Shown piece after piece: positions 1 to 64,000 of a stretch of 64,000 nucleotides of DNA (positions are counted from its first letter, which is position 1; each line of letters starts with the position of its first letter). This DNA comes from Flavobacteriales bacterium (GTDB lineage Bacteria > Bacteroidota > Bacteroidia > Flavobacteriales_F > PHOS-HE28), in NCBI GenBank assembly GCA_016705955.1, contig JADJKO010000007.1:128944-192943 (forward strand), read 5' to 3'. The notes beneath the pieces were generated by a model, which saw only the letters and a program-made list of their open reading frames with translations, searched no databases and was not told the DNA's origin. Both the position numbers and the translations under genes were made by a program.

Positions 1-267
1 AATGATGACACGATGCGTGTGCTCGGCATGCGTGCCGTGGGTGAACATGCCTCCAGCGCTATCGAAGCGGTGTCACTGATGATGCGTCTCGGGACGCCCA
101 TCAGCGAATTGGCGGATCTGGTGCATCCGCATCCGAGCATCACCGAAGGCGTGCAGGAATGCGCGCGGTTGCTCCTGGGCAAGAGCATCTTCAAACCCGA
201 AGTGTTCGCGGACAAGATGCAGTGCTACACATGGCTGCCCGATGCGCAACAAAGCGCGGCAGCTTGA
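1..267 (+). CDS. 3' end of a pyridine nucleotide-disulfide oxidoreductase (dihydrolipoyl dehydrogenase/transhydrogenase-like dimerisation domain); truncated at the window edge
   Basis: The reading frame is open from base 1. The C-terminal motif VHPHPSITEG resembles the conserved HAHPTLSE dimerisation motif of the FAD-dependent disulfide reductase family. Confidence 0.45.
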   Translation, partial: NDDTMRVLGMRAVGEHASSAIEAVSLMMRLGTPISELADLVHPHPSITEGVQECARLLLGKSIFKPEVFADKMQCYTWLPDAQQSAAA

Positions 268-291
268 ACCGCCCCGACCGCTGACGTTCGA

Positions 292-1403
292 TCAAGGAGG
301 ACCCGGATCCTGGAACGCCGGGTTGTTCAGGAACTCATCGTCCGTGAGCGTGTGCAGGAAGGCTAGCAACTGGGCTTTCTTCTCCGGGGTCAAGCTCAAT
401 CCTCCCTGCGTGAACTTCATGAATGGAGAAATGGTAGGCGATGGATGACCACCACTGTTGTAATGTTCGATCACCTCTTCCAGGTTCTCGAAACGTCCGT
501 CATGCATGTACGGAGCGCTTACTGCCACATTGCGCAATGATGGCACTTTGAAGAGACCCATGTCCTGGGGAAGTCCGGTTACACCGCCGCGGCCAAGATG
601 GGTGAATATGCTGTCCAATCCGTTGTTGCGCATGGAGCCATCCGTGAACCGGGCGCCGCCATGTGGGTGGCAATGGAAACAATCCGCACCCCACTGTCCG
701 CCCAAGCCCAAGGAGGGATCGCCACCTTCCTGTTGCGTCAGTAGGAAGCCGAGTTGCTCCTCCGGTGTCAATTGCTCTTCACCACGCATGAACTTGTCGA
801 AGCGTGAGTTCCGCTGATCATCGTCCGCACGAATTGCGCGATCGCCTTCGCGGTCTTGTACTTATCGATCGTCGTGCTTCCGAAGGCAGCTTGATAGAGC
901 GCCACGTACGCGGGATCCGCCTGCAACTTGGCCACGGCGTTCGGCCAGGTCTCGTGCATCTCGATCACGTTCTCCACCGGCCCCAGGATCTGGTCCTCCA
1001 AGCGCGGGGCACGGCCATCCCAGAAGAATTGGTGCTCCCACCCGAGGTTCTGCAGCACCATGCTGTTGCGGTTTCCTTGGATCCCGTCGATCCCCGTACT
1101 GAACCGGGAGCCGTGATCGCTGAACGCAAAGACCTGTGCATGGCAGTCAGCGCAACTCTGCGTATTGTTCCCGCTTAGTCTTTCCTCATAGAAGAGGAAG
1201 CGCCCCAACGTCACCCCTTCCACGGTCATCGGGTTGTCCGCCGGGATCGTCATCGGCGGGAAGTTGGCAGGAATGACCAATGCATAGGGCGTCGTCACCA
1301 CTCCGTTGTCCTCCTCCTCCTGCTGCTTGTCAGGCTTGCATGTCACGAAAAGCCCGGTGATCAACAGGCCCAGGAACAATGGATGTCGGACGTGGAACTT
1401 CAT
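292..1403 (-). pseudogene. di-heme cytochrome c peroxidase (CCP/MauG/MbnH family) lipoprotein, copy A; disrupted by a 1-nt frameshift near 808-812
   Basis: Two adjacent minus-strand ORFs, 768..1403 and 292..789. The N part has a lipobox signal (LFVTC) and the first haem motif CADCH. The C part has the second haem motif CFHCHPHGGARFTDG. Joining them reconstructs ...MISG-NSRFDKFMRGEE..., which matches copy B, if one A is restored in a GGAAC run. Confidence 0.7.
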
Positions 1404-2407
1404 GGTACTTGATCAATGGTTCGTTCGTCGGTGAGCGCGTTCAGGAAGGCGATGAGATCCAACTTCTGCTCTGGACTCAAGTCAAAGGTCCGCATTTCAG
1501 GATCGCGGTTCACGTGTGGCAGCCCGCCACTTGCAAAATGGTCGATGACCTGCTCCATGGTGCTCATACTTCCGTCGTGCATATACGGGCCGGTGCGTGC
1601 GATGTTCCGCAAGGTCGGGGTCTTGAAGCGGCCGTTGTCCGCTGGGTCCAGTGTGATGCGTTCGCGACCAACATCCGCGTAGGTCAGGTACAGCCCGATA
1701 TTGTGGTAATCATGGTCGCTGAGGTCATGTCCATTGTGGCACGCCGTATAATTCAATTCATCATTGTTGAAGAGGACCATGCCCCTGATCTCGCTATCGG
1801 AAAGTGCGGTCTGCTCTCCTTGCATGTAGCGGTCATACCGCGACCAACCACTGATCAAGGTGCGCTCATAGCAAGCGATCGCCCGCGAAAGGTTCCACGC
1901 GTTCAAGGGTTCACCGAACGCCTTCATGGCAAGTGTGTTGTATGGCTCTTGGTATCGGAGTGCCGTGGCCACTTGATTGATGTTGTGATCCATCTCCACC
2001 TCATCGTGGATCGGCGCGATCACCTGCTGCTCCAAGGTCGGCACACCGCCATCACGGAAGAAGGCACGGTGGTAGGCGACATTCGCCAGCGAAGGCGCGT
2101 TGCGCATACCCAATTGACCATCCACGCCGCCGCTCAATGCGGTGGTGTCGCTGAACGCGTGATCGGGGAAGTGACACGAAGCGCAACTGATCGATCCATC
2201 ACGCGACAACCGTGGATCGAAGAAGAGTGCCTTGCCCAACGCCGTGGATGCCACAGTGAGTGGATTATCCGCTGGAACATCGGGTGCCGGAAATCCAACA
2301 GGCAACACCAGCGCGAATGGCGCATCGCTTTCCGTGGGATCCGGATCGGACTCGCGCCGACATCCGCCGAGAACGAGCATCACCGCTATCGGCACCAACC
2401 ACTTCAT
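1400..2407 (-). CDS. cytochrome c peroxidase / MauG / MbnH-like di-heme family lipoprotein, copy B
   Basis: Lipoprotein signal (LVLGGC). N-terminal haem motif CASCH and the conserved CCP core (PSLANVAY, WDGR-like, YMHDGS). The second motif reads YTACH rather than CXXCH. The stop overlaps the copy A start by 4 nt. Confidence 0.8.
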   Translation of the reverse strand: MKWLVPIAVMLVLGGCRRESDPDPTESDAPFALVLPVGFPAPDVPADNPLTVASTALGKALFFDPRLSRDGSISCASCHFPDHAFSDTTALSGGVDGQLGMRNAPSLANVAYHRAFFRDGGVPTLEQQVIAPIHDEVEMDHNINQVATALRYQEPYNTLAMKAFGEPLNAWNLSRAIACYERTLISGWSRYDRYMQGEQTALSDSEIRGMVLFNNDELNYTACHNGHDLSDHDYHNIGLYLTYADVGRERITLDPADNGRFKTPTLRNIARTGPYMHDGSMSTMEQVIDHFASGGLPHVNRDPEMRTFDLSPEQKLDLIAFLNALTDERTIDQVP

Positions 2408-3156
2408 AGAACCTCCAGGGCCATGCTGCGTCGCACGTTGCGCGTAAGCTTGAGCGCCAATGGATAATTCCCTCCGTGTGATTGGTTCTCCGTGGTCACA
2501 TTGATCGTGTCCTGCGGTGTGGCCAGGAAATGATCCACCGCGATGCGCAGGACCAATTTCGTCGTGACATCCTTCTCCGTACCAAAAGGCAACGCCGGGA
2601 ACAATTCCGCCGTGGTGAAGCAGGTGTCCATACCGGTGTGGACCGAGAAGGTCGACAAGAGCGGACCAGTGCCATTCGGATCCGGATCGTAGCGACCATC
2701 GAACAACACGAATTTGTAACCGGTGGCCCAGCTCCAGTACATCCCGTTGTTCACGCTCATCGGGTGTTCATCACCATACAACGCAGCATTGGTGTAGTTC
2801 AGGTCATGCGGCAATCCGATCCCCGCACGCATGCCGAGCCAATTCCCGACAGGCACTTGGAGGTCGAACTGGAATGGGCCGTTCCCCAGATCGAGCAGAC
2901 GCACTTGTTCCATGGTCGACTCTCCGGTCGCGCTCACCAGACGCAGATCGCTCAAGTACATCTTGAGGAACTCCACTTGGAACCGGTAGCCATGCGGGGC
3001 GATATAAGGCGTGTACCGCTGCAAGGGTTGGCCGTTCCACTCCGGGCGCACTTCGATCCGCAAGGTGGAAGCCGCCGTACGCGGCTTTACCGGTTCGTCG
3101 GTGCGGCAGGCCATCAACAAAGCTGCACAGACGAAGAAGAAGAGGGATCGGGTCAT
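2404..3156 (-). CDS. MbnP-like lipoprotein, probable partner of the di-heme peroxidase (MbnP/MbnH-type metallo-mystery pair)
   Basis: A lipobox signal (LLMAC) on a 250-aa protein with no enzyme motifs, encoded directly upstream of the MauG/MbnH-like peroxidase with a 4-nt overlap. This is the genomic arrangement of MbnP-MbnH pairs. The family assignment is by context and size only. Confidence 0.4.
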   Translation of the reverse strand: MTRSLFFFVCAALLMACRTDEPVKPRTAASTLRIEVRPEWNGQPLQRYTPYIAPHGYRFQVEFLKMYLSDLRLVSATGESTMEQVRLLDLGNGPFQFDLQVPVGNWLGMRAGIGLPHDLNYTNAALYGDEHPMSVNNGMYWSWATGYKFVLFDGRYDPDPNGTGPLLSTFSVHTGMDTCFTTAELFPALPFGTEKDVTTKLVLRIAVDHFLATPQDTINVTTENQSHGGNYPLALKLTRNVRRSMALEVL

Positions 3157-3304
3157 TTCATCTTGATGCTCACCGATAAGGACCCGGCAAGCGTCCCAAA
3201 ACTAAGCCCACACCCGTCGGGCACAGGTTGATACCGATCAGGTCATTGGTGCAACTCGTGGAAAGCCAAGGAGCGCTTGCCGATGCCCGGTTATCTTCCC
3301 GGCC

Positions 3305-6300
3305 ATGTTCACCGTGCTCAGGAGCAGCGCCGGCGCAGGCAAGACCCATGCCCTGGTAAAGAATTACCTGCGCCTATGTCTGGCCACGGACAATGCCACC
3401 GCGTACCGGCACGTACTCGCACTCACCTTCACCAACAAAGCGGCCAGCGAGATGAAGGAGCGCGTGGTGCGCTATATGGAACAGCTCGCCGCTGGCGACC
3501 ATGCATCGGCACCCATCCAGGATGTCCTGAGCGATCTACAACGAACGGCTCATCTGGATCAAGCGTCCACGTCCGACCGCGCGAAAAAGGTCCTGCACCA
3601 CATGCTTCATCATTGGGATGAAGTGGCCATCAGCACCATCGATGCGTTCACGCGCAGGGTGGTCCGTCCGTTCTCACGGGATCTGCAATTGGATCAGGAT
3701 CTGCGCATGACCACCGAGCACGAGTGGTACAGGGAAAGTGCAGTGAAAGCCGTGATCGCCGAGGCGGGGATCAACGCACCGCTCACCGAACTGCTCACAG
3801 CGGCATGCGAACAACTCTTGGATGACGAGGCGCGTTGGGATCCTGCGCTTCCCCTCTCTGAACTCGGAAAGGAACTGGACAAGGAATCGTCCATCGCTCC
3901 ACTGGCCGCTTTGCACGGCATGGATGCGGAAACGGTGATGGCCTTGACCGAGGGCCTTCGAAAGGAAACAGGAGCCTATGAGCGCGCGGCGCAAAGCCTT
4001 GGCAAGCGCATTGTTGAAGGGATCCAAGCAGCAGGGATCACTCCCGAGGAACTTGCTGGCGGAAAGAACGGCTACCATTCCTTCTTCCGGAAGTTGGCCG
4101 CCTTCGGCGATGAATGGCTGGAACCATCCGCGACCGCACGCAAGGCGTTCGACAATGACAAATTGGGAAGTGGCAAGATCAAAGGTGCTGCCGTAGCCGC
4201 GCTGGAGGAACTTGGTCCGCACCTGCACGCGTGGTTCGCAGAGGCGAACGAACTGCTCGCCTTGGGCCAGCGGGATCATTTCGTCCGGGCTGCTGTACTG
4301 CGCGAATTGCCCTCCGCATTCGCGTTGATCGAACTGGATCGAAGTCTGCGCATGTTGAAGGAAGCGGATGGCGTGGCCTTCTTCAGTGATCTCACACGTC
4401 TGGTCGCCCAAGTGGTCCGCGATGAACCCGCACCATTCATCTTCGAACGGTTGGGTGAACGCTACCGGCATTTCCTGTTGGATGAATTCCAGGACACGTC
4501 CTTGCTCCAATGGCACACCTTGCTTCCGTTGATCCACAACGCGCTTTCCAGCGGCGGAAGTGCATTGCTCGTAGGCGATGCGAAGCAGGCGATCTATCGC
4601 TGGCGGAATGGTGAGGTCCGGTTGTTCACCACACTGCCAGGTCTCTTCCCTCCGGCCAGGACACCGGTTGAACGCGAATACGAACAAGCACTTCGATCGA
4701 ACGATCACCCGATCGAACCACTGGCGATCAATCACCGATCGGCCTCGACCATCATCGAATTCAATAACGGCGTTTTTGGTGCATTGGCTGCGACACTTCC
4801 GGAGAGCTTGCGCCCGGTATACACCGCGCACGAACAAATAGTACGACGCAGTGAACCGGGGCGCGTGCGAATGGAACGCCCATCCGATAGCGAACCAACC
4901 GAGGAGCGGGCTGCCACCATGGACGAGTTCGTGCTTCGGAGCGTTCGTGATGCGGAGGACGATGGCTTCGCACCAGGGGATATCGCGGTGCTGGTGCGCA
5001 CTGCGGCGATCGGGCAAACAATATCGCGTGTCCTCACGGAAGCGGGCTACTCGGTCACTTCACCGGACGGTTTGAGATTGGAGGGTGATGATCTTGCCGA
5101 ATGCCTCATCGATCTGCTTCGTGTAGTTCACACGAGTGATCCCGCTGCTGCAACGCGCGTAGTACAATACCGCGTACGCATCAGAGCGTCAGCGAGCGAC
5201 GAACAAGTCGATCCGTTCGGAACAGCCACGAAAGGCTTCGACCCAGTGGCTGTGGTAAGGACCTTGTTGGCGGATCACGGATCACTCACGCTACGCACCA
5301 CGATCAACGAGTTGATCGGGCGTTTGGCACAAGCGATCGACGCTTCGCCCGATCCACACCTGCTCACGCTCATGGATGAAGCACACGCCTTCGGCATTGC
5401 GCATGGCCAGGACATCGGTGCCTTCCTGGAACATTGGGACCGCAGCGGCAAACGGCGGAACACCGCAGCGCCAGTGAATGCACAGAGCATCCAAGTGATG
5501 ACCGTACACAAGGCGAAGGGGTTGGAATTCCCTGTCGTGATCATCCCCAGCACGCGAATGGCCGCAGGCGGCACACAGCGTGAGCGCTTGTGGATCCAAC
5601 CCGGAACGGCTGTCCCGGAACTCGAACATGCCTTGGTGGCGAAGAGTGCGATCCTCCGCGATGCAGCGCTGCCGGAGATCCGCGAGGAGGACGATCTGCG
5701 AAAACTCGATGAGCTCGACCTCCTCTACGTGGCCTTCACACGCGCCGTGCAGCAACTTCACGTGTTCCTTCCTAATTCCAAACCGGACGAACTGACCAAA
5801 GGCCTTCAGAAGTACATGGAAGATCACGGACATCCCGACGTGCTCGATACCGGTGAACGGACCGGGCCATGGACGGCGCGAACCGCTGATCCCACCGGAT
5901 CGATCACTATCGCCATGGGCACACCACCCGGTCTTGCCATTCGTTTCGAAGCGACCGAGCACTGGGACCCGGCCGATCCGGATCCGTACCGCCGATATGG
6001 CAATGCGGTCCATGCGATCCTTAGCAGGGTCGATCATCCGGAGGACCTGGAGCGAGCGATCTCCACGACGATCCTGGAAGGGCTGATCCCTGAAACGGAT
6101 GCGATGGTTCTGCGCGATCGGCTTGACCCGCTGCTACGTTCGGAAGAGCTTATTCCTTGGTTCGGTAGCGGAGTGAAGGTGCGCACGGAGAGCGCGATCA
6201 TCGATGCGAGCGGAAGAACACACCGCCCCGACCGCGTCGTCTTCGATGGAGATACGGTTCGCGTCCTCGATATCAAGACCGGTGCCTCTGATGAACGACA

Positions 6301-6412
6301 TCAGGATCAGGTGCGCCGGTACATGCGCTTGCTCGGTGATCTCGGATACGCGCATGTGGAAGGAGCCCTGTTGTACATAACCGATGGAACCCTGATCCCC
6401 GTAGCCGCATGA
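3305..6412 (+). CDS. AddA-like ATP-dependent helicase/nuclease (UvrD-family helicase with C-terminal PD-(D/E)XK nuclease)
   Basis: N-terminal UvrD motif I (SAGAGKTHALV) and helicase motifs (LVGDAKQAIYRWR, TVHKAKGLEF). C-terminal PD-(D/E)XK signature (DRVVFDGDTVRVLDIKTG). 1035 aa. Confidence 0.8.
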   Translation: MFTVLRSSAGAGKTHALVKNYLRLCLATDNATAYRHVLALTFTNKAASEMKERVVRYMEQLAAGDHASAPIQDVLSDLQRTAHLDQASTSDRAKKVLHHMLHHWDEVAISTIDAFTRRVVRPFSRDLQLDQDLRMTTEHEWYRESAVKAVIAEAGINAPLTELLTAACEQLLDDEARWDPALPLSELGKELDKESSIAPLAALHGMDAETVMALTEGLRKETGAYERAAQSLGKRIVEGIQAAGITPEELAGGKNGYHSFFRKLAAFGDEWLEPSATARKAFDNDKLGSGKIKGAAVAALEELGPHLHAWFAEANELLALGQRDHFVRAAVLRELPSAFALIELDRSLRMLKEADGVAFFSDLTRLVAQVVRDEPAPFIFERLGERYRHFLLDEFQDTSLLQWHTLLPLIHNALSSGGSALLVGDAKQAIYRWRNGEVRLFTTLPGLFPPARTPVEREYEQALRSNDHPIEPLAINHRSASTIIEFNNGVFGALAATLPESLRPVYTAHEQIVRRSEPGRVRMERPSDSEPTEERAATMDEFVLRSVRDAEDDGFAPGDIAVLVRTAAIGQTISRVLTEAGYSVTSPDGLRLEGDDLAECLIDLLRVVHTSDPAAATRVVQYRVRIRASASDEQVDPFGTATKGFDPVAVVRTLLADHGSLTLRTTINELIGRLAQAIDASPDPHLLTLMDEAHAFGIAHGQDIGAFLEHWDRSGKRRNTAAPVNAQSIQVMTVHKAKGLEFPVVIIPSTRMAAGGTQRERLWIQPGTAVPELEHALVAKSAILRDAALPEIREEDDLRKLDELDLLYVAFTRAVQQLHVFLPNSKPDELTKGLQKYMEDHGHPDVLDTGERTGPWTARTADPTGSITIAMGTPPGLAIRFEATEHWDPADPDPYRRYGNAVHAILSRVDHPEDLERAISTTILEGLIPETDAMVLRDRLDPLLRSEELIPWFGSGVKVRTESAIIDASGRTHRPDRVVFDGDTVRVLDIKTGASDERHQDQVRRYMRLLGDLGYAHVEGALLYITDGTLIPVAA

Positions 6413-6858
6413 AACCGGAGTTGACCGTGAAGCATTTCGATGAACTTACTGTTCGTGAATTGCACGACATCCTTCGGCTGCGCGTCGATGTCTTCGTAGT
6501 GGAACAGGCGTGCGCATATGCGGAAGTGGACGGCAAGGATCCATCCGCGATCCATGTGATGGGTTGGTCCGATGATGAGCTGATCGCCTGCGCTCGGATC
6601 CTTCCCCCTGAAGAGGATGGGCTACCTCACGTTGGCCGGATAGTGGTCGCAGCAAGTCATCGCGGCAAGGGTCTCGCACAGCGGTTGATGGATCGGATCA
6701 TGATGACCTTGAACGACACTTATGGATCGAAGCGGTCGGAACTCGCAGCCCAAGCGCACTTGCAGAAATTCTACGAACGCTGTGGTTACGTGCGTGTCAG
6801 CGAGGAATATCCGTGGGATGGAATACCGCACGTGGACATGCGGCATGACGCCGAGTGA
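6409..6858 (+). CDS. GNAT family N-acetyltransferase (ElaA-like)
   Basis: Acetyl-CoA binding motif (RGKGLAQRLM). The 149-aa length and architecture are typical of ElaA. The start overlaps the AddA-like stop (ATGA). Confidence 0.75.
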   Translation: MKPELTVKHFDELTVRELHDILRLRVDVFVVEQACAYAEVDGKDPSAIHVMGWSDDELIACARILPPEEDGLPHVGRIVVAASHRGKGLAQRLMDRIMMTLNDTYGSKRSELAAQAHLQKFYERCGYVRVSEEYPWDGIPHVDMRHDAE

Positions 6859-6861
6859 CGA

Positions 6862-9489
6862 CTAGCGCAAGAGCGAGAAATGTCCGGTGTACTCCTTGGC
6901 GAAAGAACCCCACTCCTTGATGCGTGCGGTGTACACGAAGATGCTTTGCGGTGATCCATCACCACTCCATCCTTCTTGCGGATCCGTGGTGCGGAAGACC
7001 AAGTGCCCCCAGCGATCCACGATCACGAGCTCGTATTCGCGCGCACCGGTCACAATGGGTCGCCATACTTCATTGTGTCCGTCACCATCCGGGGTGAAGG
7101 CCGTCGGGGCGTAGAACAAGTGGTCGCTCACGATCACCAGTCGTGTGGTGCTGTCCGCACAACCATGTTCCGTGGCCACCCATTGCTTGATCACATACTG
7201 ACCGGCCTCCGGGAATTCGTATTCGAACCGTGGTTCGTTCACCACCGCTTCACCGATGCTGTACTCCCACTCCACTGCCAGCGACGAGTAATCCTCCACC
7301 GTGATCCGCGGATCAAGCAAGCTGACCTCCTCAGGCAATGCGGTGAACGCGGCCACCGGCATGGGATAGACCTCCACCGCGCCTGGATCGGTGTGCGTGA
7401 TGCTCGCTATGCAACCGGTCGTTGTGGTAGCGGTCAGTGACACTGTGTATGTTCCTGCTTGGGAATAGGTGTGTACCAACGCACTATCCATACTGGTCGT
7501 TCCATCACCCAAGTTCCATTCAAGACTCATCGGAGTCCATGCGGTCGCAAGGCTGGCGAACGGGAACTCCGCACCAACGCACGCCAACGAACCGTTGATG
7601 AAGTCCACCTCGGGATATGGGTACACGACCAGGGAATCCGTGTAGCTCGCTGTGCAGCCGAACTCGGTCATCGTTACTGTGACCGGATACACACCGGGCG
7701 ACGGATAGGCACTGTGGGATTGTATGCTACCGGACGCACTTGGAGAACCCACCGCACCGAAATCCCACAACACACTCACACCGCCTGTTGCCGCACCGAG
7801 CGCCGTGAAGAGCGCGATCTCTCCTGGGCATCGGATCGGTGGTCGGTAGAAGAACGCATTCGGCGCGGCATGGACATCGAAGATGCGCGATGTGGTATCG
7901 GTACACACCGGGCCATTGGTCGCGATCATCGTGATCGTAAAGAATCCTTGGGCGCCATAGGTCCATGAGGGAGACTCCTCCACACTCTGGTCCAAGCTCG
8001 TTGAGGGATCACCGAAGTGCCATTCGTAGCCCGTGGCATCAGTACTCTCGTTCACGAATGCATGCGTCAATGAAACGCAGTATTCGGCTTGCTCAGCGAA
8101 GGCCGCTTCCGGTTGCGGATACACCTGCACATTCGCGGTGAAACTGTCCGTGCAACCGAAGTCACTTACTGTGAGCGTGACCGGCATCACGCCATTCGCC
8201 ACGAAATCCGCAGTGACCTGCATGCCCGATGCGCTACTCGGTGTGGCGCCGATCCCCAGATCCCAAGTGACCGTTGCGGTGTTCAGGTTGAACGGCCCGG
8301 TGGCCACAAGCGTCACCGTTTGCGGGTCGCAGAGGATCGGCGGCGGAAGGAAGGCCGGATCAAGCGGTGGTGCCACGAGATAATCCGCGATCGTGGTGTC
8401 CGCGCAAGGCGCGCCTGGATTCGCGATCAGCGTAACGGTGTAGGTTCCCGGAGCCGGGTAGGTGTAGGATGGTTCCGCCTGCGTGGATACATCCGCTGTG
8501 GTCGTGGTGTCGCCGAAATCCCAGGAGTAGCTCTGCGCACCAATGCTCTGGTTCGTGAAGTCCTGCGTAAGGCCGGAGCAGGCCTGCGTTCCGGATTGAG
8601 CGGCGATCACCGCTGTGACCGAGGCATCACACAACACCACGCGGAACATGAAATCCCGGCGTGCGGTCCCGATCAGGACACCATTACGGTACTCCGATAC
8701 ACAGACCCCGACGGTGAAAGTGCCTTGCACCGTGGGGTGGACCGTAAGCAGGCCCGTCACTGGATCGATGGCCAACGGCGGGTTGCTATCCATCGGGTAG
8801 GTTCCCGAATATCCGGGTGCATAGTTCACCTCCATGTACGGCGGCGCTGGTGCAAGTGGTGCTGGCTGAATGGCGTCCGCACCTTGGTACGGCGCACACA
8901 AACCATACACGAGTTGATCACCATCCGGATCCGATGCACTGTGATCGAAGCTCATGTCCTGTCCCATGCACAGGGCGATGGGCGGATAGTCATTGAACCG
9001 TGGTGACCCATTGATCGCATTCGGCGGGCCAGGGATCCAAACCGTGCATGTGATGCCTTGTTGCCCATTCAGGTTCACCATGGCCGGTGTCCTGCAGCAC
9101 CGTTGGTAACTGATGGTGTACCCACCGGCGATGGGCGGCAAGGTCATGACCTGCACATACTCGGTGCTGGCCACGCACACCGTCGGTGGCGCAGAGAGGC
9201 ACGGGTCATTCAGTTCAACCGGCACGGTGGTCTCACCGGGAAAGTTCACGGAGAAGCTATTGATCAACGATCCCGCTGAGTTGTACACCGCCAACTGCGC
9301 TTGGCTGTCGAAGACGGTCCCGTTCACATTGTCCGGTCCACAATCACGGTAGAGCCGTAGCGTGACGCGATACTGGTTCCCGCCCAGATGATCGTAGAAC
9401 ATGTCCCCACCGATGATGTGCGTCGCGAAGGATCCCAGCGCGAACGCCAAACCGGCGAGGCAGAGGATCGTGCGCTGCAGGTGGTTCAT
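6862..9489 (-). CDS. secreted PKD-domain protein with T9SS type-B C-terminal sorting domain (gliding-motility-associated CTD) and a cysteine-rich N-terminal module
   Basis: Signal peptide. PKD-like WDFGD motifs. C-terminus FTPDGDGHNEVW...HFSLLR matches the type-B T9SS CTD. The N-terminal ~300 aa are Cys-rich (RDC, RCCR, GVCV, LCDAS) and shared with the next gene. Confidence 0.75.
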   Translation of the reverse strand: MNHLQRTILCLAGLAFALGSFATHIIGGDMFYDHLGGNQYRVTLRLYRDCGPDNVNGTVFDSQAQLAVYNSAGSLINSFSVNFPGETTVPVELNDPCLSAPPTVCVASTEYVQVMTLPPIAGGYTISYQRCCRTPAMVNLNGQQGITCTVWIPGPPNAINGSPRFNDYPPIALCMGQDMSFDHSASDPDGDQLVYGLCAPYQGADAIQPAPLAPAPPYMEVNYAPGYSGTYPMDSNPPLAIDPVTGLLTVHPTVQGTFTVGVCVSEYRNGVLIGTARRDFMFRVVLCDASVTAVIAAQSGTQACSGLTQDFTNQSIGAQSYSWDFGDTTTTADVSTQAEPSYTYPAPGTYTVTLIANPGAPCADTTIADYLVAPPLDPAFLPPPILCDPQTVTLVATGPFNLNTATVTWDLGIGATPSSASGMQVTADFVANGVMPVTLTVSDFGCTDSFTANVQVYPQPEAAFAEQAEYCVSLTHAFVNESTDATGYEWHFGDPSTSLDQSVEESPSWTYGAQGFFTITMIATNGPVCTDTTSRIFDVHAAPNAFFYRPPIRCPGEIALFTALGAATGGVSVLWDFGAVGSPSASGSIQSHSAYPSPGVYPVTVTMTEFGCTASYTDSLVVYPYPEVDFINGSLACVGAEFPFASLATAWTPMSLEWNLGDGTTSMDSALVHTYSQAGTYTVSLTATTTTGCIASITHTDPGAVEVYPMPVAAFTALPEEVSLLDPRITVEDYSSLAVEWEYSIGEAVVNEPRFEYEFPEAGQYVIKQWVATEHGCADSTTRLVIVSDHLFYAPTAFTPDGDGHNEVWRPIVTGAREYELVIVDRWGHLVFRTTDPQEGWSGDGSPQSIFVYTARIKEWGSFAKEYTGHFSLLR

Positions 9490-9521
9490 CAGACCTTGTC
9501 GTTGTATCCTGTTCGGTGTTG

Positions 9522-11387
9522 CTATCGCAGGATGGTGAGATGACCGGAATACTCCCTTCCATCATCCATCTGGAGCACATAGAAGTAGGTCCCATCCGGA
9601 AGGCCAGCACCATCCCATTGGTTCTTGTAGTTGGTCACTTCGTACACCTTGTTCCCCCAACGACTGTAGATGGTGAGTTGGTTGTGATAGAACTCAACGT
9701 TTGTGATGTGGAAGGTCTCGTTCGTGCCGTCGCTGTTCGGGCTGAAGACGTTCGGGATCACGATATCGCCGCCCAATACCTGATAGTCCTGACTTGTCGC
9801 ATCGGTGCATCCATCGGCCGTGGTCACTTGCAGGGTGATGGTGTAGGTACCCGGCCAGGAAGTATTCCAAGTGATGAAGGGCGCGGAGGCGCCGAGGGGA
9901 TCACTATCCAATGTCCAATCCCATGTGACGAATGTTCCACCGTTGCCATTGCTCGCATCCGTCAGGTCGACCACGGTGCCCACGTACTGCGGGGAGATCG
10001 GGTTCGCATTGAACGCCGCGACAGGCAACGCGTAGTTCGTGACGAAGTCGGTGTACGAATTCGTGCAGCCATTCTCAGCCACCAATAAGGAGAACTCGTG
10101 AACGCCCGGCCCCGCGAACTGTGCGGTGACGATGCTATCGGAGGAACTCTGCGGGACGCTGCCGGCCCCGAGGATCCATTGCAGCGATGCACCCGCCCCG
10201 AACATCCCCTCCGCCACCAAGGTCACGGGGTCATTGCCACAGAATGGCTCCGGCGGCACCACGAATGGTTCCGGTGTCAAGTACACTTGGTAGGGGGTCT
10301 GCACCGTATCCGCACAGGTCGTTCCGGGATTCGCGATCTGCGTGATCACATAGGTCCCTTGGTTCTGGTACGTCCAGGTCGGGTTCTGCTCCGAGCTGAC
10401 ATCATCCACCACATCGGGATCCCCGAAATCCCACGCCCAGGTCTGCGCTCCGAAGCTGGTGTTCACGAAGGGCATGGTCAGACCAGAACACAGCAGACTT
10501 GGAGGTTGTGGTTGTATCCCTGCGACCACCGAAGCATCGCATGGCACCACTTTGAAAAGGAAATCACGACGCGTTTCCGTCAGAAGAACCCCATCGCGAT
10601 ACTCCTTCACGCAAACACCCACGGTGAAGCTGCCTTGCAAGGTGGGTGTCAGCGTGAGTTGCCCGGTCACAGGATCGATCGCGATGGCAGGATCGGAATC
10701 GATGGGATACGTCTCGGAATATCCAGCTGCCCATGGTAAGAATGAATAAGGCGGGGCCGATGGAGGATTCGGTTGCGGATCGAGCGAGGTGCCACCATTG
10801 TATGGTGTACACAGTTCGTAGGTCAAGGAGTCGCCGTCGGGATCAAAAGCACTGTGGTCGAAGATCAATGGGGCATTCAAGCACAGCGCGACAGGCGGCA
10901 ACTCGTTGAACCGCGCAGAACTGTTGGAAACGATACCTGAACCGGGGATCCGCATGGTCACAGTAAGACCCAGATCTCCCGGGGTGATCAGGTTACTGAT
11001 GATCGCGGTCCGGCAACAGCGCTGGTAGGTGAGTTGATAACCATCAGCCGTAGGAGGCAGGTCGAAGATGCCTGTATAGGAGGTGGTCTCCACACACACA
11101 TCGGGTGGAAGCGTGAGGCAGGGTGAATCCAACGTGATCGGGATGAACGACCCACCGGGAAAGCTGAGCGATTGGGTGTAGAGCAGGCCGCCTTGGCCGT
11201 CGAACACGCCGATGACCGCGCTCGCGTCGAACGCGATACCAGTACAGTCCCGATAGAGCTTCAGGGTGACCTGGTACTGGCTTCCGCCCAAGTGATCGTA
11301 GTAGAATTCTCCGCCGATGATGTGGGTGGCGTTCAACTGGGACGCACCCAAGAGTGTGGTAACCAACAAGGTCAAGCGCGACATCAT
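9522..11387 (-). CDS. paralogous secreted PKD-domain protein with T9SS type-B C-terminal sorting domain
   Basis: Same N-terminal Cys-rich module (THIIGGEFYYDHLGGSQYQVTLKLYRDC...RCCR...GVCV...PCDAS). PKD motif WDFGD. C-terminus FSPNSDGTNETF...HLTILR. The likely start is the Met before signal peptide MMSRLTLLVTTLLGASQLNA. The upstream in-frame extension to 11483 is probably not translated. Confidence 0.75.
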   Translation of the reverse strand: MMSRLTLLVTTLLGASQLNATHIIGGEFYYDHLGGSQYQVTLKLYRDCTGIAFDASAVIGVFDGQGGLLYTQSLSFPGGSFIPITLDSPCLTLPPDVCVETTSYTGIFDLPPTADGYQLTYQRCCRTAIISNLITPGDLGLTVTMRIPGSGIVSNSSARFNELPPVALCLNAPLIFDHSAFDPDGDSLTYELCTPYNGGTSLDPQPNPPSAPPYSFLPWAAGYSETYPIDSDPAIAIDPVTGQLTLTPTLQGSFTVGVCVKEYRDGVLLTETRRDFLFKVVPCDASVVAGIQPQPPSLLCSGLTMPFVNTSFGAQTWAWDFGDPDVVDDVSSEQNPTWTYQNQGTYVITQIANPGTTCADTVQTPYQVYLTPEPFVVPPEPFCGNDPVTLVAEGMFGAGASLQWILGAGSVPQSSSDSIVTAQFAGPGVHEFSLLVAENGCTNSYTDFVTNYALPVAAFNANPISPQYVGTVVDLTDASNGNGGTFVTWDWTLDSDPLGASAPFITWNTSWPGTYTITLQVTTADGCTDATSQDYQVLGGDIVIPNVFSPNSDGTNETFHITNVEFYHNQLTIYSRWGNKVYEVTNYKNQWDGAGLPDGTYFYVLQMDDGREYSGHLTILR

Positions 11388-11729
11388 GTTCCTTCGACCG
11401 GTTCGGGGGGATGGAAGTTGCCTGTATGTCATGGACCCGGGTCGAGTGTGAAAGTAGCGGTTCACGGACATATGGTTTCCCACTCACCGACCGAAATAGG
11501 AAGATAGCGGCCTTGGTCGCCATCGATCATCTGAGCCACCCGGAGTTGTTCCGGGTACGCCTTTGCCAGGACCTCGTGGATCACGGAACGCCCACCGACC
11601 ACTTGGACCTCGGTGAATCGGCCCGGTCCGTCGATCCGGTAGTAATGCGGTGCTCCGTTCAATCGGCGGTAGACCGGAAACCCTTCCCGGGATCCTGCAA
11701 CGGCGTGCGAATTATCTTCCCCCTCTTCC

Positions 11730-14456
11730 ATGGCGCGCTTCCTGAAACAATTGGCCGACACCCTGTTGGCGCGCCATCGCGACGAATTGGAGCATGTCGC
11801 GGTAGTGCTACCCGGTCGGAGGGCCGGCTTGTACCTGCGAAAGTATCTGGCAGAAGCTTCCGGCACCGCGTTGTGGAGTCCGGAGATCATGGATCCCGGC
11901 GAATTCCTCTTGCGCATTGCGGGGCTTCGAGAGGCGGATCCAATTGAGATCCTTGTGCTCCTGCACCGCGCACACTGCGATCTGTCCGGTGCCGATGCGG
12001 AGTCCTTGGCCGAATTCCTGCGGTGGGCGCCGACCACGTTGCGCGATATGAGCGAGATCGATGCGCACCTGCTTGATCTCGATGACGTGTACCGGGACCT
12101 GCTGGCGTACCACGAACTGGACGACTGGAGTTTTCTGGCGAGCAAGGAACTCAGTCCATCGCAACGATCGGCACGGGAGCAATGGGTGCGCCTAGGGCAA
12201 TTGCATCGCAGGATGAACGAGCTGATGACCGAAAGAGGCATCGGCACATCCGGTTCGATCGCGCGCTTGGCTGCGGAACGCGCTGCGAATGCGGATCTTC
12301 AGCTCCCGTGGCGGCATGTGTGGGCGGCTGGCCTGAACGCACTGGAACCCGCTGCGGTAGCGACCTTCCGGTCACTCTCCGGGAAAGGCCTTGCCAACTT
12401 CGCATGGGATGTGGATTCCTATTACCTCGCTGACCAGGAGCACGAGGCTGGGAAATTCGTCCGACCATCCATGCATGTCCTTGGCGCTGGATCGATACCG
12501 GTGCGAAATGACATTCTTGAGCACCAGCGAGAGATCGACGTCGTGACCGTAGCGCATGACATGGCGGCGGTGCATGTGGCTGCCGCGTGGATCAAGGACC
12601 TGACCGACGCACAACGAAAGGATGCGGTCCTGATCCTGGCGGATGAGAACCTCATTCTGCCATTGCTGAACGCGCTACCCGAGGACTCCGGAACGGTGAA
12701 TGTGACCATGGGTATCCGGTTGGATACGCTACCGGTCCATGGCCTGGTGGAGCGTTTTCTTCAACTGGCCATTGTAGCTCGTGGGATGGGCGCCGTTCCG
12801 CTAAGGGAACTCGCTTCGTTGGTGATGCATCCGCTGCTGAACCGCGGGGCTGCTACCGATAGCGTGGTGGAGATCCTGAACGGGATCACCGACGCATCGA
12901 TCTCCATTCCGCGGTTGGAACAATTCCTGAGCGACGCATCCATTGATGATCGTGGGCACATCATGAATGTGGTGCAGGCTGCCTTGCACGAAGAGCCTTC
13001 GCTCGGGGTCCAAGCGGTGATCGCATGGGCCGCATCCGTCCAACGCGGTGATCGCCTCGGAACCGAACAACTGTATCAACTCGCCAAGGCGGAACAGGAA
13101 CTTTCCCGATCGCTGGTGGTCAATGGCCGGAACTCCGTGGATCCCGCGACCTATGCCGCGATCCGGGAACGTGCGCTGCGCGGTCGTCGCTTGGCGCTCT
13201 TTGGCGAACCCTTGGCAGGCTTGCAGATCATGGGACTGCTCGAGACACGTGCACTCGACCACGCGCATGTATTCATACTCGGTGCCAATGAAGGCGTGCT
13301 GGGCGGAAGCGAGCCGCCACAGAGTTGGATCCCCTTCGAACTTCGCAGGCATTATCATCTTCCGCTTCGGGCGGATGGTGAGGCCATCACGAGTTATCAC
13401 GTTCACCGGCTGCTTCATTGTGCAGAACGGGTTTGCCTGGTCCACTCCACCGGTGCCGATGGATCCGCAGCACCCACGCGCTTCATCGCCCAATGGGAAC
13501 ATGACCTTGTTCCGATCGGTCACACGGTGATCGGCCATCGATCGCTTCATGTTCCGCCTTCCGATCGGAGAAGTCCATCGATCAGTGTACGGAAGAGTGA
13601 TCCGGTAGTGGAGCGCTTGGACGTATTGCGGAAGAAAGGCCTTTCACCTTCTGCCATCGGAACCTGGTTGCAATGTCCGCTGGACTTCTACTTCAAGTAT
13701 GTTCTTGGCTTGAAGGACACGAACAAGCAAACGACCGAACTGGGGAGTGACGTTCTCGGGAGCGCGGTCCATGCCGTTCTGGAACGCGCGTACAAGCCAG
13801 CCTTGGGAAAGGTGCTGCGCGCGGAGGATCTGCTTGCAGCGAGTAGCAGGATCAAGGCGGAACTCCTGTTGGAATTGAGCAAGGAGATCCCTCCTTCGAT
13901 GCTCCGCACCGGCGATCATCACTTACGGATGGGTATGGCAACCGACGCCTTGAACCGGTATCTGCGGACCGAAGCGGTACGTGTGGACCAAGAGGTCAGC
14001 GTTCCGGTAGGCCTTGAAAAAGTACTGAACGGTGTTCTTCCCGATGGCACATGCATCAATGGCAAGTGCGACCGTATGGAAACGCGTAATGGCGTACTAC
14101 ACCTGCTGGACCTGAAGACGGGCAGTGTTCGACAAGCGGATCTGAAGCTAGCAGAATTGGATCGGGGATCGATCCAACGGAAACACCGGTACGCGCTGCA
14201 ACTCTTGATGTACGCATACATGGTCTTCCAAGAGAACGCCGACCTACGCTCCCTTCGGACCGGGATCATCCCTTTGCGGACTCCTTCCGGATCGTCCGGG
14301 ATCTGGTTGACCGTGGAAGGCTCGAACCTGCTCCTGCGCGAACAGCTCGACCGGATCGGCGAAGTGATCCAGCAATTGGTCGCAGAGATCATGGATCCGG
14401 CAACGGCTTTCCAGCACGACCCGGAGAGCGAGTGGTGTACCTATTGTGTGCCCTGA
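11730..14456 (+). CDS. AddB-like PD-(D/E)XK nuclease family protein (partner of the AddA-like helicase)
   Basis: 908 aa. C-terminal nuclease motif (VLHLLDLKTGS). Terminal Cys pairs (CINGKC ... CTYC) are consistent with an AddB-type Fe-S/nuclease domain. Confidence 0.75.
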   Translation: MARFLKQLADTLLARHRDELEHVAVVLPGRRAGLYLRKYLAEASGTALWSPEIMDPGEFLLRIAGLREADPIEILVLLHRAHCDLSGADAESLAEFLRWAPTTLRDMSEIDAHLLDLDDVYRDLLAYHELDDWSFLASKELSPSQRSAREQWVRLGQLHRRMNELMTERGIGTSGSIARLAAERAANADLQLPWRHVWAAGLNALEPAAVATFRSLSGKGLANFAWDVDSYYLADQEHEAGKFVRPSMHVLGAGSIPVRNDILEHQREIDVVTVAHDMAAVHVAAAWIKDLTDAQRKDAVLILADENLILPLLNALPEDSGTVNVTMGIRLDTLPVHGLVERFLQLAIVARGMGAVPLRELASLVMHPLLNRGAATDSVVEILNGITDASISIPRLEQFLSDASIDDRGHIMNVVQAALHEEPSLGVQAVIAWAASVQRGDRLGTEQLYQLAKAEQELSRSLVVNGRNSVDPATYAAIRERALRGRRLALFGEPLAGLQIMGLLETRALDHAHVFILGANEGVLGGSEPPQSWIPFELRRHYHLPLRADGEAITSYHVHRLLHCAERVCLVHSTGADGSAAPTRFIAQWEHDLVPIGHTVIGHRSLHVPPSDRRSPSISVRKSDPVVERLDVLRKKGLSPSAIGTWLQCPLDFYFKYVLGLKDTNKQTTELGSDVLGSAVHAVLERAYKPALGKVLRAEDLLAASSRIKAELLLELSKEIPPSMLRTGDHHLRMGMATDALNRYLRTEAVRVDQEVSVPVGLEKVLNGVLPDGTCINGKCDRMETRNGVLHLLDLKTGSVRQADLKLAELDRGSIQRKHRYALQLLMYAYMVFQENADLRSLRTGIIPLRTPSGSSGIWLTVEGSNLLLREQLDRIGEVIQQLVAEIMDPATAFQHDPESEWCTYCVP

Positions 14457-14462
14457 AAAGAG

Positions 14463-14484
14463 AAAGGGGGCCGAAGCCCCCTTT
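14463..14484. terminator. bidirectional hairpin between convergent genes
   Basis: A perfect 9-bp inverted repeat, AAAGGGGGC-cgaa-GCCCCCTTT, lies between the AddB-like stop (14456) and the convergent T9SS gene stop (14505). Confidence 0.5.
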
Positions 14485-14504
14485 CAACGATCATTCGATC
14501 CCGA

Positions 14505-15281
14505 TCAACGGAACGCGATCTTGTAGGAGGTCGTTTCGCCGTTCCGCTTCAGCTTGAGGTAGTACACCCCGCTGCCCATGGAGGTGAGATCCATCTCCTT
14601 TCGGTAGGTGCCTTGGAAGTCACGGACTGTCTCATTGAACACCGCCTGACCAAGTGTATTGATGATCTCGACGGTCACATCGGTCGGGGTGCTGTTCGAG
14701 AACTGGAAGGTGAAGACCCCGTTGTTCGGGTTCGGCTGGATGATCACGCTACCATCCTCTTCTGCGGTAGCAAGACCCTTGAAGATGATACCGGTGCGAT
14801 CAAGGCCGCCGAGCGATACGTAGTAGTTGCCGTTGTTGGCCGTCTGGTTCGTCCACGCATCGTTCATCAATTCGAATTCACCCTTACCCGTCACCGGGAT
14901 CGAGGCGATCACCACTTCCTTACCGGCCTCCATGCGCGCATCCAGATCCACCAATGGGGTGATCCCGAAACCGGCGTACACCTGATAATTGAATGCGCCA
15001 TCCACGTGAACACCACCGGAGCGGACAACAGGAATGCCGGTGGCCATGGCACCTTCTTGAGCTATCGTGCCCAAGTTGGCTCCCGAGGAGCGATCCCAAC
15101 GCACAGTGAAGACCAAGCTGGAGAAAATACCATTGAAGTTGGCCGCTGGCCGGGCCCGTACTTCCAACTGGTCGCCATTGCGGTACAATCCAACATCCAC
15201 TTGATCCTGTGCCGACACGGCCGCAGGTACCAACATGGCGCTCGTGATGAGCAATGATCCGAGTGTATTCGAAGGTTTCAT
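14505..15281 (-). CDS. small secreted protein with T9SS type-A C-terminal sorting domain
   Basis: Signal peptide. C-terminal NPNNGVFTFQF...GVYYLKLK...YKIAFR matches the Por secretion tail (type A). Confidence 0.7.
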   Translation of the reverse strand: MKPSNTLGSLLITSAMLVPAAVSAQDQVDVGLYRNGDQLEVRARPAANFNGIFSSLVFTVRWDRSSGANLGTIAQEGAMATGIPVVRSGGVHVDGAFNYQVYAGFGITPLVDLDARMEAGKEVVIASIPVTGKGEFELMNDAWTNQTANNGNYYVSLGGLDRTGIIFKGLATAEEDGSVIIQPNPNNGVFTFQFSNSTPTDVTVEIINTLGQAVFNETVRDFQGTYRKEMDLTSMGSGVYYLKLKRNGETTSYKIAFR

Positions 15282-15545
15282 GGTGTTCTTGTTTTATGCC
15301 TGACCACAAACTTCCATGATCGAGCCGCCGCAAGATAGACCTACCTAATGGTAAAGTGCAACACCCTTTATCCACCGGGTTCCGTGCGTTACAAACCACC
15401 CGGAAACCGAACAGGGGCCCCGGATGGGACCCCTGCGCGGTAAACCTGCAAGGAATGATTGGAACCAGCCCAAGACCAGGAAGAGGGCCTTGGTTGAGGG
15501 AAAGACGGCAGGGTGGGAAATGGGTTGCCAGTCACCCGAAAAAAT

Positions 15546-16241
15546 TCATGGAACGAACTTATACCCCACGCCACGAATGCTGAGAAAGTGCCTAGGCGAC
15601 CGGGGATCCCGTTCAAAATACTTCCGGAAGGCCACAATGAAATTATCCACCGTCCGGGTGGTCGGGAACACGTTGTAGCCCCACACTTTCTGTAGGATCT
15701 CCTCCCGGGAGACCACTTGCCCGGACTTCTCCACGAGCAGCCTCAAGAGCATGGCTTCACGCTGGCTCAACGCATGCGTTCTTCCGTTCCAACCGATGGC
15801 CTCGAAGCGTCCGAAGTCCAGCCTGTTCTCTTGAAAGGTGAATATCAATTGCTCTTCCGCATGACCCGGATCCACGATCCGGCGTTGGATGAGTTTTCCC
15901 ACCCGTAGCCGCAATTCGTCCAGTTCAAAGGGTTTCCCGAGGTGATCATCACCAGCGGTGAGGCTGCGGACGCGATCGGACGGGGCATTCCGGGCGGTGA
16001 GGAAGAGCACGGGGGTAGTGTCCCCTTCCAACCGAACGGTCTCCACCACTGCATAGCCATCCAGACCGGGAAGCATCACATCCATCACCACTAGATCGAA
16101 TCGCGCACCGCGCATGCGTTCAAGCGCCTCGGGGCCTGTGGATGCCGTGGTCACGGCGTAGTCATCCATCTCGAAGTTCAGCTTCAACGTGCTGCGCAAC
16201 GAGGATTCATCCTCCACCAACAGGATACGCCTCTTTTCCAT
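15546..16241 (-). CDS. OmpR-family response regulator (receiver plus winged-helix DNA-binding domain)
   Basis: Receiver motifs (LLVEDE, DLVVMDVMLPGLDG, T/K positions). C-terminal trans_reg_C (RTVDNFIVAFRKY...GVGYKF). Confidence 0.85.
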   Translation of the reverse strand: MEKRRILLVEDESSLRSTLKLNFEMDDYAVTTASTGPEALERMRGARFDLVVMDVMLPGLDGYAVVETVRLEGDTTPVLFLTARNAPSDRVRSLTAGDDHLGKPFELDELRLRVGKLIQRRIVDPGHAEEQLIFTFQENRLDFGRFEAIGWNGRTHALSQREAMLLRLLVEKSGQVVSREEILQKVWGYNVFPTTRTVDNFIVAFRKYFERDPRSPRHFLSIRGVGYKFVP

Positions 16242-16290
16242 GGTCGGTGCAAAGATGGCCTGCGGCTACTTTTGGCGGCATAGCCTCCTT

Positions 16291-16710
16291 ATGTCCTTCA
16301 TCTCTTCCCAAGCCGACCAAGCCAATGCCATGTGCCCACGCACCCTGGTCGAACATATCGGAATCCGGTTCCACGTGGATGACAAGGGTCGATTCTGCGG
16401 AACGATGCCGGTGGACGAGCGCACTCACCAAGCTGCAGGGCTGTTGCATGGCGGGGCCACTGCCGTGCTGGCCGAGTCGCTGGGAAGCATGGGCTCTGCA
16501 TTGCTCACCGACCTTGCAACGTGCACAGTGGTAGGGATCGAAGTACACGTGAACCATTTGAAGGGAGTGCGTTCCGGAACGGTAGTCGCCACGGGTGAAC
16601 TGGTCCACACGGGACGTACCATGCATGTGTGGGATATCCGGGTACACAATGATGCAGGCGAATTGTGTGCGGTCTGTCGGCTCACGAACCTGATCATCGA
16701 GCGAAAGTGA
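16291..16710 (+). CDS. PaaI/YdiI-type hotdog-fold thioesterase, probable 1,4-dihydroxy-2-naphthoyl-CoA hydrolase (MenI-like)
   Basis: Hotdog thioesterase core (GLLHGGATAVLAESLGS). It is first in the men operon, so the MenI role is by context. Start chosen at the MSFISS Met; in-frame upstream alternatives exist. Confidence 0.65.
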   Translation: MSFISSQADQANAMCPRTLVEHIGIRFHVDDKGRFCGTMPVDERTHQAAGLLHGGATAVLAESLGSMGSALLTDLATCTVVGIEVHVNHLKGVRSGTVVATGELVHTGRTMHVWDIRVHNDAGELCAVCRLTNLIIERK

Positions 16711-17798
16711 GTGCCGCTGAGTTGCTGGGACACTGTCTGGAGCGCAACCTGACGTTCGCGGCCTATCGTTCGCCCGGTCAAGCGAGCACCGTCCTTATCC
16801 AACGTGATCCAGAGACTTCGGAACATCGCGGTGGAAGTGGAAAGGCATTCGTGGTATCCCCGTTCGATCGATCCAAAGGTCCGGTGATCGCCATTCGGCC
16901 GGATCTGGTCTGGAAGGAGGACGGGATCGATCGCTTCGATCCACTCGCTTTGGCTCTGTTCACCGGGAACGCGCCGGTGGAAACCGATGATGTGGACCAT
17001 GAATGGGATCGGCCGGGGTTCGCGTATGCTGTCGAACGAGCGAAAGAAGCTTTTACCAAGGGCACATTGGAAAAAGTGGTCCTGTCGCGGAAGGTCCTTC
17101 GGGCTTTAGGATCCGGCGCCATCCCCGCCTTGTTCAAGTCCGCGACCGAGGCCTTTCCGAAAGCAATGGTCGCACTGGTGAATTGTCCGTTGTACGGTTG
17201 TTGGATCGGTGCGAGTCCGGAAGGAATGCTCTCCAGCAACAACGGAGTGGTCCGGATCGATTCGCTGGCAGGAACGCAGCCAAGTGATGATGCTCAGGAG
17301 AACCTCTCTGATTGGGGAGAAAAGGAACGGGAGGAACAAGCGATCGTGACCCGCAGCATCCTTCGCTCACTGGAGCGCCCGGATGTGCGGAATGTGCGTT
17401 CCGAAGAACCCGAAGTGATCCACGCCGGAGGCGTTGCGCACTTGCGCACTGTTATCACCGCGGAGATCGGATCCACGGATCCGATCTCCTTGGCGAATGC
17501 GCTCCACCCGACACCAGCCGTTTGTGGAGAACCACGCCACGAAGCGATGGAATTCATTCGTGGGCACGAACCTTCTTCCCGTTCACTGTACGCCGGCTAT
17601 TGGGGACCGGTGGATACGGACGGTTCCGCCGACCTTTTCGTGAACATCCGTTGCATGCGGATCAGTGGTAACCGCGGCGTGATCCACGCTGGAGCAGGGA
17701 TCACCTCCGGATCGGATGCCGAGGCCGAGTGGAACGAAACGGTATTGAAGGCTCGCACATGGTCCGACCTGATCGAAGCGCAACGCACGGTCCGATAG
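16707..17798 (+). CDS. menF: isochorismate synthase
   Basis: Chorismate-binding enzyme motifs (GASPE, PTPAVCG, YAGYWG, AGAGI). Probable GTG start overlapping the upstream stop (GTGA). An alternative ATG lies at 16665. Confidence 0.8.
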   Translation: MSAAELLGHCLERNLTFAAYRSPGQASTVLIQRDPETSEHRGGSGKAFVVSPFDRSKGPVIAIRPDLVWKEDGIDRFDPLALALFTGNAPVETDDVDHEWDRPGFAYAVERAKEAFTKGTLEKVVLSRKVLRALGSGAIPALFKSATEAFPKAMVALVNCPLYGCWIGASPEGMLSSNNGVVRIDSLAGTQPSDDAQENLSDWGEKEREEQAIVTRSILRSLERPDVRNVRSEEPEVIHAGGVAHLRTVITAEIGSTDPISLANALHPTPAVCGEPRHEAMEFIRGHEPSSRSLYAGYWGPVDTDGSADLFVNIRCMRISGNRGVIHAGAGITSGSDAEAEWNETVLKARTWSDLIEAQRTVR

Positions 17799-17814
17799 AT
17801 TTGGCCTCCCATTC

Positions 17815-19497
17815 ATGAAGACATCCGATCATTTCGCCGCAGCTGAACTCGCACGACTCTGTTCGGCCAAGGGAATTCGCTTTGCAGTGATCAGTCCGGG
17901 GTCACGGAATGCGCCGCTCGTGATCGCCTTCAACGCGCAACCCGCCATTCAGTGCCTGCAAGTCATTGATGAGCGCAGTGCTGCATTCTTCGCGTTGGGC
18001 ATGGCGCAACAACTGCATGCGCCGGTGGCCCTGATCTGCACCAGCGGCAGCGCGGTGTTGAACTACGGGCCGGCCATTGCTGAAGCGTTCTATCAACGGG
18101 TCCCTTTGTTGGTGATCTCCGCGGATCGGCCGGAAGAATGGTTGGACCAAGGTGAAGGACAAGCGATCCGGCAGCAGGGCGTGCTCGATCCGCATATGAA
18201 GCGAAGCGTGCAGCTTCCACGTGATCCGCACGACGACCTTTCGCGATGGCATTGCGGAAGGCTGATCAATGAAGCGATCGACGCCACGCTGCTTCCTGTT
18301 CCCGGACCCGTGCAGGTGAACGTGCCGTTCGCTGAGCCGCTCTATGGAACCACCGATACGATCGGCGCCTCCAACCTGATCGCCCCGGTGATGACCGAAT
18401 CCTTCATCCTTCCGGAACACGCGCGCTGGCTGATCGGACAATTGAGCGCATGCAAGAAAGTGATGATCCTTGCCGGGCAGGGACTCTGGAGTGAAGGATT
18501 GAAGAAGCAACTCGTGCATATCGCATCACTCCCGCAAGTGACGGTGATGACCGAGGCCACGAGCAACCTTGATGACCCGGCTTTCATCACCACCATCGAC
18601 CGCACGATCGAAGGCGTCGGGGACAGCAATGAGAACGATCTGAAGCCCGACCTGCTCATCACCTTCGGTGGGGCGATCGTCAGCAAACGGATCAAAGGAC
18701 TCCTGCGGAAGTGGAAGCCCAGCCAGCAGTGGAACGTGGACCTGGGCCAACGGCACTACGACACCTTCCAAAGCCTCACGCACGACATTGCGGTTTCGCC
18801 GGAGATCTTCTTCGCGCAACTGTCCTCATCGGTGATCGGCAATGACAGTATCTACGGAGAAGCGTGGCGCATGATCGATGATCGCATCGCGCGAAAGCAC
18901 GCGGAGTTGATCGCGTCGGCGCCGTTCTGTGACCTCACGGTCTTCGACACCCTCCTTAACGGCATTCCTTCCGGCAGTGATGTACACCTCGCGAACAGCA
19001 CGCCCGCGCGCTATGCGCAACTGCTCAACCGGACGCGTGAACACCGTTGGCACAGCAACCGGGGCACCAGCGGTATTGATGGTTGCACAAGCACCGCGAT
19101 CGGTGCAGCCTTCGCGACGCAGCGGCCTACCACGTTGATCACTGGCGATACCGCCTTCCTGTACGACAGCAACGCGTTCTGGAACGAGCACCTCTCCCCT
19201 CACCTGCGCGTCATCGTCTTTGATAACGGTGGCGGTAACATCTTCCGCTTCATTGAAGGGCCGGACAAGGATCCCGCTCTGCTCAAGTGGTTCGAAGCAC
19301 CGCACGGGCGGGATCCGCTGGCGCTCTCACGCTCGTTCGACCTACCGTGCTACGAGGCGAAGGATATGGCTTCCCTGAAGAGCGGGATCGAGCAACTCTA
19401 TCGCGATCACGAGAAACCTGCCGTGCTGGTGGTGCGCACAAGTGCGGAGGTGAGCCCGAAAGTGTTGCGGGAGTACTTCAAGAACTTGAAGGCGTGA
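17815..19497 (+). CDS. menD: 2-succinyl-5-enolpyruvyl-6-hydroxy-3-cyclohexene-1-carboxylate synthase (ThDP-dependent)
   Basis: MenD-like N-terminus (ISPGSRNAPL), ThDP-binding fold, ~560 aa, within the men operon. Confidence 0.85.
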   Translation: MKTSDHFAAAELARLCSAKGIRFAVISPGSRNAPLVIAFNAQPAIQCLQVIDERSAAFFALGMAQQLHAPVALICTSGSAVLNYGPAIAEAFYQRVPLLVISADRPEEWLDQGEGQAIRQQGVLDPHMKRSVQLPRDPHDDLSRWHCGRLINEAIDATLLPVPGPVQVNVPFAEPLYGTTDTIGASNLIAPVMTESFILPEHARWLIGQLSACKKVMILAGQGLWSEGLKKQLVHIASLPQVTVMTEATSNLDDPAFITTIDRTIEGVGDSNENDLKPDLLITFGGAIVSKRIKGLLRKWKPSQQWNVDLGQRHYDTFQSLTHDIAVSPEIFFAQLSSSVIGNDSIYGEAWRMIDDRIARKHAELIASAPFCDLTVFDTLLNGIPSGSDVHLANSTPARYAQLLNRTREHRWHSNRGTSGIDGCTSTAIGAAFATQRPTTLITGDTAFLYDSNAFWNEHLSPHLRVIVFDNGGGNIFRFIEGPDKDPALLKWFEAPHGRDPLALSRSFDLPCYEAKDMASLKSGIEQLYRDHEKPAVLVVRTSAEVSPKVLREYFKNLKA

Positions 19498-20402
19498 AGC
19501 ACTGGCTTTCCGCCTTTCGTTTGCGCACGTTGCCACTCGCAGTGAGCAGCATCCTGGTCGGTAGCGCAATGGCCGCACATGTGCAGAAGCAGTCATCCTA
19601 TGACCTCTTCAGTCCTGCTGTGCTCGCTCTAGCGTTGCTCACAGCAGTACTTCTCCAGATCCTCAGCAACCTCGCCAACGACCTCGGCGATCACCAACAC
19701 GGCACCGACAACAAGGATCGCGTTGGTCCGCAGCGTGCCGTCCAAAGCGGAGCGATCCCGGTAGCTGCAATGAAACGCGCCATGACCGCTTGTGGCACAC
19801 TCGCTTTCCTAAGTGGATGCGCGTTGATCACTGTTGCGCTCGGGTTCTCCGCGATCACTTTGGTCTTCCTGATCCTTGGCCTCCTTGCCATCGGCGCCGC
19901 CGTGAAGTACACCTTCGGAAAGAACCCTTACGGTTACGCCGGTCTTGGAGACGTCAGCGTCTTCCTTTTCTTCGGCATCGTCGGCGTGTGCGGCACGTTC
20001 TACCTGCACACTCGATTCTTCGAGTGGCCGTTGCTACTCCCCGCTGCTGGATCCGGCTTTCTGAGTGCAGGGGTGCTCAACGTGAACAACATGCGCGACA
20101 TCATGAACGACGCGGCGAGCGGCAAGCGAACGTTGGTGGTGCGCATGGGTAGCACGAACGCCAAAGTCTATCATGTGGCGCTCGTCCTCGGAGGTGTGTT
20201 GTGCCTCACCTCCTTCATCCTGTTGGCCAATGAAAGCGCGTGGCATTGGATCTTCCTCCTCACCCTGCCCGCCTTCTTCATCCATCTGAAGCGCGTGCTC
20301 TCCAACACCGAACCGCGCCTCCTCGATCCACAGCTGAAGACACTCGCACTCACCACCTTCCTCACCGCGATCCTCTTCTCGCTGGGTCTTATCCTTGCGT
20401 GA
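19494..20402 (+). CDS. menA: 1,4-dihydroxy-2-naphthoate polyprenyltransferase (UbiA family)
   Basis: UbiA-family membrane protein with an Asp-rich motif (NDLGDHQHGTD); 8-9 TM helices. GTG start overlaps the menD stop (GTGA). Confidence 0.8.
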   Translation: MKHWLSAFRLRTLPLAVSSILVGSAMAAHVQKQSSYDLFSPAVLALALLTAVLLQILSNLANDLGDHQHGTDNKDRVGPQRAVQSGAIPVAAMKRAMTACGTLAFLSGCALITVALGFSAITLVFLILGLLAIGAAVKYTFGKNPYGYAGLGDVSVFLFFGIVGVCGTFYLHTRFFEWPLLLPAAGSGFLSAGVLNVNNMRDIMNDAASGKRTLVVRMGSTNAKVYHVALVLGGVLCLTSFILLANESAWHWIFLLTLPAFFIHLKRVLSNTEPRLLDPQLKTLALTTFLTAILFSLGLILA

Positions 20403-21457
20403 TGCTGCACGCGCGCTGGATCGAACGAACCCTGCAACCCCGCTTCGAACTCGGCACCTCGAAGGGACCGATCACTGCGCGCACCGTCTGGTATCTGATC
20501 GCGTGGAACGATGATGCGCCCGGGATCCATGGCATCGGTGAAGCCGCGCTCTTCCCCGGTCACAGCAAGGAGTTCCCGACAGATGTGAAGGTGAAGCTGA
20601 TCGAACTCTGCGCGCGCACCGACAACTGGATCGAGCGCTTGACCACCGATCTCGTGGATGTGCCCAGCGTGCGTTTCGCGGTGGAGCAATGCATGCGTGA
20701 TCTCGAGGCGGGTGGAACGAAGACGCTCTTCCCATCGGAGTTCACGCTCGGACGGAAACCGATCCCGATCAACGGCTTGGTCTGGATGGGTGACAAGGCC
20801 ACGATGAAGCAGCGGATCCACGAGCAGATCGATTCGGGTTACACCACGGTGAAGATGAAGATCGGCGCCATCGGCTTCACCGATGAACTGGAACTGATCC
20901 AATCCATCCGCTTGGAGCACCCTGCATCCGAACTTTGTTTGCGTGTGGATGCGAACGGCGCCTTCAACGTGCAAAGCGCACCCGATGTATTGAAGCGTCT
21001 CGCCGATGCAGATGTCCATAGTATCGAGCAACCTGTTCCAGCGGGCTTGTATGAAGTGATGGCGGATCTCTGTGCGACCACACCGATCCCGATCGCCCTC
21101 GACGAGGACCTCATCGGCATTCACACGCGCGATGCGAAACAGGACCTTCTGAAGAACGTGAAGCCGCAGTACATCGTGATCAAGCCCAGTCTTGTGGGCG
21201 GATGGGCGGCTGCGCAGGAATGGATCGATCTTGCGCAAGCGATGGACATCGGTTGGTGGATCACCTCCGCGCTGGAAAGCAGCATCGGGCTCAACGCGAT
21301 CGCACAATTCACGGCGACGCTCGACGTGAACATGGCGCAAGGCCTCGGCACCGGAAAGGTGTATGCGAACAACATCCCTTCGCCCCTCGTTGCCGAAAGC
21401 GGCTACCTGTCCTACCGTCCCGAGGAGAGTTGGGATCTGACCTCGATCCTCGGTTGA
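20402..21457 (+). CDS. menC: o-succinylbenzoate synthase (enolase superfamily)
   Basis: Enolase-superfamily barrel with metal ligands (KMKIG, DANGAF, EQP, DED). TGATG overlap with menA. Confidence 0.75.
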   Translation: MLHARWIERTLQPRFELGTSKGPITARTVWYLIAWNDDAPGIHGIGEAALFPGHSKEFPTDVKVKLIELCARTDNWIERLTTDLVDVPSVRFAVEQCMRDLEAGGTKTLFPSEFTLGRKPIPINGLVWMGDKATMKQRIHEQIDSGYTTVKMKIGAIGFTDELELIQSIRLEHPASELCLRVDANGAFNVQSAPDVLKRLADADVHSIEQPVPAGLYEVMADLCATTPIPIALDEDLIGIHTRDAKQDLLKNVKPQYIVIKPSLVGGWAAAQEWIDLAQAMDIGWWITSALESSIGLNAIAQFTATLDVNMAQGLGTGKVYANNIPSPLVAESGYLSYRPEESWDLTSILG

Positions 21458-21470
21458 TCCGCGACCAAAT

Positions 21471-22544
21471 GTGGAAGCAATGAACTTCGATCGCATCACG
21501 GTGGATGGTCGCACACTCCTGGGTGCGGAGATCATTGGCTACTTCGATGATCTGATCGCATCGCAACGCATGGATGCCGCATGGGTGGACCGTTTGCGAT
21601 CCACTGCGCGCGACTTGATGGCCGCCCAAGGACTTTCCGCGAAGACCAGCGGCACCACCGGGCCACCGAAGCTGTTCACCATTCCGCACTCGGATCTTCT
21701 CGCCAGCGCGGAACTCACCGGACTCGCCTTCAACCTACGGCCCGGTGATCGCGTGCTGCATTGCCTGCCCTGCGAGTACGTGGCGGGCAAGCTGATGCTC
21801 GCCCGTGCTTTCGCACTTGGACTTGACATCCATTTCGCCGATCCTCGAAGCCGATCGCTGGATGGCCTGGATCGTACGGATCGATCCGCATTCGCAGCCA
21901 TGATCCCCATGCAATTGCACCGGATGTTGCAAGAGGATCGTGCGCGTGTGGAGCAGCAGTTCGCCACGATATTGCTCGGCGGCGGCCCGGTGAGCACCCT
22001 GCTCGCAGAAGCGTTGATCGACCTGCGAACGAACGTGGTGTTGGGTTACGGAAGCACGGAGACCGTGACCCATGTGGCACTTCGCCAGTTGAACGGACCA
22101 CAACGGAGCGATCACTTCACGGCCATCGGCGACATCCATTTCTCACGGGATCCGCGTGGCTGCCTTGTGGTCTACACACCGCATCTCACGACAACACAGC
22201 ACGTCACCAACGACCTTGTCGAATTGGTCGATGACACGCACTTCCGATGGCTCGGGCGCTATGACAACGTGATCCTGAGCGGCGGCAAGAAGATCTTCCC
22301 CGAGCAACTGGAAGCACGCACGGACGGAGTGATCCCCTACCCTCACTTCTTCGGCCGTACGGATGATCCCGTTCTCGGTCAAGCGGTGGTCCTCACCGTG
22401 GAGACCGGCCGCCCGCAACAGGAGGTCGTGCCGGAGGTCATGGACTTGCTGCTGCACACGCTGAACCTCCACGAAATGCCGCGACGGATCATCGTTCTCC
22501 CGCGCATCGAACGAACTGGAAGCGGTAAGATCAAGCGCGTCTGA
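21471..22544 (+). CDS. menE: o-succinylbenzoate-CoA ligase (short AMP-binding enzyme)
   Basis: AMP-binding motif TSGTTGPPK, then GYGSTE and SGKIKR; ~355 aa as expected for MenE. Confidence 0.7.
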   Translation: MEAMNFDRITVDGRTLLGAEIIGYFDDLIASQRMDAAWVDRLRSTARDLMAAQGLSAKTSGTTGPPKLFTIPHSDLLASAELTGLAFNLRPGDRVLHCLPCEYVAGKLMLARAFALGLDIHFADPRSRSLDGLDRTDRSAFAAMIPMQLHRMLQEDRARVEQQFATILLGGGPVSTLLAEALIDLRTNVVLGYGSTETVTHVALRQLNGPQRSDHFTAIGDIHFSRDPRGCLVVYTPHLTTTQHVTNDLVELVDDTHFRWLGRYDNVILSGGKKIFPEQLEARTDGVIPYPHFFGRTDDPVLGQAVVLTVETGRPQQEVVPEVMDLLLHTLNLHEMPRRIIVLPRIERTGSGKIKRV

Positions 22545-22774
22545 TAATGATATAACTCCTGGTCCTGCTCATCCTCTACGCCTTCATCTTCCTGATCGTG
22601 GCGTGGCCGATCCATTGGATCTGGCATTCGCGCACACAGGACGGACCGTACGATCCCCGGTTCTACGCGCAACCCTCGTTCTGGCGGATCTATGCCATCG
22701 TGTTCGGAGGCGCGTTGATCGCGACCATCCTTTCGAACTTCCTCCGTGGAGCGTTGTGATCGCTGCGGCGGCGA

Positions 22775-23884
22775 CTACTTCATATTGTTCACCGCCTCCT
22801 TGTCCAGGTCCTCACCCGGCTCATCGTCCATCGGCTTGGACGCGGTGTACACGCGCCAACGGGCCAGCACGGCTTCCATATCGGCAGGTAGTGCGCTTTC
22901 GAATTGCATGCGCTTACCGGTGATCGGGTGATCGAAAGCAAGCGTGCGCGCGTGCAGCGCTTGACGCGGCAAAAGCTTGAAGCAATTCTCCACGAACTGC
23001 TTGTACTTGGTGAATGTCGTTCCCTTCAACACACGATCGCCTCCATAGTTGGCATCATTGAACACCGGGTGACCGGTGTACTGCATGTGTACCCGGATCT
23101 GGTGCGTGCGTCCCGTTTCCAGTTTGCACTCGACGAGTGAGATGTAGCGGAAGCGCTCCAGCACCTTCCACCGCGTGACCGCAGGTTTGCCTTGATCGCC
23201 TTCCGGGAAAACGAATTGCACGGTGCGGTCCTTCACACTGCGACCGATGTGCCCTTCGATCACGCCTTCCTCCTCCTCCAAATCGCCCCACACGATCGCG
23301 GAATAACGTCGGTCGCTGGTGCGATCGAAGAACTGCCGCGCGAGGTGCGTCAACGCTTCCTCGGTCTTGCCGACCACCATCACACCGCTGGTGTCCTTAT
23401 CAAGACGATGTACAAGGCCCGGACGCGGGATATCGGCGCCGGGCGTGGAGGGCAACTTGCCGAAGTGGAAGAGCAGCGCGTTCACCAATGTCCCCGTCCA
23501 GTTGCCATGACCCGGATGTACCACCAGCCCTGCTGGCTTGTCGATCACCAACACGTGCTCGTCCTCGTAGATCACCGACAGCGGAATGTCCTCCGGCAGC
23601 AATTCCACTTCGCGCTGCGGATAAGGCAACACGATGCTGATCACATCACCGGGCTTCACCTTCTGGCTTGGCTTGGCCGCCTTGTCGTTCACCAGCACGT
23701 TGCCCGCCTTCGCTGCCACTTGGATGCGATTGCGCGAGGTGTGCGCTAACCGCACGAAAAGGAACTTGTCCAGCCGGATCAGCGATTGCTTCGGATCGCA
23801 GACGATGCGGTGATGCTCGTACAGTTCATCCTCCGAAGAATTGTCCGAAGGAGGTCCCGAATGACTGAGTGCTTCGGTGGCCAT
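22775..23884 (-). CDS. rluD: RluD-family 23S rRNA pseudouridine synthase (S4 domain plus RluA catalytic domain)
   Basis: S4-like N-terminal region. Catalytic motif HRLDKDTSGVMVV with GRTHQIRVHM. Confidence 0.85.
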   Translation of the reverse strand: MATEALSHSGPPSDNSSEDELYEHHRIVCDPKQSLIRLDKFLFVRLAHTSRNRIQVAAKAGNVLVNDKAAKPSQKVKPGDVISIVLPYPQREVELLPEDIPLSVIYEDEHVLVIDKPAGLVVHPGHGNWTGTLVNALLFHFGKLPSTPGADIPRPGLVHRLDKDTSGVMVVGKTEEALTHLARQFFDRTSDRRYSAIVWGDLEEEEGVIEGHIGRSVKDRTVQFVFPEGDQGKPAVTRWKVLERFRYISLVECKLETGRTHQIRVHMQYTGHPVFNDANYGGDRVLKGTTFTKYKQFVENCFKLLPRQALHARTLAFDHPITGKRMQFESALPADMEAVLARWRVYTASKPMDDEPGEDLDKEAVNNMK

Positions 23885-26151
23885 CAGCGTTGAATGAGCA
23901 AGCGTTCCTGCGCGATGGATGAACCATCAGGCCCCACCACCCGAACGACGTACATGCCCGGTTGCAGATCGCTGACCATCATGGTCGCAGGTTCCCGCCA
24001 CAGCTGCTGTTGGATCAACCGGCCGGTGGCATCGAGGCACTGGACCATGGAACCGTGCGTGGCACGATCGCACCGGATCATCACGGCATCGTTCGCCGGA
24101 TTCGGAAAAAGGATCATGGCACGATCCGGATCCACCGAAAGGCCTTCCTCCACAGATGCGAAAGGATCCGTGGCGGAGACGAATACCGGGCGCATCATCA
24201 GGGAACCCTCGAAACCGCTGTTCGTGAACGACCCGCTGGTGCGATAGAAGATCTTGTTCTGGTTGTTGCGGTTGCGATCGAAGCCGAGGTTCATCCGCAC
24301 GCCGTTCGTCTGCACCCAGCCCACATAGAAGGTACCCTCCACATGGATCGTGGAGTCCAATGGATATTCCACGAAGTGGTTGGCGCCGTCCAACCGGTAT
24401 TGCGGATTGGAGAAGGTGTAGTTCTGGTGCAGGATCACCTCCGGGTTCAAACTGGTCCACACCGTGATCAGGAAGGAGCCGGTCGCCGGGTTCGGTGAGG
24501 ATTGCGGATCGTTCGCCTGCGGGTTGAAGTACATCCGCACCGCGCGCAGCGAATCCTCCCCCACGATATCGTAGCGGTACGCGAGAGAGGCGCCAGCGGT
24601 GTTCAGTCCATAGCTCGATTCCGCGCTTCCATCATCGTAGGCCATGTAGTTGCTCAACTCCTGGATGAAGGTGATGGTGTCATTGCACGCACAGAGATCC
24701 GGCTCGGTGTGTGTCCAGAATTTCACGCGCCAGAACGCCGCATCCGTGGAAAGTCCGGGGTCATATTCGAAGTTGTTCGGTGCCGCAGCGATCGGGTGCT
24801 GGCTATCGAAGATCATCAACGCATTGCCGCTCGCATTCAATCCGTTGGTGAATTGGAAGACAGGGGCGGCATTCTCCTCCTTCGCCACCATGCCGTACTG
24901 GATGAACCGATCCACATTGTCCAGGTTGCGCTGCTTCGCGGTGATGCTCTGCGCCATGTAGGACGAAGGCGACTGCGCGAACTTGGCGAAGGGTACGCTG
25001 GTGTAGGTGTTCAGCAAACTGGACTCCGGATACATGTACGCCACTTCGATGAGGCGCGTGTCATCGAAGGTCCGTTGGTCACCTAACCGCACATAGTCCA
25101 AGTGCCACTGATCGAACGCACCACTCAGCGTGGCATAGTTCAGGAAGCGCATGCGGAAGCCATCCTTCAGGAAGCGGCTTTGCGTCACGGGGACCAACAC
25201 CTGCTCGAATGGCTGAAGCGGGATGTACGGTGTACGCCAGACGCGGTACCAGAGATCCTCATCCGGCGCGTAGAATTCCAGGACAAGGCTATCAATGGGT
25301 TGCACATTCACATCGCCGCTAAGGCCTTGTGGCTGGAAGAAGAAGCTGAGGTAGATGGAATCACTTGCTGGACGGAACAGGTCGATGGGCACGGAAGTGA
25401 GGTGGTCGGCGATACCGTGCGCCGTGTACTGCGCGAAATTGTACGGGTAGCCCGTGCGCGCCAATCCATCGAAGGTGGCCACACCGATGGTGGGCGGTTC
25501 GATGGGATAGGTGCCATTGATGTACACGTCATCGTCCTCCCAAAGGATCAACGGGACGACCGAGTTGTCCGCCTGGGTGTATGTGCGAGGATCCGGCGCC
25601 ACCGTGTAGATGAGAAGGGAATCCTGCAAGAGCTCCGGCGGAACGATGTGCAGCGTGTCCGGCGAAGGGCTCTGGATCGTATCGAAGATGTTGTAGGGCG
25701 GCCAGGCTTGCACCACTTCCGACGTGACCGGATACATGAGGACATTGCGCACGAGCACGGTTACATCCACGAGAGCAGTACGTGTCGTGGTCGACGGGTC
25801 GGTGAGGTCGGTGATGTACCGGAAGGTGGTATCGTCACTGAAGGCCATGTCCGGTGTCGATACTCCAGCGATCTCCAGAGCGTAGATCGTTTCCGTCAGC
25901 GTCACGTTCGCATCCGTGGACTGTGCCCATCGGCTGCGTGTGCGATCAATGGAGAAGTCATCGGCCACAGGGATCGGTTGGGTGGCGTTCTGGTAGATGA
26001 AGTACTCGTTCAACCCTACGGCTTTGCGCATGGCTGCTTGTGCCTCGGGCACCACGCGCATGCCCAGTGGCGTGAGCACTTCATCCTGTGCAAGCACAAC
26101 GGACCCGATCAACAGGAACGGAACGAATAGCAGAACGTGATCAAGGCGCAT
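23884..26151 (-). CDS. large secreted protein of unknown function with T9SS type-A C-terminal sorting domain
   Basis: Signal peptide (MRLDHVLLFVPFLLIGSVVLAQ). C-terminal LFPNPANDAV...GMYVVRVV...LLIQR Por secretion tail. The stop shares one base with the rluD start (TGATG). An upstream in-frame Met at 26247 is less likely. Confidence 0.65.
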   Translation of the reverse strand: MRLDHVLLFVPFLLIGSVVLAQDEVLTPLGMRVVPEAQAAMRKAVGLNEYFIYQNATQPIPVADDFSIDRTRSRWAQSTDANVTLTETIYALEIAGVSTPDMAFSDDTTFRYITDLTDPSTTTRTALVDVTVLVRNVLMYPVTSEVVQAWPPYNIFDTIQSPSPDTLHIVPPELLQDSLLIYTVAPDPRTYTQADNSVVPLILWEDDDVYINGTYPIEPPTIGVATFDGLARTGYPYNFAQYTAHGIADHLTSVPIDLFRPASDSIYLSFFFQPQGLSGDVNVQPIDSLVLEFYAPDEDLWYRVWRTPYIPLQPFEQVLVPVTQSRFLKDGFRMRFLNYATLSGAFDQWHLDYVRLGDQRTFDDTRLIEVAYMYPESSLLNTYTSVPFAKFAQSPSSYMAQSITAKQRNLDNVDRFIQYGMVAKEENAAPVFQFTNGLNASGNALMIFDSQHPIAAAPNNFEYDPGLSTDAAFWRVKFWTHTEPDLCACNDTITFIQELSNYMAYDDGSAESSYGLNTAGASLAYRYDIVGEDSLRAVRMYFNPQANDPQSSPNPATGSFLITVWTSLNPEVILHQNYTFSNPQYRLDGANHFVEYPLDSTIHVEGTFYVGWVQTNGVRMNLGFDRNRNNQNKIFYRTSGSFTNSGFEGSLMMRPVFVSATDPFASVEEGLSVDPDRAMILFPNPANDAVMIRCDRATHGSMVQCLDATGRLIQQQLWREPATMMVSDLQPGMYVVRVVGPDGSSIAQERLLIQR

Positions 26152-26959
26152 CGGCGGTATCTGTTTTGGAATAACGACCGGGATCGTTCCAGCCGGGTTC
26201 GGGGCGCAGGCCGGTGGTATCGGCGGTAAGCCAGATGTCGATGGCACTGCCCATGGCGACCCGGTTGTTCACATCCGCCGACGGTGATTGTCGGCGCACC
26301 CGTGCGAACGAGGAATCCGCCTTCGTATTGCATGCGCGGCACTCCACCACCACACCCACGTTCAGCGACGCCATGCTCAGTACCATGCCCACTTCGGCAT
26401 TGGAAAGTCCGATCACATCCGGCACCGGTACACGTTCACCACGATCGCCACTACCAAGGACCAACGTGATCGCTTCTCCCCTGCGGATGCGTTCATCCGG
26501 CGCGATGGGTTGGCCCTTGTACAGTTGCGCGATCACGCAATCCACACAGCGGTCCGGCTTGTATTGGAGTTCCTTCACCTTCAACCCGATGATCTCCAGC
26601 ACGGAGATGGCCTGCCGCTTGGAGAGGTCCACCAGCTTGGGCATGTCGATCATCTTCGGCTGGCTGGCATTGATCACCAAGTACACCTTCCGGCCCGGCT
26701 TCACTTCCTTGCCTCCCTCGGGATCCTGCTCCACGATGCTGCCCTTCGGCAGTTCCTCGGTGTACACCGAATCCACCACCACCGCGAAGAGATCGCGCTT
26801 CTCCAGGACCGAGTTCGCCTCATCAATGCTCCTTCCGCGCAGGTCCGGTACCAAGGCACGCACCCCGTGCCGCGTGTAGTTGCGCAACCACGCCCAGCCT
26901 CCCAGCAGCAGCAAGGCGGCCACCAGCAAAGGAGCCAGCGTAGGGAGGTAGCGTTTCAT
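26141..26959 (-). CDS. PASTA domain-containing membrane-anchored protein
   Basis: One TM helix followed by three PASTA-like repeats (VPDLRGRSIDEA..., MPKLVDLSKRQA..., VPDVIGLSNAEV...). Confidence 0.7.
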   Translation of the reverse strand: MKRYLPTLAPLLVAALLLLGGWAWLRNYTRHGVRALVPDLRGRSIDEANSVLEKRDLFAVVVDSVYTEELPKGSIVEQDPEGGKEVKPGRKVYLVINASQPKMIDMPKLVDLSKRQAISVLEIIGLKVKELQYKPDRCVDCVIAQLYKGQPIAPDERIRRGEAITLVLGSGDRGERVPVPDVIGLSNAEVGMVLSMASLNVGVVVECRACNTKADSSFARVRRQSPSADVNNRVAMGSAIDIWLTADTTGLRPEPGWNDPGRYSKTDTADAP

Positions 26960-27085
26960 CGGGGTGCGCGAAGATAGAAGGACGGTGTGGCCGAGAAGTC
27001 CACACTGCACCGTGTGTACTTCGCCGGAGAACCTGCGTTGGTCCATACTTGTGGACGGATCTTTACATCCTTGGCACATCCATCC

Positions 27086-28084
27086 ATGTCACGTCCGCTC
27101 ATTGCCGTGGTCCGCGGCGGTTACTCCGGTGAATCGGTGATCAGCATGCAGAGCGCTGCACGCATGATGTCCGCCATCGACACCGATCGCTTCGATCCAT
27201 ACTACGTCACCATCACCCCACAACAATGGAGTTGCGAAGGTCCGGATGATGTGCCATTGCCCTTCGATCGAGGCGTGTTCGCAGTGGACCGTGGTCGCGG
27301 ACCGGAACGATTCGGTGCAGCACTCATCGCCATCCACGGCACACCTGGTGAGGACGGATTGCTCCAAGGATACTTGGACCTGTTGCACGTTCCCTACCAG
27401 ACCGGCGGCGTGCTGAACATGTCGCTCACGTTCAGCAAGTATTCCACCACCGCGTACCTGCGCCAGTTCGGTTTCACGGTCGCTCCTTCCGTACTGGTAC
27501 AACACCAAGGGGAGGATCATGCAGCACGCGTGGCACCGCTGGGCCTTCCCTGCTTCGTGAAGCCGGATCGAAGTGGCAGCAGTTTGGGCATCAGCAAGGT
27601 GAAGCACTTGGATGAATTGTCGGCCGCACTCGAACTCGCTTTTGCAGAGGGACCGCATGTGATGGTGGAGGCCGGTATTGTCGGACGAGAGCTCACCTGC
27701 GGCGTGATCGACCTGGGTGGCAAGGCGCAGGCGTTGCCGGTTTGTGAAGTTCGCCACACGCACGAGTTCTTCGATTACCAAGCGAAGTACCATGCAGCGG
27801 ATACGGAGGAGATCTTACCGGCACCGCTGACTGAGGAAGTGACCCGGCTGGTGAAAGAGCGCTCCGAAGCGATCTACACCGCGCTGGACTGCCATGGTAT
27901 GGTGCGCGTGGATCACTTCTGGACCGGACATGAATTGGTGACCATCGAAGTGAACGCCACACCTGGGTTCAGCGCTGCGAGCATTTTCCCGAAGATGTTG
28001 GAGATCGCAGGGATCGGTGTGCCTGCGGCGATCAATGGTCTGTTGGAACGGTGTCTGGGGAATATCAGAACAGTGACGCACTGA
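27086..28084 (+). CDS. ddl: D-alanine--D-alanine ligase
   Basis: ATP-grasp Ddl motifs (IAVVRGGYSGE, HGTPGEDG, FVKPDRSGSSLGISKV, EVNATPGF). Start chosen at MSRPLIAVV. Confidence 0.85.
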   Translation: MSRPLIAVVRGGYSGESVISMQSAARMMSAIDTDRFDPYYVTITPQQWSCEGPDDVPLPFDRGVFAVDRGRGPERFGAALIAIHGTPGEDGLLQGYLDLLHVPYQTGGVLNMSLTFSKYSTTAYLRQFGFTVAPSVLVQHQGEDHAARVAPLGLPCFVKPDRSGSSLGISKVKHLDELSAALELAFAEGPHVMVEAGIVGRELTCGVIDLGGKAQALPVCEVRHTHEFFDYQAKYHAADTEEILPAPLTEEVTRLVKERSEAIYTALDCHGMVRVDHFWTGHELVTIEVNATPGFSAASIFPKMLEIAGIGVPAAINGLLERCLGNIRTVTH

Positions 28085-28097
28085 TCCGACCACGACG

Positions 28098-28970
28098 ATG
28101 AGCGATACGATCAGGGACCACTTCTATCGGATCCGCAAGCACATCCTGTTCGACCCGGTGAACACGGGCCGGCGGCTGCACTACCTATGGAACTACCTGC
28201 GCTGGCAGACGCGAGGGAAATACGGCAAGGACCGTTGGTTGATCACCTTTGACAACGGGTTGCGCTCTTACGTTCATCCGTTCCCGGACCACGATGCCGG
28301 AGAGATGAACATCTGGACGCGGAATGTGGATTTCCACGACACGCAGTTGGTCCGGAAGGTGTTGAGGAAGGGCGACCGCATTGTGGACGCAGGATGTAAC
28401 GTGGGCAATCGCACTTGGGCGCTTGCCGATCTTATCGGCGGCGCGTTGATGATCGATGCGGGTACTGCGGCCATCGCGCGGGTGCAAGAGAATCGCGACT
28501 TGAACGGCTTATCGGCGAACGACTTCGTGACCATCCACAAAGCCGTTGGCGAGCGACCGGGAATGGTGCGCTTCACGGATGAAGGAGGAGCGTACACGCG
28601 GAACATGGTCGTGGATGCGGATGATCCGACGTCGAAGCCGATCGTGGAAGTGGAAATGACCACCATCGATATCGAAGTGGCACGGATGGGTTGGCGGCCG
28701 ACGTACTTGAAGATCGATGTGGAAGGCCAGGACCTACCGGCGTTGAAAGGCGCGATCGGCGTGCTGCGATCGGGCGATGTGCGTCTGGTGAAGTTCGAGC
28801 ACAACGCATCCGAGCCGCTCGCCCCATTGATCACCTTCTTCAATGAACTGGGCTGGACGGTCTTCACCCTGTTCAAGGGCCGCATCACGCAGGAGAAGCG
28901 CCACATGGAGAAAGAGATGAACCTCTTCGCTGCGCCACCCGCGATCTTCGCGATGTTGACGGGTCACTGA
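28098..28970 (+). CDS. FkbM-family methyltransferase
   Basis: FkbM-like SAM-binding core (IVDAGCNVGN ... LKIDVEGQDLPALKG). Confidence 0.75.
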   Translation: MSDTIRDHFYRIRKHILFDPVNTGRRLHYLWNYLRWQTRGKYGKDRWLITFDNGLRSYVHPFPDHDAGEMNIWTRNVDFHDTQLVRKVLRKGDRIVDAGCNVGNRTWALADLIGGALMIDAGTAAIARVQENRDLNGLSANDFVTIHKAVGERPGMVRFTDEGGAYTRNMVVDADDPTSKPIVEVEMTTIDIEVARMGWRPTYLKIDVEGQDLPALKGAIGVLRSGDVRLVKFEHNASEPLAPLITFFNELGWTVFTLFKGRITQEKRHMEKEMNLFAAPPAIFAMLTGH

Positions 28971-28973
28971 GGA

Positions 28974-29561
28974 TCAGTCCCCGATCTGCTCGGTTCGGAT
29001 CCAGTCAAGAAATTTCTCCATCGCCAGAGCGCGGTGGCTGATCCGGTTCTTCGCCTCCGCATCCATTTCGGCGAACGTGCGCGAAGAACCCTGCGGTAAG
29101 AAGATCGGATCGTATCCGAATCCGCCCTTCCCTATCGGCTTCTCACCGATCCTTCCATGTACGCTTCCTTCAAAGAGTTGCTCACCCTCAGGGCCGACGA
29201 GCGCGAGCACCGTGCGGAACGCAGCCGATCGATCCTTGACCCCTTCCAATTCGCGCAGCAAGCGATCCATGTTCGCATCCGCGTCCCTAGCGGTTCCCGC
29301 GTAGCGTGCTGAATGCACACCTGGAGCGCCACCCAAGGCCTCCACCGCCAGCCCGGTGTCGTCCGACAAGCAAGGAAGACCGCATCGTTCAAAGACATAC
29401 CGCGCTTTTTGAAGGGCATTCTCCTCAAGCGTTTCTCCGCTCTCGGGAAGATCACCCGGGATGCCAAGCTCCCCTAGGGTTACCAGCTCGATCCGCACGG
29501 GAAGCAGTGCGCGCAATTCGGCGACCTTCCCGGGATTCCCTGTACACAACACAATGCGCAT
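28974..29561 (-). CDS. rdgB: RdgB/HAM1 non-canonical purine NTP pyrophosphatase
   Basis: MRIVLCTGNPGKVAEL start, SDDTGL, FGYDPIF signature; 195 aa. Confidence 0.85.
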   Translation of the reverse strand: MRIVLCTGNPGKVAELRALLPVRIELVTLGELGIPGDLPESGETLEENALQKARYVFERCGLPCLSDDTGLAVEALGGAPGVHSARYAGTARDADANMDRLLRELEGVKDRSAAFRTVLALVGPEGEQLFEGSVHGRIGEKPIGKGGFGYDPIFLPQGSSRTFAEMDAEAKNRISHRALAMEKFLDWIRTEQIGD

Positions 29562-31032
29562 GACGCGAAGATGCGGACCTGAATGCGCACCGCATGCCAA
29601 TGGTACATTGGCCGCCCAAGACCGATCCGTGCTACGCAACATCCTGGAGCACCTCCGCAATGACCTGAAGCGGATCCGGACGAAGGACTCCTTCGCTCGG
29701 AACGTGTTCACCGTATTCAGCGGGAACTCCGTGGTGCTCTTGAGCCAGTTGGCGCTCACACCGCTGATCGCCCGCGTGTACGGCCCGGAGGCCTACGGGA
29801 TCTACGGGCTCTTCTACGCCATCCTGCTGAACATGGCGGCATTCACTGATCTCGGCTACGGATCGGCCTATGTGCTGCCGAAGGAGGACAAGGATTATAT
29901 GCACTTGCTGCGGCTGAACCTCACCCTGCTCGCTGTGGTCGTGGTGCTCGCATTGGGCATGGGTTTGTTGCGGGAGCCCTTGTACACACTCTTCCCGAAC
30001 TGGAGGCCGATGGGAGCATACCTCCTCCTCCTTCCGATCGGATTGCTCGCGTTCGGGCTGATCTACTTCTTCACGAATTCCTTCACCCGTTTCCGGGCGT
30101 TCCGATTGAGCGTGATGCTGGGCAGCACCACCACCATCGCACTGCGTGGATTCAACCTGGGTTACGGCCTGGTCACCCGGGGTGCCATGTACGGTCTGAT
30201 CGTGGGCGAAGTGGTCGTGAACGCCGCGGCAGCAGGAGCATACACGGTGGCCATGCGCCGTCACGGCCTGGGCACCTTGTTCAGCGAGTGGTCCTGGGCG
30301 AGCATACGCCGGATCGCGATGGAGTACAAACGCTATCCGTTGTTCACCTTCCCGGAACGCTGGATCGCGCAGCTGGGGTCACAGCTACCGATCTTCCTGC
30401 TCATCGCGGACCCGGTTGTCGTGGGCCATTTCGCCATCTCCACCGCATTGCTCCTTATTCCATTGCGCTTGCTCGGCTATTCGCTCAACACCGTGTACAT
30501 CCAGAAAGCAGCCGAGACCGTGGATGCGGACCCGGCACTGCTCGGAAGGATCACACTTGGACTCTATCAGCGCCTCTTCTGGATCGGCCTTGTGCCGTTC
30601 ACGGCCATGATGTTCTTCAGCGATGTGGTGTTCGGGTTCATCATGGGTGACGCATGGCGCGGTGCGGGCGTGATCACGGCGTACATGGGCCTCTTCTACT
30701 TCTTCCGGCTCACCTCCGAACCGATGTCCACTTTGTTCTACGCGCAACGCCGGGAACACCGGTTGATGATCTTCCAAGTGATCCTTGCCGCCGCGCGCCT
30801 CGTAGTGTTGCTGGTGATCCTTGCCACAGGAATGGGCGCGGCGAACGGGATACTCGGATTCTCCATCGTGAGTGCGCTGGGATACTTGATCCTCGGCCAT
30901 CTTCTGCTCCAGTCCTCCGGACAGAACGCAGGAAAGCTGACCCTTCGTGCGATCGTGGTCACGACCGCCGCATGTGCCGTTTTCATGGGCCTTCGTTTCC
31001 TGATCATCGGTGATATCTGGCCCACGCTGTGA
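29560..31032 (+). CDS. oligosaccharide flippase (Wzx/MOP superfamily polysaccharide biosynthesis protein)
   Basis: ~12-14 TM helices with polysacc_synt-like topology. It sits in a glycosyltransferase cluster. Start is uncertain: the ATG at 29560 overlaps the divergent rdgB start, and a downstream GTG is possible. Confidence 0.7.
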   Translation: MTRRCGPECAPHANGTLAAQDRSVLRNILEHLRNDLKRIRTKDSFARNVFTVFSGNSVVLLSQLALTPLIARVYGPEAYGIYGLFYAILLNMAAFTDLGYGSAYVLPKEDKDYMHLLRLNLTLLAVVVVLALGMGLLREPLYTLFPNWRPMGAYLLLLPIGLLAFGLIYFFTNSFTRFRAFRLSVMLGSTTTIALRGFNLGYGLVTRGAMYGLIVGEVVVNAAAAGAYTVAMRRHGLGTLFSEWSWASIRRIAMEYKRYPLFTFPERWIAQLGSQLPIFLLIADPVVVGHFAISTALLLIPLRLLGYSLNTVYIQKAAETVDADPALLGRITLGLYQRLFWIGLVPFTAMMFFSDVVFGFIMGDAWRGAGVITAYMGLFYFFRLTSEPMSTLFYAQRREHRLMIFQVILAAARLVVLLVILATGMGAANGILGFSIVSALGYLILGHLLLQSSGQNAGKLTLRAIVVTTAACAVFMGLRFLIIGDIWPTL

Positions 31033-32168
31033 TGAATGTCCTGCACATCGCGGCTTGGTATCCGAATACATGGCTCCCGCACGAAGCACCCTTCGTGAAG
31101 CGGCATGTGGAGTGCCTCGCGCCACGGGCACACAACCAAGTTTGGCACATCGACCTTCGCACTGGCGAGCGATGGCGATCCACGCGGAAGAGCCCGGTCG
31201 CGGACCGGACCTGGCTGGTGGCCACGCCGCTTCGCATCTGGTTCGTGATCGAATGGCTGGCGACCCTGATGATCATCTGGTCGTGGTGGACCCGTGATCG
31301 CCGCGAACCGGTTGATGTGGTGAACTTCCACATCGCTTATCCTAACTGCACCCGGATCCGATTGCTGCGTGTGCTCATGCGCCGTCCCATGGTGATCACC
31401 GAACATTACAGCGCGTACCGGATCGGGTACAACGTGAAGAGTAACGGCGCCAAGCGGATCCGCAGGATCTTCCACGCCGATGTGCCGGTGATCGCGGTTT
31501 CGAAGGCCCTTGCGCGGGACATCACCGCCTTTGCCGGCCCTCCGGCACCGATCATTCACATCGTGGACAACGCGGTCGAAACATCTCTCTTCCGTCCAGA
31601 CCCGAACGTGATCCATGAGGAGGGTCGCTTTTTCGCGATAGCCGGTTGGCGTAGCCCGAAGCGACCCGATCTCTTGTTGGAGGCTCTTGCCCGCGTGCGC
31701 GCCGAAGGCCGCAACGCCCGGCTGCGGATGGCGGGGACAGGGCCGATGGACGCCGAAGTGCGGGAAATGATCGATCGTCTTGGGCTTTCCGCCCATGTCG
31801 ATCTCTTGGGCCAGCTTTCTCCGGCCGAGGTTGCGGATGAAATGCGGCGGGCACATGCGTTGGTGCATGCGGCGGACTACGAGACGTACTCCGCGGTTTG
31901 TGCAGAGGCCTTGTGCAGTGGTACACCGGTGATCGCATCGGCGGTTGGCGGGATCACGGAGTACATGGATGCCACGCGCGGCGCGTTGGTGATGAATGCC
32001 ACAGCAGAGGCTTGGGCGGATGTCTGGATCGGCGCATGGGACCACTGTCTTGGGATCGATCGCGTGGCATTGAGCGCTGGAATGATCGCGCGCGCCGGGA
32101 CCGAAGCAGTGGGCGAGCGCTATGCCGCCGTGCTGCGCTCCCTCCTACCCGGTAGCCCGAATGGTTGA
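31029..32168 (+). CDS. glycosyltransferase family 4 (GT-B fold)
   Basis: C-terminal GT1/GT4 motif (ETYSAVCAEALCSGTPVIASAVGG). ATGA overlap with the flippase. Confidence 0.75.
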   Translation: MMNVLHIAAWYPNTWLPHEAPFVKRHVECLAPRAHNQVWHIDLRTGERWRSTRKSPVADRTWLVATPLRIWFVIEWLATLMIIWSWWTRDRREPVDVVNFHIAYPNCTRIRLLRVLMRRPMVITEHYSAYRIGYNVKSNGAKRIRRIFHADVPVIAVSKALARDITAFAGPPAPIIHIVDNAVETSLFRPDPNVIHEEGRFFAIAGWRSPKRPDLLLEALARVRAEGRNARLRMAGTGPMDAEVREMIDRLGLSAHVDLLGQLSPAEVADEMRRAHALVHAADYETYSAVCAEALCSGTPVIASAVGGITEYMDATRGALVMNATAEAWADVWIGAWDHCLGIDRVALSAGMIARAGTEAVGERYAAVLRSLLPGSPNG

Positions 32169-32174
32169 TCATCT

Positions 32175-33293
32175 TTGGCGCGAGGTTCCTTGATCATGGA
32201 ACACGAGCCTATGGAATTGCGAGGCAAGCGCATCCTGTTGTTCAGTCCTGAGCCCTGGGAAGGACTGCACATGAGTAAGCATCACCTGTCACAGGCGCTC
32301 GCAGCGCGAGGCAATTCAGTCTACTTCCTCGATCCCCCTCGACCGGGCAACACCGGCTTCTCCTCGGAGGAAAAGAACGGTGTTACCGTTCTCCGTTACA
32401 AACACTGGCTGCGTGGTGTGAACCGCTTGCCGACGGCGATCAACAGGTGGTACTACAAACGTCTCATCCGGTCCTTGGCCCAGCGGACCGGAGGTCCATT
32501 CGATATCATCTGGTGCTTCGACACGAGCCGGATGCAAGCCTTCCCAGAGGGAGTCGGGATGAAGCTCTTGCACTTGGCTGATTACGATATCCTGTACACC
32601 GGCCAAGGATTGATCCCGACAGCGGATCTGGTGTTGACCACCTGCCAAGTGGTGGCGGATGAGGTGGCACCACGCGCAACGGCGCAGGTGTTGAACGTGG
32701 GGCACGCGCTTGATGCACGCTGGTTGGTCGGCATCGACACCCTTGCGGAACGCGACGCGCGCCCGGTTCGCAACATGGTCTTTTCCGGCCAGCTCGCGAA
32801 TTCATACAACGACTGGGAGGGTTTTCTTGAACTCGCTTCATCACATCCGGAACTGCAATTCACATTCATCGGTCCATTCGACCCCGGATTCCCGGAACCC
32901 GCTTTCCATGCCTTGCGGAAACTGGAGAATGTCCGGTTCGCGGGATTGGTGGGAAAGGATGAGTTGGTCCCATTGGTACGTGAAGCGGACATGCTGTTCT
33001 TCGGTTTCCGCAGCGCACAGCGGGCTAAGGAGCGCGCAAATCCGCACAAAGTCTTGGAGTACCTGAGCACAGGCAATGTCATCGTGGGGTCCTATACCAT
33101 GGAGTACAAGGACGGGAACGATCTTTTCACCATGGCGCCTGAAGGTGGTAACCTGCGAGAAGCATTCGACCGTGCGTTGCATGATCATGCTGCATTGAAC
33201 ACCAAGGAACAGCGTGCGCATCGGATCGCCTTTGCCCGATCACGCACCATGAACGATCTGATCGGCCGGATCGAAAAGGCAGTGGCCCGCTAG
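32175..33293 (+). CDS. glycosyltransferase-like protein (GT-B fold, family uncertain)
   Basis: Size, context and weak GT1-type C-terminal features. The start could be at 32196 or 32211. Confidence 0.55.
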   Translation: MARGSLIMEHEPMELRGKRILLFSPEPWEGLHMSKHHLSQALAARGNSVYFLDPPRPGNTGFSSEEKNGVTVLRYKHWLRGVNRLPTAINRWYYKRLIRSLAQRTGGPFDIIWCFDTSRMQAFPEGVGMKLLHLADYDILYTGQGLIPTADLVLTTCQVVADEVAPRATAQVLNVGHALDARWLVGIDTLAERDARPVRNMVFSGQLANSYNDWEGFLELASSHPELQFTFIGPFDPGFPEPAFHALRKLENVRFAGLVGKDELVPLVREADMLFFGFRSAQRAKERANPHKVLEYLSTGNVIVGSYTMEYKDGNDLFTMAPEGGNLREAFDRALHDHAALNTKEQRAHRIAFARSRTMNDLIGRIEKAVAR

Positions 33294-33296
33294 CGG

Positions 33297-34133
33297 ATGG
33301 AACCCCTCGTTTCGATCATCATGCCCGCCTACAATGCGGAGAAATACATCGGCGAGGCCATCCGATCCGTGCTGGCGCAGAAGTATTCGAATTGGGAATT
33401 GCTGATCGTGAACGATGGCAGTACGGACGGCACAGGCAAGGTGATCGCTTCATTCACCGATCCCCGCATCCGGTTGTTCAACAAAGCGAACGGGGGGATC
33501 GGCAGTGCGCGTAACGTAGCGCTGGATCACATGCAAGGTGAGTTCATGTGTGGGCTGGATGCCGACGATGTACTTCCCACCGCAAGCCTGTCTAGCCGGG
33601 TGCCACTGTTGGTCGCAGACCCCACCTTGGACATTGTGGATGGTACGGTGTTGTTCAAGGACGCGGATCTGGAGAGCATCATACGCACGTTCAAACCGCG
33701 GCTCCGCGGGGACCCGTTCCCTGAATTGCTCGCGTTGAACGAGAACTGTTTCATGGGCTTCAGCTGGCTGGTGCGTTGGCCGAAGGACCAGACCATTCGC
33801 TTTACCACGGATGTTACGCACGGAGAAGACCTGTGCTTCTACCTGGGCTACGCCCCCGGGAAGAAATACGCATTCGTGGACGACGACGTGTTGCATTACC
33901 GCCGCACTGGGCATACGGTGATGTCCAATCTTGATGGTCTGGCACGTTCCTACGGGTACATCCATGCATGGATCACCCACCAAGGCATTGCCACATCGGC
34001 TGAACTGTACCGGTTCCGCGAACACTCACGCATGGTGATGGTGCGCAGCTATTTACAGATCTTCCGATTCCGGCGCGCGTATCAGACATGGGCGGACAGA
34101 GGACCGTTCGGTGATCCCTATCCCCTTCTCTGA
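33297..34133 (+). CDS. glycosyltransferase family 2
   Basis: VSIIMPAYNAEKYIGEAIRSVLAQ N-terminus and DxD (LDADD), typical of GT2. Confidence 0.8.
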   Translation: MEPLVSIIMPAYNAEKYIGEAIRSVLAQKYSNWELLIVNDGSTDGTGKVIASFTDPRIRLFNKANGGIGSARNVALDHMQGEFMCGLDADDVLPTASLSSRVPLLVADPTLDIVDGTVLFKDADLESIIRTFKPRLRGDPFPELLALNENCFMGFSWLVRWPKDQTIRFTTDVTHGEDLCFYLGYAPGKKYAFVDDDVLHYRRTGHTVMSNLDGLARSYGYIHAWITHQGIATSAELYRFREHSRMVMVRSYLQIFRFRRAYQTWADRGPFGDPYPLL

Positions 34134-35086
34134 AGCGAACGCCATGTGCGCTCCAATCCGCTTCTGAGCGGAACCTTGGGAGTGATCCCCCATGACCGCT
34201 GGAGCAGTCCCGGATCGAGGACGTTCCATGGCAAGTCCGGTGAATTCTTCCCCGGTGAATGCACCGGGACCGTTACGCCGGTGATCTCGAACATATGCGA
34301 CAACAACTCCGAAAGCGATGTGCCGATACCGGTTCCGACGTTGAATGTGGAGGCCTGGACCGGCTTCGACATGGCGGCTATAAGCACGTCCACAATGTCG
34401 TCGATGTGGAGATAGTCACGGGTTACGTCCAACCCATGCCATGCATCGATGGCCCGCCCCGCAGCGATGCTACCGAACCAATGCTCCACCACACCCTGTT
34501 GTTTGGTGGGTCCGCTCGGGTCGCCGTACAGATTCGATGGGCGAAGGATCACCTGCTCGAACCCGTGATACTCGGCGCGTTCACGGAGGTATTGCTCGAA
34601 GCAGACCTTCCCGCACGCGTAGGCATTCGTCGGGTCGACCGGAACATCCTCCGTAATGGGCGCCCCTGTCCGTGAACCGTACACCGTTCCCCCGGAGGAG
34701 AGGAATACGAACCGACGGACCCCTGCATTCGATATGCCATTGAGCAGGCGTAAACCTCCCTCCACGTTCTCGCGAACATCGCGTGCCGGATCCTGCGCGG
34801 CGATCCGCGGAACCGATGACCACGCCAGATGGAAGAAGACATCGGCACCAAGTACCATGCTCTCCAGTCCCAAATCGTCCCATCCATCCACACGGTGGAC
34901 CTCCAGATCGGGATGGACCTCTTTCAACAGGACCAGTGAGGCGGGTTTGTGTACCAAGGCAACGATGGATACATCCGTTGGAACTTGATCGACAACTGGC
35001 GTTCCATCAGCCGCGCGGCCATGCAACAGGCGTTCCAAGAGCATCCGCCCAACGAATCCGCTCGCACCGCTGATCACTATGCGCAT
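34118..35086 (-). CDS. NAD-dependent epimerase/dehydratase (extended SDR)
   Basis: Rossmann motif ISGASGFVG and catalytic YACGK. Confidence 0.8.
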   Translation of the reverse strand: MRIVISGASGFVGRMLLERLLHGRAADGTPVVDQVPTDVSIVALVHKPASLVLLKEVHPDLEVHRVDGWDDLGLESMVLGADVFFHLAWSSVPRIAAQDPARDVRENVEGGLRLLNGISNAGVRRFVFLSSGGTVYGSRTGAPITEDVPVDPTNAYACGKVCFEQYLRERAEYHGFEQVILRPSNLYGDPSGPTKQQGVVEHWFGSIAAGRAIDAWHGLDVTRDYLHIDDIVDVLIAAMSKPVQASTFNVGTGIGTSLSELLSHMFEITGVTVPVHSPGKNSPDLPWNVLDPGLLQRSWGITPKVPLRSGLERTWRSLQRRG

Positions 35087-36312
35087 GGCAGCAAGGCTCT
35101 TATCCGTTCCACCATCAAACCTGAATCGCGATACCGGAAGGCGGTATCCATGCAGCGTCGTCGAAGGCCATCCCGGTCCTCATCCATCATCTTCTCCAGG
35201 TATGACGCGACGAACATGGCCTCTTCCGGCACCAGGTCCTTGACCACGATCCCGACGCCCTCGGCTGTTGCGATGGCATGATCATCCGAAACGCCATGAG
35301 GAATGAGGATCGGTAACCCTGCGGCCCAATAGTGTGCTGTTTTCACCGGTGTCCGATAGGCCTGCGAAGGTGTTGGAGGGATCGCCACTGCGCCGATATC
35401 CGCAGCGGACAAATGTGCATGAAGTGCATTCGACCCAACAGGGCCACGTACCGTGATCCGGTCCTGGTTCAACATCCGGATCGGGTGATCCATGATCAAC
35501 TCCTTTTCCACTTGTCCTGTTATGATATAGGCCCGAACGCGGGTGTTCGCCGCGAACAGCGCATTGAGGAAGCGCAAATAGTCATCAATGGAATGATAGA
35601 TGCCGCCGAACTTACCCACATAGGCCAGCACGATGGAATCTCCGAAGCCCAACTCCAGGCGCAAGCGTTCCCTTGCCTGCGGATCGAAGAGGTTGGTGTT
35701 CACATCGATGGTGATCGCCTGTTGCACCACACGGCCCATCGAACGTTCCGAACGCACGAGTTCCTTCACCGCCGATGTGGGCACCACCAGCGCATCGAGA
35801 TCGCGCATCTGCCTGCGTTCGAGCCAACCGACCACCCGGGCTTTCAAGGATCCTTTCCCCCATGCGCCCAGTTCGATCATGTAACGGCTGTGAGGTTCGA
35901 AGCAGATCACCATCGCGCGGCCGAAGCCCAGCCATTGGGCCAACAATGCATAGGTGCCGCCGAAAGAAAGGAAACCGATCAAGCGGCAGATGCGCTTCCC
36001 GCGCACATACTTGCGCGTCCGGTTCAACATACGAAGGACATTGCGCACCTTCTGGACCCATTGAGCACCGCGCACATCGTAATACAGCGGACTCCATTGG
36101 ATCCCCGACAACTGGAGATCTTCACGTATGCCGGATGGTATCGTTGCGTCAGGAGGCTCCTCAGTGAAAAAGAGACAGCTGCGGATATCGCCTGCTGCGA
36201 TGGATCTCCGCACGTAGTCCAGGATGAGGGTTGCGACCAGAGGATCCGAAAGACCATGCTGGCAGAAGACCACTGTGTCCACGGCGCGTTCCTTGGCGTC
36301 GATCGCATTCAT
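35077..36312 (-). CDS. glycosyltransferase family 4
   Basis: GT-B C-terminal domain (KTAHYWAAGLPILI). Start chosen at MNAIDAK. The longer ORF to 36732 overlaps the neighbouring gene and lacks homology. Confidence 0.65.
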   Translation of the reverse strand: MNAIDAKERAVDTVVFCQHGLSDPLVATLILDYVRRSIAAGDIRSCLFFTEEPPDATIPSGIREDLQLSGIQWSPLYYDVRGAQWVQKVRNVLRMLNRTRKYVRGKRICRLIGFLSFGGTYALLAQWLGFGRAMVICFEPHSRYMIELGAWGKGSLKARVVGWLERRQMRDLDALVVPTSAVKELVRSERSMGRVVQQAITIDVNTNLFDPQARERLRLELGFGDSIVLAYVGKFGGIYHSIDDYLRFLNALFAANTRVRAYIITGQVEKELIMDHPIRMLNQDRITVRGPVGSNALHAHLSAADIGAVAIPPTPSQAYRTPVKTAHYWAAGLPILIPHGVSDDHAIATAEGVGIVVKDLVPEEAMFVASYLEKMMDEDRDGLRRRCMDTAFRYRDSGLMVERIRALLPCA

Positions 36313-36338
36313 CGTGCCTGCACTGCCCGAGTCCCGTC

Positions 36339-37856
36339 TCATACACGAACGTTCCTTTCCGGTTGTGCCGATCGGTATCGTTCGCCTCCGGCTCCAGCTC
36401 GTGTCGTTCGTTCGAAAGAAGGGCCTTGTTGAGCGGCTCTTGGTTCGCCGTTGCGAAAGAGATGGAGGTCGAACGGTGCTCCACCGTGGATGCTCTTCAA
36501 GCGGTGTTTGTTCAACAGGTCGATCATGTAAAGGCAAGCCACGAACATGGGGACCAAGGGGATCTTGAATCGCACCAGAGCTCCGAAGTTCGGGGTGGAG
36601 ATCCCGATGGAGAATCCGAACAGGATAACAAAGCCGAAGCACATGAGCACGATCGGGTTCCCGAGTACAGCGCGCAGGAAGAACGTCACCTGCGTTCGAA
36701 AGAGCAACACGAGGCTGAATCCCAGCAACCAAGCGTTCTCCAGTGCGCTGAGCACCATCACGATGGAATTACTTTCCCACAGATAAGGTCTGAACAGCGC
36801 CGCGTTTGTCGCCACCGGGAATTTGGCGAGCAATCCGCCGATGGTACCGTCGATCGTGCCCACGTCGAATCGATTACTGCCATATTGGTCCACACGCACC
36901 ATATCCTGTTGGGTGATCTGGATCGTCTCGATGGCTGAATCCAGTGAGAACTTCCCCAGGTTATCCCCCAGCTTGGAAAGCAGGAACATGGAAGCTCCTC
37001 CCATGAGGACGACCGCCATCGGAACAAGCACGAACTTCACCATGGTGCTGCGTATGCGAGAGATCTGCGCATATAGCAGCCATAGGATCGACATCGGCAG
37101 CAAGGCCATGAAGATGTACGGCTTCATCATCAGCAGGAGATACATGCTCAGCAAAAGGCCAAGCACGTTGAATGGGATCCTTCTCCGTTTGAAGAAGACC
37201 TGATCCGTACAATGCACCCACCAACACGCAGCGCTCAGGGTCATCGTGTCCTTCATGATGGCGGAACCCCAGAAGATCACGGACGGCATGTACAGGAAAG
37301 CGATGGCGAGTTTGTTCGTCAATGAAGGGAAGTAACTCACGAACGTCCGGTAGCAGCGCCATATACCGATGTACGAGATACTTGCCAGGATCAGCGTGGT
37401 GAGCAAGTAACTGTGGAAGGTCAACATGACCAATGGGCTGATGATCCGGATCAGGAAGAACGACCGCGCATCATAATACACATGGCTGAACGGATAGCCG
37501 ATGTTGTCATTGAAGACCGAAAGGTGTTGCCAGTCGTTATCACCGAACAATACCCAGAAATAAGTGCTGGGGTCCTGCTCCGCAAGCCGCGCCATGGAAA
37601 CCGCTGAATAGAAATACGCGATCGTATCCCCACCTTCGTAGTAGTAGAAGTAGATGAGGCTGAAGGCCACCCCGCCCACCACCTTCGCTAGCAATCCCCA
37701 CACGTAGTGCTTGTACTCCGGGTGTTGTTTGATCATCACGCTCTTCTCACGAGCGAAGACCGCGAAGAGTACCACTAGGCATACCAGTCCCATGGCCCAT
37801 TCCCAATAGGCAATATCGACGTATCCGTGGTAATAGACCCAGAGTAGGGACATGGG
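36339..37856 (-). CDS. polytopic membrane protein, possible polysaccharide polymerase (Wzy/EpsG-like)
   Basis: More than 10 predicted TM helices with aromatic-rich loops, inside a glycan locus. The family assignment is tentative. Confidence 0.45.
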   Translation of the reverse strand, partial: PMSLLWVYYHGYVDIAYWEWAMGLVCLVVLFAVFAREKSVMIKQHPEYKHYVWGLLAKVVGGVAFSLIYFYYYEGGDTIAYFYSAVSMARLAEQDPSTYFWVLFGDNDWQHLSVFNDNIGYPFSHVYYDARSFFLIRIISPLVMLTFHSYLLTTLILASISYIGIWRCYRTFVSYFPSLTNKLAIAFLYMPSVIFWGSAIMKDTMTLSAACWWVHCTDQVFFKRRRIPFNVLGLLLSMYLLLMMKPYIFMALLPMSILWLLYAQISRIRSTMVKFVLVPMAVVLMGGASMFLLSKLGDNLGKFSLDSAIETIQITQQDMVRVDQYGSNRFDVGTIDGTIGGLLAKFPVATNAALFRPYLWESNSIVMVLSALENAWLLGFSLVLLFRTQVTFFLRAVLGNPIVLMCFGFVILFGFSIGISTPNFGALVRFKIPLVPMFVACLYMIDLLNKHRLKSIHGGAPFDLHLFRNGEPRAAQQGPSFERTTRAGAGGERYRSAQPERNVRV

Positions 37857-37960
37857 GCCAAAGGTCGTTAACGAAGGTTCAGCCTTCTCTGTGATCACCA
37901 CAAGGACAGCGATGTGAAGGCAGGGTTGCCCCAACTTCGCAGCCGATCGATCCGGTCAAG

Positions 37961-39088
37961 TTGTATTCCATGCTCAGGCGTTTCCTCTCAGGTGTTCGGT
38001 GGTACGTGGTGAATATGTGGCATTGGTGTGTCACGCATCGCCGCGTGGGATCAGCAGGATCCAAAGTGGTGTACCTGGATCTGCGTGAGAACCTGTGGCA
38101 CCGGTATCTGCACATCCTGGTGTTGTTCCTGATGGACCAGGGATACACCGTCCACCTCCGGCATCGCTGGCGGTTCATCGCGTCGTGGGCATCCCACGAC
38201 CTCTTCCGACGAAGTGGAAGTTTCCGGTTGTATTGCTTGCGAGAACCCGATCCGGGAGCTTGGCTTATCACGGACCGATGCACATCCCGGAACCACACGC
38301 TGATCGATGTGGACGCCTTCCGGATCCCGGGAGAGGATGGTCAAGGTCTGTATGTCCCCATGCCGATGGTGGATACGCGGTACATCCTTGGGTTACTTAA
38401 AATGCCATTGCCGGAAGCAGGACCGGACCGCCAACGAAAGGTCTTCTTCTTCGGGAACATGGATCGCCTCGCTTATACCCGCGAGGAACCGAGCACCGTG
38501 TTCGGGTGCTTCCGTCGCGCCGAGTTGATGGACATCATCCAGCGGCGCTTCGCTGATCACATCCACCGGCCGGACACCGTCGCAGCGATCATGGCGGATA
38601 CGGAGCGTTATATCGTACTGATGGACCGGCACCGTGAGTACATCAGGCCGAAGGATCTGAATGGTGTCCTAGCGCGCTTCGACTTCTTCCTAGCGCCGAG
38701 CGGTGTGGTGATGCCCCTGTGCCACAACATGATCGAAGCGATGTTCGCTGGGTGCATTCCGATCCTGCAGCACGCACATCTCTTGGAGCCACCATTGCAC
38801 GATGGCATCGAGTGCCTTTCATTCCGTGATGAAGAGGGTCTTGTCAGCACATTGGAACGGATCCGGTCGTTGGATCCCGCGACGATCAAGGCCATGCGCT
38901 CGGCGGTTCTTGAGTATTGCTCCAAGTACCTCACACCGACAGCGGTGATCGGCTCGCTCGAAAAATTGCGCGAGAACGCCGGCCCGATCCACTTGAACGG
39001 TGAGTTGGCCAGCGTCGAGCGGCTTCGTACGCGACTTGATGAACAGGGTATTGAAGGTCCTCTCCCCTTCCCGGCGCGGGGTCAATGA
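37961..39088 (+). CDS. hypothetical protein with degenerate GT-B glycosyltransferase C-terminal domain
   Basis: Segment VVMPLCHNMIEAMFAGCIPIL resembles the GT1 C-terminal motif but lacks the EX7E residues. Context is a glycan locus. Confidence 0.4.
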   Translation: MYSMLRRFLSGVRWYVVNMWHWCVTHRRVGSAGSKVVYLDLRENLWHRYLHILVLFLMDQGYTVHLRHRWRFIASWASHDLFRRSGSFRLYCLREPDPGAWLITDRCTSRNHTLIDVDAFRIPGEDGQGLYVPMPMVDTRYILGLLKMPLPEAGPDRQRKVFFFGNMDRLAYTREEPSTVFGCFRRAELMDIIQRRFADHIHRPDTVAAIMADTERYIVLMDRHREYIRPKDLNGVLARFDFFLAPSGVVMPLCHNMIEAMFAGCIPILQHAHLLEPPLHDGIECLSFRDEEGLVSTLERIRSLDPATIKAMRSAVLEYCSKYLTPTAVIGSLEKLRENAGPIHLNGELASVERLRTRLDEQGIEGPLPFPARGQ

Positions 39089-39543
39089 TGATAGGGCAAC
39101 CGGTTCAGCACCGTGAACGCCCGGTATAGTTGTTCCGCAAGGATCACACGGACCAGTTGATGCGGAAACGTCATGGACGATAGGCCAAGTACCAGATCAG
39201 CACGTTGTCGCACGGCGTCGTTGAGTCCATAAGCGCCTCCCACCAGGATAGCGAGTTGGCGAACACCTTGATCCCTCCACGTCCCGATCCTGTTCGCGAA
39301 GGCGACGGTGCTCAGTTGTACGCCGGTCTCATCCAGCACGATCACACGCTCGCCGGGTTGAAGAGCGGCGATCAGCCGTGTGCTCTCCGTCTCGCGCTGT
39401 CTGGATGGGTCAGCGCCGACCGCTTCCGGCACCACGACCAATTCAATGGTGGCGAAGCGCTGCGTGCGGTCCACGTACTCGGACAATAGATCGGCCACGG
39501 GTCCGCGTGCGGTCTTGCCTACGAACAGGATCCTGATCCTCAT
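39082..39543 (-). CDS. rlmH: 23S rRNA (pseudouridine1915-N3)-methyltransferase
   Basis: SPOUT RlmH signature (MRIRILFVGK ... ILVGGAYGL ... SSMTFPHQL); 153 aa. Confidence 0.85.
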   Translation of the reverse strand: MRIRILFVGKTARGPVADLLSEYVDRTQRFATIELVVVPEAVGADPSRQRETESTRLIAALQPGERVIVLDETGVQLSTVAFANRIGTWRDQGVRQLAILVGGAYGLNDAVRQRADLVLGLSSMTFPHQLVRVILAEQLYRAFTVLNRLPYHH

Positions 39544-39630
39544 GTGTGCGATCGTGTTGGTAAGTCGGTGGCTTCCGATGGTTCCTGGTGGCCCGGTATT
39601 TGCCAAATTTCGGCACAAATGATCCGACCC

Positions 39631-40029
39631 ATGATCCGCATCCTCCTGCCCATTACCGCCATGCTCTTCGCCACGGGCCTATTCAGTCAGGATGTCGTGA
39701 AGGACCAAGTGGTGGAAGCCCTGCGATCAGGGAATTCAAAAGACCTCTCCGCCTTGTTCATTGCGAACATCGACCTGACGGTGAAGGAAACGGCCGATGT
39801 GTACAGCAAGGCCCAAGCCGAGCAGATCCTCCGCAAGTTCTTCAACGATCATCCACCGGTCGGCATGGTGATCGAGCACAGCGGTGTGAGCAAGAGTGGC
39901 GACAAGTATTTCATCGGGATCCTGCGCACCACCACCGGATACTTCCGCACCACCTTCTTCCTGAAGCGTGTGGATGAGAGCTTCCAGGTGAAGCAGTTGC
40001 GGATCGAGACCAGCAAGAACGACTTCTGA
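39631..40029 (+). CDS. DUF4783-family secreted protein (Bacteroidota-specific)
   Basis: Signal peptide and a conserved ~110-aa domain. It lies immediately upstream of nadC, as is typical for DUF4783. Confidence 0.6.
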   Translation: MIRILLPITAMLFATGLFSQDVVKDQVVEALRSGNSKDLSALFIANIDLTVKETADVYSKAQAEQILRKFFNDHPPVGMVIEHSGVSKSGDKYFIGILRTTTGYFRTTFFLKRVDESFQVKQLRIETSKNDF

Positions 40030-40031
40030 TC

Positions 40032-40874
40032 GTGCTGCCTGCCAGCACGGACGAATTGATCGATCGCGCCTTCCGCGAGGATGTGGGCGATGGTGATCAT
40101 ACCACGCTGGCAACCATCCCGGAAGGATCGAAAGGCGCCGCCCGGTTGTTGGTGAAGCAGGATGGCATCCTGGCCGGCGTTGAACTCGCGGAGCACATCG
40201 CGAAACGCTTTGACCCCGAACTTTCGTTGCGCGTGTACATCATCGATGGAGCGCGTGTATCGCCGCCTGACATCGCCTTCGATCTTCGTGGGCCGCAACG
40301 ATCCATCTTGACCGTGGAACGCGTGATGCTCAACTTCATGCAGCGCCTTGGCGGGATCGCGACGCTGACGCGGCAATACGTGGACGCGGTGGAAGGCACC
40401 AAGTGCGAGATCCTCGATACGCGGAAGACCACGCCAGGACTTCGTGAGTTGGAGAAATGGGCCGTGCGTCTTGGCGGTGGCACCAATCATCGTCTCGGGC
40501 TGCACGACATGATCATGATCAAGGACAACCACGCCGATATGTGCGGCGGGATCCCGCAGGCGATCGCTGCTGCCAAGGAATACCTGCAACGCACAGGCAA
40601 GGATCTGCCGATCGAGGTGGAAACCCGGAACTTGGAAGAAGTGGAACTCGTGATGCGGACAGGCGGCGTACAACGGGTGATGCTGGACAACTTCACGCCC
40701 TACTTGTTGCGCAAGGCGATTGACCGGATCGAAGGGAAATACATCACTGAAGCGTCCGGCGGCATCACCTTGGAAACCATCCGATCCTACGCGGAAACCG
40801 GTGTCGATTCGATCTCCATCGGTGCGCTTACGCACAGCGCCCGTGCGTTGGACCTCAGTTTGAAAGCACACTGA
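40032..40874 (+). CDS. nadC: nicotinate-nucleotide pyrophosphorylase (carboxylating)
   Basis: QPRTase motifs (LDTRKTTPGLR, IKDNH, VMLDNF, SGGI). Confidence 0.9.
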   Translation: MLPASTDELIDRAFREDVGDGDHTTLATIPEGSKGAARLLVKQDGILAGVELAEHIAKRFDPELSLRVYIIDGARVSPPDIAFDLRGPQRSILTVERVMLNFMQRLGGIATLTRQYVDAVEGTKCEILDTRKTTPGLRELEKWAVRLGGGTNHRLGLHDMIMIKDNHADMCGGIPQAIAAAKEYLQRTGKDLPIEVETRNLEEVELVMRTGGVQRVMLDNFTPYLLRKAIDRIEGKYITEASGGITLETIRSYAETGVDSISIGALTHSARALDLSLKAH

Positions 40875-40878
40875 GAGC

Positions 40879-41819
40879 ATGATCAAACGTCTGCTGCGCC
40901 GACTGATGTTTTCCAGGACGTTCCGTCGGCTGATCGGGTGGAGCCAACGGATCATTCTCCCGGGCTGCGAAGGGTTCAACCTGTACCGGATCTCCCGCTT
41001 CTTCGTGTCAGCCCTGGCCAGGGCCGGATCGTTACGCGCGCATCCGCTATCGCATTCAAGTTGTTCCTGGCCTTCTTCCCTGCGGTCATCGTGCTGCTCA
41101 CCCTCATCCCCTTTGTCCCGATCGAGGACTTCCAGACCAAGCTGCTGGTCACCTTCAAGGACATGATGCCGATGGAAGTCTTCAAGTTCATCCAAAGCAC
41201 GTTGGAGGATCTGGTGGTGAAGAAGCACGGGACCTTGCTCTCGATCAGTTTCCTGGTCGGTATCTACCTCGCCAGCAACAGCATCGATGCGATCCTGGCC
41301 GGATTCAGCGGAAGCGCGAATCACACCACATGGCACAGTCCCTTCAAGCAGCGCCTGCTCAGCCTTGGTCTGCTGGTAGCGCTCACCGTGCTCATGGTCA
41401 TTGCCATTCCGTTGCTCACCGTGAGCGGCACCGTGATCTACAAGTTGGACGGCCTTGGTTTCTTCACCAGTGAACTCCATGTACTGGCACTCTTCGCCGT
41501 GAAGTGGACGATCTCGGTATTGATCGTGGCCATGTCCGTTTCCTTGCTCTACAATGCGGGTGACCCGACCACGCGCCGGTTCAAGCTTTTCTCCCCCGGC
41601 GTTCTATTGGCCGTGTTCCTGATCCTCGTCGTCTCACAGGCCCTTGCATTCATGTTCGGGCACTTCACCAATTACAATGCGCTGTACGGGTCCATCGGTG
41701 CGATCCTGGCCGTGCAGCTGTGGATCTACTTCAACATGATCGCGATCCTCGTGGGCTACGAGTTGAACACGAGCATTGCCCGTGCGCGGATCCTGCACCG
41801 TTCACGGCTGGAGGTCTGA
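40879..41819 (+). pseudogene. YihY/BrkB-family membrane protein with a 1-nt frameshift near 41017-41021
   Basis: The N-terminus (MIKRLLRRL...IILPGCEGFNLYRISRFFVSALA) is in one frame. The rest (GRIVTRASAIAFKLFLAFFPAVIVLL..., 6 TM) is in the +1 frame. One C inserted into the GGCCAGG run would restore a typical YihY N-terminus. Confidence 0.7.
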
Positions 41820-41873
41820 TCCGATCCAACCTTTCCGGATACCTTCGGGCCCATGCCCGGATCAGGCACCTCC

Positions 41874-44800
41874 ATGCGACCTATACTCCTACTCTGCGCC
41901 TTCTCATTGGCCCTTAGCCTACCAGCCCAACGGTATGATGACCAACATCCGCCGAACACCTATCGCAACGCGGACAACCCGTACTACTGGAAGAACCGCC
42001 CACCTTATGAAGGCTATTGGCAGCAGGACGTCCATTACCTGATCAAGGCGCGCATGGATGATGAGTTGGATGCGATCGATGGCGAACTCACCCTCTACTA
42101 CAACAACAATTCACCCGACACGCTGCGGTATGTGTTCTTCCACCTCTACCAGGAAGCCTATGTGAATGGATCACACCTCGCGGAAAAGATGGCCGCAGAG
42201 GGCGAGGACATGCGGCGGTACCGGAAAATGGCCTACGCCGGCACGCGGATCAAGAGCCTGACCTCGGAAAGCGATACCCTGCGCACGGAACAGGACAACA
42301 CCGTCCTGAAGGTCTGGTTGAATGAGCCATTGCCTCCCGGTGAACGCACGGTCTTCCGGATCTCCTTCAGCACGCATTGGGCGAATGGTCTGCCACGCCG
42401 GATGAAGCTCTTCAATTCATGGGGATCCAAACACTATGACGGTGTGCATTGGTATCCGCGCATCGCCGTCTATGATCGCAAGTTCGGCTGGGACACGCAG
42501 CAGCACTTGGGCAGCGAGTTCTACGGGGACTTCGGCACCTTCGACGTGGAACTGGATTTCCCGCACCAGTACGTACTCGATGCCACCGGCGTGTTGCAGA
42601 ACCCGAGCGAGGTGATGCCTGCGGATCTGCGTGCGCGCTTGGACATCACCAACTTCAAGGACAAACCTTGGAACGAAGCGCCTTCGGTGATCACGCCTCC
42701 GGAACCCGGTAAACGGAAAGTGTGGAAGTTCCACAGCGAGAACACGCATGACTTCGCGTTCACGGCGGACCCCACCTACCGGATCGGTGAAGCCGAATGG
42801 AACGGCGTGAAGTGCATCGCACTGGTGCAGGAACCACACGCGAGCAAGTGGCAGAATGCGGCGGAGTATTGCGCGAAGGTCATCAAAGCGCATAGCACAT
42901 CCTTCGGCATGTACGCCTACCCGAAGATGATCGTGGCCGACGCACGCGACGGCATGGAGTACCCCATGCTCACCTTGGATAGCGGCAACGAGCCGAACTA
43001 CCGCGGATTGTTCGTGCATGAGATCGGGCACAACTGGTTCTTCGGCATGGTGGGCAGCAATGAGACCTATCGTGCATTCATGGACGAGGGCTTCACGCAA
43101 TTCCTCACCGCCTGGGGATTGGAGAAGATCGACGGCGACACCGTGGTGGTGGAGGAACCGGCAACGAAGTACGAGCAGCGCTACACCAAACCCGAACTGG
43201 CCCGGGAGAGCGAGGTCTATTACAGCTACCAGCGCGATGCGGTGCGCGATCGCCTACCTCCGATCAACACGCACAGTGACGAGTTCGACTACTTGTCCGC
43301 GAAGGGTTTCGGTGGATACGGCCATGTGTACAGCAAGACGGCCGTCATGCTCTTCAACCTGCAGTACACCTTGGGGGATGATCTCTTCCTCGCTGCGATG
43401 CAGCACTATTTCGACCAATGGAAGATCTGTCACCCGTACCCGGAGGACTTCCGACAGAGCATGATCGATTTCACCAAGGTGGACCTGAACTGGTTCTTCG
43501 ATCAGTGGATCGAAACGGACAAGCGGATCGACTACGCCGTGGGCAAGGTCACCGGGAAACGCAATGATGCCGGACAGACGATCGAGATCAAACGGAAGGG
43601 ATCGTTGCAGATGCCGATCGATCTTCGCGTGACCGGCAATGATGGGAACATCCATGACTTCCACATTCCCAATACGTGGTTCGAGAAGAAGACCAATGCG
43701 ACGGTGCTACCGCGATGGATCGGCCTGGGTGAATTGCAGCAGTCCTACACGGCCAAGGTGAACATCCCCACCGGGATCTCGCAAGTGGACATCGATCCCA
43801 CGAACCGATTGGCGGATGCGAACAAATTGAATGATCACATGGCACTACCCGTGGAAGTGACCTTCGATCACCACATCCGCAACTACCCGGACCGACGGAC
43901 CTACGAGGCCTTCGTGCGGCCGGACCTTTGGTGGAACGGCTATGACGGTGTGAAGGCCGGCTTCCACGTGAACGGTAGCTACATGAAGTACAAGCACCGC
44001 TTCTCGCTAAGCGCGTGGTTGAACACCGGCCTTGGACAATACCTCCCACCGGATACGAAGGACGTGCCGGCGGATTCCATTCCCGGCAATGCGAACACCG
44101 GCTTCGATCCGATCTCCTTCAACTTCCTTTACTCGAACGGTACGGAGAAACTGCTGAAGGGATCCAGCGTCTTTGCGCAAGCGCGAATGCTCGATGGCTT
44201 GAACCGGTTCAGCGCAGGATTCCAGTACTCCTTGCCCAACGGCCGAACGGATGCGCAAGTGGAAGCGCTGTACTTCTGGCGCAAGGACAGTACGGACCTC
44301 ACCTACCTCATCAACCCGCAGGAGTGGGACTTGAATGCGTTGAACGCCTCCATCAACACCAGCGTCCGCCACCGGTACGACTACGCGATGGGCCGCGGAG
44401 ATCTGCTCTTTGAGACCCGTTCCAGCGCGCCTGGATCCGCAGCGGGCTATGGGTGGCTCCGGCTCAAGGCGGTAAACACCACCAATGCCGCCGGACTCGA
44501 ATTCCGGACGCGTGTATTCGCACAGTACGGCAGCGGATCAACGCCGCGTGAAAGTGCATTGTACCTCGCGGGAGCATCGCCCGAGGACCTGATGGAGAAC
44601 AAGTACACGCGCAGTGTTGGCATGGTGCCCTATGATTGGTCAGGCTTCGGTGCGGGGGTGAACCATTTCCAACAGGGCGGTGGTCTTGGCTTGCGCGGGT
44701 ATGCAGGTTACCTCGCGCCTGAACTCACGAGCGATGATGACCTCATCTACACCTACCTCGGCAACACGGGTGCATCCATGAGCGGCGAGATCGACCTCGA

Positions 44801-45107
44801 CGGACTTGTGCCTTTCCGTCCCGGCAAACTCGCGCGCGTCCTTCACCTCGATGCGTACCTCTTCGGCGATGTGGGTGTGATGGGCTATCGCACGCGCCGA
44901 TCAGGGAGCACCACGTTGACCATCGCTGATCCGCGCGCGGATGCCGGTGCCGGTTGTGCGCTCACGATCAAACGCTGGGGACCGCTCACGGACCTCAAGC
45001 CGCTCACGATCCGCTTCGATATGCCGCTGTTGCTCTCGGCACTACCGGCGGGCGAGTCGGATCATTTCGCTTTTAGGTACGTGGTAGCGATCGGGAGGAG
45101 TTTCTAA
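41874..45107 (+). CDS. M1-family zinc metallopeptidase (gluzincin) with a ~550-aa C-terminal beta-rich extension ending in an outer-membrane-like terminal Phe
   Basis: Signal peptide. HEIGHNWFFG...X18...E gluzincin motif. C-terminus ...HFAFRYVVAIGRSF with alternating aromatic/hydrophobic residues, reminiscent of OM beta-barrel termini. Confidence 0.75.
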   Translation: MRPILLLCAFSLALSLPAQRYDDQHPPNTYRNADNPYYWKNRPPYEGYWQQDVHYLIKARMDDELDAIDGELTLYYNNNSPDTLRYVFFHLYQEAYVNGSHLAEKMAAEGEDMRRYRKMAYAGTRIKSLTSESDTLRTEQDNTVLKVWLNEPLPPGERTVFRISFSTHWANGLPRRMKLFNSWGSKHYDGVHWYPRIAVYDRKFGWDTQQHLGSEFYGDFGTFDVELDFPHQYVLDATGVLQNPSEVMPADLRARLDITNFKDKPWNEAPSVITPPEPGKRKVWKFHSENTHDFAFTADPTYRIGEAEWNGVKCIALVQEPHASKWQNAAEYCAKVIKAHSTSFGMYAYPKMIVADARDGMEYPMLTLDSGNEPNYRGLFVHEIGHNWFFGMVGSNETYRAFMDEGFTQFLTAWGLEKIDGDTVVVEEPATKYEQRYTKPELARESEVYYSYQRDAVRDRLPPINTHSDEFDYLSAKGFGGYGHVYSKTAVMLFNLQYTLGDDLFLAAMQHYFDQWKICHPYPEDFRQSMIDFTKVDLNWFFDQWIETDKRIDYAVGKVTGKRNDAGQTIEIKRKGSLQMPIDLRVTGNDGNIHDFHIPNTWFEKKTNATVLPRWIGLGELQQSYTAKVNIPTGISQVDIDPTNRLADANKLNDHMALPVEVTFDHHIRNYPDRRTYEAFVRPDLWWNGYDGVKAGFHVNGSYMKYKHRFSLSAWLNTGLGQYLPPDTKDVPADSIPGNANTGFDPISFNFLYSNGTEKLLKGSSVFAQARMLDGLNRFSAGFQYSLPNGRTDAQVEALYFWRKDSTDLTYLINPQEWDLNALNASINTSVRHRYDYAMGRGDLLFETRSSAPGSAAGYGWLRLKAVNTTNAAGLEFRTRVFAQYGSGSTPRESALYLAGASPEDLMENKYTRSVGMVPYDWSGFGAGVNHFQQGGGLGLRGYAGYLAPELTSDDDLIYTYLGNTGASMSGEIDLDGLVPFRPGKLARVLHLDAYLFGDVGVMGYRTRRSGSTTLTIADPRADAGAGCALTIKRWGPLTDLKPLTIRFDMPLLLSALPAGESDHFAFRYVVAIGRSF

Positions 45108-45132
45108 CAGCGTCCACGATTGTTTGGGATGA

Positions 45133-46374
45133 TCACCGACTAACCGTGATCCGACCGCTCATGAAGGTGGTACGGTCCGCGAGCAACCTCAGGGTATAGA
45201 TGCCGGAGGCGACCCCGCTCAGGTCAACGGGTTCGCTTTCGATGAACGGTACTGATAGGACCTGCTGGCCGAGCGCATTGATCAGCTGCAACTCTACTCC
45301 GGAAGGAGGAACGCAGCACGTTGCAGTGATCCGAACATGATCCCCATTCGATGGATTGGGTGAAATGCGGAGTCGTCCGTCCCGCTCTTCCGGTTCCCGG
45401 ACCCCATTGAGATCCACTTTGACCAATTCCCAGAGATCATTGTGGTAGGTCTCGCTCGGGAGCAAGTGCGAACCCAGCCCACCGAATGTGCGATCACCGA
45501 TACCGAACGATGTACCACTCCAACCACTAGCTCCCGGGTAATCCGGGATCGGATTCCATGTGTTCGACGCAGGATGATACCGGTAAGCATCATAGAAAAC
45601 ATTGAGTCCGACATCCTTCCCTCCGGCAATGACCGCATCGTATTGAAAGGCCATCACCATGGTCCATGATCGACCCAAGCCCGGCATCGGCGGCTTGCTG
45701 GTCCACGTTTCCGCGATCGGATCGAACTCCCACAATTCATTGGTGAAGTCCAAGCTGGCATCCCTTCCACCATGGACATAACCCTTTCCGTTCAATGTAA
45801 AAGCCGTGGACCCATATCGTGCAAGTCCGGGGATCCCCGTCGCAGCGGTCCATGTATCGCTCACGGGATCATACCGCCACATGTCATCGAGGAACGGACC
45901 GGTGCCGGATCCGCTGTTCCCACCGCCGACATATCCAAACCCATTGATCGCGAAGCCGTGCGCGCCATAGCGCGGCGTGCCAGGCAGCGACGCTTTCGTT
46001 GCCCACGAATCGGAGATCGGGTCATAGGCATACAGTGTGGTGGTCCAACTGCTCGTCGTTGCTTGACCACAAGCCACATAGCCCATTCCACCCACGCTGA
46101 AGGATGCACCGTGCCTTCTTGGTGTTGGCAAACTTGCGACCTGGTTCCACGCATCGGCTACCGGGTCATATCGCCAGCATTCGGTCAGGGTGCCGCTGGC
46201 ATTCCCCCCACCTGCTACATAACCGTACGCACCGATCACGAACGTGAATGGACCGTACCGGCCACTTGCGGGGAGCGACGCACGTTGTTCCCATTGGAAT
46301 GAAGCCTGGGCGGAAACACCCTTCGCACTTGTGAGGGTCACGCAGAGCGCGATCAACAGTGGGGTCGATTTCAT
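45133..46374 (-). CDS. Kelch-repeat beta-propeller protein with T9SS type-A C-terminal sorting domain
   Basis: Signal peptide. Six Kelch-like repeats (YGxxGFxxNGxGYVxGG pattern). C-terminal ISPNPSNGDH...GIYTLRLL...ITVSR. Confidence 0.7.
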   Translation of the reverse strand: MKSTPLLIALCVTLTSAKGVSAQASFQWEQRASLPASGRYGPFTFVIGAYGYVAGGGNASGTLTECWRYDPVADAWNQVASLPTPRRHGASFSVGGMGYVACGQATTSSWTTTLYAYDPISDSWATKASLPGTPRYGAHGFAINGFGYVGGGNSGSGTGPFLDDMWRYDPVSDTWTAATGIPGLARYGSTAFTLNGKGYVHGGRDASLDFTNELWEFDPIAETWTSKPPMPGLGRSWTMVMAFQYDAVIAGGKDVGLNVFYDAYRYHPASNTWNPIPDYPGASGWSGTSFGIGDRTFGGLGSHLLPSETYHNDLWELVKVDLNGVREPEERDGRLRISPNPSNGDHVRITATCCVPPSGVELQLINALGQQVLSVPFIESEPVDLSGVASGIYTLRLLADRTTFMSGRITVSR

Positions 46375-46428
46375 TTCACACCCAGATATGGATCCGAATG
46401 TACTGCGCCAAGGTCGCGAAGCACCGGG

Positions 46429-47499
46429 TCATCGCTCCGCTCGAGCGATCCCGGAAACAAGATCTGAAAAACGCTGACGCGCTGTGATCGGATATCGATC
46501 GGTGATCCGCTGACGGGCCATCGCTCCTTTCAACCCGGTGTCACACAACAAGGCTGCACCAATGATGGGTTGCAATTCGACCGCGTTCCGGTGCTCCACA
46601 ACGAATCCCGTGTCCCCTACGATCTCCGGCAACGCGGCCACCTTACTCACGATCGGCACACAGCCGCAGAGCATCGCTTCACAGGGCGCGCTGGGGAATC
46701 CTTCCCAAATGCTCAGTTGCACGTAGAACTCGTGCCGCGCATACATCGCAGGCAACTCCTCGTAGGGAATGAAACCGATCAATTCCACGTTCGTGGGAAC
46801 GTGATCGTATCGCATGGCCGTGGTGTTGCCGACCAAGGTGAAATGGCATTGCGGGAATTTCTCGGCCATAGCGAAGAACAGATCGATCCCCTTGCGTTGG
46901 AAGTTCGGCGCGTTCATTTGCGCGACGGTGAGAAAGGATCCGGGACGTCGCACGCCGACGGGTTTGAATCGCTCCGGATCGTAGCCGTACGCGATCACCG
47001 TGCAGGGTGTGCTGTTCCCGGGATCGAAAGCCTTGTAGCCTTGATGGATCGGATCACCCGCTGCCGTTGAGTAATGTTGATCGGAATGGATCAGGTTCTC
47101 GCTGCAAGGCACCAGGTGAGTTGCCATGCGCAATGACCTGCGCGTCATCCAACCCATGGGGAAACGGTGATGCGCACCGTAGCGGAACGATGGGAACGAA
47201 GCACAGTCATAACCACCAAGTGAAATGACGGCTGGAACCTTGAACATCCGACCAAGCAAGGCCGGCAGGAAGGAATGGAAACCACCGAACTGGGTGACGC
47301 TCACCGCAGCGGATGGAAGGTGGCGCAGCAGGAAGAAGAGTTGTCGGATCAAGGACCACGGTGTTAGCCACTTGCTCCTTGGTGCGAAGACGTGGATCAC
47401 CACCTCGAATTCCTTGGAGAGCAAGGCCACATCATTCCGCGCGAATGATGCCATGATCGTGGTGCAGTAGATCAACTTGGGTTTGCGGATCTTGTTCAC
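46429..47499 (-). CDS. glycosyltransferase family 4
   Basis: C-terminal GT1 motif (EGFPSAPCEAMLCGCVPIVS). Confidence 0.7.
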   Translation of the reverse strand: MNKIRKPKLIYCTTIMASFARNDVALLSKEFEVVIHVFAPRSKWLTPWSLIRQLFFLLRHLPSAAVSVTQFGGFHSFLPALLGRMFKVPAVISLGGYDCASFPSFRYGAHHRFPMGWMTRRSLRMATHLVPCSENLIHSDQHYSTAAGDPIHQGYKAFDPGNSTPCTVIAYGYDPERFKPVGVRRPGSFLTVAQMNAPNFQRKGIDLFFAMAEKFPQCHFTLVGNTTAMRYDHVPTNVELIGFIPYEELPAMYARHEFYVQLSIWEGFPSAPCEAMLCGCVPIVSKVAALPEIVGDTGFVVEHRNAVELQPIIGAALLCDTGLKGAMARQRITDRYPITARQRFSDLVSGIARAER

Positions 47500-47580
47500 G
47501 GCGCAGCGAAACTAGGGTAGGCATCCTCTCCAAAACTCCAACAGGTTGCGCTATCTTCGGAAACATCCAACTTCCTCACA

Positions 47581-48498
47581 ATGGGTTCTCGAACGGCTTT
47601 GTGTTTACTGATCCTGGTATCCGGAACGACTACAAGTGGACAGGCTGTCGTCCAGATCTACTCTGAAAAAGATGCGGTGATCGGATATCACTACAACCTG
47701 AATTCGGAGAATACCAATTACAATGGTGCGGACTGGTTTGGAGCGCTCTCCCAACCCGGAAATATGGGTGGAGAGAACAACTCTCGTTCCCTGATCCACT
47801 TCGACCTGAGCGACTTTCCGCCGGGCTCGCTGATCGATGAAGCGACGTTGGATCTATTCGGCCGAGGTGCCGTTGGTCTGGGCGATGCCGCTTCTGTGGG
47901 GAACATCGGCGCCAACGCCTGTTACCTCGAACAGATCACGGAGTTCTGGGAGGACAATACAGTGACTTGGAACACGCAGCCTTCTGTATCCTCGGTCAAT
48001 GCTGTGAGCCTTGTGCAGAGCACACAGTTGATCCAGGACTACATGAACATCGAAATAACTGCTATGGTCCAAGCCATGATCAATGATCCGTCGCAAGCAC
48101 AGGGCATTCTCTTGCGCGTACAGATCGAGGACCCTACCAGGGGCTTGTTCTTTTGTGGGAACGCATACGCCAACCCGGCCAAACGGCCCCGTTTGAATAT
48201 CAAGCCGCATGGGCATGTCTCGGTGCCCACTTATTCGAGGATCACGGAACTTCATTTGGCACCAAATCCTGTTGCCCTATATGATCGGAGCCGATTGGAA
48301 CTGCCTGATAATTTCCGTGCGGGTTGGATCAGTATCGTCGATCCCACCGGACGGCCGATCCAGGAAATTCCCATTGATGATCGCAGCCCACAGAAGGTGA
48401 CCATTCAACCACCGGCACCGGGACGATTTCTAGTGATCCTTAAGGATAGGAACGGAGTGGTTCTCGGATATGCCGAGCTGGTCGGTCTCCTTGAATAG
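47581..48498 (+). CDS. DNRLRE-domain secreted protein with T9SS C-terminal sorting domain
   Basis: Signal peptide. Region GGENNSRSLIHFDLSDFPPGSLIDEATLDLFG resembles the DNRLRE domain. The C-terminal ~80 aa (LAPNPVALYD...GRFLVILKD...LVGLLE) look like a type-A CTD. Confidence 0.5.
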   Translation: MGSRTALCLLILVSGTTTSGQAVVQIYSEKDAVIGYHYNLNSENTNYNGADWFGALSQPGNMGGENNSRSLIHFDLSDFPPGSLIDEATLDLFGRGAVGLGDAASVGNIGANACYLEQITEFWEDNTVTWNTQPSVSSVNAVSLVQSTQLIQDYMNIEITAMVQAMINDPSQAQGILLRVQIEDPTRGLFFCGNAYANPAKRPRLNIKPHGHVSVPTYSRITELHLAPNPVALYDRSRLELPDNFRAGWISIVDPTGRPIQEIPIDDRSPQKVTIQPPAPGRFLVILKDRNGVVLGYAELVGLLE

Positions 48499-48607
48499 CT
48501 AATTGACGTTGCTATTGTCGGCCATGCCGACCTGACGGGATCGGCATTCGACGATCGGCAGGCTAGATTTGGCCCTCAAATCCGCAACGATCATCATCTA
48601 GCATGGC

Positions 48608-49405
48608 ATGCGCTTGAGCGAACGTCTCTGCCTGTTGTTGAACCGGGCATTCCCGAAACGTGGGATCGAAGGTCGCGGATCACCAGGTGCCTATTCCGAA
48701 GCTCAGTTCCATTGGGCGGAAAAGAACTACAGCTTGTTCTCCTCGTCCATTGACCTGAAAGGCAAAGTGGTGTTGGATGCGGGGTGTGGGCCCGGAGGAA
48801 AGACCTTGTACTACGCAACCAAGGGATGCCGCAGCATTGTCGGCGTTGATCTTGATCCTGTTCGGATAGGGCATGCTCAACAATTCCTTCGCGCGCATCC
48901 GGATGTCAAGGTGGAATTCATGGTCGGTGATCTTTCCAAACTGGATTTTCCTGCGGATTCATTCGACGTGATCTTCCTCAACGATGTCTTTGAGCATGTC
49001 GCTCGCCCTCTCCTCGAACAGGTGTTGCAAGAACTGAAGCGGGTATTGAGACCCGGAGGGAGCATCTGCATGGAATTCCCTCCATGGACAAGTTTCGATG
49101 CCGGTCATCTATACGACCACATATATATCCCTTGGTGCCAGTTGATCTTCTCGGACCGGACGCTGGTCAACGTTCTGGAACACATGCAGGCCAAAGGACC
49201 GGAGATCGGAAGCAGTTCGGTCATTGACCATTATCTTGAATTGAACCGGATCACCATCCCCGAGGCACGGTCTCTCTTTCATAAACTGGCTTTCAACATT
49301 CGAGTGTTCCGGCATGAGCGAGTCAAAGGCATCAAGCTATTCGCATGGTGGCCTTGGCTCGATTCGCTGCTTACTCGAAGGGTCGTCGCTGTTCTTGGGA
49401 AGTAG
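48608..49405 (+). CDS. class I SAM-dependent methyltransferase
   Basis: Motif I VLDAGCGPGG, post-I VGVDLD, motif II DVIFLNDVFEH, motif III LRPGGSI. Confidence 0.75.
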   Translation: MRLSERLCLLLNRAFPKRGIEGRGSPGAYSEAQFHWAEKNYSLFSSSIDLKGKVVLDAGCGPGGKTLYYATKGCRSIVGVDLDPVRIGHAQQFLRAHPDVKVEFMVGDLSKLDFPADSFDVIFLNDVFEHVARPLLEQVLQELKRVLRPGGSICMEFPPWTSFDAGHLYDHIYIPWCQLIFSDRTLVNVLEHMQAKGPEIGSSSVIDHYLELNRITIPEARSLFHKLAFNIRVFRHERVKGIKLFAWWPWLDSLLTRRVVAVLGK

Positions 49406-49448
49406 CCCCCTTTCGAATACTCCCCACTCCTGTGGCGCTGGTAGTGAT

Positions 49449-49652
49449 GCCATGCATACCAAGACCAAGGTGAAGGCGGGAGGTATCATCGCTGGACACG
49501 ATTACGTCACCGGGAATTGGGACGGTGGGGTTCGCTACGGCGTAGTGGAAGCCGTACACGAATTCTGTGTGAAGTACGATTGGGAGCTCATCCTCCTAAC
49601 CCACGAAACCGACCGCCACTTGAGCTTCGCGATCCGCGCGATCAGCGAGTAG
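49449..49652 (+). pseudogene. orphan C-terminal fragment of a TylF/MycF-like (macrocin O-methyltransferase family) methyltransferase
   Basis: The 67-aa ORF segment GGIIAGHDYVTGNWDGGVRYGVVEAVHEFCVKYDWELI resembles the conserved C-terminus of TylF-family O-methyltransferases. No N-terminal SAM-binding part is present upstream in any frame. Confidence 0.35.
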
Positions 49653-49654
49653 CC

Positions 49655-51142
49655 CTAACGCTGCGCCTTGCGCTGCACCGTCTTCAGGAAGTCCAGCAGA
49701 TCGGGCATCAGCTTCAGCACATAGGCTGCCGGCCAGAAGATCACCGTGGCGATGAGCGCTCGCAGCGGCAGATCCACCCAGGGGTTGCCGGTAAGTGGCA
49801 GCCAAGGCAGAACAAGTGCGGGTACGATGATGAGTGCCGCGACGAGCACCGTGCGCCGATCGAAGGGCCACAATTTGTAGCGGTACCAGAGGAACCAGGT
49901 CCGATAGGCATTCACCACCACCAATGAGATCAGTGTGGCATACGCCGCTCCGATGATCCCCATGCTCCGGATGAGGAAGAAGTTCGCGATCAGATTGATC
50001 ACCAGCATGCTGATGCTGCTCCACGCATCCAACCTGTAACTACGCGACATGCTGATGATACCCACGCTAAGTCCGATCGCGCTGGTGAGCAAGTACGCCA
50101 GTCCGATGACCAGCGCGACCTGCGAAGCACCCGCATACTCCGCTGGAAGCAGTTCAAAGAGATCATCGATGCTCGTCCACATCACGAGGAAGAGGAAGCC
50201 GCTCACGAGCACTTGCACCACGGCGGACTTCCGGTAGAGCACATCGATCATCGTGCGGTCGTTGCGCTTCCAAGCATCGGCGAGCAGCGGAGTGGCCGCT
50301 TGTAGCAACGCACGACCCGGCGCCGCGATCACCGATCCGAAGTAGAACGCAACAGCATAGTGCGCGACATAGGTGAGCGCATGTTGGCCGAGGAGCGCAC
50401 CGATCATGAGTTGATCCATGTTCCCGAGAATGATCCCGGCCAGTCCAGCGGAAAGCGTGAAGCCACTGTACGTGAGCATGCTCTTTCGCAAGCGGTTCGG
50501 CAACCAGCGCTCCTGCCAACCGATATCGAAGTGCCCGGCGCGCCATAGATCGAACACCAATGACAGTGTACAGACGAGAAAGATCCCCGTGTACAACGTC
50601 ATGAACTGCGAGAAGGGCATCGGGTGCCACGCCTGCAAGGCGATCAGCGCCGTTTGTAGGATGCGCAGGACGAACTCACGGATGAACGTGGGCTGCACCG
50701 TGCGCCGCAGTGAGCGGCTGTAGGAGCGCAACAGGATGAAGTAGATCTCCGCGAAGACCAACGGCAGAAGAAGCAATCCATGTGTACCATACAGTGCGTT
50801 GCGATCCGCGAAGATCCGCGTGAACGTGCCGTGCAACAGACCCAACACCAGCATGGATGCCAGCCCGACCACCAGACCGAAGAGCAGCAGCATCCCGAGC
50901 AGGCCACGATGCTTCCGTTCCGGATCGCGGAAGTAGGGGAAGTAACGGATCACGGTGTTCTCCGCGCCGAGTTGCGCCACCTGTGCAGCGATGGTGGCGA
51001 TGGAAACAAGCAGGCGCGTGAGTCCGAACTCATCCGCAGCCAACACGCGTGGATAGAGCAACACCACATTCACGAAACCCAGGCCGATCCCGAGGTAGGC
51101 GAGCAAGGTGTTGAGGGTGGCCTGCCTGGCGATGATGCCCAT
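49655..51142 (-). CDS. oligosaccharide flippase (Wzx/MOP superfamily)
   Basis: 495 aa, ~14 TM helices, polysaccharide-biosynthesis-protein topology, next to a GT4 gene and YfhO. Confidence 0.7.
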   Translation of the reverse strand: MGIIARQATLNTLLAYLGIGLGFVNVVLLYPRVLAADEFGLTRLLVSIATIAAQVAQLGAENTVIRYFPYFRDPERKHRGLLGMLLLFGLVVGLASMLVLGLLHGTFTRIFADRNALYGTHGLLLLPLVFAEIYFILLRSYSRSLRRTVQPTFIREFVLRILQTALIALQAWHPMPFSQFMTLYTGIFLVCTLSLVFDLWRAGHFDIGWQERWLPNRLRKSMLTYSGFTLSAGLAGIILGNMDQLMIGALLGQHALTYVAHYAVAFYFGSVIAAPGRALLQAATPLLADAWKRNDRTMIDVLYRKSAVVQVLVSGFLFLVMWTSIDDLFELLPAEYAGASQVALVIGLAYLLTSAIGLSVGIISMSRSYRLDAWSSISMLVINLIANFFLIRSMGIIGAAYATLISLVVVNAYRTWFLWYRYKLWPFDRRTVLVAALIIVPALVLPWLPLTGNPWVDLPLRALIATVIFWPAAYVLKLMPDLLDFLKTVQRKAQR

Positions 51143-51163
51143 GATGTCGGCGAAAGTAGGCGG

Positions 51164-52453
51164 CTAGGTTGCGGGATCGCCGATGATCGTATCCAGCAAG
51201 GTGGCCATGCTTCCTGCAAGTCGCTGACGATCGTAAGTGTCGATCCCCGCAACATCGACGGGACCGTTGCGCGTGAAGAGCTCGCGCACGCGATCACGAT
51301 CCTCCCGAGTTGGGATACCGGAGATCAACAGGTGGTGGGCACCAAGGACACGAGCGACGTCACCCGAAGGACCCGCAGCCAGGATGGGACGACCGACGGA
51401 CAGGTACTCGTACAATTTGCCGGGTAGAATACCCGCCGCATTCGGTGTGTTGTTGATCGGCAGCAACAACACGCGCGCACGTTGCATGTGTTGCATCGCC
51501 TCGGCGTGGCTCACGCGTCCGATGCGTTCCACGCGATCACCGAGACCAGCCTTGGTGATGCTTTCCATCACGCTATGATCAACAGGACCAACGAACCGCA
51601 ACACGAAGCGCGCCGCGAATTCAGGATCGGTGCGGCATAACTCGGCGAGGATGTTCCAGAGCTCCGGCAGATCACGTGTCGCACTCATCGATCCGACCTG
51701 CACCAAGCTCCATGCTTCATCCTTCGGAATTGCTGGATCCGGAACATCCGTACGATCGAACCCGTTGGTGATCACCTCCACATCCTTCGCGCCCAGCGCT
51801 TCAAGGTCCTTCGCCCAGGTCCAGCTCACGGTCACCACGCGGTCGGCTTCGGTGAGCACCGTGCGTTCCTGCTTTCGATGTCGGCGATCGGCACGCGCCG
51901 AGAGCTTCAACTGCTGGTAGAAATCAATGTCGGTCCATGGGTCCCGGAAGTCGGCGATCCACTTCACACCAAGTGTGCGCTTCAACCCCAGCCCGATCAT
52001 GTGCATGCTGTGCGGTGGTCCGGTGGTCACCACTACATCAACGGGATGTTTGCCCAAGTGATCCGTAAGGAATCGGACGGATGGCCGCACCCACCACACG
52101 CGCGCATCGGGGATGAAGAAGTTGCTGCGCACCCACAGGGCCAGATCCTCTTTCCAACCGCCGCTCCGCTTCTCGCTGAGGAATGCCGTCTGCACGCGTT
52201 CGTCTTTTCGGCGTCCAGTGAAGCGCTTGTATAAGGTGAAGGGCTCCGTGATCGGTCGCTTCAACACTTCAACCTGTGGCGACACCTCATTGAGTAACGC
52301 AGGATCATCGGCGACCATCTCCGGGTTCTCCGGCGTGTAGATCACCGGCTGCCAACCATACTCGGGCAGGTACTTGCTCATCTTCAACCAGCGGTACACC
52401 CCTGCCCCACCGTTCGGCGGCCAGTAGTAGCTGATGATGAGCACTCGCTTCAT
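51164..52453 (-). CDS. glycosyltransferase family 4
   Basis: N-terminus MKRVLIISYYWPPNGGAGVYR and a C-terminal GT-B domain. The start abuts the YfhO stop. The longer ORF to 52687 lacks homology. Confidence 0.75.
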   Translation of the reverse strand: MKRVLIISYYWPPNGGAGVYRWLKMSKYLPEYGWQPVIYTPENPEMVADDPALLNEVSPQVEVLKRPITEPFTLYKRFTGRRKDERVQTAFLSEKRSGGWKEDLALWVRSNFFIPDARVWWVRPSVRFLTDHLGKHPVDVVVTTGPPHSMHMIGLGLKRTLGVKWIADFRDPWTDIDFYQQLKLSARADRRHRKQERTVLTEADRVVTVSWTWAKDLEALGAKDVEVITNGFDRTDVPDPAIPKDEAWSLVQVGSMSATRDLPELWNILAELCRTDPEFAARFVLRFVGPVDHSVMESITKAGLGDRVERIGRVSHAEAMQHMQRARVLLLPINNTPNAAGILPGKLYEYLSVGRPILAAGPSGDVARVLGAHHLLISGIPTREDRDRVRELFTRNGPVDVAGIDTYDRQRLAGSMATLLDTIIGDPAT

Positions 52454-55332
52454 ACCCCGACCTCCGCAGACCCACCGAGCTTCCGGCGCACCTCCATCCC
52501 GATCGCACCAAGCGCGATCAACAGGACCAGGATCGATCCCGCCAACATGATCGGCTGCGACTTGCTGTACGCTCCGCCTTCCACTTTGAAAACCACAGTG
52601 TGCTCTCCGGCCGGCACGCGCAGTGCACGAAGCACATAGTCGGCGCGCACATGTTCCACGGGTGTTCCATCGATGCTCGCCTTCCAATCCGGTCCGTACC
52701 AGATCTCGCTGAAGACCACGAGACCGCCCCCGTTGGAACGGACGGCGTATTTCAGCTCGTTCGTGTTGTAGCTGTCCAGTGTCACACTGGCCGTGGGATC
52801 GGGTGCGATCGCCCCATCACCGAGCGCAGCGTGATACCGTTCATCCACAAGCGCGGTACGCGCGGGATCGATGGTGCCGAGCGCGGTGATCTCCTCATTG
52901 GCATCCTTCACATAGTGCAGTTCATCCACGAACCACGCGCTGCCATATGTGTTCGTGTTCATGATCGGTGGGCGCTCCGGATCGTAGACGAGGTAGCGCG
53001 TGTTGAGCATGTTCAACACACCTTCACTCGCCAGCAAACTGTCCATCGCAGGAAGTGATGTCCCGCTGCGCAGCAGACCACCGATGCGCATGATCGCCGG
53101 GCCGAGGTGGAATTCGATCAACTCCTGGTAGCGCTCCAGCTTCGCGCCGTGGTACCCGCCAATGCTCTTGTGGAAGTAGCTCACGCGTGAATCGTTGAAC
53201 GGGTTACCCAGGTTGAGCACGCGGTAATCGGTCGTTCGACGCAAACTGCCAAAGCGCGCGATCATCTCCTCGTCCTTCGCCACCAAACGATCCGCACCGC
53301 GCAGGTTGGAGCGTTGCTCCTTCATCTTCTCGATCACACCTTTCTGGTACGCTTCCGCCTGCGGTGTCCATTCGTTCTGCAGGATCGCCATGTCCGATCC
53401 ATTCGGCTTGAATGGTAGCAGCGATGCCTTCTCATCCTCCCATGAGCGATAGCGGCCCTTGTCCTTTTCGTTGTTCACATAGCGCTTATCAATGGACCAT
53501 TGATCCGCTAGCACAAGGATCGAAAGTCCAGCGACCAGCACGCCACGACCGACCGTGCGGCGACCGAACAGATACACCAACGCAGCGCCCAAGGCCACGA
53601 ACAGGAAACTGCGCCACACGTCACCGGTGAACACACCGATGCGGTATTCCTTCAGGTTCGAAACGAAATCGACCACGGCCGCTTCCGGCGCACCACCCTC
53701 TATCTGCGCGTTGTACTTGGCGCGTTCCGCATCGCTGATGAACTCCATCAGGTTGCTCGGGATCAATGCAAAGAGCAACAACACCACGAGCAACGATCCG
53801 GACAGGATGAGGAAGCGCATCCGCTTCGCCTTATCCCACACCCCTTCGCGGCTCAAGCGATCGAGATAGAGTACAGCCAACACGGGCGCGGCCAATTCCA
53901 CGATGACCAGGATGATGGTGACCGCGCGGAACTTGCTGTATCCGGGAACGTGATCAAGGAAAAGGTCGGTGAAGGGCATGAAGTGGTGCCCCCAACTGAG
54001 CATCAACGTGATCAGCAAACTGCTGAAGAGCGCGAAGACCAATGCGTCACGAACGAACCACAGGCCTGCTGCCAGATACGCGAGGAGGAGCATGCCCATG
54101 AGCGTGGCGCTTCGCATGCCGACTACGTATGCCACGCCGTCCACATTCTCCACGGACGCGTTGTTGATCGCCAACATGATCAGCAGGAAGGGGATGGATC
54201 CGAGGATCCACCATCGCCCCGCACCTTCCACGCTGCCAAGCATCAGCAGCAGGAGCAGCACCACCACTGCACCGATGTACACCGGACCCGAGGTGAAGCT
54301 TTGATCACCCCAATAGGAATTCACGTAGCCCCCGCTCTGGTACTCATCAATGATCGCCTTGCGGAACGTGGGATCACTGAACTGGTTGAAGTCCTCCTGT
54401 TTCTGGATGATGGATGCGGAGGCGCCCCCCTTCGCGTTCGGGATCAGTAGCGAGAAACTCTCCTGCTTGCCATAGCTCCATTGCGTCACGTAATCCCGAT
54501 CCAATCCACTGGTCTGCACATCACCGGCGGAAGAACCATCGGACTTGATCGTCAATTCGCTCTTGCCGCGCGTGGTGTAGCTGCCATATTCCGCAGTGGT
54601 CCACAGCATGCCTGCGTTGCACGCAACAGCTAGGATCACGGCCACCGCACCGATGCCTGATCGTTTAGCGAAGTCCACGGCCTGTTTTTCGCGCACCACG
54701 CGCACGGCTTCGGCGAGCAGGAAAAGCACGAGGACGAAACCGAGGTAATAGGTGATCTGCACGTGGTTCATGGCGATCTCCAAGCCCATGAACAGGGCCA
54801 GCATCGCACCGCCGAAGAGCACGCGTCCGCGATAGAGCATGTACACGGCGCCCAGCACCATAGGCATATAGCCGATGGCGTTGGCCTTGCTGTTGTGCCC
54901 GGCTTCCAGGATCGCGAAGAAGTACGACGAGAACCCGAAGGCCAACGCGCCGACGAGGCTCAGCCACGGATCCACCCGCAAGCACAGGAACAGGATGTAC
55001 ATCCCCAAGAGATAGAGGAACAGGAAGCTGGCCGGTCGAGGCAGGAAACCATGAAATACATCATCCGCGAAACGCAACAGGTTCTTCGGCCACAGCACCA
55101 TGATCTGATATGCGGGCATCCCACTGAACATGCTACCCGTCCAGAGCGGCTCCTCATCGAAGGCGGTGCGATGCTCCAGGATCTCCTGGGCCATGCCTTG
55201 CCAGTTCTTCAGGTCACCCTGCACCAGTTTCTTGCCTTCCAGCACCGGGCTGAAGTAGGCCAAACTGAGCGCGTAGAATGCCGCGATGGCCACTACCACC
55301 GGCAGCAGCTTCTTCCATGGGATCGTCTTCAT
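52450..55332 (-). CDS. YfhO-family membrane protein (putative glycosyl/lipid transferase)
   Basis: N-terminus MKTIPWKKLLPVVVAIAAFYALSLAYFSPVLEGKKLVQGD is typical of Bacteroidota YfhO. Multiple TM segments and a large C-terminal extracytoplasmic domain; 960 aa. Confidence 0.8.
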   Translation of the reverse strand: MKTIPWKKLLPVVVAIAAFYALSLAYFSPVLEGKKLVQGDLKNWQGMAQEILEHRTAFDEEPLWTGSMFSGMPAYQIMVLWPKNLLRFADDVFHGFLPRPASFLFLYLLGMYILFLCLRVDPWLSLVGALAFGFSSYFFAILEAGHNSKANAIGYMPMVLGAVYMLYRGRVLFGGAMLALFMGLEIAMNHVQITYYLGFVLVLFLLAEAVRVVREKQAVDFAKRSGIGAVAVILAVACNAGMLWTTAEYGSYTTRGKSELTIKSDGSSAGDVQTSGLDRDYVTQWSYGKQESFSLLIPNAKGGASASIIQKQEDFNQFSDPTFRKAIIDEYQSGGYVNSYWGDQSFTSGPVYIGAVVVLLLLLMLGSVEGAGRWWILGSIPFLLIMLAINNASVENVDGVAYVVGMRSATLMGMLLLAYLAAGLWFVRDALVFALFSSLLITLMLSWGHHFMPFTDLFLDHVPGYSKFRAVTIILVIVELAAPVLAVLYLDRLSREGVWDKAKRMRFLILSGSLLVVLLLFALIPSNLMEFISDAERAKYNAQIEGGAPEAAVVDFVSNLKEYRIGVFTGDVWRSFLFVALGAALVYLFGRRTVGRGVLVAGLSILVLADQWSIDKRYVNNEKDKGRYRSWEDEKASLLPFKPNGSDMAILQNEWTPQAEAYQKGVIEKMKEQRSNLRGADRLVAKDEEMIARFGSLRRTTDYRVLNLGNPFNDSRVSYFHKSIGGYHGAKLERYQELIEFHLGPAIMRIGGLLRSGTSLPAMDSLLASEGVLNMLNTRYLVYDPERPPIMNTNTYGSAWFVDELHYVKDANEEITALGTIDPARTALVDERYHAALGDGAIAPDPTASVTLDSYNTNELKYAVRSNGGGLVVFSEIWYGPDWKASIDGTPVEHVRADYVLRALRVPAGEHTVVFKVEGGAYSKSQPIMLAGSILVLLIALGAIGMEVRRKLGGSAEVGV

Positions 55333-55358
55333 GTGGGTGTCCTGGTGTACTCGGGCTG

Positions 55359-55589
55359 TTACTTGATCTCCTCGAAGTCCGCATCGATGATGTCCGGATC
55401 ATTTGCGCCGCCGCGAGCATTCCCCTGAGCGGGTTCGATCCGCACATCACCTTTGGGTCGCTGTGGCGGTTGGGGTCCAACAGGACCTTTGGCATTCGAC
55501 CGAAGGATCAGGCGGAGCACCCACCACAGGATCACGAGGACCGCGATGGTGCGCAATGTGCCGGTGAAGCTGGCTTCCGAAAAGGACAT
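55359..55589 (-). CDS. DUF4834-family small membrane protein
   Basis: 76 aa. N-terminal TM helix, Gly/Pro-rich linker, and the acidic C-terminus DPDIIDADFEEIK characteristic of DUF4834. Confidence 0.6.
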   Translation of the reverse strand: MSFSEASFTGTLRTIAVLVILWWVLRLILRSNAKGPVGPQPPQRPKGDVRIEPAQGNARGGANDPDIIDADFEEIK

Positions 55590-55705
55590 CGGCGGCGAAG
55601 ATAGCCGGGGCCAGCGGGGCCGCTACCCCGTTCGCGCGCAACGCCGTACCTTGCCGGCCGTTCCGCGCGACGCCAGCGCATTCCACTCCCCTTTTCCCTA
55701 CTGAG

Positions 55706-57646
55706 ATGTCCTCCTTCGACGCGCTCGGTCTCCGCGCGGAGATCCTCCTTTCACTCAACGAATTGGGCTGGAAGGAACCCACCCCGGTCCAAGAACGGGC
55801 GATCCCCTTGCTGATGCAGTCCGAAAAGGACGTGGTTGTGCTGGCCCAGACCGGTACCGGCAAGACCGGTGCGTTCGGCCTTCCCTTGTTGGAGGACATC
55901 GATCCTTCGGTCCGCAATGTCCAGGCGTTGGTCCTCGCTCCTACCCGCGAACTGTGCGTGCAGATCACCAACGATCTAACGAAATTCGCCCAACACCTGA
56001 AGGGTGTGAAGCCCGTCGCGGTCTATGGCGGTGCCAGCATCCGCGACCAGATCCGTGATATCCAGCGCGGTGCGAACATCGTGGTGGCCACACCCGGCCG
56101 CTTGCTGGATCTGCTCGGACGTGACAGTATCAACCTGAGTGCAGTGCAGGTCGTAGTCCTCGATGAGGCTGACGAGATGCTGAACATGGGGTTCCAAGAG
56201 GACCTCACCGACATCCTTCAGAACACACCCGAGGACAAGCGCACGTGGCTTTTCAGCGCCACCATGGGCAGCGAGGTGCGGCATATCGCCAAGCGCTACA
56301 TGCGCGAAGCGGAGGAACTGCAAGTGGGCGAGCGCAATGCGGCGGCTTCCACCATCCAACACCAATATTGCGTGGTGCATGCGCGTGATCGGTACGCTGC
56401 GCTTCGCCGCATCATCGATTCCGACCCGGACCTTTTCGCCATCGTCTTCTGCCGGACCAAGCACGAAACGCAGGAACTCGCCAGCGCGTTGATGAAGGAC
56501 GGCCACTCGGCCGATGCCATCCACGGCGACCTGAGCCAAGCCCAGCGGGACCATGTGATGGGTCGTTACCGTGCGCGAAGTTTGCAATTGCTCATCGCAA
56601 CCGATGTCGCAGCGCGTGGCATCGATGTCAGTGACATCACACACGTGATCCACTTCGACCTGCCGGGCGAGGCGGAGAACTACACGCACCGCAGCGGCCG
56701 CACGGCACGCGCAGGACGTACCGGGATCTCCATCAGCATCATCGGTGTGCGCGATGTAGGCAAGATCCGCCAGTTGGAGCGCGCCTTGAAAACGCACTTC
56801 ACCTATGTCCGTGTGCCGGGTGCCGGTGATATCGGCAAGGCACAGGTGCTGGCCTACCTCACGAAACTGAAAGCCGTGGAGGTTGATCACGACGCCCTCG
56901 CTGCGATCCTGCCGACCGCGCAAGAGGAACTTGCGATCTTCAGCAAAGAGGAGTTGATCGAACGCTTCATGAGCGTCGCCTTCAATCGCTTGATCACACA
57001 GTTCCGCGAATTGCCGGACCTGAACGTGGACATGAGCCGGAAGGATCATACCGCCCGGGCGGAACGTCCATCCTCACGCGAACGCTTCAGTACCGGACGC
57101 CAGATGTTCATCAACCTCGGCAGTGCCGATGGCTTCGATAAGGGCAAGATGCTCGGCTATGTGTGTGGCATCAGCGGCGTGGAGGGCGATGTGATCGGCC
57201 GCATGATGATCAAGGATGTGTATTCGTTCGTGGACATCGAACCCGCCCACTTCGAGCAGGTCTTCAACGCATTCAAGAGCGCCAATTACAAAGGCCGCAA
57301 GATCCGTGTGGATGAGGCCCAGCAAGGTCAAGGACAAGGCGGTTCCGGTAGTGATGCACCCCGCGCACCACGAGACGGGGGTGGATATAAAGGTGGTGGT
57401 GGTGGATACAAGGGCGGCGGCGGCGGATACAAGGGTGGCGGTGGTGGATACAAGGGCGGTGGTGGTGGATACAAAGGTGGTGGTGGTTACAAGGGCGGAA
57501 GCGTTGGCCAGAAAAGTGATCGCCCGCACCAGACCAGCTATCGCGGCAAGGATGAGCGCGGATCAGTACCGCCTGAGAAAGGAGGGTACCAGAAAAAGGA
57601 AGGGTTCTACACCCCCAAGCCATTCCCGAAAAAGGAACGTGGCTGA
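55706..57646 (+). CDS. DEAD-box ATP-dependent RNA helicase (DeaD/CsdA-like) with a C-terminal DbpA-type RNA-binding domain and a Gly/Tyr/Lys-rich repeat tail
   Basis: Q motif, Walker A AQTGTGKT, DEAD (VLDEADEM), SAT, HRSGRTARAG. The C-terminus carries (GGGGGYK)x6. Confidence 0.9.
   Translation: MSSFDALGLRAEILLSLNELGWKEPTPVQERAIPLLMQSEKDVVVLAQTGTGKTGAFGLPLLEDIDPSVRNVQALVLAPTRELCVQITNDLTKFAQHLKGVKPVAVYGGASIRDQIRDIQRGANIVVATPGRLLDLLGRDSINLSAVQVVVLDEADEMLNMGFQEDLTDILQNTPEDKRTWLFSATMGSEVRHIAKRYMREAEELQVGERNAAASTIQHQYCVVHARDRYAALRRIIDSDPDLFAIVFCRTKHETQELASALMKDGHSADAIHGDLSQAQRDHVMGRYRARSLQLLIATDVAARGIDVSDITHVIHFDLPGEAENYTHRSGRTARAGRTGISISIIGVRDVGKIRQLERALKTHFTYVRVPGAGDIGKAQVLAYLTKLKAVEVDHDALAAILPTAQEELAIFSKEELIERFMSVAFNRLITQFRELPDLNVDMSRKDHTARAERPSSRERFSTGRQMFINLGSADGFDKGKMLGYVCGISGVEGDVIGRMMIKDVYSFVDIEPAHFEQVFNAFKSANYKGRKIRVDEAQQGQGQGGSGSDAPRAPRDGGGYKGGGGGYKGGGGGYKGGGGGYKGGGGGYKGGGGYKGGSVGQKSDRPHQTSYRGKDERGSVPPEKGGYQKKEGFYTPKPFPKKERG
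57376..57498 (+). repeat. tandem 21-nt coding repeat encoding (GGGGGYK)n
   Basis: Visible as repeated ggtggtggtggatacaag units in the DNA, inside the DEAD-box helicase CDS. Confidence 0.8.
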
Positions 57647-57677
57647 GCGATCGCGGTTCACACCCCCTATTGAAATG

Positions 57678-57720
57678 AAAGAGCGCGGCCCGCACAAAGG
57701 GCCGCGCTCTTTTCCTGCTT
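57678..57720 (+). terminator. rho-independent terminator of the DEAD-box helicase gene
   Basis: AAAGAGCGCGGCCC-gcacaa-GGGCCGCGCTCTTT, a 14-bp perfect stem, followed by TTTCCTGCTT. Confidence 0.7.
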
Positions 57721-57748
57721 GATCATCTCAAGTAGGGAACGATCCGGA

Positions 57749-58003
57749 TCACACGTGGGCGATCCGCTCGTTGAGGATCTCCTGAGCGATGTCGAGGATG
57801 CGCGTATCGTCCAATGCGACGACTCCGCCATCGGGACCTGGCTCCAAGTGTACGCCCATGGTCCGGCCGTTCGGATGGGTGTATCCCCCGAAGTAATTCC
57901 ACACGGTCTCCACGTTCAGGTCCAGTTGCCGTGCTATGCGGTGGATACTCCCATCGGGCAGATTGTCCTTGATCCGCCGCAACTCATTGAAGGTGATGTT
58001 CAT
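57749..58003 (-). CDS. small putative DNA-binding (HTH) protein
   Basis: The 84-aa segment MNITFNELRRIKDNLPDGSIHRIARQLDLNVETVWNYFGG... has a helix-turn-helix-like core (IHRIARQLDLNVETVWNY). The longer 138-aa ORF begins with an alternative-codon start in low-complexity sequence. Confidence 0.45.
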   Translation of the reverse strand: MNITFNELRRIKDNLPDGSIHRIARQLDLNVETVWNYFGGYTHPNGRTMGVHLEPGPDGGVVALDDTRILDIAQEILNERIAHV

Positions 58004-58109
58004 GATGGGAAAGGTTTGGTTTGGATGCGACTGAAAGGTAAGATCACGACCGGGCGTTTTCCAAGTGCTTTCGGCATGCTCATTGGCGGGCGGCGCTATC
58101 TTTCCAACC

Positions 58110-61100
58110 ATGCGATGCGCCCTTGGTCCGCCGTTGCTGGCCTTCCTTCTGGGGTCCCTCGCCACGGCCGCCCAACAGTACGACCTGCGGACCCTTTCCT
58201 TGGAGGAGGGTCTTCCCAGCGCTGCTGTGAACGCCCTGTGCGAGGATTCGGAAGGCTTCCTCTGGGTTGGGACCGCTCAGGGAGCGGCGCGCAGTGAAGG
58301 GTCTCATTTCGAATCCATCGGCGGAGCGGGTAGCGGTCCGGATCGCATCACCGCCATCCACGGTGCGCCGGACGGCCGCGTATGGATCGGAAGGGAGAAT
58401 GGCACCACGGCGGTCTGGGAAGGTGGCGACCTGAGATCGATGCAACGTGCCGCTGATGGCCATCCGGTAACGGACTTTGTCATCACGGATGAATGGATCT
58501 GGTGGGCCACCGCGGGATCGGGCATCATGCGGTGCAAGCCGGATGGATCCGCAGCGCAAGAGTCCGGCGTGGGCTTGGCAACATTGCAGGTGAACGCGCT
58601 CGTGCGCAGCGTGCGCGGCGTGCTCATCGCAGGCACGGACAGTGGAGTGTACATCCTTCAGGGTGATCGGTGGAACCCGATCGCAACCAACGCACTACTA
58701 CCGGACATCCGGGTAAGCGCACTGTTCGCGGACAGCCTCGGTCTTCTCGTCGGTACTTCGAATGGCTACATGGAACTCAACACCCACCTGGATCCCACTC
58801 CACTGGTCGATCGCATGTTGGGTATCTATCCGCTGGCGCGGCCGGATCCACGCATCACCGCGCTCATTCGCGCGCGCAACGGTGATCTATGGCTGGGCAC
58901 GCCGACCGGCCTACAGCATCTTTCGCGTTCACGTGGCTTTCCACGCCTGCGCACGATCCGCGAGAAGAACGGGCTGGGCCACGATCATGTGCGCTGCCTG
59001 ATGGAGGATCGCAGCGGCGCGGTCTGGGTGGGCACGGCATTCGGTGGGGTTGCGCGCTTCACCGGTGATGCGTTCATGCACTTCACCGACCGTGATGGAC
59101 TGGCATCGCGCACCGTGACCGCGATCCACCGCACGCCGGACGACCTCCTCTACCTCGCTACGGCCGGAGGAGGTGTGGCCCGCTGGAATGGGGAGATCGT
59201 AACGGTGTTCGGCCCCGGTTCAGGATTGACGGATCCCACGGTGCAATGCCTCGGCGAGGATGTGCAAGGTTTCCTGCTAGCCGGAACAGAAGGTTCCGGT
59301 CTGTTCCGCGGCCGGGGTGATCGCTTCGAACGAATTCCGGCGAGCAAGGGGATCGATGCGTTGGACATCCGTTGCATCCAACTGGACCGCGAAGGGCGCT
59401 CGTGGGTGGGTACGGATCGCGGACTCTACGCCGATCCCGGAGATGGCAGGTACATGCACATCGCCGGTCTGGATCACCCGGTGAACAACGTTGAATGCAA
59501 TGGCGACACGTTGTGGGCAACCACGGACCGCGGGCTCTTCCTGCTTCCAACCCGCACCTTGCCGTGGCGCTTCCGTCAACAGCTTCAGGTACCCACGGTA
59601 GGACTGACCGACCTCGCGCGCGACACGCCGGGCAATCTCTGGATCGGAACGGAAGGCCATGGCCTGTACCGGTTGCACCTCAACCACCTGGACAGTTTCA
59701 ACGTGGGCCATGGACTGTCCAGCAATTCAGTGGAGCAGGTCCTGCTCGATGCGCTGGAGAACGTGTGGTTGGGTACGCGGCGCGGCATTGATATGCTTGA
59801 ACTCGACGTGATGCAGGAGCAGGTCCTTGATCTCAAGCACTACGGTGCGGACGAAGGGTTCATCGGCATCGAGTGCGTTCGCAACGCATGCCTGCTCGAC
59901 CGTGACAGCGCCATGTGGTTCGGTACGGTGCGCGGTGCTACACGCTATGATCCGCGGTGGTTGTTGGAGGATCCACGCGAACCACTCGTACACCTCACGG
60001 ACCTGCGGTTGTTCTACGAACATCCCGATTGGAAACCGTGGTGCTCCGGGACCGATCGGCGCGGATTGCCCTCGGATCTCGCACTGCCGTACAACAAGAA
60101 CCACCTCACCTTCGCATTCACCGGTATTTCCCTAGCGTACCCGGAGAAGGTGCGCTACCGGTACATCCTGGAGGGCTACGATCCGGATTGGTCCCCCATC
60201 ACCGCCACGGATCGGGTCACGTACAGCAACATTCCGCCGGGTGAGTATGTGTTCAAGGTCCTGGCGCGGAACGGTAGCGGCATCTGGACGGAACAACCGG
60301 TGACCTATGCGTTCACCATCGCACCACCGTTCTGGCAAACGGGAACCTTCCGAGTGGCCAGTGGCAGCACCTTGCTCCTCGGCTTCTTCGGCTTCGTCCG
60401 GTTGCGCACGCGGCGACTGCGGCTGGATCGCGAGCGGCTTGAACGCACCGTGCGCGAACGCACACGCGAACTCGCTGCCGAGAAAGAGCGCAGCGATGGC
60501 CTTCTGCGGAATATCCTCCCCGCGAGCACGGCAGAGGAATTGAAGGAGCGCGGTGCCGCGAAAGCGCGCCGCTACGAACGATGCACGGTGCTCTTCAGCG
60601 ACTTCAAGGGCTTCAGCACTTTCAGCAGTAACATGGACAGCGACCTGCTGGTGGCTGAACTGGACCACTACTTCCGCCTCTTCGATCGCTTGTGCGACGC
60701 ACACCACATGGAGAAGATCAAGACCATCGGCGATGCGTACATGTGCGCATCGGGGATCCCGGAACCGAGTGCAACACATGCGTTGGATGCCGTGCGCATG
60801 GGCATGGCCATGTTGGAGGCCGTGGAGAAAAGCAACACGGAACGACGCGCCAAGGGTCTGCAGGAATGGCCCGTGCGGATCGGGATCCACAGCGGACCGG
60901 TGGTGGCCGGTGTGGTGGGTGAGAAGAAATTCGCGTACGACATCTGGGGCGATACCGTGAACCTGGCGAGTCGCATGGAAACCCATGGCGCTGCCGGGAG
61001 ATTGAACATCAGCGGGCCGGTCTACGCCCAGGTCATGGACCATGTGGAAGTGGAACCACGTGGACCCATCAAGGTGAAGGGAAAGGGCGAAGTGCAGATG

Positions 61101-61151
61101 TACTTCGTGGTCGGGCTGAAGACCCCGGGACATGATCATGGCGTCGTGTAG
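58110..61151 (+). CDS. sensor adenylate cyclase: periplasmic two-component-regulator beta-propeller plus Y_Y_Y domain, one TM, coiled coil, class III nucleotidyl cyclase
   Basis: Signal peptide. Repeated propeller motifs (LWVGT, LWIGT, VWVGT, LWLGT). Y_Y_Y-like YRYILEGYDPDWS. TM helix (TLLLGFFGFV). Cyclase motifs FSDFKGFS, KIKTIGDAYM, YDIWGDTVNLASRME. The Lys/Asp specificity pair indicates ATP. Confidence 0.75.
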   Translation: MRCALGPPLLAFLLGSLATAAQQYDLRTLSLEEGLPSAAVNALCEDSEGFLWVGTAQGAARSEGSHFESIGGAGSGPDRITAIHGAPDGRVWIGRENGTTAVWEGGDLRSMQRAADGHPVTDFVITDEWIWWATAGSGIMRCKPDGSAAQESGVGLATLQVNALVRSVRGVLIAGTDSGVYILQGDRWNPIATNALLPDIRVSALFADSLGLLVGTSNGYMELNTHLDPTPLVDRMLGIYPLARPDPRITALIRARNGDLWLGTPTGLQHLSRSRGFPRLRTIREKNGLGHDHVRCLMEDRSGAVWVGTAFGGVARFTGDAFMHFTDRDGLASRTVTAIHRTPDDLLYLATAGGGVARWNGEIVTVFGPGSGLTDPTVQCLGEDVQGFLLAGTEGSGLFRGRGDRFERIPASKGIDALDIRCIQLDREGRSWVGTDRGLYADPGDGRYMHIAGLDHPVNNVECNGDTLWATTDRGLFLLPTRTLPWRFRQQLQVPTVGLTDLARDTPGNLWIGTEGHGLYRLHLNHLDSFNVGHGLSSNSVEQVLLDALENVWLGTRRGIDMLELDVMQEQVLDLKHYGADEGFIGIECVRNACLLDRDSAMWFGTVRGATRYDPRWLLEDPREPLVHLTDLRLFYEHPDWKPWCSGTDRRGLPSDLALPYNKNHLTFAFTGISLAYPEKVRYRYILEGYDPDWSPITATDRVTYSNIPPGEYVFKVLARNGSGIWTEQPVTYAFTIAPPFWQTGTFRVASGSTLLLGFFGFVRLRTRRLRLDRERLERTVRERTRELAAEKERSDGLLRNILPASTAEELKERGAAKARRYERCTVLFSDFKGFSTFSSNMDSDLLVAELDHYFRLFDRLCDAHHMEKIKTIGDAYMCASGIPEPSATHALDAVRMGMAMLEAVEKSNTERRAKGLQEWPVRIGIHSGPVVAGVVGEKKFAYDIWGDTVNLASRMETHGAAGRLNISGPVYAQVMDHVEVEPRGPIKVKGKGEVQMYFVVGLKTPGHDHGVV

Positions 61152-61238
61152 GGACCATCGATCCCCATTCTATCCGATCCTTGCTGGATCCAATTTGCGC
61201 AGCTAGCTTTCGTCTTCATTCACCAAAACCCTTGTCCC

Positions 61239-61826
61239 ATGAGAACCCGGAATTTCTTGATCCCGATCCCCTTGACGGCCATGCTGTTCATTGTCGGCTG
61301 TGGCGATGGCGGGCACGGCCACAATGATGGCATGATGGCCGATCACATGGCCATGATGAAGGCCGATAGCGCGAAACAGGCTCAGGCCAATGCGCAAATG
61401 GAAACCTTCCAAAAGGTCTTCGAGATGTTCAATACAGGAAACATGGAAGGCTTGGATGCATTGGTCGCCGCGGATATGATCGATCACAATCCGGATCCAA
61501 TGGCCACCATGAAGGGGTTGGATGGATTGAAGGAGATGATGGGGATGTACAGGACAGCATTCCCTGACATTAAGGAGACCGTGGAGCGCATCACCTCCGA
61601 TGGCGACATGGTCTATGCCCACTACCACATGACAGGAACCAATACCGGTCCGATGGGTCCGATGCCTGCCACAGGCAAGGCCATGGATGTCATGGGCATG
61701 GATATCGTACGGTTCGCCGACGGCAAGGCCGTGGAGCATTGGGGCTACATGGAAGAGAGCAAGATGATGCAGCAACTTGGGATGATGCCGCCACCGGACG
61801 GTGATCAAAAGGGAAAGAAGATGTAA
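61239..61826 (+). CDS. ester-cyclase (SnoaL-like / NTF2-fold) lipoprotein with unusually Met/His-rich sequence
   Basis: Lipobox LFIVGC. Conserved ester cyclase motifs (MIDHNP, RTAFPD, PATGKAMDVMGMDIVRFADGKAVEHWGYM). About 14% Met, with GHGHNDGMMADHMAMM and MGPMGPMP stretches. Confidence 0.6.
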   Translation: MRTRNFLIPIPLTAMLFIVGCGDGGHGHNDGMMADHMAMMKADSAKQAQANAQMETFQKVFEMFNTGNMEGLDALVAADMIDHNPDPMATMKGLDGLKEMMGMYRTAFPDIKETVERITSDGDMVYAHYHMTGTNTGPMGPMPATGKAMDVMGMDIVRFADGKAVEHWGYMEESKMMQQLGMMPPPDGDQKGKKM

Positions 61827-61842
61827 GAGTTTGCTCATTGAA

Positions 61843-61878
61843 ATTGAAAAGGCGGGGACGGGATCCCCGCTTTTCAAT
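61843..61878. terminator. bidirectional hairpin between convergent genes
   Basis: ATTGAAAAGGCGGGGA-cgggat-TCCCCGCTTTTCAAT (one bulged G), then a T-run. It lies between the lipoprotein stop (61826) and the convergent SDR stop (61908). Confidence 0.6.
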
Positions 61879-61907
61879 TTCAGATCGACAACAAGGAGTC
61901 TCAGGGA

Positions 61908-62726
61908 TCACGTTTCCCGCTTCGGCAGGCGCTTCAGGTAGATGTTGCTGGCCACGCGTTCCACAAGTGCATCCGGGAACAACTTCATGAACCACGAAGT
62001 GGTCCGATCAAGAAAGCCGGGCACCACCTCCGCGCGCCCGGCCAGCAAGGCATCCACCGCAGCACGCGCGATCGGACCCGGTGGCTTCCCGAAACGCTTG
62101 GCGAGATCATCCATGGCCTGCATGTTCGCGCGTTGTGTGAATCCGGTGAGCACCGTTCCGGGGCAGACGCAACACACATTCACCCCTGTGTCCTTCAGTT
62201 CCAACCGGAGCGATCGTCCGAAGCGCAGCAGGAACGCTTTACTTCCGCTATAGGTCGCCAAGGTGGCTACGGCACTGTACGCGGTGAGGCTGCTCACCAT
62301 CAGGATGTACGACTCGGGTCGGACGCGCAGCACCGGCAACAAGCGATGCGTCAATTCCAAGGGAACCTCCACGTTCAGGCGCATCAACTTCCTATGATCA
62401 TCCATGGATACATCCTCGAAGCAACCCCAGAAGGCTTGGCCTGCATTGTTCACCAGCGCCGTGAGCGGCTCTGGAAGTGAACGCGTCGCATCAACCAACC
62501 GGTCCATGGCGTCCGCTTCGAAAAGATCAACTGCGATCGCGGTGGCGCGACCTCCATTCAGCGCACCGCATTCCATCACAACCTCTTTAAGCGAAGCTTG
62601 CGAACGCGCGGTCGCAAGAATGCCGAATCCTCTTAACGCCAATTCCAGCGCGATCGCCCGCCCGATCCCCTGCCCTGCCCCGGTGATCAGGGCATAGCCT
62701 TTCGATGTTGCGCCGGGTTCCGTCAC
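61908..62726 (-). CDS. SDR-family short-chain dehydrogenase/reductase
   Basis: TGAGQGIGRA cofactor motif, NNAG, catalytic YSGSK. Confidence 0.85.
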   Translation of the reverse strand: MTEPGATSKGYALITGAGQGIGRAIALELALRGFGILATARSQASLKEVVMECGALNGGRATAIAVDLFEADAMDRLVDATRSLPEPLTALVNNAGQAFWGCFEDVSMDDHRKLMRLNVEVPLELTHRLLPVLRVRPESYILMVSSLTAYSAVATLATYSGSKAFLLRFGRSLRLELKDTGVNVCCVCPGTVLTGFTQRANMQAMDDLAKRFGKPPGPIARAAVDALLAGRAEVVPGFLDRTTSWFMKLFPDALVERVASNIYLKRLPKRET

Positions 62727-63562
62727 TGACCCAGCCGCTGGAAGCGATGATACAACGGAGTGAAGGCACCGTCCGCACGCGACTGGTGTTTCCCGCTGAT
62801 GATCGGGATGTACATCACCCGGCGACGGCTGGCCTCACCGATCAACCTGCTTTGTTCCACACGGTGCCAGATCCGACCGTCGTGCAAGGTGATATCACCC
62901 GCTTGGATAGCGAACCCGACCTCCCCGGGATCCGGGCGGTGATCCACGAAATAACGTTTGCGGAAGAGCATACCGCCAAGGTGTTGGCGATGTGTACCGG
63001 GCAGGAGTCGCAATCCACCATTCGCAGGATCCTGATCGTCCAAGTGGATCCCCAGGTTGATCATCGGCCGGATGCGCTGGCCCAGGAACACATCGCGCAA
63101 TGAATCCGTGTGCCATCCCATGCGCGTGAAGGAACTGCCATCGACGTTCACGTAATGATTCACCACCAGGCCGTCCTTTTCATCCACCCCCAATCGTGCA
63201 TCGCCACTGATGAGTTGCAGGAACGGCTCGAATCGCGGGTCACGTAACATCTCCGCCAGTACGGGATGATGAAGTGAAGCGAACGCGAACCGTTGGATGA
63301 TCACGCGCCCATCCACATCCCTCCCGTACTTGATCGGCGTACCGTTCACCTCCTTCACTTCATCCCTTATCCAACGGTCCTCCAGTTCCCGGATCGCCGT
63401 CAACAACACATCCACTTGCCGGCGATCGAAGAAACCTTTCCTATGAAGGAATCCATTCCTCTCGAAGTCGGCCCGATCCGCAGGCGAAATTCCTGTACCA
63501 TGGATGGCTGATGCATCCATCACCCCTTGCGGTGATCCGTGAACCGTACTGTTGGACATCAC
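62723..63562 (-). CDS. phytanoyl-CoA dioxygenase (PhyH) family Fe(II)/2-oxoglutarate oxygenase
   Basis: PhyH-like length and motifs (WHTD ... H ... R facial triad region). ATGA overlap with the SDR gene. Confidence 0.75.
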   Translation of the reverse strand: MMSNSTVHGSPQGVMDASAIHGTGISPADRADFERNGFLHRKGFFDRRQVDVLLTAIRELEDRWIRDEVKEVNGTPIKYGRDVDGRVIIQRFAFASLHHPVLAEMLRDPRFEPFLQLISGDARLGVDEKDGLVVNHYVNVDGSSFTRMGWHTDSLRDVFLGQRIRPMINLGIHLDDQDPANGGLRLLPGTHRQHLGGMLFRKRYFVDHRPDPGEVGFAIQAGDITLHDGRIWHRVEQSRLIGEASRRRVMYIPIISGKHQSRADGAFTPLYHRFQRLGQ

Positions 63563-63661
63563 GATGCTCGAATTATTGATGGAAAGGTAGCGCGCGACCG
63601 GCTGACCCGATAGGTGGGATATACAATGGATGTTAACACCCCCTGCCTCTACGGATCGAGG

Positions 63662-64000
63662 TCAACCCATAGCGGCTGCCTTCCCGGCCAACCAGCCCGT
63701 ACTCCACGCCGCCTGGAAGTTGAAGCCGCCCGTGACGCCGTCGATGTCCAACACTTCACCGGCGAAGTGTAGGCCGGGAAGCACTTTGCTTTCCAGCGTC
63801 GCGGGATCCACCTGTTGCAGGGCAATGCCGCCAGCTGTCACGAACTCCTCTTTGAAGGTCGTCTTGCCGTTCGCCTCGTAGCGATCGTTGGTGAGTACGG
63901 CAAGCAAGCGGTCCATCCCTTTCTTCCCAAGTTCGCCAACGGGCTTCTCCAAGGGGAGGTCCGCACGTTGCAGGAGATAGGACCAGAGTCGTGCAGGCAG
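63662..64000 (-). CDS. HI0933/BaiN-like NAD(P)/FAD-dependent flavoprotein, C-terminal part; truncated at the window edge
   Basis: C-terminal signature TAGGIALQQVDPATLESKVLPGLHFAGEVLDIDGVTGGFNFQAAWSTGWLAGKAAA. The frame stays open to base 64000. Confidence 0.6.
   Translation of the reverse strand: MPARLWSYLLQRADLPLEKPVGELGKKGMDRLLAVLTNDRYEANGKTTFKEEFVTAGGIALQQVDPATLESKVLPGLHFAGEVLDIDGVTGGFNFQAAWSTGWLAGKAAAMG

Follow-up and report, generated by a model that had tools for sequence, protein, structure and literature searches.

A conserved MbnP-like and dihaem lipoprotein operon of Flavobacteriales, with point mutations in one strain lineage and a probable consensus frameshift

Introduction

Three consecutive genes on the minus strand of the window (the whole stretch of DNA analysed, 64,000 nucleotides) are predicted to encode an MbnP-like lipoprotein and two dihaem lipoproteins of the CCP/MauG superfamily, here called copy B and copy A. 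Two oddities of the locus raise a question: the second haem motif of copy B reads YTACH, and copy A is split by a frameshift. Do these mark a new kind of haem site and a decaying paralog, or recent lesions and sequencing error in an otherwise conserved operon? The reading favoured here, at a probability of roughly 0.6, is that a conserved operon with MbnPH-like chemistry would carry two real damaging point mutations and one artefactual frameshift.

Organisation and conservation of the locus

The trio and its candidate promoter are laid out as follows.

2404-3156, minus strand: MbnP-like lipoprotein gene, 250 aa
1400-2407, minus strand: dihaem CCP/MauG-superfamily lipoprotein gene, copy B, 335 aa
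768-1403, minus strand: ORF with the N-terminal part of dihaem copy A, the true coding sequence running from 1403 to about 813; PF03150, E 2e-44
292-789, minus strand: ORF with the C-terminal part of copy A, which spans 292-810; the repaired protein has 370 aa
3197-3204, minus strand: candidate operon promoter TAGTTTTG, 48 nt upstream of the ATG of the MbnP-like gene

ATGA start/stop overlaps at 2407-2404 and 1403-1400 join the three genes, and the arrangement given in the earlier note, three minus-strand lipoprotein genes with 4-nt overlaps, was found again in the ORFs and their junctions. The gene identities proposed there also hold, namely one MbnP-like lipoprotein (Pfam PF20243) and two MbnH/MauG-superfamily dihaem lipoproteins (PF03150) in one operon. 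The lipobox cysteine of each protein is invariant across its orthologs (C17 in the MbnP-like protein, C16 in copy B, C22 in copy A).

Of 83 related loci in Flavobacteriales, about 75 have the trio intact, in the order P-B-A in 62 and P-P-B-A in 12 (P, MbnP-like gene), and the UvrD-like and Pyr_redox genes that flank it are kept in synteny. The candidate promoter matches TAnnTTTG, which we take to be the Bacteroidota -7 promoter consensus; of 79 orthologous loci, 49 have a motif of this type in the 150 nt that precede the MbnP-like gene. A natural fusion of an MbnP domain with an A-type dihaem domain also exists (P0245, a Rosetta-stone protein). As judged from gene order and orthology, the trio is a conserved three-lipoprotein operon of Flavobacteriales.

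With only 35% identity between them, copies A and B are regarded as ancient paralogs. A recent tandem duplication is ruled out by this divergence together with the occurrence of both copies in nearly all related genomes.

The MbnP-like lipoprotein

3108-3106, minus strand: lipobox Cys17 of the MbnP-like protein

Homology of the 2404-3156 product to MbnP was a check named in advance, and it came out in favour: residues 30-220 match Pfam MbnP PF20243 with E 3.9e-24 and 86 bits (gathering score 27). Against the NCBIfam equivalog TIGR04052 ('four-Cys motif protein') the protein scores 48.2 bits, below the cut-off of 140. The mature protein has one cysteine (C179) besides the lipobox Cys and therefore lacks the four-Cys motif. 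The WxW motif, W141-S-W143, is invariant among 80 orthologs, and all 21 positions conserved in at least 90% of these are intact in the window. A profile built from the orthologs aligns the WxW with the WnW of MbnP in PDB 7L6G, a weak match (E 0.029); phmmer with the single protein against PDB sequences gave no match. The gene has a dN/dS of 0.036 against L005, the 96%-identical species representative.

In MbnP, kynurenine is formed by MbnH from the WxW Trp, and this gives rise to a copper site (PMC11951088). An MbnH-type dihaem neighbour is present here as well, the MbnP-like gene being ATGA-coupled to copy B and then to copy A. Publications on MbnP in Bacteroidota were searched for, with no relevant result.

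The two dihaem paralogs

1340-1338, minus strand: lipobox Cys22 of copy A
1154-1140, minus strand: first haem motif CADCH of copy A
681-667, minus strand: second haem motif CFHCH of copy A
2185-2171, minus strand: first haem motif CASCH of copy B, residues 75-79

Once its frame is restored, copy A contains both of the canonical haem motifs that had been read in it, CADCH and CFHCH. These two motifs, C22, W128 and Y315 are each found in 76 of 76 orthologs. W128, within FFWDGRA, is the equivalent of MauG Trp93, the inter-haem Trp; Y315, within IEHYN, aligns to both Y294 of MauG and the IDIY segment of MbnH, and would be the axial Tyr. The two halves score 126.9 and 106.9 bits against NCBIfam TIGR04039 (MbnH), below its cut-off of 362.85. 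Purifying selection is indicated by a dN/dS of 0.03 against L005. On these conserved residues, copy A is a predicted MauG/MbnH-type dihaem enzyme.

Copy B matches CCP_MauG PF03150 with E 1.8e-50 and reaches 260.6 bits in TIGR04039, also short of the cut-off (362.85). It keeps the peroxidatic-site residues Q128, P132 and E138-M139 and the R102-N103 motif. At the position of MauG Trp93 it has Arg118, found in 117 of 119 and 73 of 83 orthologs in the two sets sampled, and in the MauG alignment Phe291 stands at the position of Tyr294 (114/119 and 83/83). By these alignments the whole B family would lack the MauG inter-haem Trp as well as its axial Tyr, and copy B is not MauG-type. The GxxFTD segment downstream of the second haem motif was reported earlier as altered along with it. 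The alteration is there, but it is independent of the Tyr: GFDLSDH is also found in orthologs whose CxxCH is canonical, which makes it a trait of the B family and rules out a tie to the loss of the cysteine.

The Tyr220 allele of copy B

1736-1750, minus strand: second haem motif YTACH of copy B, residues 220-224, Tyr220 from TGT>TAT
600-598, minus strand: D269H codon of copy A, CAT against GAT in relatives

The reading of YTACH is sound: the alignment is in order and, CASCH apart, copy B has no other CxxCH elsewhere. Tyr220 results from a single G>A change at window position 1749. Cys occupies this position in 119 of 119 and 83 of 83 orthologs and in all 163 diverse relatives; CTACH is found in 99.65%-identical strains (P0121, L085-L089), and the Tyr is absent from L005 as well. 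The protein P0121, which equals the window's copy B except for C220, is encoded on 10 contigs that come from several wastewater samples. Tyr220 was seen in the window (P0123, an identical protein; MBK7384353.1 from an NCBI MAG) and in L001 only, and the lineage in which the motif occurs does not conserve it. Exact matching of the window's copy B and of P0123 turned up no recorded contig. The earlier note had presented a degenerate second haem site beside an MbnP-like gene as an unusual feature of the system. This is not supported, Tyr220 being a SNP absent from more than 360 sampled relatives. On the genomic comparison, YTACH is a single-base variant of one strain lineage and not an evolved new haem site.

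L001 is an independent assembly (run SRR11674041) with three other differences from the window. C220Y in copy B and D269H in copy A are linked, their TAT and CAT codons both occurring in L001, and Tyr220 is taken as real because this second assembly also has it. That the Tyr codon and the frameshift should both be sequencing or assembly artefacts of one genome is scarcely credible: the frameshift does behave like an artefact, but the recovery of TAT with the linked CAT (His269) in L001 largely refutes such an origin for the Tyr.

D269 of copy A is Asp in 76 of 76 orthologs and in 159 of 163 diverse relatives. With changes polarised by L005 as outgroup, the Tyr220 clade has four nonsynonymous changes (C220Y, D269H, P30A, S230N) and 0-1 synonymous ones, against 0 nonsynonymous and 7 synonymous in the sister clade (Fisher p 0.003-0.01), a contrast that is based on 11-12 changes; very recent polymorphism is enriched for nonsynonymous changes anyway. 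The pattern suggests relaxed constraint on the Tyr220/His269 haplotype, and both enzymes are probably impaired by C220Y and D269H.

Could copy B with YTACH nevertheless be functional, as a single-thioether or mono-haem protein, possibly adaptive and co-evolved with D269H? Two independent assemblies carry the allele, which is hence at least tolerated; besides residue 220, copy B shows only 3 departures from highly conserved positions, which is within the range of its orthologs; and on this one branch each of the two paralogs changed in its haem-2 domain, the two domains being homologous. Single-Cys c-type haem sites are moreover known from Euglenozoa. Weighing on the other side are the cysteine in every relative of the 119, 83 and 163 sampled, the age of the allele (younger than 0.35% sequence divergence) and the further nonsynonymous changes gained by the haplotype. 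The CcsBA System II synthase is also strict for both cysteines in vitro, where no haem was attached to Cys-to-Ser variants of a CXXCH peptide (PMC8112865). A functional YTACH protein is accordingly judged improbable. We hold it equally improbable that Tyr220 and His269 represent a coordinated adaptive remodelling of both second-haem domains, in which B(Y220) would bear a singly attached second haem or none.

The frameshift in copy A

811-813, minus strand: frameshift site, GG in the window against GGG in related assemblies

A 1-nt deletion had been proposed in an A-run of copy A. The deletion is confirmed at 811-813, but the missing base is a G of GGG and not an A: the window has AGCGGAAC in place of the AGC GGG AAC (S-G-N) of its relatives. 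This correction leaves the restored protein (..SGNSRFDKF..) unchanged. GGG is present in all six other assemblies that cover the site, including L001, L005, L085, L086 and L087, and wherever copy A is fully covered near P0121 it is an intact protein of 370 aa (four places, three with DNA). The frameshift is private to the window assembly and was not reproduced in independent data from the same lineage, L001 having the same Tyr220 haplotype with GGG and an open frame. The earlier note had named an extra base that restores copy A as a refutation; at the level of assemblies, six of them independent, this is nearly the case.

The window has one more private deletion of 1 nt, at about 41019, which splits an unrelated YihY/BrkB-family gene (compared with L090 and L091). 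These are the only two indels of the window over 43.4 kb compared with independent contigs 99.5-100% identical to it, and both are missing bases in short runs, private and ORF-breaking. An ORF-tiling screen for other split genes (five candidate pairs, examined with Pfam) found none; it had overlooked the YihY/BrkB split. Relatives with names of the form '...tig000...' stem from Nanopore reads assembled by CANU, with Racon and medaka used for polishing (PMC8012365).

The alternative is a genuine pseudogenisation in this strain, where C220Y and D269H would have disabled the system, selection would have been lifted and the deletion would be true. A true pseudogenising indel is made more plausible by the relaxed selection on the haplotype: the operon changes on the window branch, namely C220Y, D269H and the frameshift, are each damaging and none is synonymous, the haplotype has a nonsynonymous excess, and copy B of L001 carries two further nonsynonymous changes. 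Against this stand the absence of the frameshift from L001, which shares the haplotype, and the second private deletion. Because of that deletion and the lack of any other indel in 43 kb, a consensus error fits better than two gene losses. We regard pseudogenisation as unlikely, though it deserves more weight than the other alternatives; the frameshift is most probably a residual long-read consensus error and not a biological pseudogene, on the presumption that the window, too, was assembled from long reads.

Proposed mechanism

Under the favoured reading of a conserved operon with two real point mutations and an artefactual frameshift, all three proteins would be exported and lipidated, with haems attached at the CxxCH motifs, in analogy with MbnPH. 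Copy A would react with H2O2 to reach a bis-Fe(IV) state by way of its inter-haem Trp and axial Tyr, and would then oxidise a WxW Trp of the MbnP-like protein to kynurenine, creating a copper site. Copy B retains the first-haem residues that activate peroxide but has Arg/Phe in place of Trp/Tyr; it may serve as an obligate partner, and might act as a peroxidase, relay electrons or be one subunit of a heterodimer. In this strain lineage, C220Y in copy B and D269H in copy A would strike near-universally conserved residues, and a System II synthase would probably fail to mature the YxxCH site. The proposals of kynurenine formation and copper binding, like the suggested role of copy B, are drawn from homology to the characterised MbnPH system.

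Significance

The oddities first flagged at this locus, one a damaging SNP of recent origin and the other probably a consensus error in a homopolymer, are in themselves of little significance; the locus illustrates how strain-level lesions and long-read errors can mimic new biochemistry. The trio of an MbnP-like protein, a MauG-type enzyme and an obligate paralog without inter-haem Trp and axial Tyr/Met could extend MbnPH-type kynurenine/copper chemistry to Bacteroidota. The absence of the MauG Trp and Tyr from the B family is a more interesting point than YTACH or the frameshift: B-type proteins (Arg/Phe) may form a new dihaem class that acts with an A-type partner on Bacteroidota MbnP-like lipoproteins. 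Wastewater populations harbour both the Cys220 and the Tyr220 allele, paired with Asp269 and His269 of copy A, and so offer a natural mutant pair for function tests.

Comparison with known systems

The YTACH site resembles the single-cysteine haem motif F/AxxCH of Euglenozoa mitochondrial cytochromes c, in which the second Cys and the His alone are retained. The Euglenozoa motif is fixed across the phylum and has its own maturation route, whereas Tyr220 is a strain-level polymorphism in an otherwise 100% CxxCH family.

MauG of Paracoccus denitrificans (PDB 3L4M) has the dihaem fold in common with these proteins. Copy A keeps the equivalents of Trp93 and Tyr294, and copy B differs in having Arg and Phe at these positions; methylamine dehydrogenase, the MauG substrate, is not the substrate here.

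Among canonical bacterial CCPs, that of Nitrosomonas europaea (PDB 1IQC, 3.4e-41) is the second-best structural relative of copy B, in which the peroxidatic residues and the R102-N103 motif are conserved. In the canonical enzymes the second haem is His/Met-ligated and an inter-haem Trp is present (PMC11892367), whereas in copy B the residue that aligns with the axial ligand is neither Met nor Tyr. BthA of Burkholderia (PDB 6NX0), a distant match (E about 1e-16), is like copy B without the inter-haem Trp; Ser257 replaces the residue, which is thus dispensable (PMC6405878). BthA keeps His/Tyr ligation (Tyr463), in contrast to the Phe at the aligned ligand position in copy B.

The closest solved structure to both paralogs is MbnH (PDB 6E1C; 1e-50 for copy A, 1.8e-49 for copy B). 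The present locus differs from MbnP/MbnH of Methylosinus trichosporium OB3b in having two dihaem genes instead of one, in having no methanobactin operon or TonB transporter nearby and in that all three products are predicted lipoproteins. What it has in common with that system is a WxW-bearing periplasmic partner encoded beside a MauG-like dihaem enzyme.

The P-B-A operon and its surroundings

The locus consists of three genes, for an MbnP-like lipoprotein (P) and two dihaem proteins (copies B and A), preceded by a candidate promoter.

2404-3156, (-), MbnP-like lipoprotein gene, 250 aa; Pfam MbnP match (E 3.9e-24)
1400-2407, (-), dihaem copy B gene, 335 aa; CCP_MauG match
768-1403 plus 292-789, (-), dihaem copy A gene, split; CCP_MauG match
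3204-3197, (-), TAnnTTTG element, 48 nt upstream of the MbnP-like ATG; candidate promoter

These matches, observed directly, bear out the earlier note's assignment of an MbnP-like gene and two dihaem genes. The NCBIfam models nearest to A and B are MbnH and MauG; both enzymes score under the cut-offs. Neighbouring genes share an ATGA start/stop overlap at 2407-2404 and at 1403-1400. The haem motifs are CASCH and YTACH in B and CADCH and CFHCH in A. With one base put back, copy A has 370 aa, and since it shares only 35% identity with B, the two are old paralogs. P, B and A each carry an N-terminal signal peptide whose closing Cys is invariant among orthologs. The mature N-termini, all on the minus strand, are CRTDEP (3106-3090), CRRESDPDP (2360-2340) and CKPDKQQEEED (1338-1315); all three open with C-[RK]-x-[DE]-[DE], a pattern kept in copy A orthologs. 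Because this start resembles the signal for surface export of Bacteroidota lipoproteins, the system may lie exposed at the cell surface.

A homolog search with copy B returned relatives in the thousands, of which the best 120 are Flavobacteriales MAG proteins 60-70% identical to it. Their neighbourhoods contain MbnP, a ~335-aa and a ~372-aa dihaem gene, with the order and 4-nt overlaps of the window, and share its flanking UvrD/PD-(D/E)XK helicase and pyridine-nucleotide disulfide oxidoreductase. Of 83 loci, which mostly represent one species each, 62 read P-B-A and 12 P-P-B-A, the remainder being mostly contig-end truncations. The trio is a conserved operon. The TAnnTTTG element, which matches the Bacteroidota -7 promoter consensus, recurs upstream of the MbnP-like gene in 49 of 79 orthologous loci, which would fit a single promoter of Bacteroidota type serving the trio.

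The P-P-B-A loci carry a duplicated MbnP-like gene. In two related contigs (L011, 882-3959; L013, 2058-3995) the MbnP-like gene lies inside a much longer open frame upstream of B (~640-1000 codons, stop to stop), which may encode a larger protein. Around the locus lie several large genes for PKD-domain and CHU_C/Por_Secre_tail (type IX secretion) substrates (6862-11483 and 23884-26268, both (-)), consistent with a Flavobacteriales origin.

Copies A and B as dihaem proteins

The best solved relative of both copies is MbnH (PDB 6E1C). In the directly observed residue patterns, copy A has the inter-haem Trp (within FFWDGRA), and its Tyr315 (IEHYN) aligns with the MbnH IDIY segment and with MauG Tyr294, which serves the six-coordinate haem as axial ligand. 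The Trp, Tyr315 and both CxxCH motifs are each present in 76/76 A orthologs. Copy B has Arg118 at the MauG Trp93 position and Phe291 at the MauG Tyr294/bCCP Met-ligand position. Among its close homologs and species representatives, respectively, Phe is found at 291 in 114/119 and 83/83, and Arg at 118 in 117/119 and 73/83; the neighbouring His290, though common, is not invariant (74/83). The Arg/Phe pattern characterises the copy-B family as a whole, orthologs in L002-L084 included. B retains its first-haem catalytic residues, Q128, P132 and E138-M139 among them. In a set of 163 diverse dihaem domains, with each 50%-identity cluster represented once, Trp plus Tyr occurs in 97, and Arg plus Phe only in the three clusters closest to B. 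Judged by these residues, A and B are different kinds of dihaem protein.

A natural fusion (P0245) joins MbnP to an A-type dihaem domain, and its existence supports A as the enzyme acting on the MbnP-like protein. Other related proteins include tandem dihaem-dihaem forms (P0134, P0147) and, among P0125-P0133, proteins of ~1100-1400 aa with two CN_hydrolase-like plus dihaem modules. Such fusions suggest that dihaem domains frequently operate as pairs and alongside a substrate or partner domain fused to them.

A strain-level Tyr220 allele in copy B

The YTACH motif is present, as the earlier note had read it, but it does not represent a novel type of haem site. Position 220 is Cys in 119/119 close homologs, in 83/83 species representatives and in 163/163 diverse relatives. 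Within the 90% cluster, P0123 (MBK7384353.1) is identical to the window's B protein, and P0001 (contig L001, run SRR11674041) also has Tyr220. P0121 (MCC6937347.1) departs from the window's B protein solely by Cys220; several wastewater data sets yielded the 10 contigs that encode it, whose identity to the window is 99.6-99.9%. P0122, from the species representative L005 (96.1% DNA identity), has Cys220 too. One G>A at window position 1749 (TGT to TAT) separates the alleles, and YTACH is a strain-level SNP. The altered GxxFTD pointed out in the earlier note is unrelated to the Tyr, since orthologs with CxxCH also read GFDLSDH.

In Bacteroidota, haem attachment runs through System II. The synthase of that system, CcsBA, attached no haem in vitro to Cys-to-Ser variants of CXXCH (PMC8112865). 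For both reasons this strain's B probably lacks an attached second haem and would then be inactive or unstable. The SNP is young and probably damaging.

D269H and relaxed constraint

Copy A carries D269H (window 598-600, (-)) in a conserved D-x-G motif (TDLGRGGVT in L005). D269 and G271 are each found in 76/76 A orthologs, 159/163 diverse superfamily members have Asp at the aligned position, and the change is copy A's only departure from its 109 highly conserved positions. It is real, because L001 shares it.

Coding changes by branch, polarised with L005 as outgroup
Window + L001: nonsynonymous B C220Y, A D269H; synonymous 0
L001 only: nonsynonymous B P30A, B S230N; synonymous 0-1
Sister Cys220 clade: nonsynonymous 0; synonymous 7

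The nonsynonymous/synonymous contrast between the Tyr220 haplotype and the sister clade gives Fisher p 0.003-0.01 on small counts. The Tyr220/His269 haplotype thus shows relaxed constraint, with the proviso that very young polymorphism is generally nonsynonymous-enriched. The flanking helicase has one nonsynonymous and one synonymous change on the window's branch. Measured against L005, dN/dS comes to 0.036 (MbnP), 0.157 (B) and 0.029 (A), so strong constraint acted on the system until very recently.

The frameshift in copy A

The single-base deletion proposed earlier is present, but not in an A-run: the window reads AGCGGAAC where five related contigs (L001, L005, L085, L086, L087) read AGCGGGAAC, so the base lost is a G of the GGG run at 811-813. 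The frameshift is directly seen to be private to the window; L001, of the same Tyr220/His269 haplotype, is open through the site. When 43.4 kb of the window was set against independent contigs of 99.5-100% identity, only two indels emerged, each a single base missing from the window in a short run and each splitting an ORF. The second, at ~41019-41020, where the window has GCCAGGGCC and contigs L090 and L091 read GCCAAGGGCC, falls in the following gene:

~40879-41820, (+), 313-aa YihY/BrkB-family membrane protein gene, split by the 1-nt deletion

This split points to residual consensus errors in the assembly. Close relatives in the species group were assembled from Nanopore reads with CANU, then polished by Racon and medaka (PMC8012365), and we infer the same Nanopore project for the window, its B protein being identical to an NCBI MAG protein. 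The lesion in copy A could be a genuine recent pseudogenising mutation, which we consider less likely, or a consensus error, to which we assign a probability of roughly 70%.

In the (+)-strand helicase gene, a compensated pair of 1-nt indels 4 nt apart (4263-4267) separates the window from the 96%-identical L005. Since 99.6%-identical contigs do not show it, it belongs to L005 or its lineage, not the window.

Proposed mechanism

By analogy with MbnPH and MauG (PMC11951088, PMC11892367, PMC6405878), copy A would react with H2O2 to form bis-Fe(IV), which would oxidise a Trp of the WxW motif (W141 or W143) in the MbnP-like protein to kynurenine. Kynurenine formation would create a copper site in this lipoprotein. 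The intact peroxidatic site of B, together with the replacement of Trp and Tyr by Arg and Phe, hints at a role as a peroxidase-like or relay subunit, one that would form no bis-Fe(IV).

Comparison with known systems

The locus would work like MbnPH, yet is not an equivalog. The MbnP-like protein falls under the NCBIfam TIGR04052 cut-off and lacks the four-Cys motif of MbnP; A and B both fall under the TIGR04039 cut-off for MbnH. Unlike MbnPH, the operon has two dihaem genes, and no methanobactin or TonB genes adjoin the trio. As BthA shows, an inter-haem Trp is not always required, but BthA keeps the Tyr ligand (PMC6405878), where B has Phe291. The original observation is largely real; the frameshift is a probable assembly error, and neither it nor YTACH amounts to a novel type of haem site. 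The interest that remains lies in the conserved, uncharacterised P-B-A trio and its atypical B family.

Follow-up and report, generated by a model that had tools for sequence, protein, structure and literature searches.

[quoted passage not shown] In the SprB/SprF system, a large surface protein of repeated Ig-like domains ends in a type B CTD and is served by a PorP-like anchor. In F. johnsoniae, 3 of the 12 type B substrates are without an adjacent sprF-like gene and use the distal shuttle Fjoh_1677 (PMC12618676). [quoted passage not shown] The locus described here, in a stretch of 64,000 nucleotides from a Flavobacteriales bacterium (the window), encodes two predicted cargo proteins that share these features of signal, CTD and gene context with the F. 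johnsoniae orphans. The cargo proteins are also similar to SprB, but they have no match to SprB repeats (PF13573) and no adjacent sprF, and with 621 and 875 aa they fall far below its size. Taken as a whole, the locus is probably an inherited neighbourhood encoding orphan type B, adhesin-like T9SS cargo.

The two cargo genes lie between genes for an AddA-like and an AddB-like protein (Table 1), in an interval of 5.3 kb that holds four genes. The AddA-like gene and the GNAT gene form an overlapping plus-strand pair, in which the ATG of GNAT and the TGA of AddA make up one ATGA, as a preliminary description of this DNA had reported. A minus-strand row (small ORF, cargo 2, cargo 1) converges on this pair, and the small ORF and the AddB-like gene are divergent. 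Cargo 2 is located 32 nt upstream of cargo 1; its longest ORF reaches 11483 with a GTG start, and the ATG at 11387/11390, before the signal peptide, is the likely start, in agreement with the preliminary description. The reading frames of the preliminary description (AddA-like, GNAT, two cargo and AddB-like genes) are all present at the positions in Table 1. Its account of the interval, a GNAT gene and two cargo genes, was correct for these three but had overlooked the fourth gene, the small ORF.

Table 1. Positions of the features discussed, counted from the first nucleotide of the window.
Feature	Length (aa)	Position	Strand	Domains and remarks
AddA-like helicase-nuclease	1035	3305-6412	+	UvrD-helicase, UvrD_C, weak PDDEXK_1
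GNAT N-acetyltransferase, ElaA-like	149	6409-6858	+	Acetyltransf_10/1/7 above cut-off
Cargo 1	875	6862-9489	-	Signal peptide, N-module, about 5 PKD-type domains, type B T9SS CTD
Cargo 1 type B T9SS sorting domain (aa 794-875)		6865-7110	-	TIGR04131, PF13585
Cargo 1 N-module (aa 22-296)		8602-9426	-	Two Ig-like beta-sandwich domains (predicted)
Cargo 2	621	9522-11387	-	Signal peptide, N-module, PKD-type domains, type B T9SS CTD
Cargo 2 type B T9SS sorting domain (aa 543-621)		9525-9761	-	TIGR04131, PF13585
Cargo 2 N-module (aa 20-292)		10512-11330	-	56% identity with cargo 1 module
Small ORF	89	11462-11731	-	Conserved, without signal peptide
AddB-like nuclease subunit	908	11730-14456	+	PDDEXK_1
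Type A T9SS cargo gene		14505-15281
Type A T9SS cargo gene		23884-26247
Type A T9SS cargo gene		45133-46374

Domain searches of the cargo proteins revealed that both sorting domains, with C-terminal ends LLR and ILR, match TIGR04131 and PF13585 (CHU_C) above the curated cut-offs (cargo 1: 38.3 bits against a cut-off of 35, and 34 bits against 27; cargo 2: 57.4 and 83.8 bits). PKD_4 exceeded its gathering score in both proteins (165.5 bits over 5 stretches in cargo 1 and 52.7 bits over 2 stretches in cargo 2). By inspection, each protein begins with a Sec signal peptide (basic n-region, hydrophobic core, small-x-Ala site), and the putative cleavage sites fall between SFA and TH in one and between LNA and TH in the other. 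The two proteins are 46% identical over 540 aa (E = 8e-140) and share the motifs THIIGG..YDHLGG.QY.VTL.LYRDC, QRCCR, GVCV and CDAS. The signal peptides, PKD repeats, sorting domains, shared motifs and paralogy are therefore all as first described. At NCBI, cargo 1 is labelled 'PKD domain-containing protein' (MBK7384357.1); the contig that carries the window is 231,990 bp long and includes proteins MBK7384355-57, with locus-tag prefix IPI81. Comparison with the closest related contig, L001, gave differences by codon position of 16/14/72 for cargo 1 and 5/8/55 for cargo 2, which indicates purifying selection on both genes.

The absence of a nearby PorP/SprF-like partner, also part of the preliminary description, was borne out, as PorP_SprF (PF11751) was found in none of the 43 window ORFs scanned; two further family members of type B likewise had no such gene beside them. 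The downstream neighbour of cargo 1 is the convergent GNAT gene rather than a shuttle gene. Since F. johnsoniae has orphan type B substrates (PMC12618676), the lack of a partner is an already described situation. Several type A cargo genes occur in the window (Table 1), which indicates that the organism uses the T9SS. From what is known of these families, each cargo protein would be exported by Sec and would then pass through the T9SS by means of its type B CTD. A PorP/SprF-type shuttle, whose gene would lie in another part of the genome, would finally take it up and fix it to the cell surface. The PKD domains form a stalk that carries an N-terminal head, modelled as two Ig-like beta-sandwiches, and the head would most likely bind a surface, a polymer or another cell. 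Judged from this architecture and from general statements on type B substrates, adhesin is the most likely role of the cargo, and the earlier suggestion of an adhesin-like function is plausible.

The AF2 model of the head module has a pLDDT of 94.9. Its second sandwich is weakly He_PIG/cadherin-like, sharing with He_PIG and bacterial cadherin-like Ig domains a DPDGD-type motif, an NSSPxF-type linker and a predicted beta-sandwich; neither the first sandwich nor the pattern of conserved cysteines has a counterpart in those domains. The Foldseek neighbours of the module included SraP cadherin-like modules and cadherin EC domains (E 0.007-0.03). Matches to He_PIG (PF05345) were weak and occurred in 10 of 65 family members (best E 0.003); the window modules gave no match at E<=0.1 and missed the Pfam threshold. 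Searches of the module against Pfam, NCBIfam and PDB sequences (the last by single sequence and by profile) returned nothing, and a literature search with its motif strings gave nothing useful. The preliminary description could place the module in no named family, and this stands; the domain search and structure prediction that it had proposed led to no described family, but the fold turned out to be a commonplace double Ig-like sandwich.

At E<=1e-30, the module family numbers no fewer than 6,026 clusters (50% identity), and in nearly all of the 6,026 representatives the module starts at residue 20-35, right behind the signal peptide. Among the best 55 representatives, CHU_C was found in 46, PKD in 51 and the module-PKD-type B architecture in 46, while SprB repeats were found in 2. 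As far as sequence similarity goes, the head module is an uncurated, Bacteroidota-wide domain family, and the cargo proteins are unremarkable representatives of this very large family without a name, whose members are secreted and probably adhesive surface proteins.

Three residues of the module (H3, C110 and C111) are invariant over 38 divergent modules and the 55 representatives; the His is mature position 2 and the cysteines are vicinal. Because an invariant His and Cys-Cys are not obviously needed by a plain adhesin, a metal or catalytic site is possible, and these residues could form the active centre of a head that acts as a secreted enzyme or binds metal. The position of the module, almost always directly after the signal peptide, further suggests that a free N-terminus may matter. 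We regard an enzymatic or metal-binding head as unlikely, and it is similarly doubtful that the head represents a new ligand-, metal- or substrate-specific centre displayed by the T9SS, as opposed to a passive Ig-like adhesin tip. One particular form of such a centre, a histidine brace (LPMO-like), was rejected, since the predicted cleavage leaves Thr/Ser-His and places the His at residue 2; position 2 in the numbering of H3 also tolerates W, R, K and N, which makes cleavage after it unlikely.

The gene order of the interval was compared among contigs found by look-up of AddB homologues; a scan of genome contigs with AddB yielded one near-identical genome only. The order AddA-GNAT-cargo (1 or 2)-small ORF-AddB was present in 8 of the 9 related Flavobacteriales contigs, with AddB 36-96% identical. 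Two cargo genes were found in L001 (AddB 96%), L003 (49%), L002 (47%) and L004 (44%), and one cargo gene in an otherwise identical order in L011 (38%) and L012 (38%). In L006 (36%), which also has one cargo gene, an unrelated gene with a type A CTD separates this gene from the small ORF. The block is absent from L005 (AddB 38% identical). Upstream of the block, MbnP/MauG genes recur in most block-bearing contigs; downstream, response regulator-4HBT-menaquinone genes recur in all of them, and a type A-tail gene follows AddB in 5 of 8 contigs. As in the window, where 5.3 kb lie between them, addA and addB are set apart in 7 relatives, and the Bacteroidales contig L009 is the only one with the two side by side. 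One contig has other genes between them, and in two more, L005 among them, no linkage was found within 10 kb. A literature search on AddAB gene order in Bacteroidota gave nothing useful.

The preliminary description had interpreted the block as a duplicated cassette inserted into a conserved housekeeping pair. Horizontal acquisition of a cassette between normally adjacent repair genes is consistent with the adjacent, overlapping AddB and AddA genes of the Bacteroidales contig, with the location of the cargo genes on the strand opposite to addA and addB, and with the block-free relative L005. However, the same order is kept down to 36% AddB identity with unrelated flanks collinear, GC content is flat across the window (0.57-0.61), and the block was found to be bordered by neither direct nor inverted repeats, nor by a tRNA or recombinase gene. 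The block thus does not have the features by which a genomic island is recognised (deviant composition, repeats, tRNA or recombinase, patchy presence). Moreover, addA...addB is the reverse of the order in the Bacteroidales pair, and other lineages have different genes between the two or have them unlinked, so that 'normally adjacent' holds for the Bacteroidales contig but not for this lineage. The preliminary description had named an addA-GNAT-cargo-cargo-addB order shared by relatives as part of the outcome that would contradict its own interpretation, and this order, with one or two cargo genes, is the one observed. A cassette is quite improbable: recent insertion of the block is largely refuted, and an insertion long ago, in the ancestor of the clade, is possible.

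We conclude that the interval between addA and addB is a vertically inherited neighbourhood of one Flavobacteriales lineage and is ancestral there. The flanking MbnP/MauG and response-regulator/menaquinone genes recur too in most of these contigs, and the conservation looks like general collinearity and not like that of an island. That the cargo genes sit between the two repair genes most likely has no special meaning. Collinearity of this general kind may explain only part of the conservation, as the block and the small cytoplasmic ORF are kept over deep divergence.

The N-module tree and the identity matrix both separate position-1 from position-2 orthologues. Modules of the window, L002 and L003 share 67-75% identity when compared within a position and 52-55% when compared between positions; for position-2 orthologues, the alignment matrix gives 71-74%. 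Synteny and tree reveal that the ancestor had a single cargo gene and that tandem duplication made the two copies. This duplication predates the split from relatives with AddB only 47-50% identical, and cargo 1 gained its extra PKD domains later.

The identities of the genes on either side, as first proposed (AddA-like, AddB-like and GNAT), are backed by Pfam domain matches. In the AddA-like protein, the PDDEXK_1 match, at 21.7 bits, just misses the cut-off of 22, and matches to the RecB-like/AddA NCBIfam models are below the equivalog cut-offs; orthologues in L001-L004 and L006 are 43-95% identical. The AddB-like protein scored 98.3 bits for PDDEXK_1 and matched addB_alphas weakly, under the equivalog cut-off; its homologues are named 'ATP-dependent helicase/nuclease subunit B' by JGI. 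The pair thus has the domains of AddAB, a UvrD helicase with PD-(D/E)XK and an approximately 900-aa PD-(D/E)XK partner, as does the Bacteroidales operon. In that operon addB and addA are adjacent and overlapping, whereas in the window four genes separate addA from addB and the pair does not form one operon. The GNAT protein scored 129.3 bits against the ElaA equivalog NF007644 (cut-off 171), missing the equivalog level while matching generic GNAT Pfam models. Its gene also comes right after AddA, the two overlapping by 1-4 nt, in L003, L004, L006, L011 and L012, and is split over two reading frames in L002.

The small ORF is labelled hypothetical protein at NCBI and heads the minus-strand row, its ATG sharing one CATG head-to-head with that of AddB. 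Promoters of Bacteroidota differ from the sigma-70 pattern; inspection of the 74-nt spacer before cargo 2 found no TAnnTTTG motif. A functional link between the block and AddAB, in which, for instance, the surface proteins and a small regulator would be controlled jointly with DNA repair or DNA uptake, agrees with the position of the block being kept across deep divergence, with the overlapping starts, which would couple the promoters, and with the confinement of the small ORF to block-bearing contigs (none in L005), but is very improbable, as the functionally unrelated MbnP/MauG and menaquinone genes are largely collinear with the block as well, members of the cargo family sit in quite different contexts elsewhere, and domain searches found no DNA-binding or repair domain in the cargo proteins or the small ORF.

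As an oddity of this genome, the locus is of little weight: its genes stand in an inherited order, and the lack of a partner gene is a situation already known. A by-product of the analysis is the definition of a very large T9SS passenger domain family, mostly type B, that has no Pfam or NCBIfam model. The confidently predicted fold and the list of invariant residues could aid annotation of 'PKD domain-containing' proteins in Bacteroidota, and work on orphan type B substrates gains a defined passenger module to examine.

The two paralogous secreted proteins encoded between the AddA-like and AddB-like genes, here cargo 1 and cargo 2, belong to a very large family of T9SS type B passengers that has no name; they are typical of it, and their genes lie in an inherited neighbourhood. 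The ORF table and translations confirmed AddA, GNAT, the two cargo genes and AddB at the described coordinates, and the GNAT ATG was seen to share ATGA with the AddA stop. The preliminary description was correct for these genes but missed an 89-aa small ORF next to AddB. The minus-strand row runs from the small ORF through cargo 2 to cargo 1, with spacers of 74 and 32 nt respectively. The convergent stop codons of GNAT and cargo 1 are 3 nt apart (window 6856-6864), which leaves no intergenic space for terminators.

Features of the interval and of other parts of the window
Feature	Position (nt)	Strand	Characteristics
Second MauG/di-haem peroxidase gene	292-1403	-	looks split
ORF within this gene	292-789	-	no Pfam match
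N-terminal part of this gene	768-1403	-	CCP_MauG
MbnP and MauG-like (MbnH-type) pair	1400-3156	-	directly upstream of AddA
AddA-like	3305-6412	+	UvrD-helicase, UvrD_C, borderline PD-(D/E)XK match
GNAT	6409-6858	+	nearest is ElaA equivalog, score under its cut-off
Cargo 1, 875 aa	6862-9489	-	signal-peptide-like start, motifs, PKD/PKD_4, type B T9SS CTD
Cargo 2, 621 aa	9522-11387	-	signal-peptide-like start, motifs, PKD/PKD_4, type B T9SS CTD
Small ORF, 89 aa	11462-11731	-	between cargo 2 and AddB; no Pfam match
AddB-like	11730-14456	+	strong PDDEXK_1 match; AddB-type NCBIfam matches weak
Type A T9SS cargo, 257-258 aa	14505-15281	-	immediately after AddB; passenger domain unnamed
Large ORFs, 495-960 aa	39849-41480, 49655-51142, 52450-55332	-	in or beside glycosyltransferase-rich polysaccharide cluster (~29-52 kb); no Pfam match at E<=1e-4
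Cyclase protein, 1028 aa	58065-61151	+	Reg_prop beta-propeller repeats, Y_Y_Y, C-terminal class III adenylate/guanylate cyclase domain

In seven related contigs the corresponding position is taken by orthologues of the small ORF (78-91 aa, 16 positions invariant); at NCBI the ORF is listed as a hypothetical protein. Its start codon and that of AddB overlap in one CATG (window 11729-11732), so the promoter of each gene must lie within the coding sequence of the other. The head-to-head layout recurs in relatives, where the two genes either overlap or stand no more than 58 nt apart.

Each cargo protein has an N-terminus judged signal-peptide-like by inspection, directly followed by the described motifs of a cysteine-rich head module, then PKD/PKD_4 repeats and a type B sorting domain exceeding the curated cut-offs of PF13585 (CHU_C) and TIGR04131. 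Their paralogy was borne out (46% identity, 540 aa aligned, E = 8e-140). Differences from a 96%-related genome by codon position were 16/14/72 for cargo 1 and 5/8/55 for cargo 2, mostly in the third position, indicating real genes under purifying selection.

The head module belongs to no named family, as had been suspected: Pfam and NCBIfam searches gave no match, nor did sequence and profile searches against PDB. An AlphaFold2 model built with a 65-sequence alignment is all-beta and very confident (pLDDT 94.9, pTM 0.91), with two predicted sandwich domains spanning roughly module residues 1-135 and 145-265; a linker of the form NSSPxF and the motif DPDGD occur in the second. Foldseek returned nothing at E<1e-3; the best matches were tandem Ig pairs, SraP cadherin-like modules and cadherin EC domains, and 10 of the 65 relatives weakly matched He_PIG. 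These likenesses of the predicted model point to a commonplace fold class; the sequence family is uncurated. His3, Gly6, the vicinal Cys110-Cys111, Asp166, Asp170, Gly225 and Arg247 are invariant, and seven cysteines are conserved among closer members. Only the invariant His and Cys-Cys and the strict N-terminal placement hint at an enzymatic or metal-binding head, an unlikely reading to which the structural neighbours lend no support. His-brace and thioester ideas were rejected.

Searching 1.84 billion cluster representatives with the module profile yielded 21,672 proteins with a limit of E<=0.001 and 6,026 with the limit tightened to E<=1e-30, the named hits being Bacteroidota without exception. 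In nearly every hit listed the module starts at residue 20-35, right behind the signal peptide. Among the best 55 representatives, 51 have PKD domains, 46 CHU_C and two a type A tail, which is commoner in shorter members. Three giants of 3,800-6,500 aa (P0233, P0243 and P0260) contain 24-36 stretches matching only profile positions ~121-183, the linker and DPDGD region. This region is a reusable cadherin-like repeat element.

A scan of genome contigs with AddB found only one near-identical MAG (L001), with the same gene order, and the contigs of further AddB homologues were inspected. The order AddA-GNAT-cargo-cargo-small ORF-AddB is present in L003, L002 and L004 (AddB identity 49%, 47% and 44%; tblastn included), and with one cargo gene of ~708 aa in L006, L011 and L012 (36-38%), L006 having an extra type A-CTD gene in front of the small ORF. 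GNAT is not called as a gene in L002, where the orthologue matches in two reading frames (4723-5155), an apparent frameshift in that MAG. L005 (38%) lacks the block and has trehalose genes upstream of AddB. Further out, the order varies: a Bacteroidales contig has addB-addA adjacent and overlapping, one contig has three unrelated genes between AddA and AddB, and another has no AddA within 10 kb. Adjacency of addA and addB, given as the normal state in the preliminary description, does not hold for this lineage. The block is therefore ancestral to this lineage.

Outside the pair, gene order is largely collinear across related contigs, with MbnP and MauG-type peroxidases upstream in most and response regulator, thioesterase and menaquinone genes downstream in all, and conservation of the block is best read as general collinearity. 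Functional coupling to AddAB is an unlikely alternative, to which only the position points. Insertion into a housekeeping pair, as first proposed, is largely refuted as a recent event by the shared order, by flat GC (0.57-0.61 over interval and flanks), and by the absence of bracketing direct or inverted repeats (the only long repeat is 5' coding sequence common to the cargo paralogues) and of any tRNA in the 64-kb window.

The MbnP/MauG-like pair also stands directly upstream of AddA in L003, L004, L006, L011 and L012. The second peroxidase is a single gene of 373-380 aa in relatives; the split in the window reflects a frameshift/pseudogene or else an assembly error. The type A cargo gene follows AddB in five of eight contigs, and conservation at that position was noted for L001-L005 and L012. 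The Reg_prop/Y_Y_Y sensor part of the cyclase protein is of the kind usually seen in hybrid two-component systems of Bacteroidota.

In a neighbour-joining tree of the head modules, position-1 and position-2 orthologues from the window, L002 and L003 separate, and single-copy forms group apart. Identity is 67-75% within and 52-55% between positions. This pattern indicates that the tandem duplication is old, yet younger than the block.

As described, no PorP/SprF partner is nearby (no PorP_SprF match among 43 window ORFs scanned), and none was found adjoining either of two further family members of type B. This situation is already described: of the 12 type B substrates of F. johnsoniae, 3 have no sprF-like gene beside them and share a single distal shuttle, Fjoh_1677 (PMC12618676). 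PorP-like proteins anchor type B proteins (PMC9143113). The cargo proteins would be exported by Sec and translocated by the T9SS, and a distal PorP/SprF shuttle may capture and anchor them; a stalk of PKD domains would then display the double-sandwich head, putatively for binding. The locus itself will be no surprise to specialists; its residual value lies in defining the head-module family.
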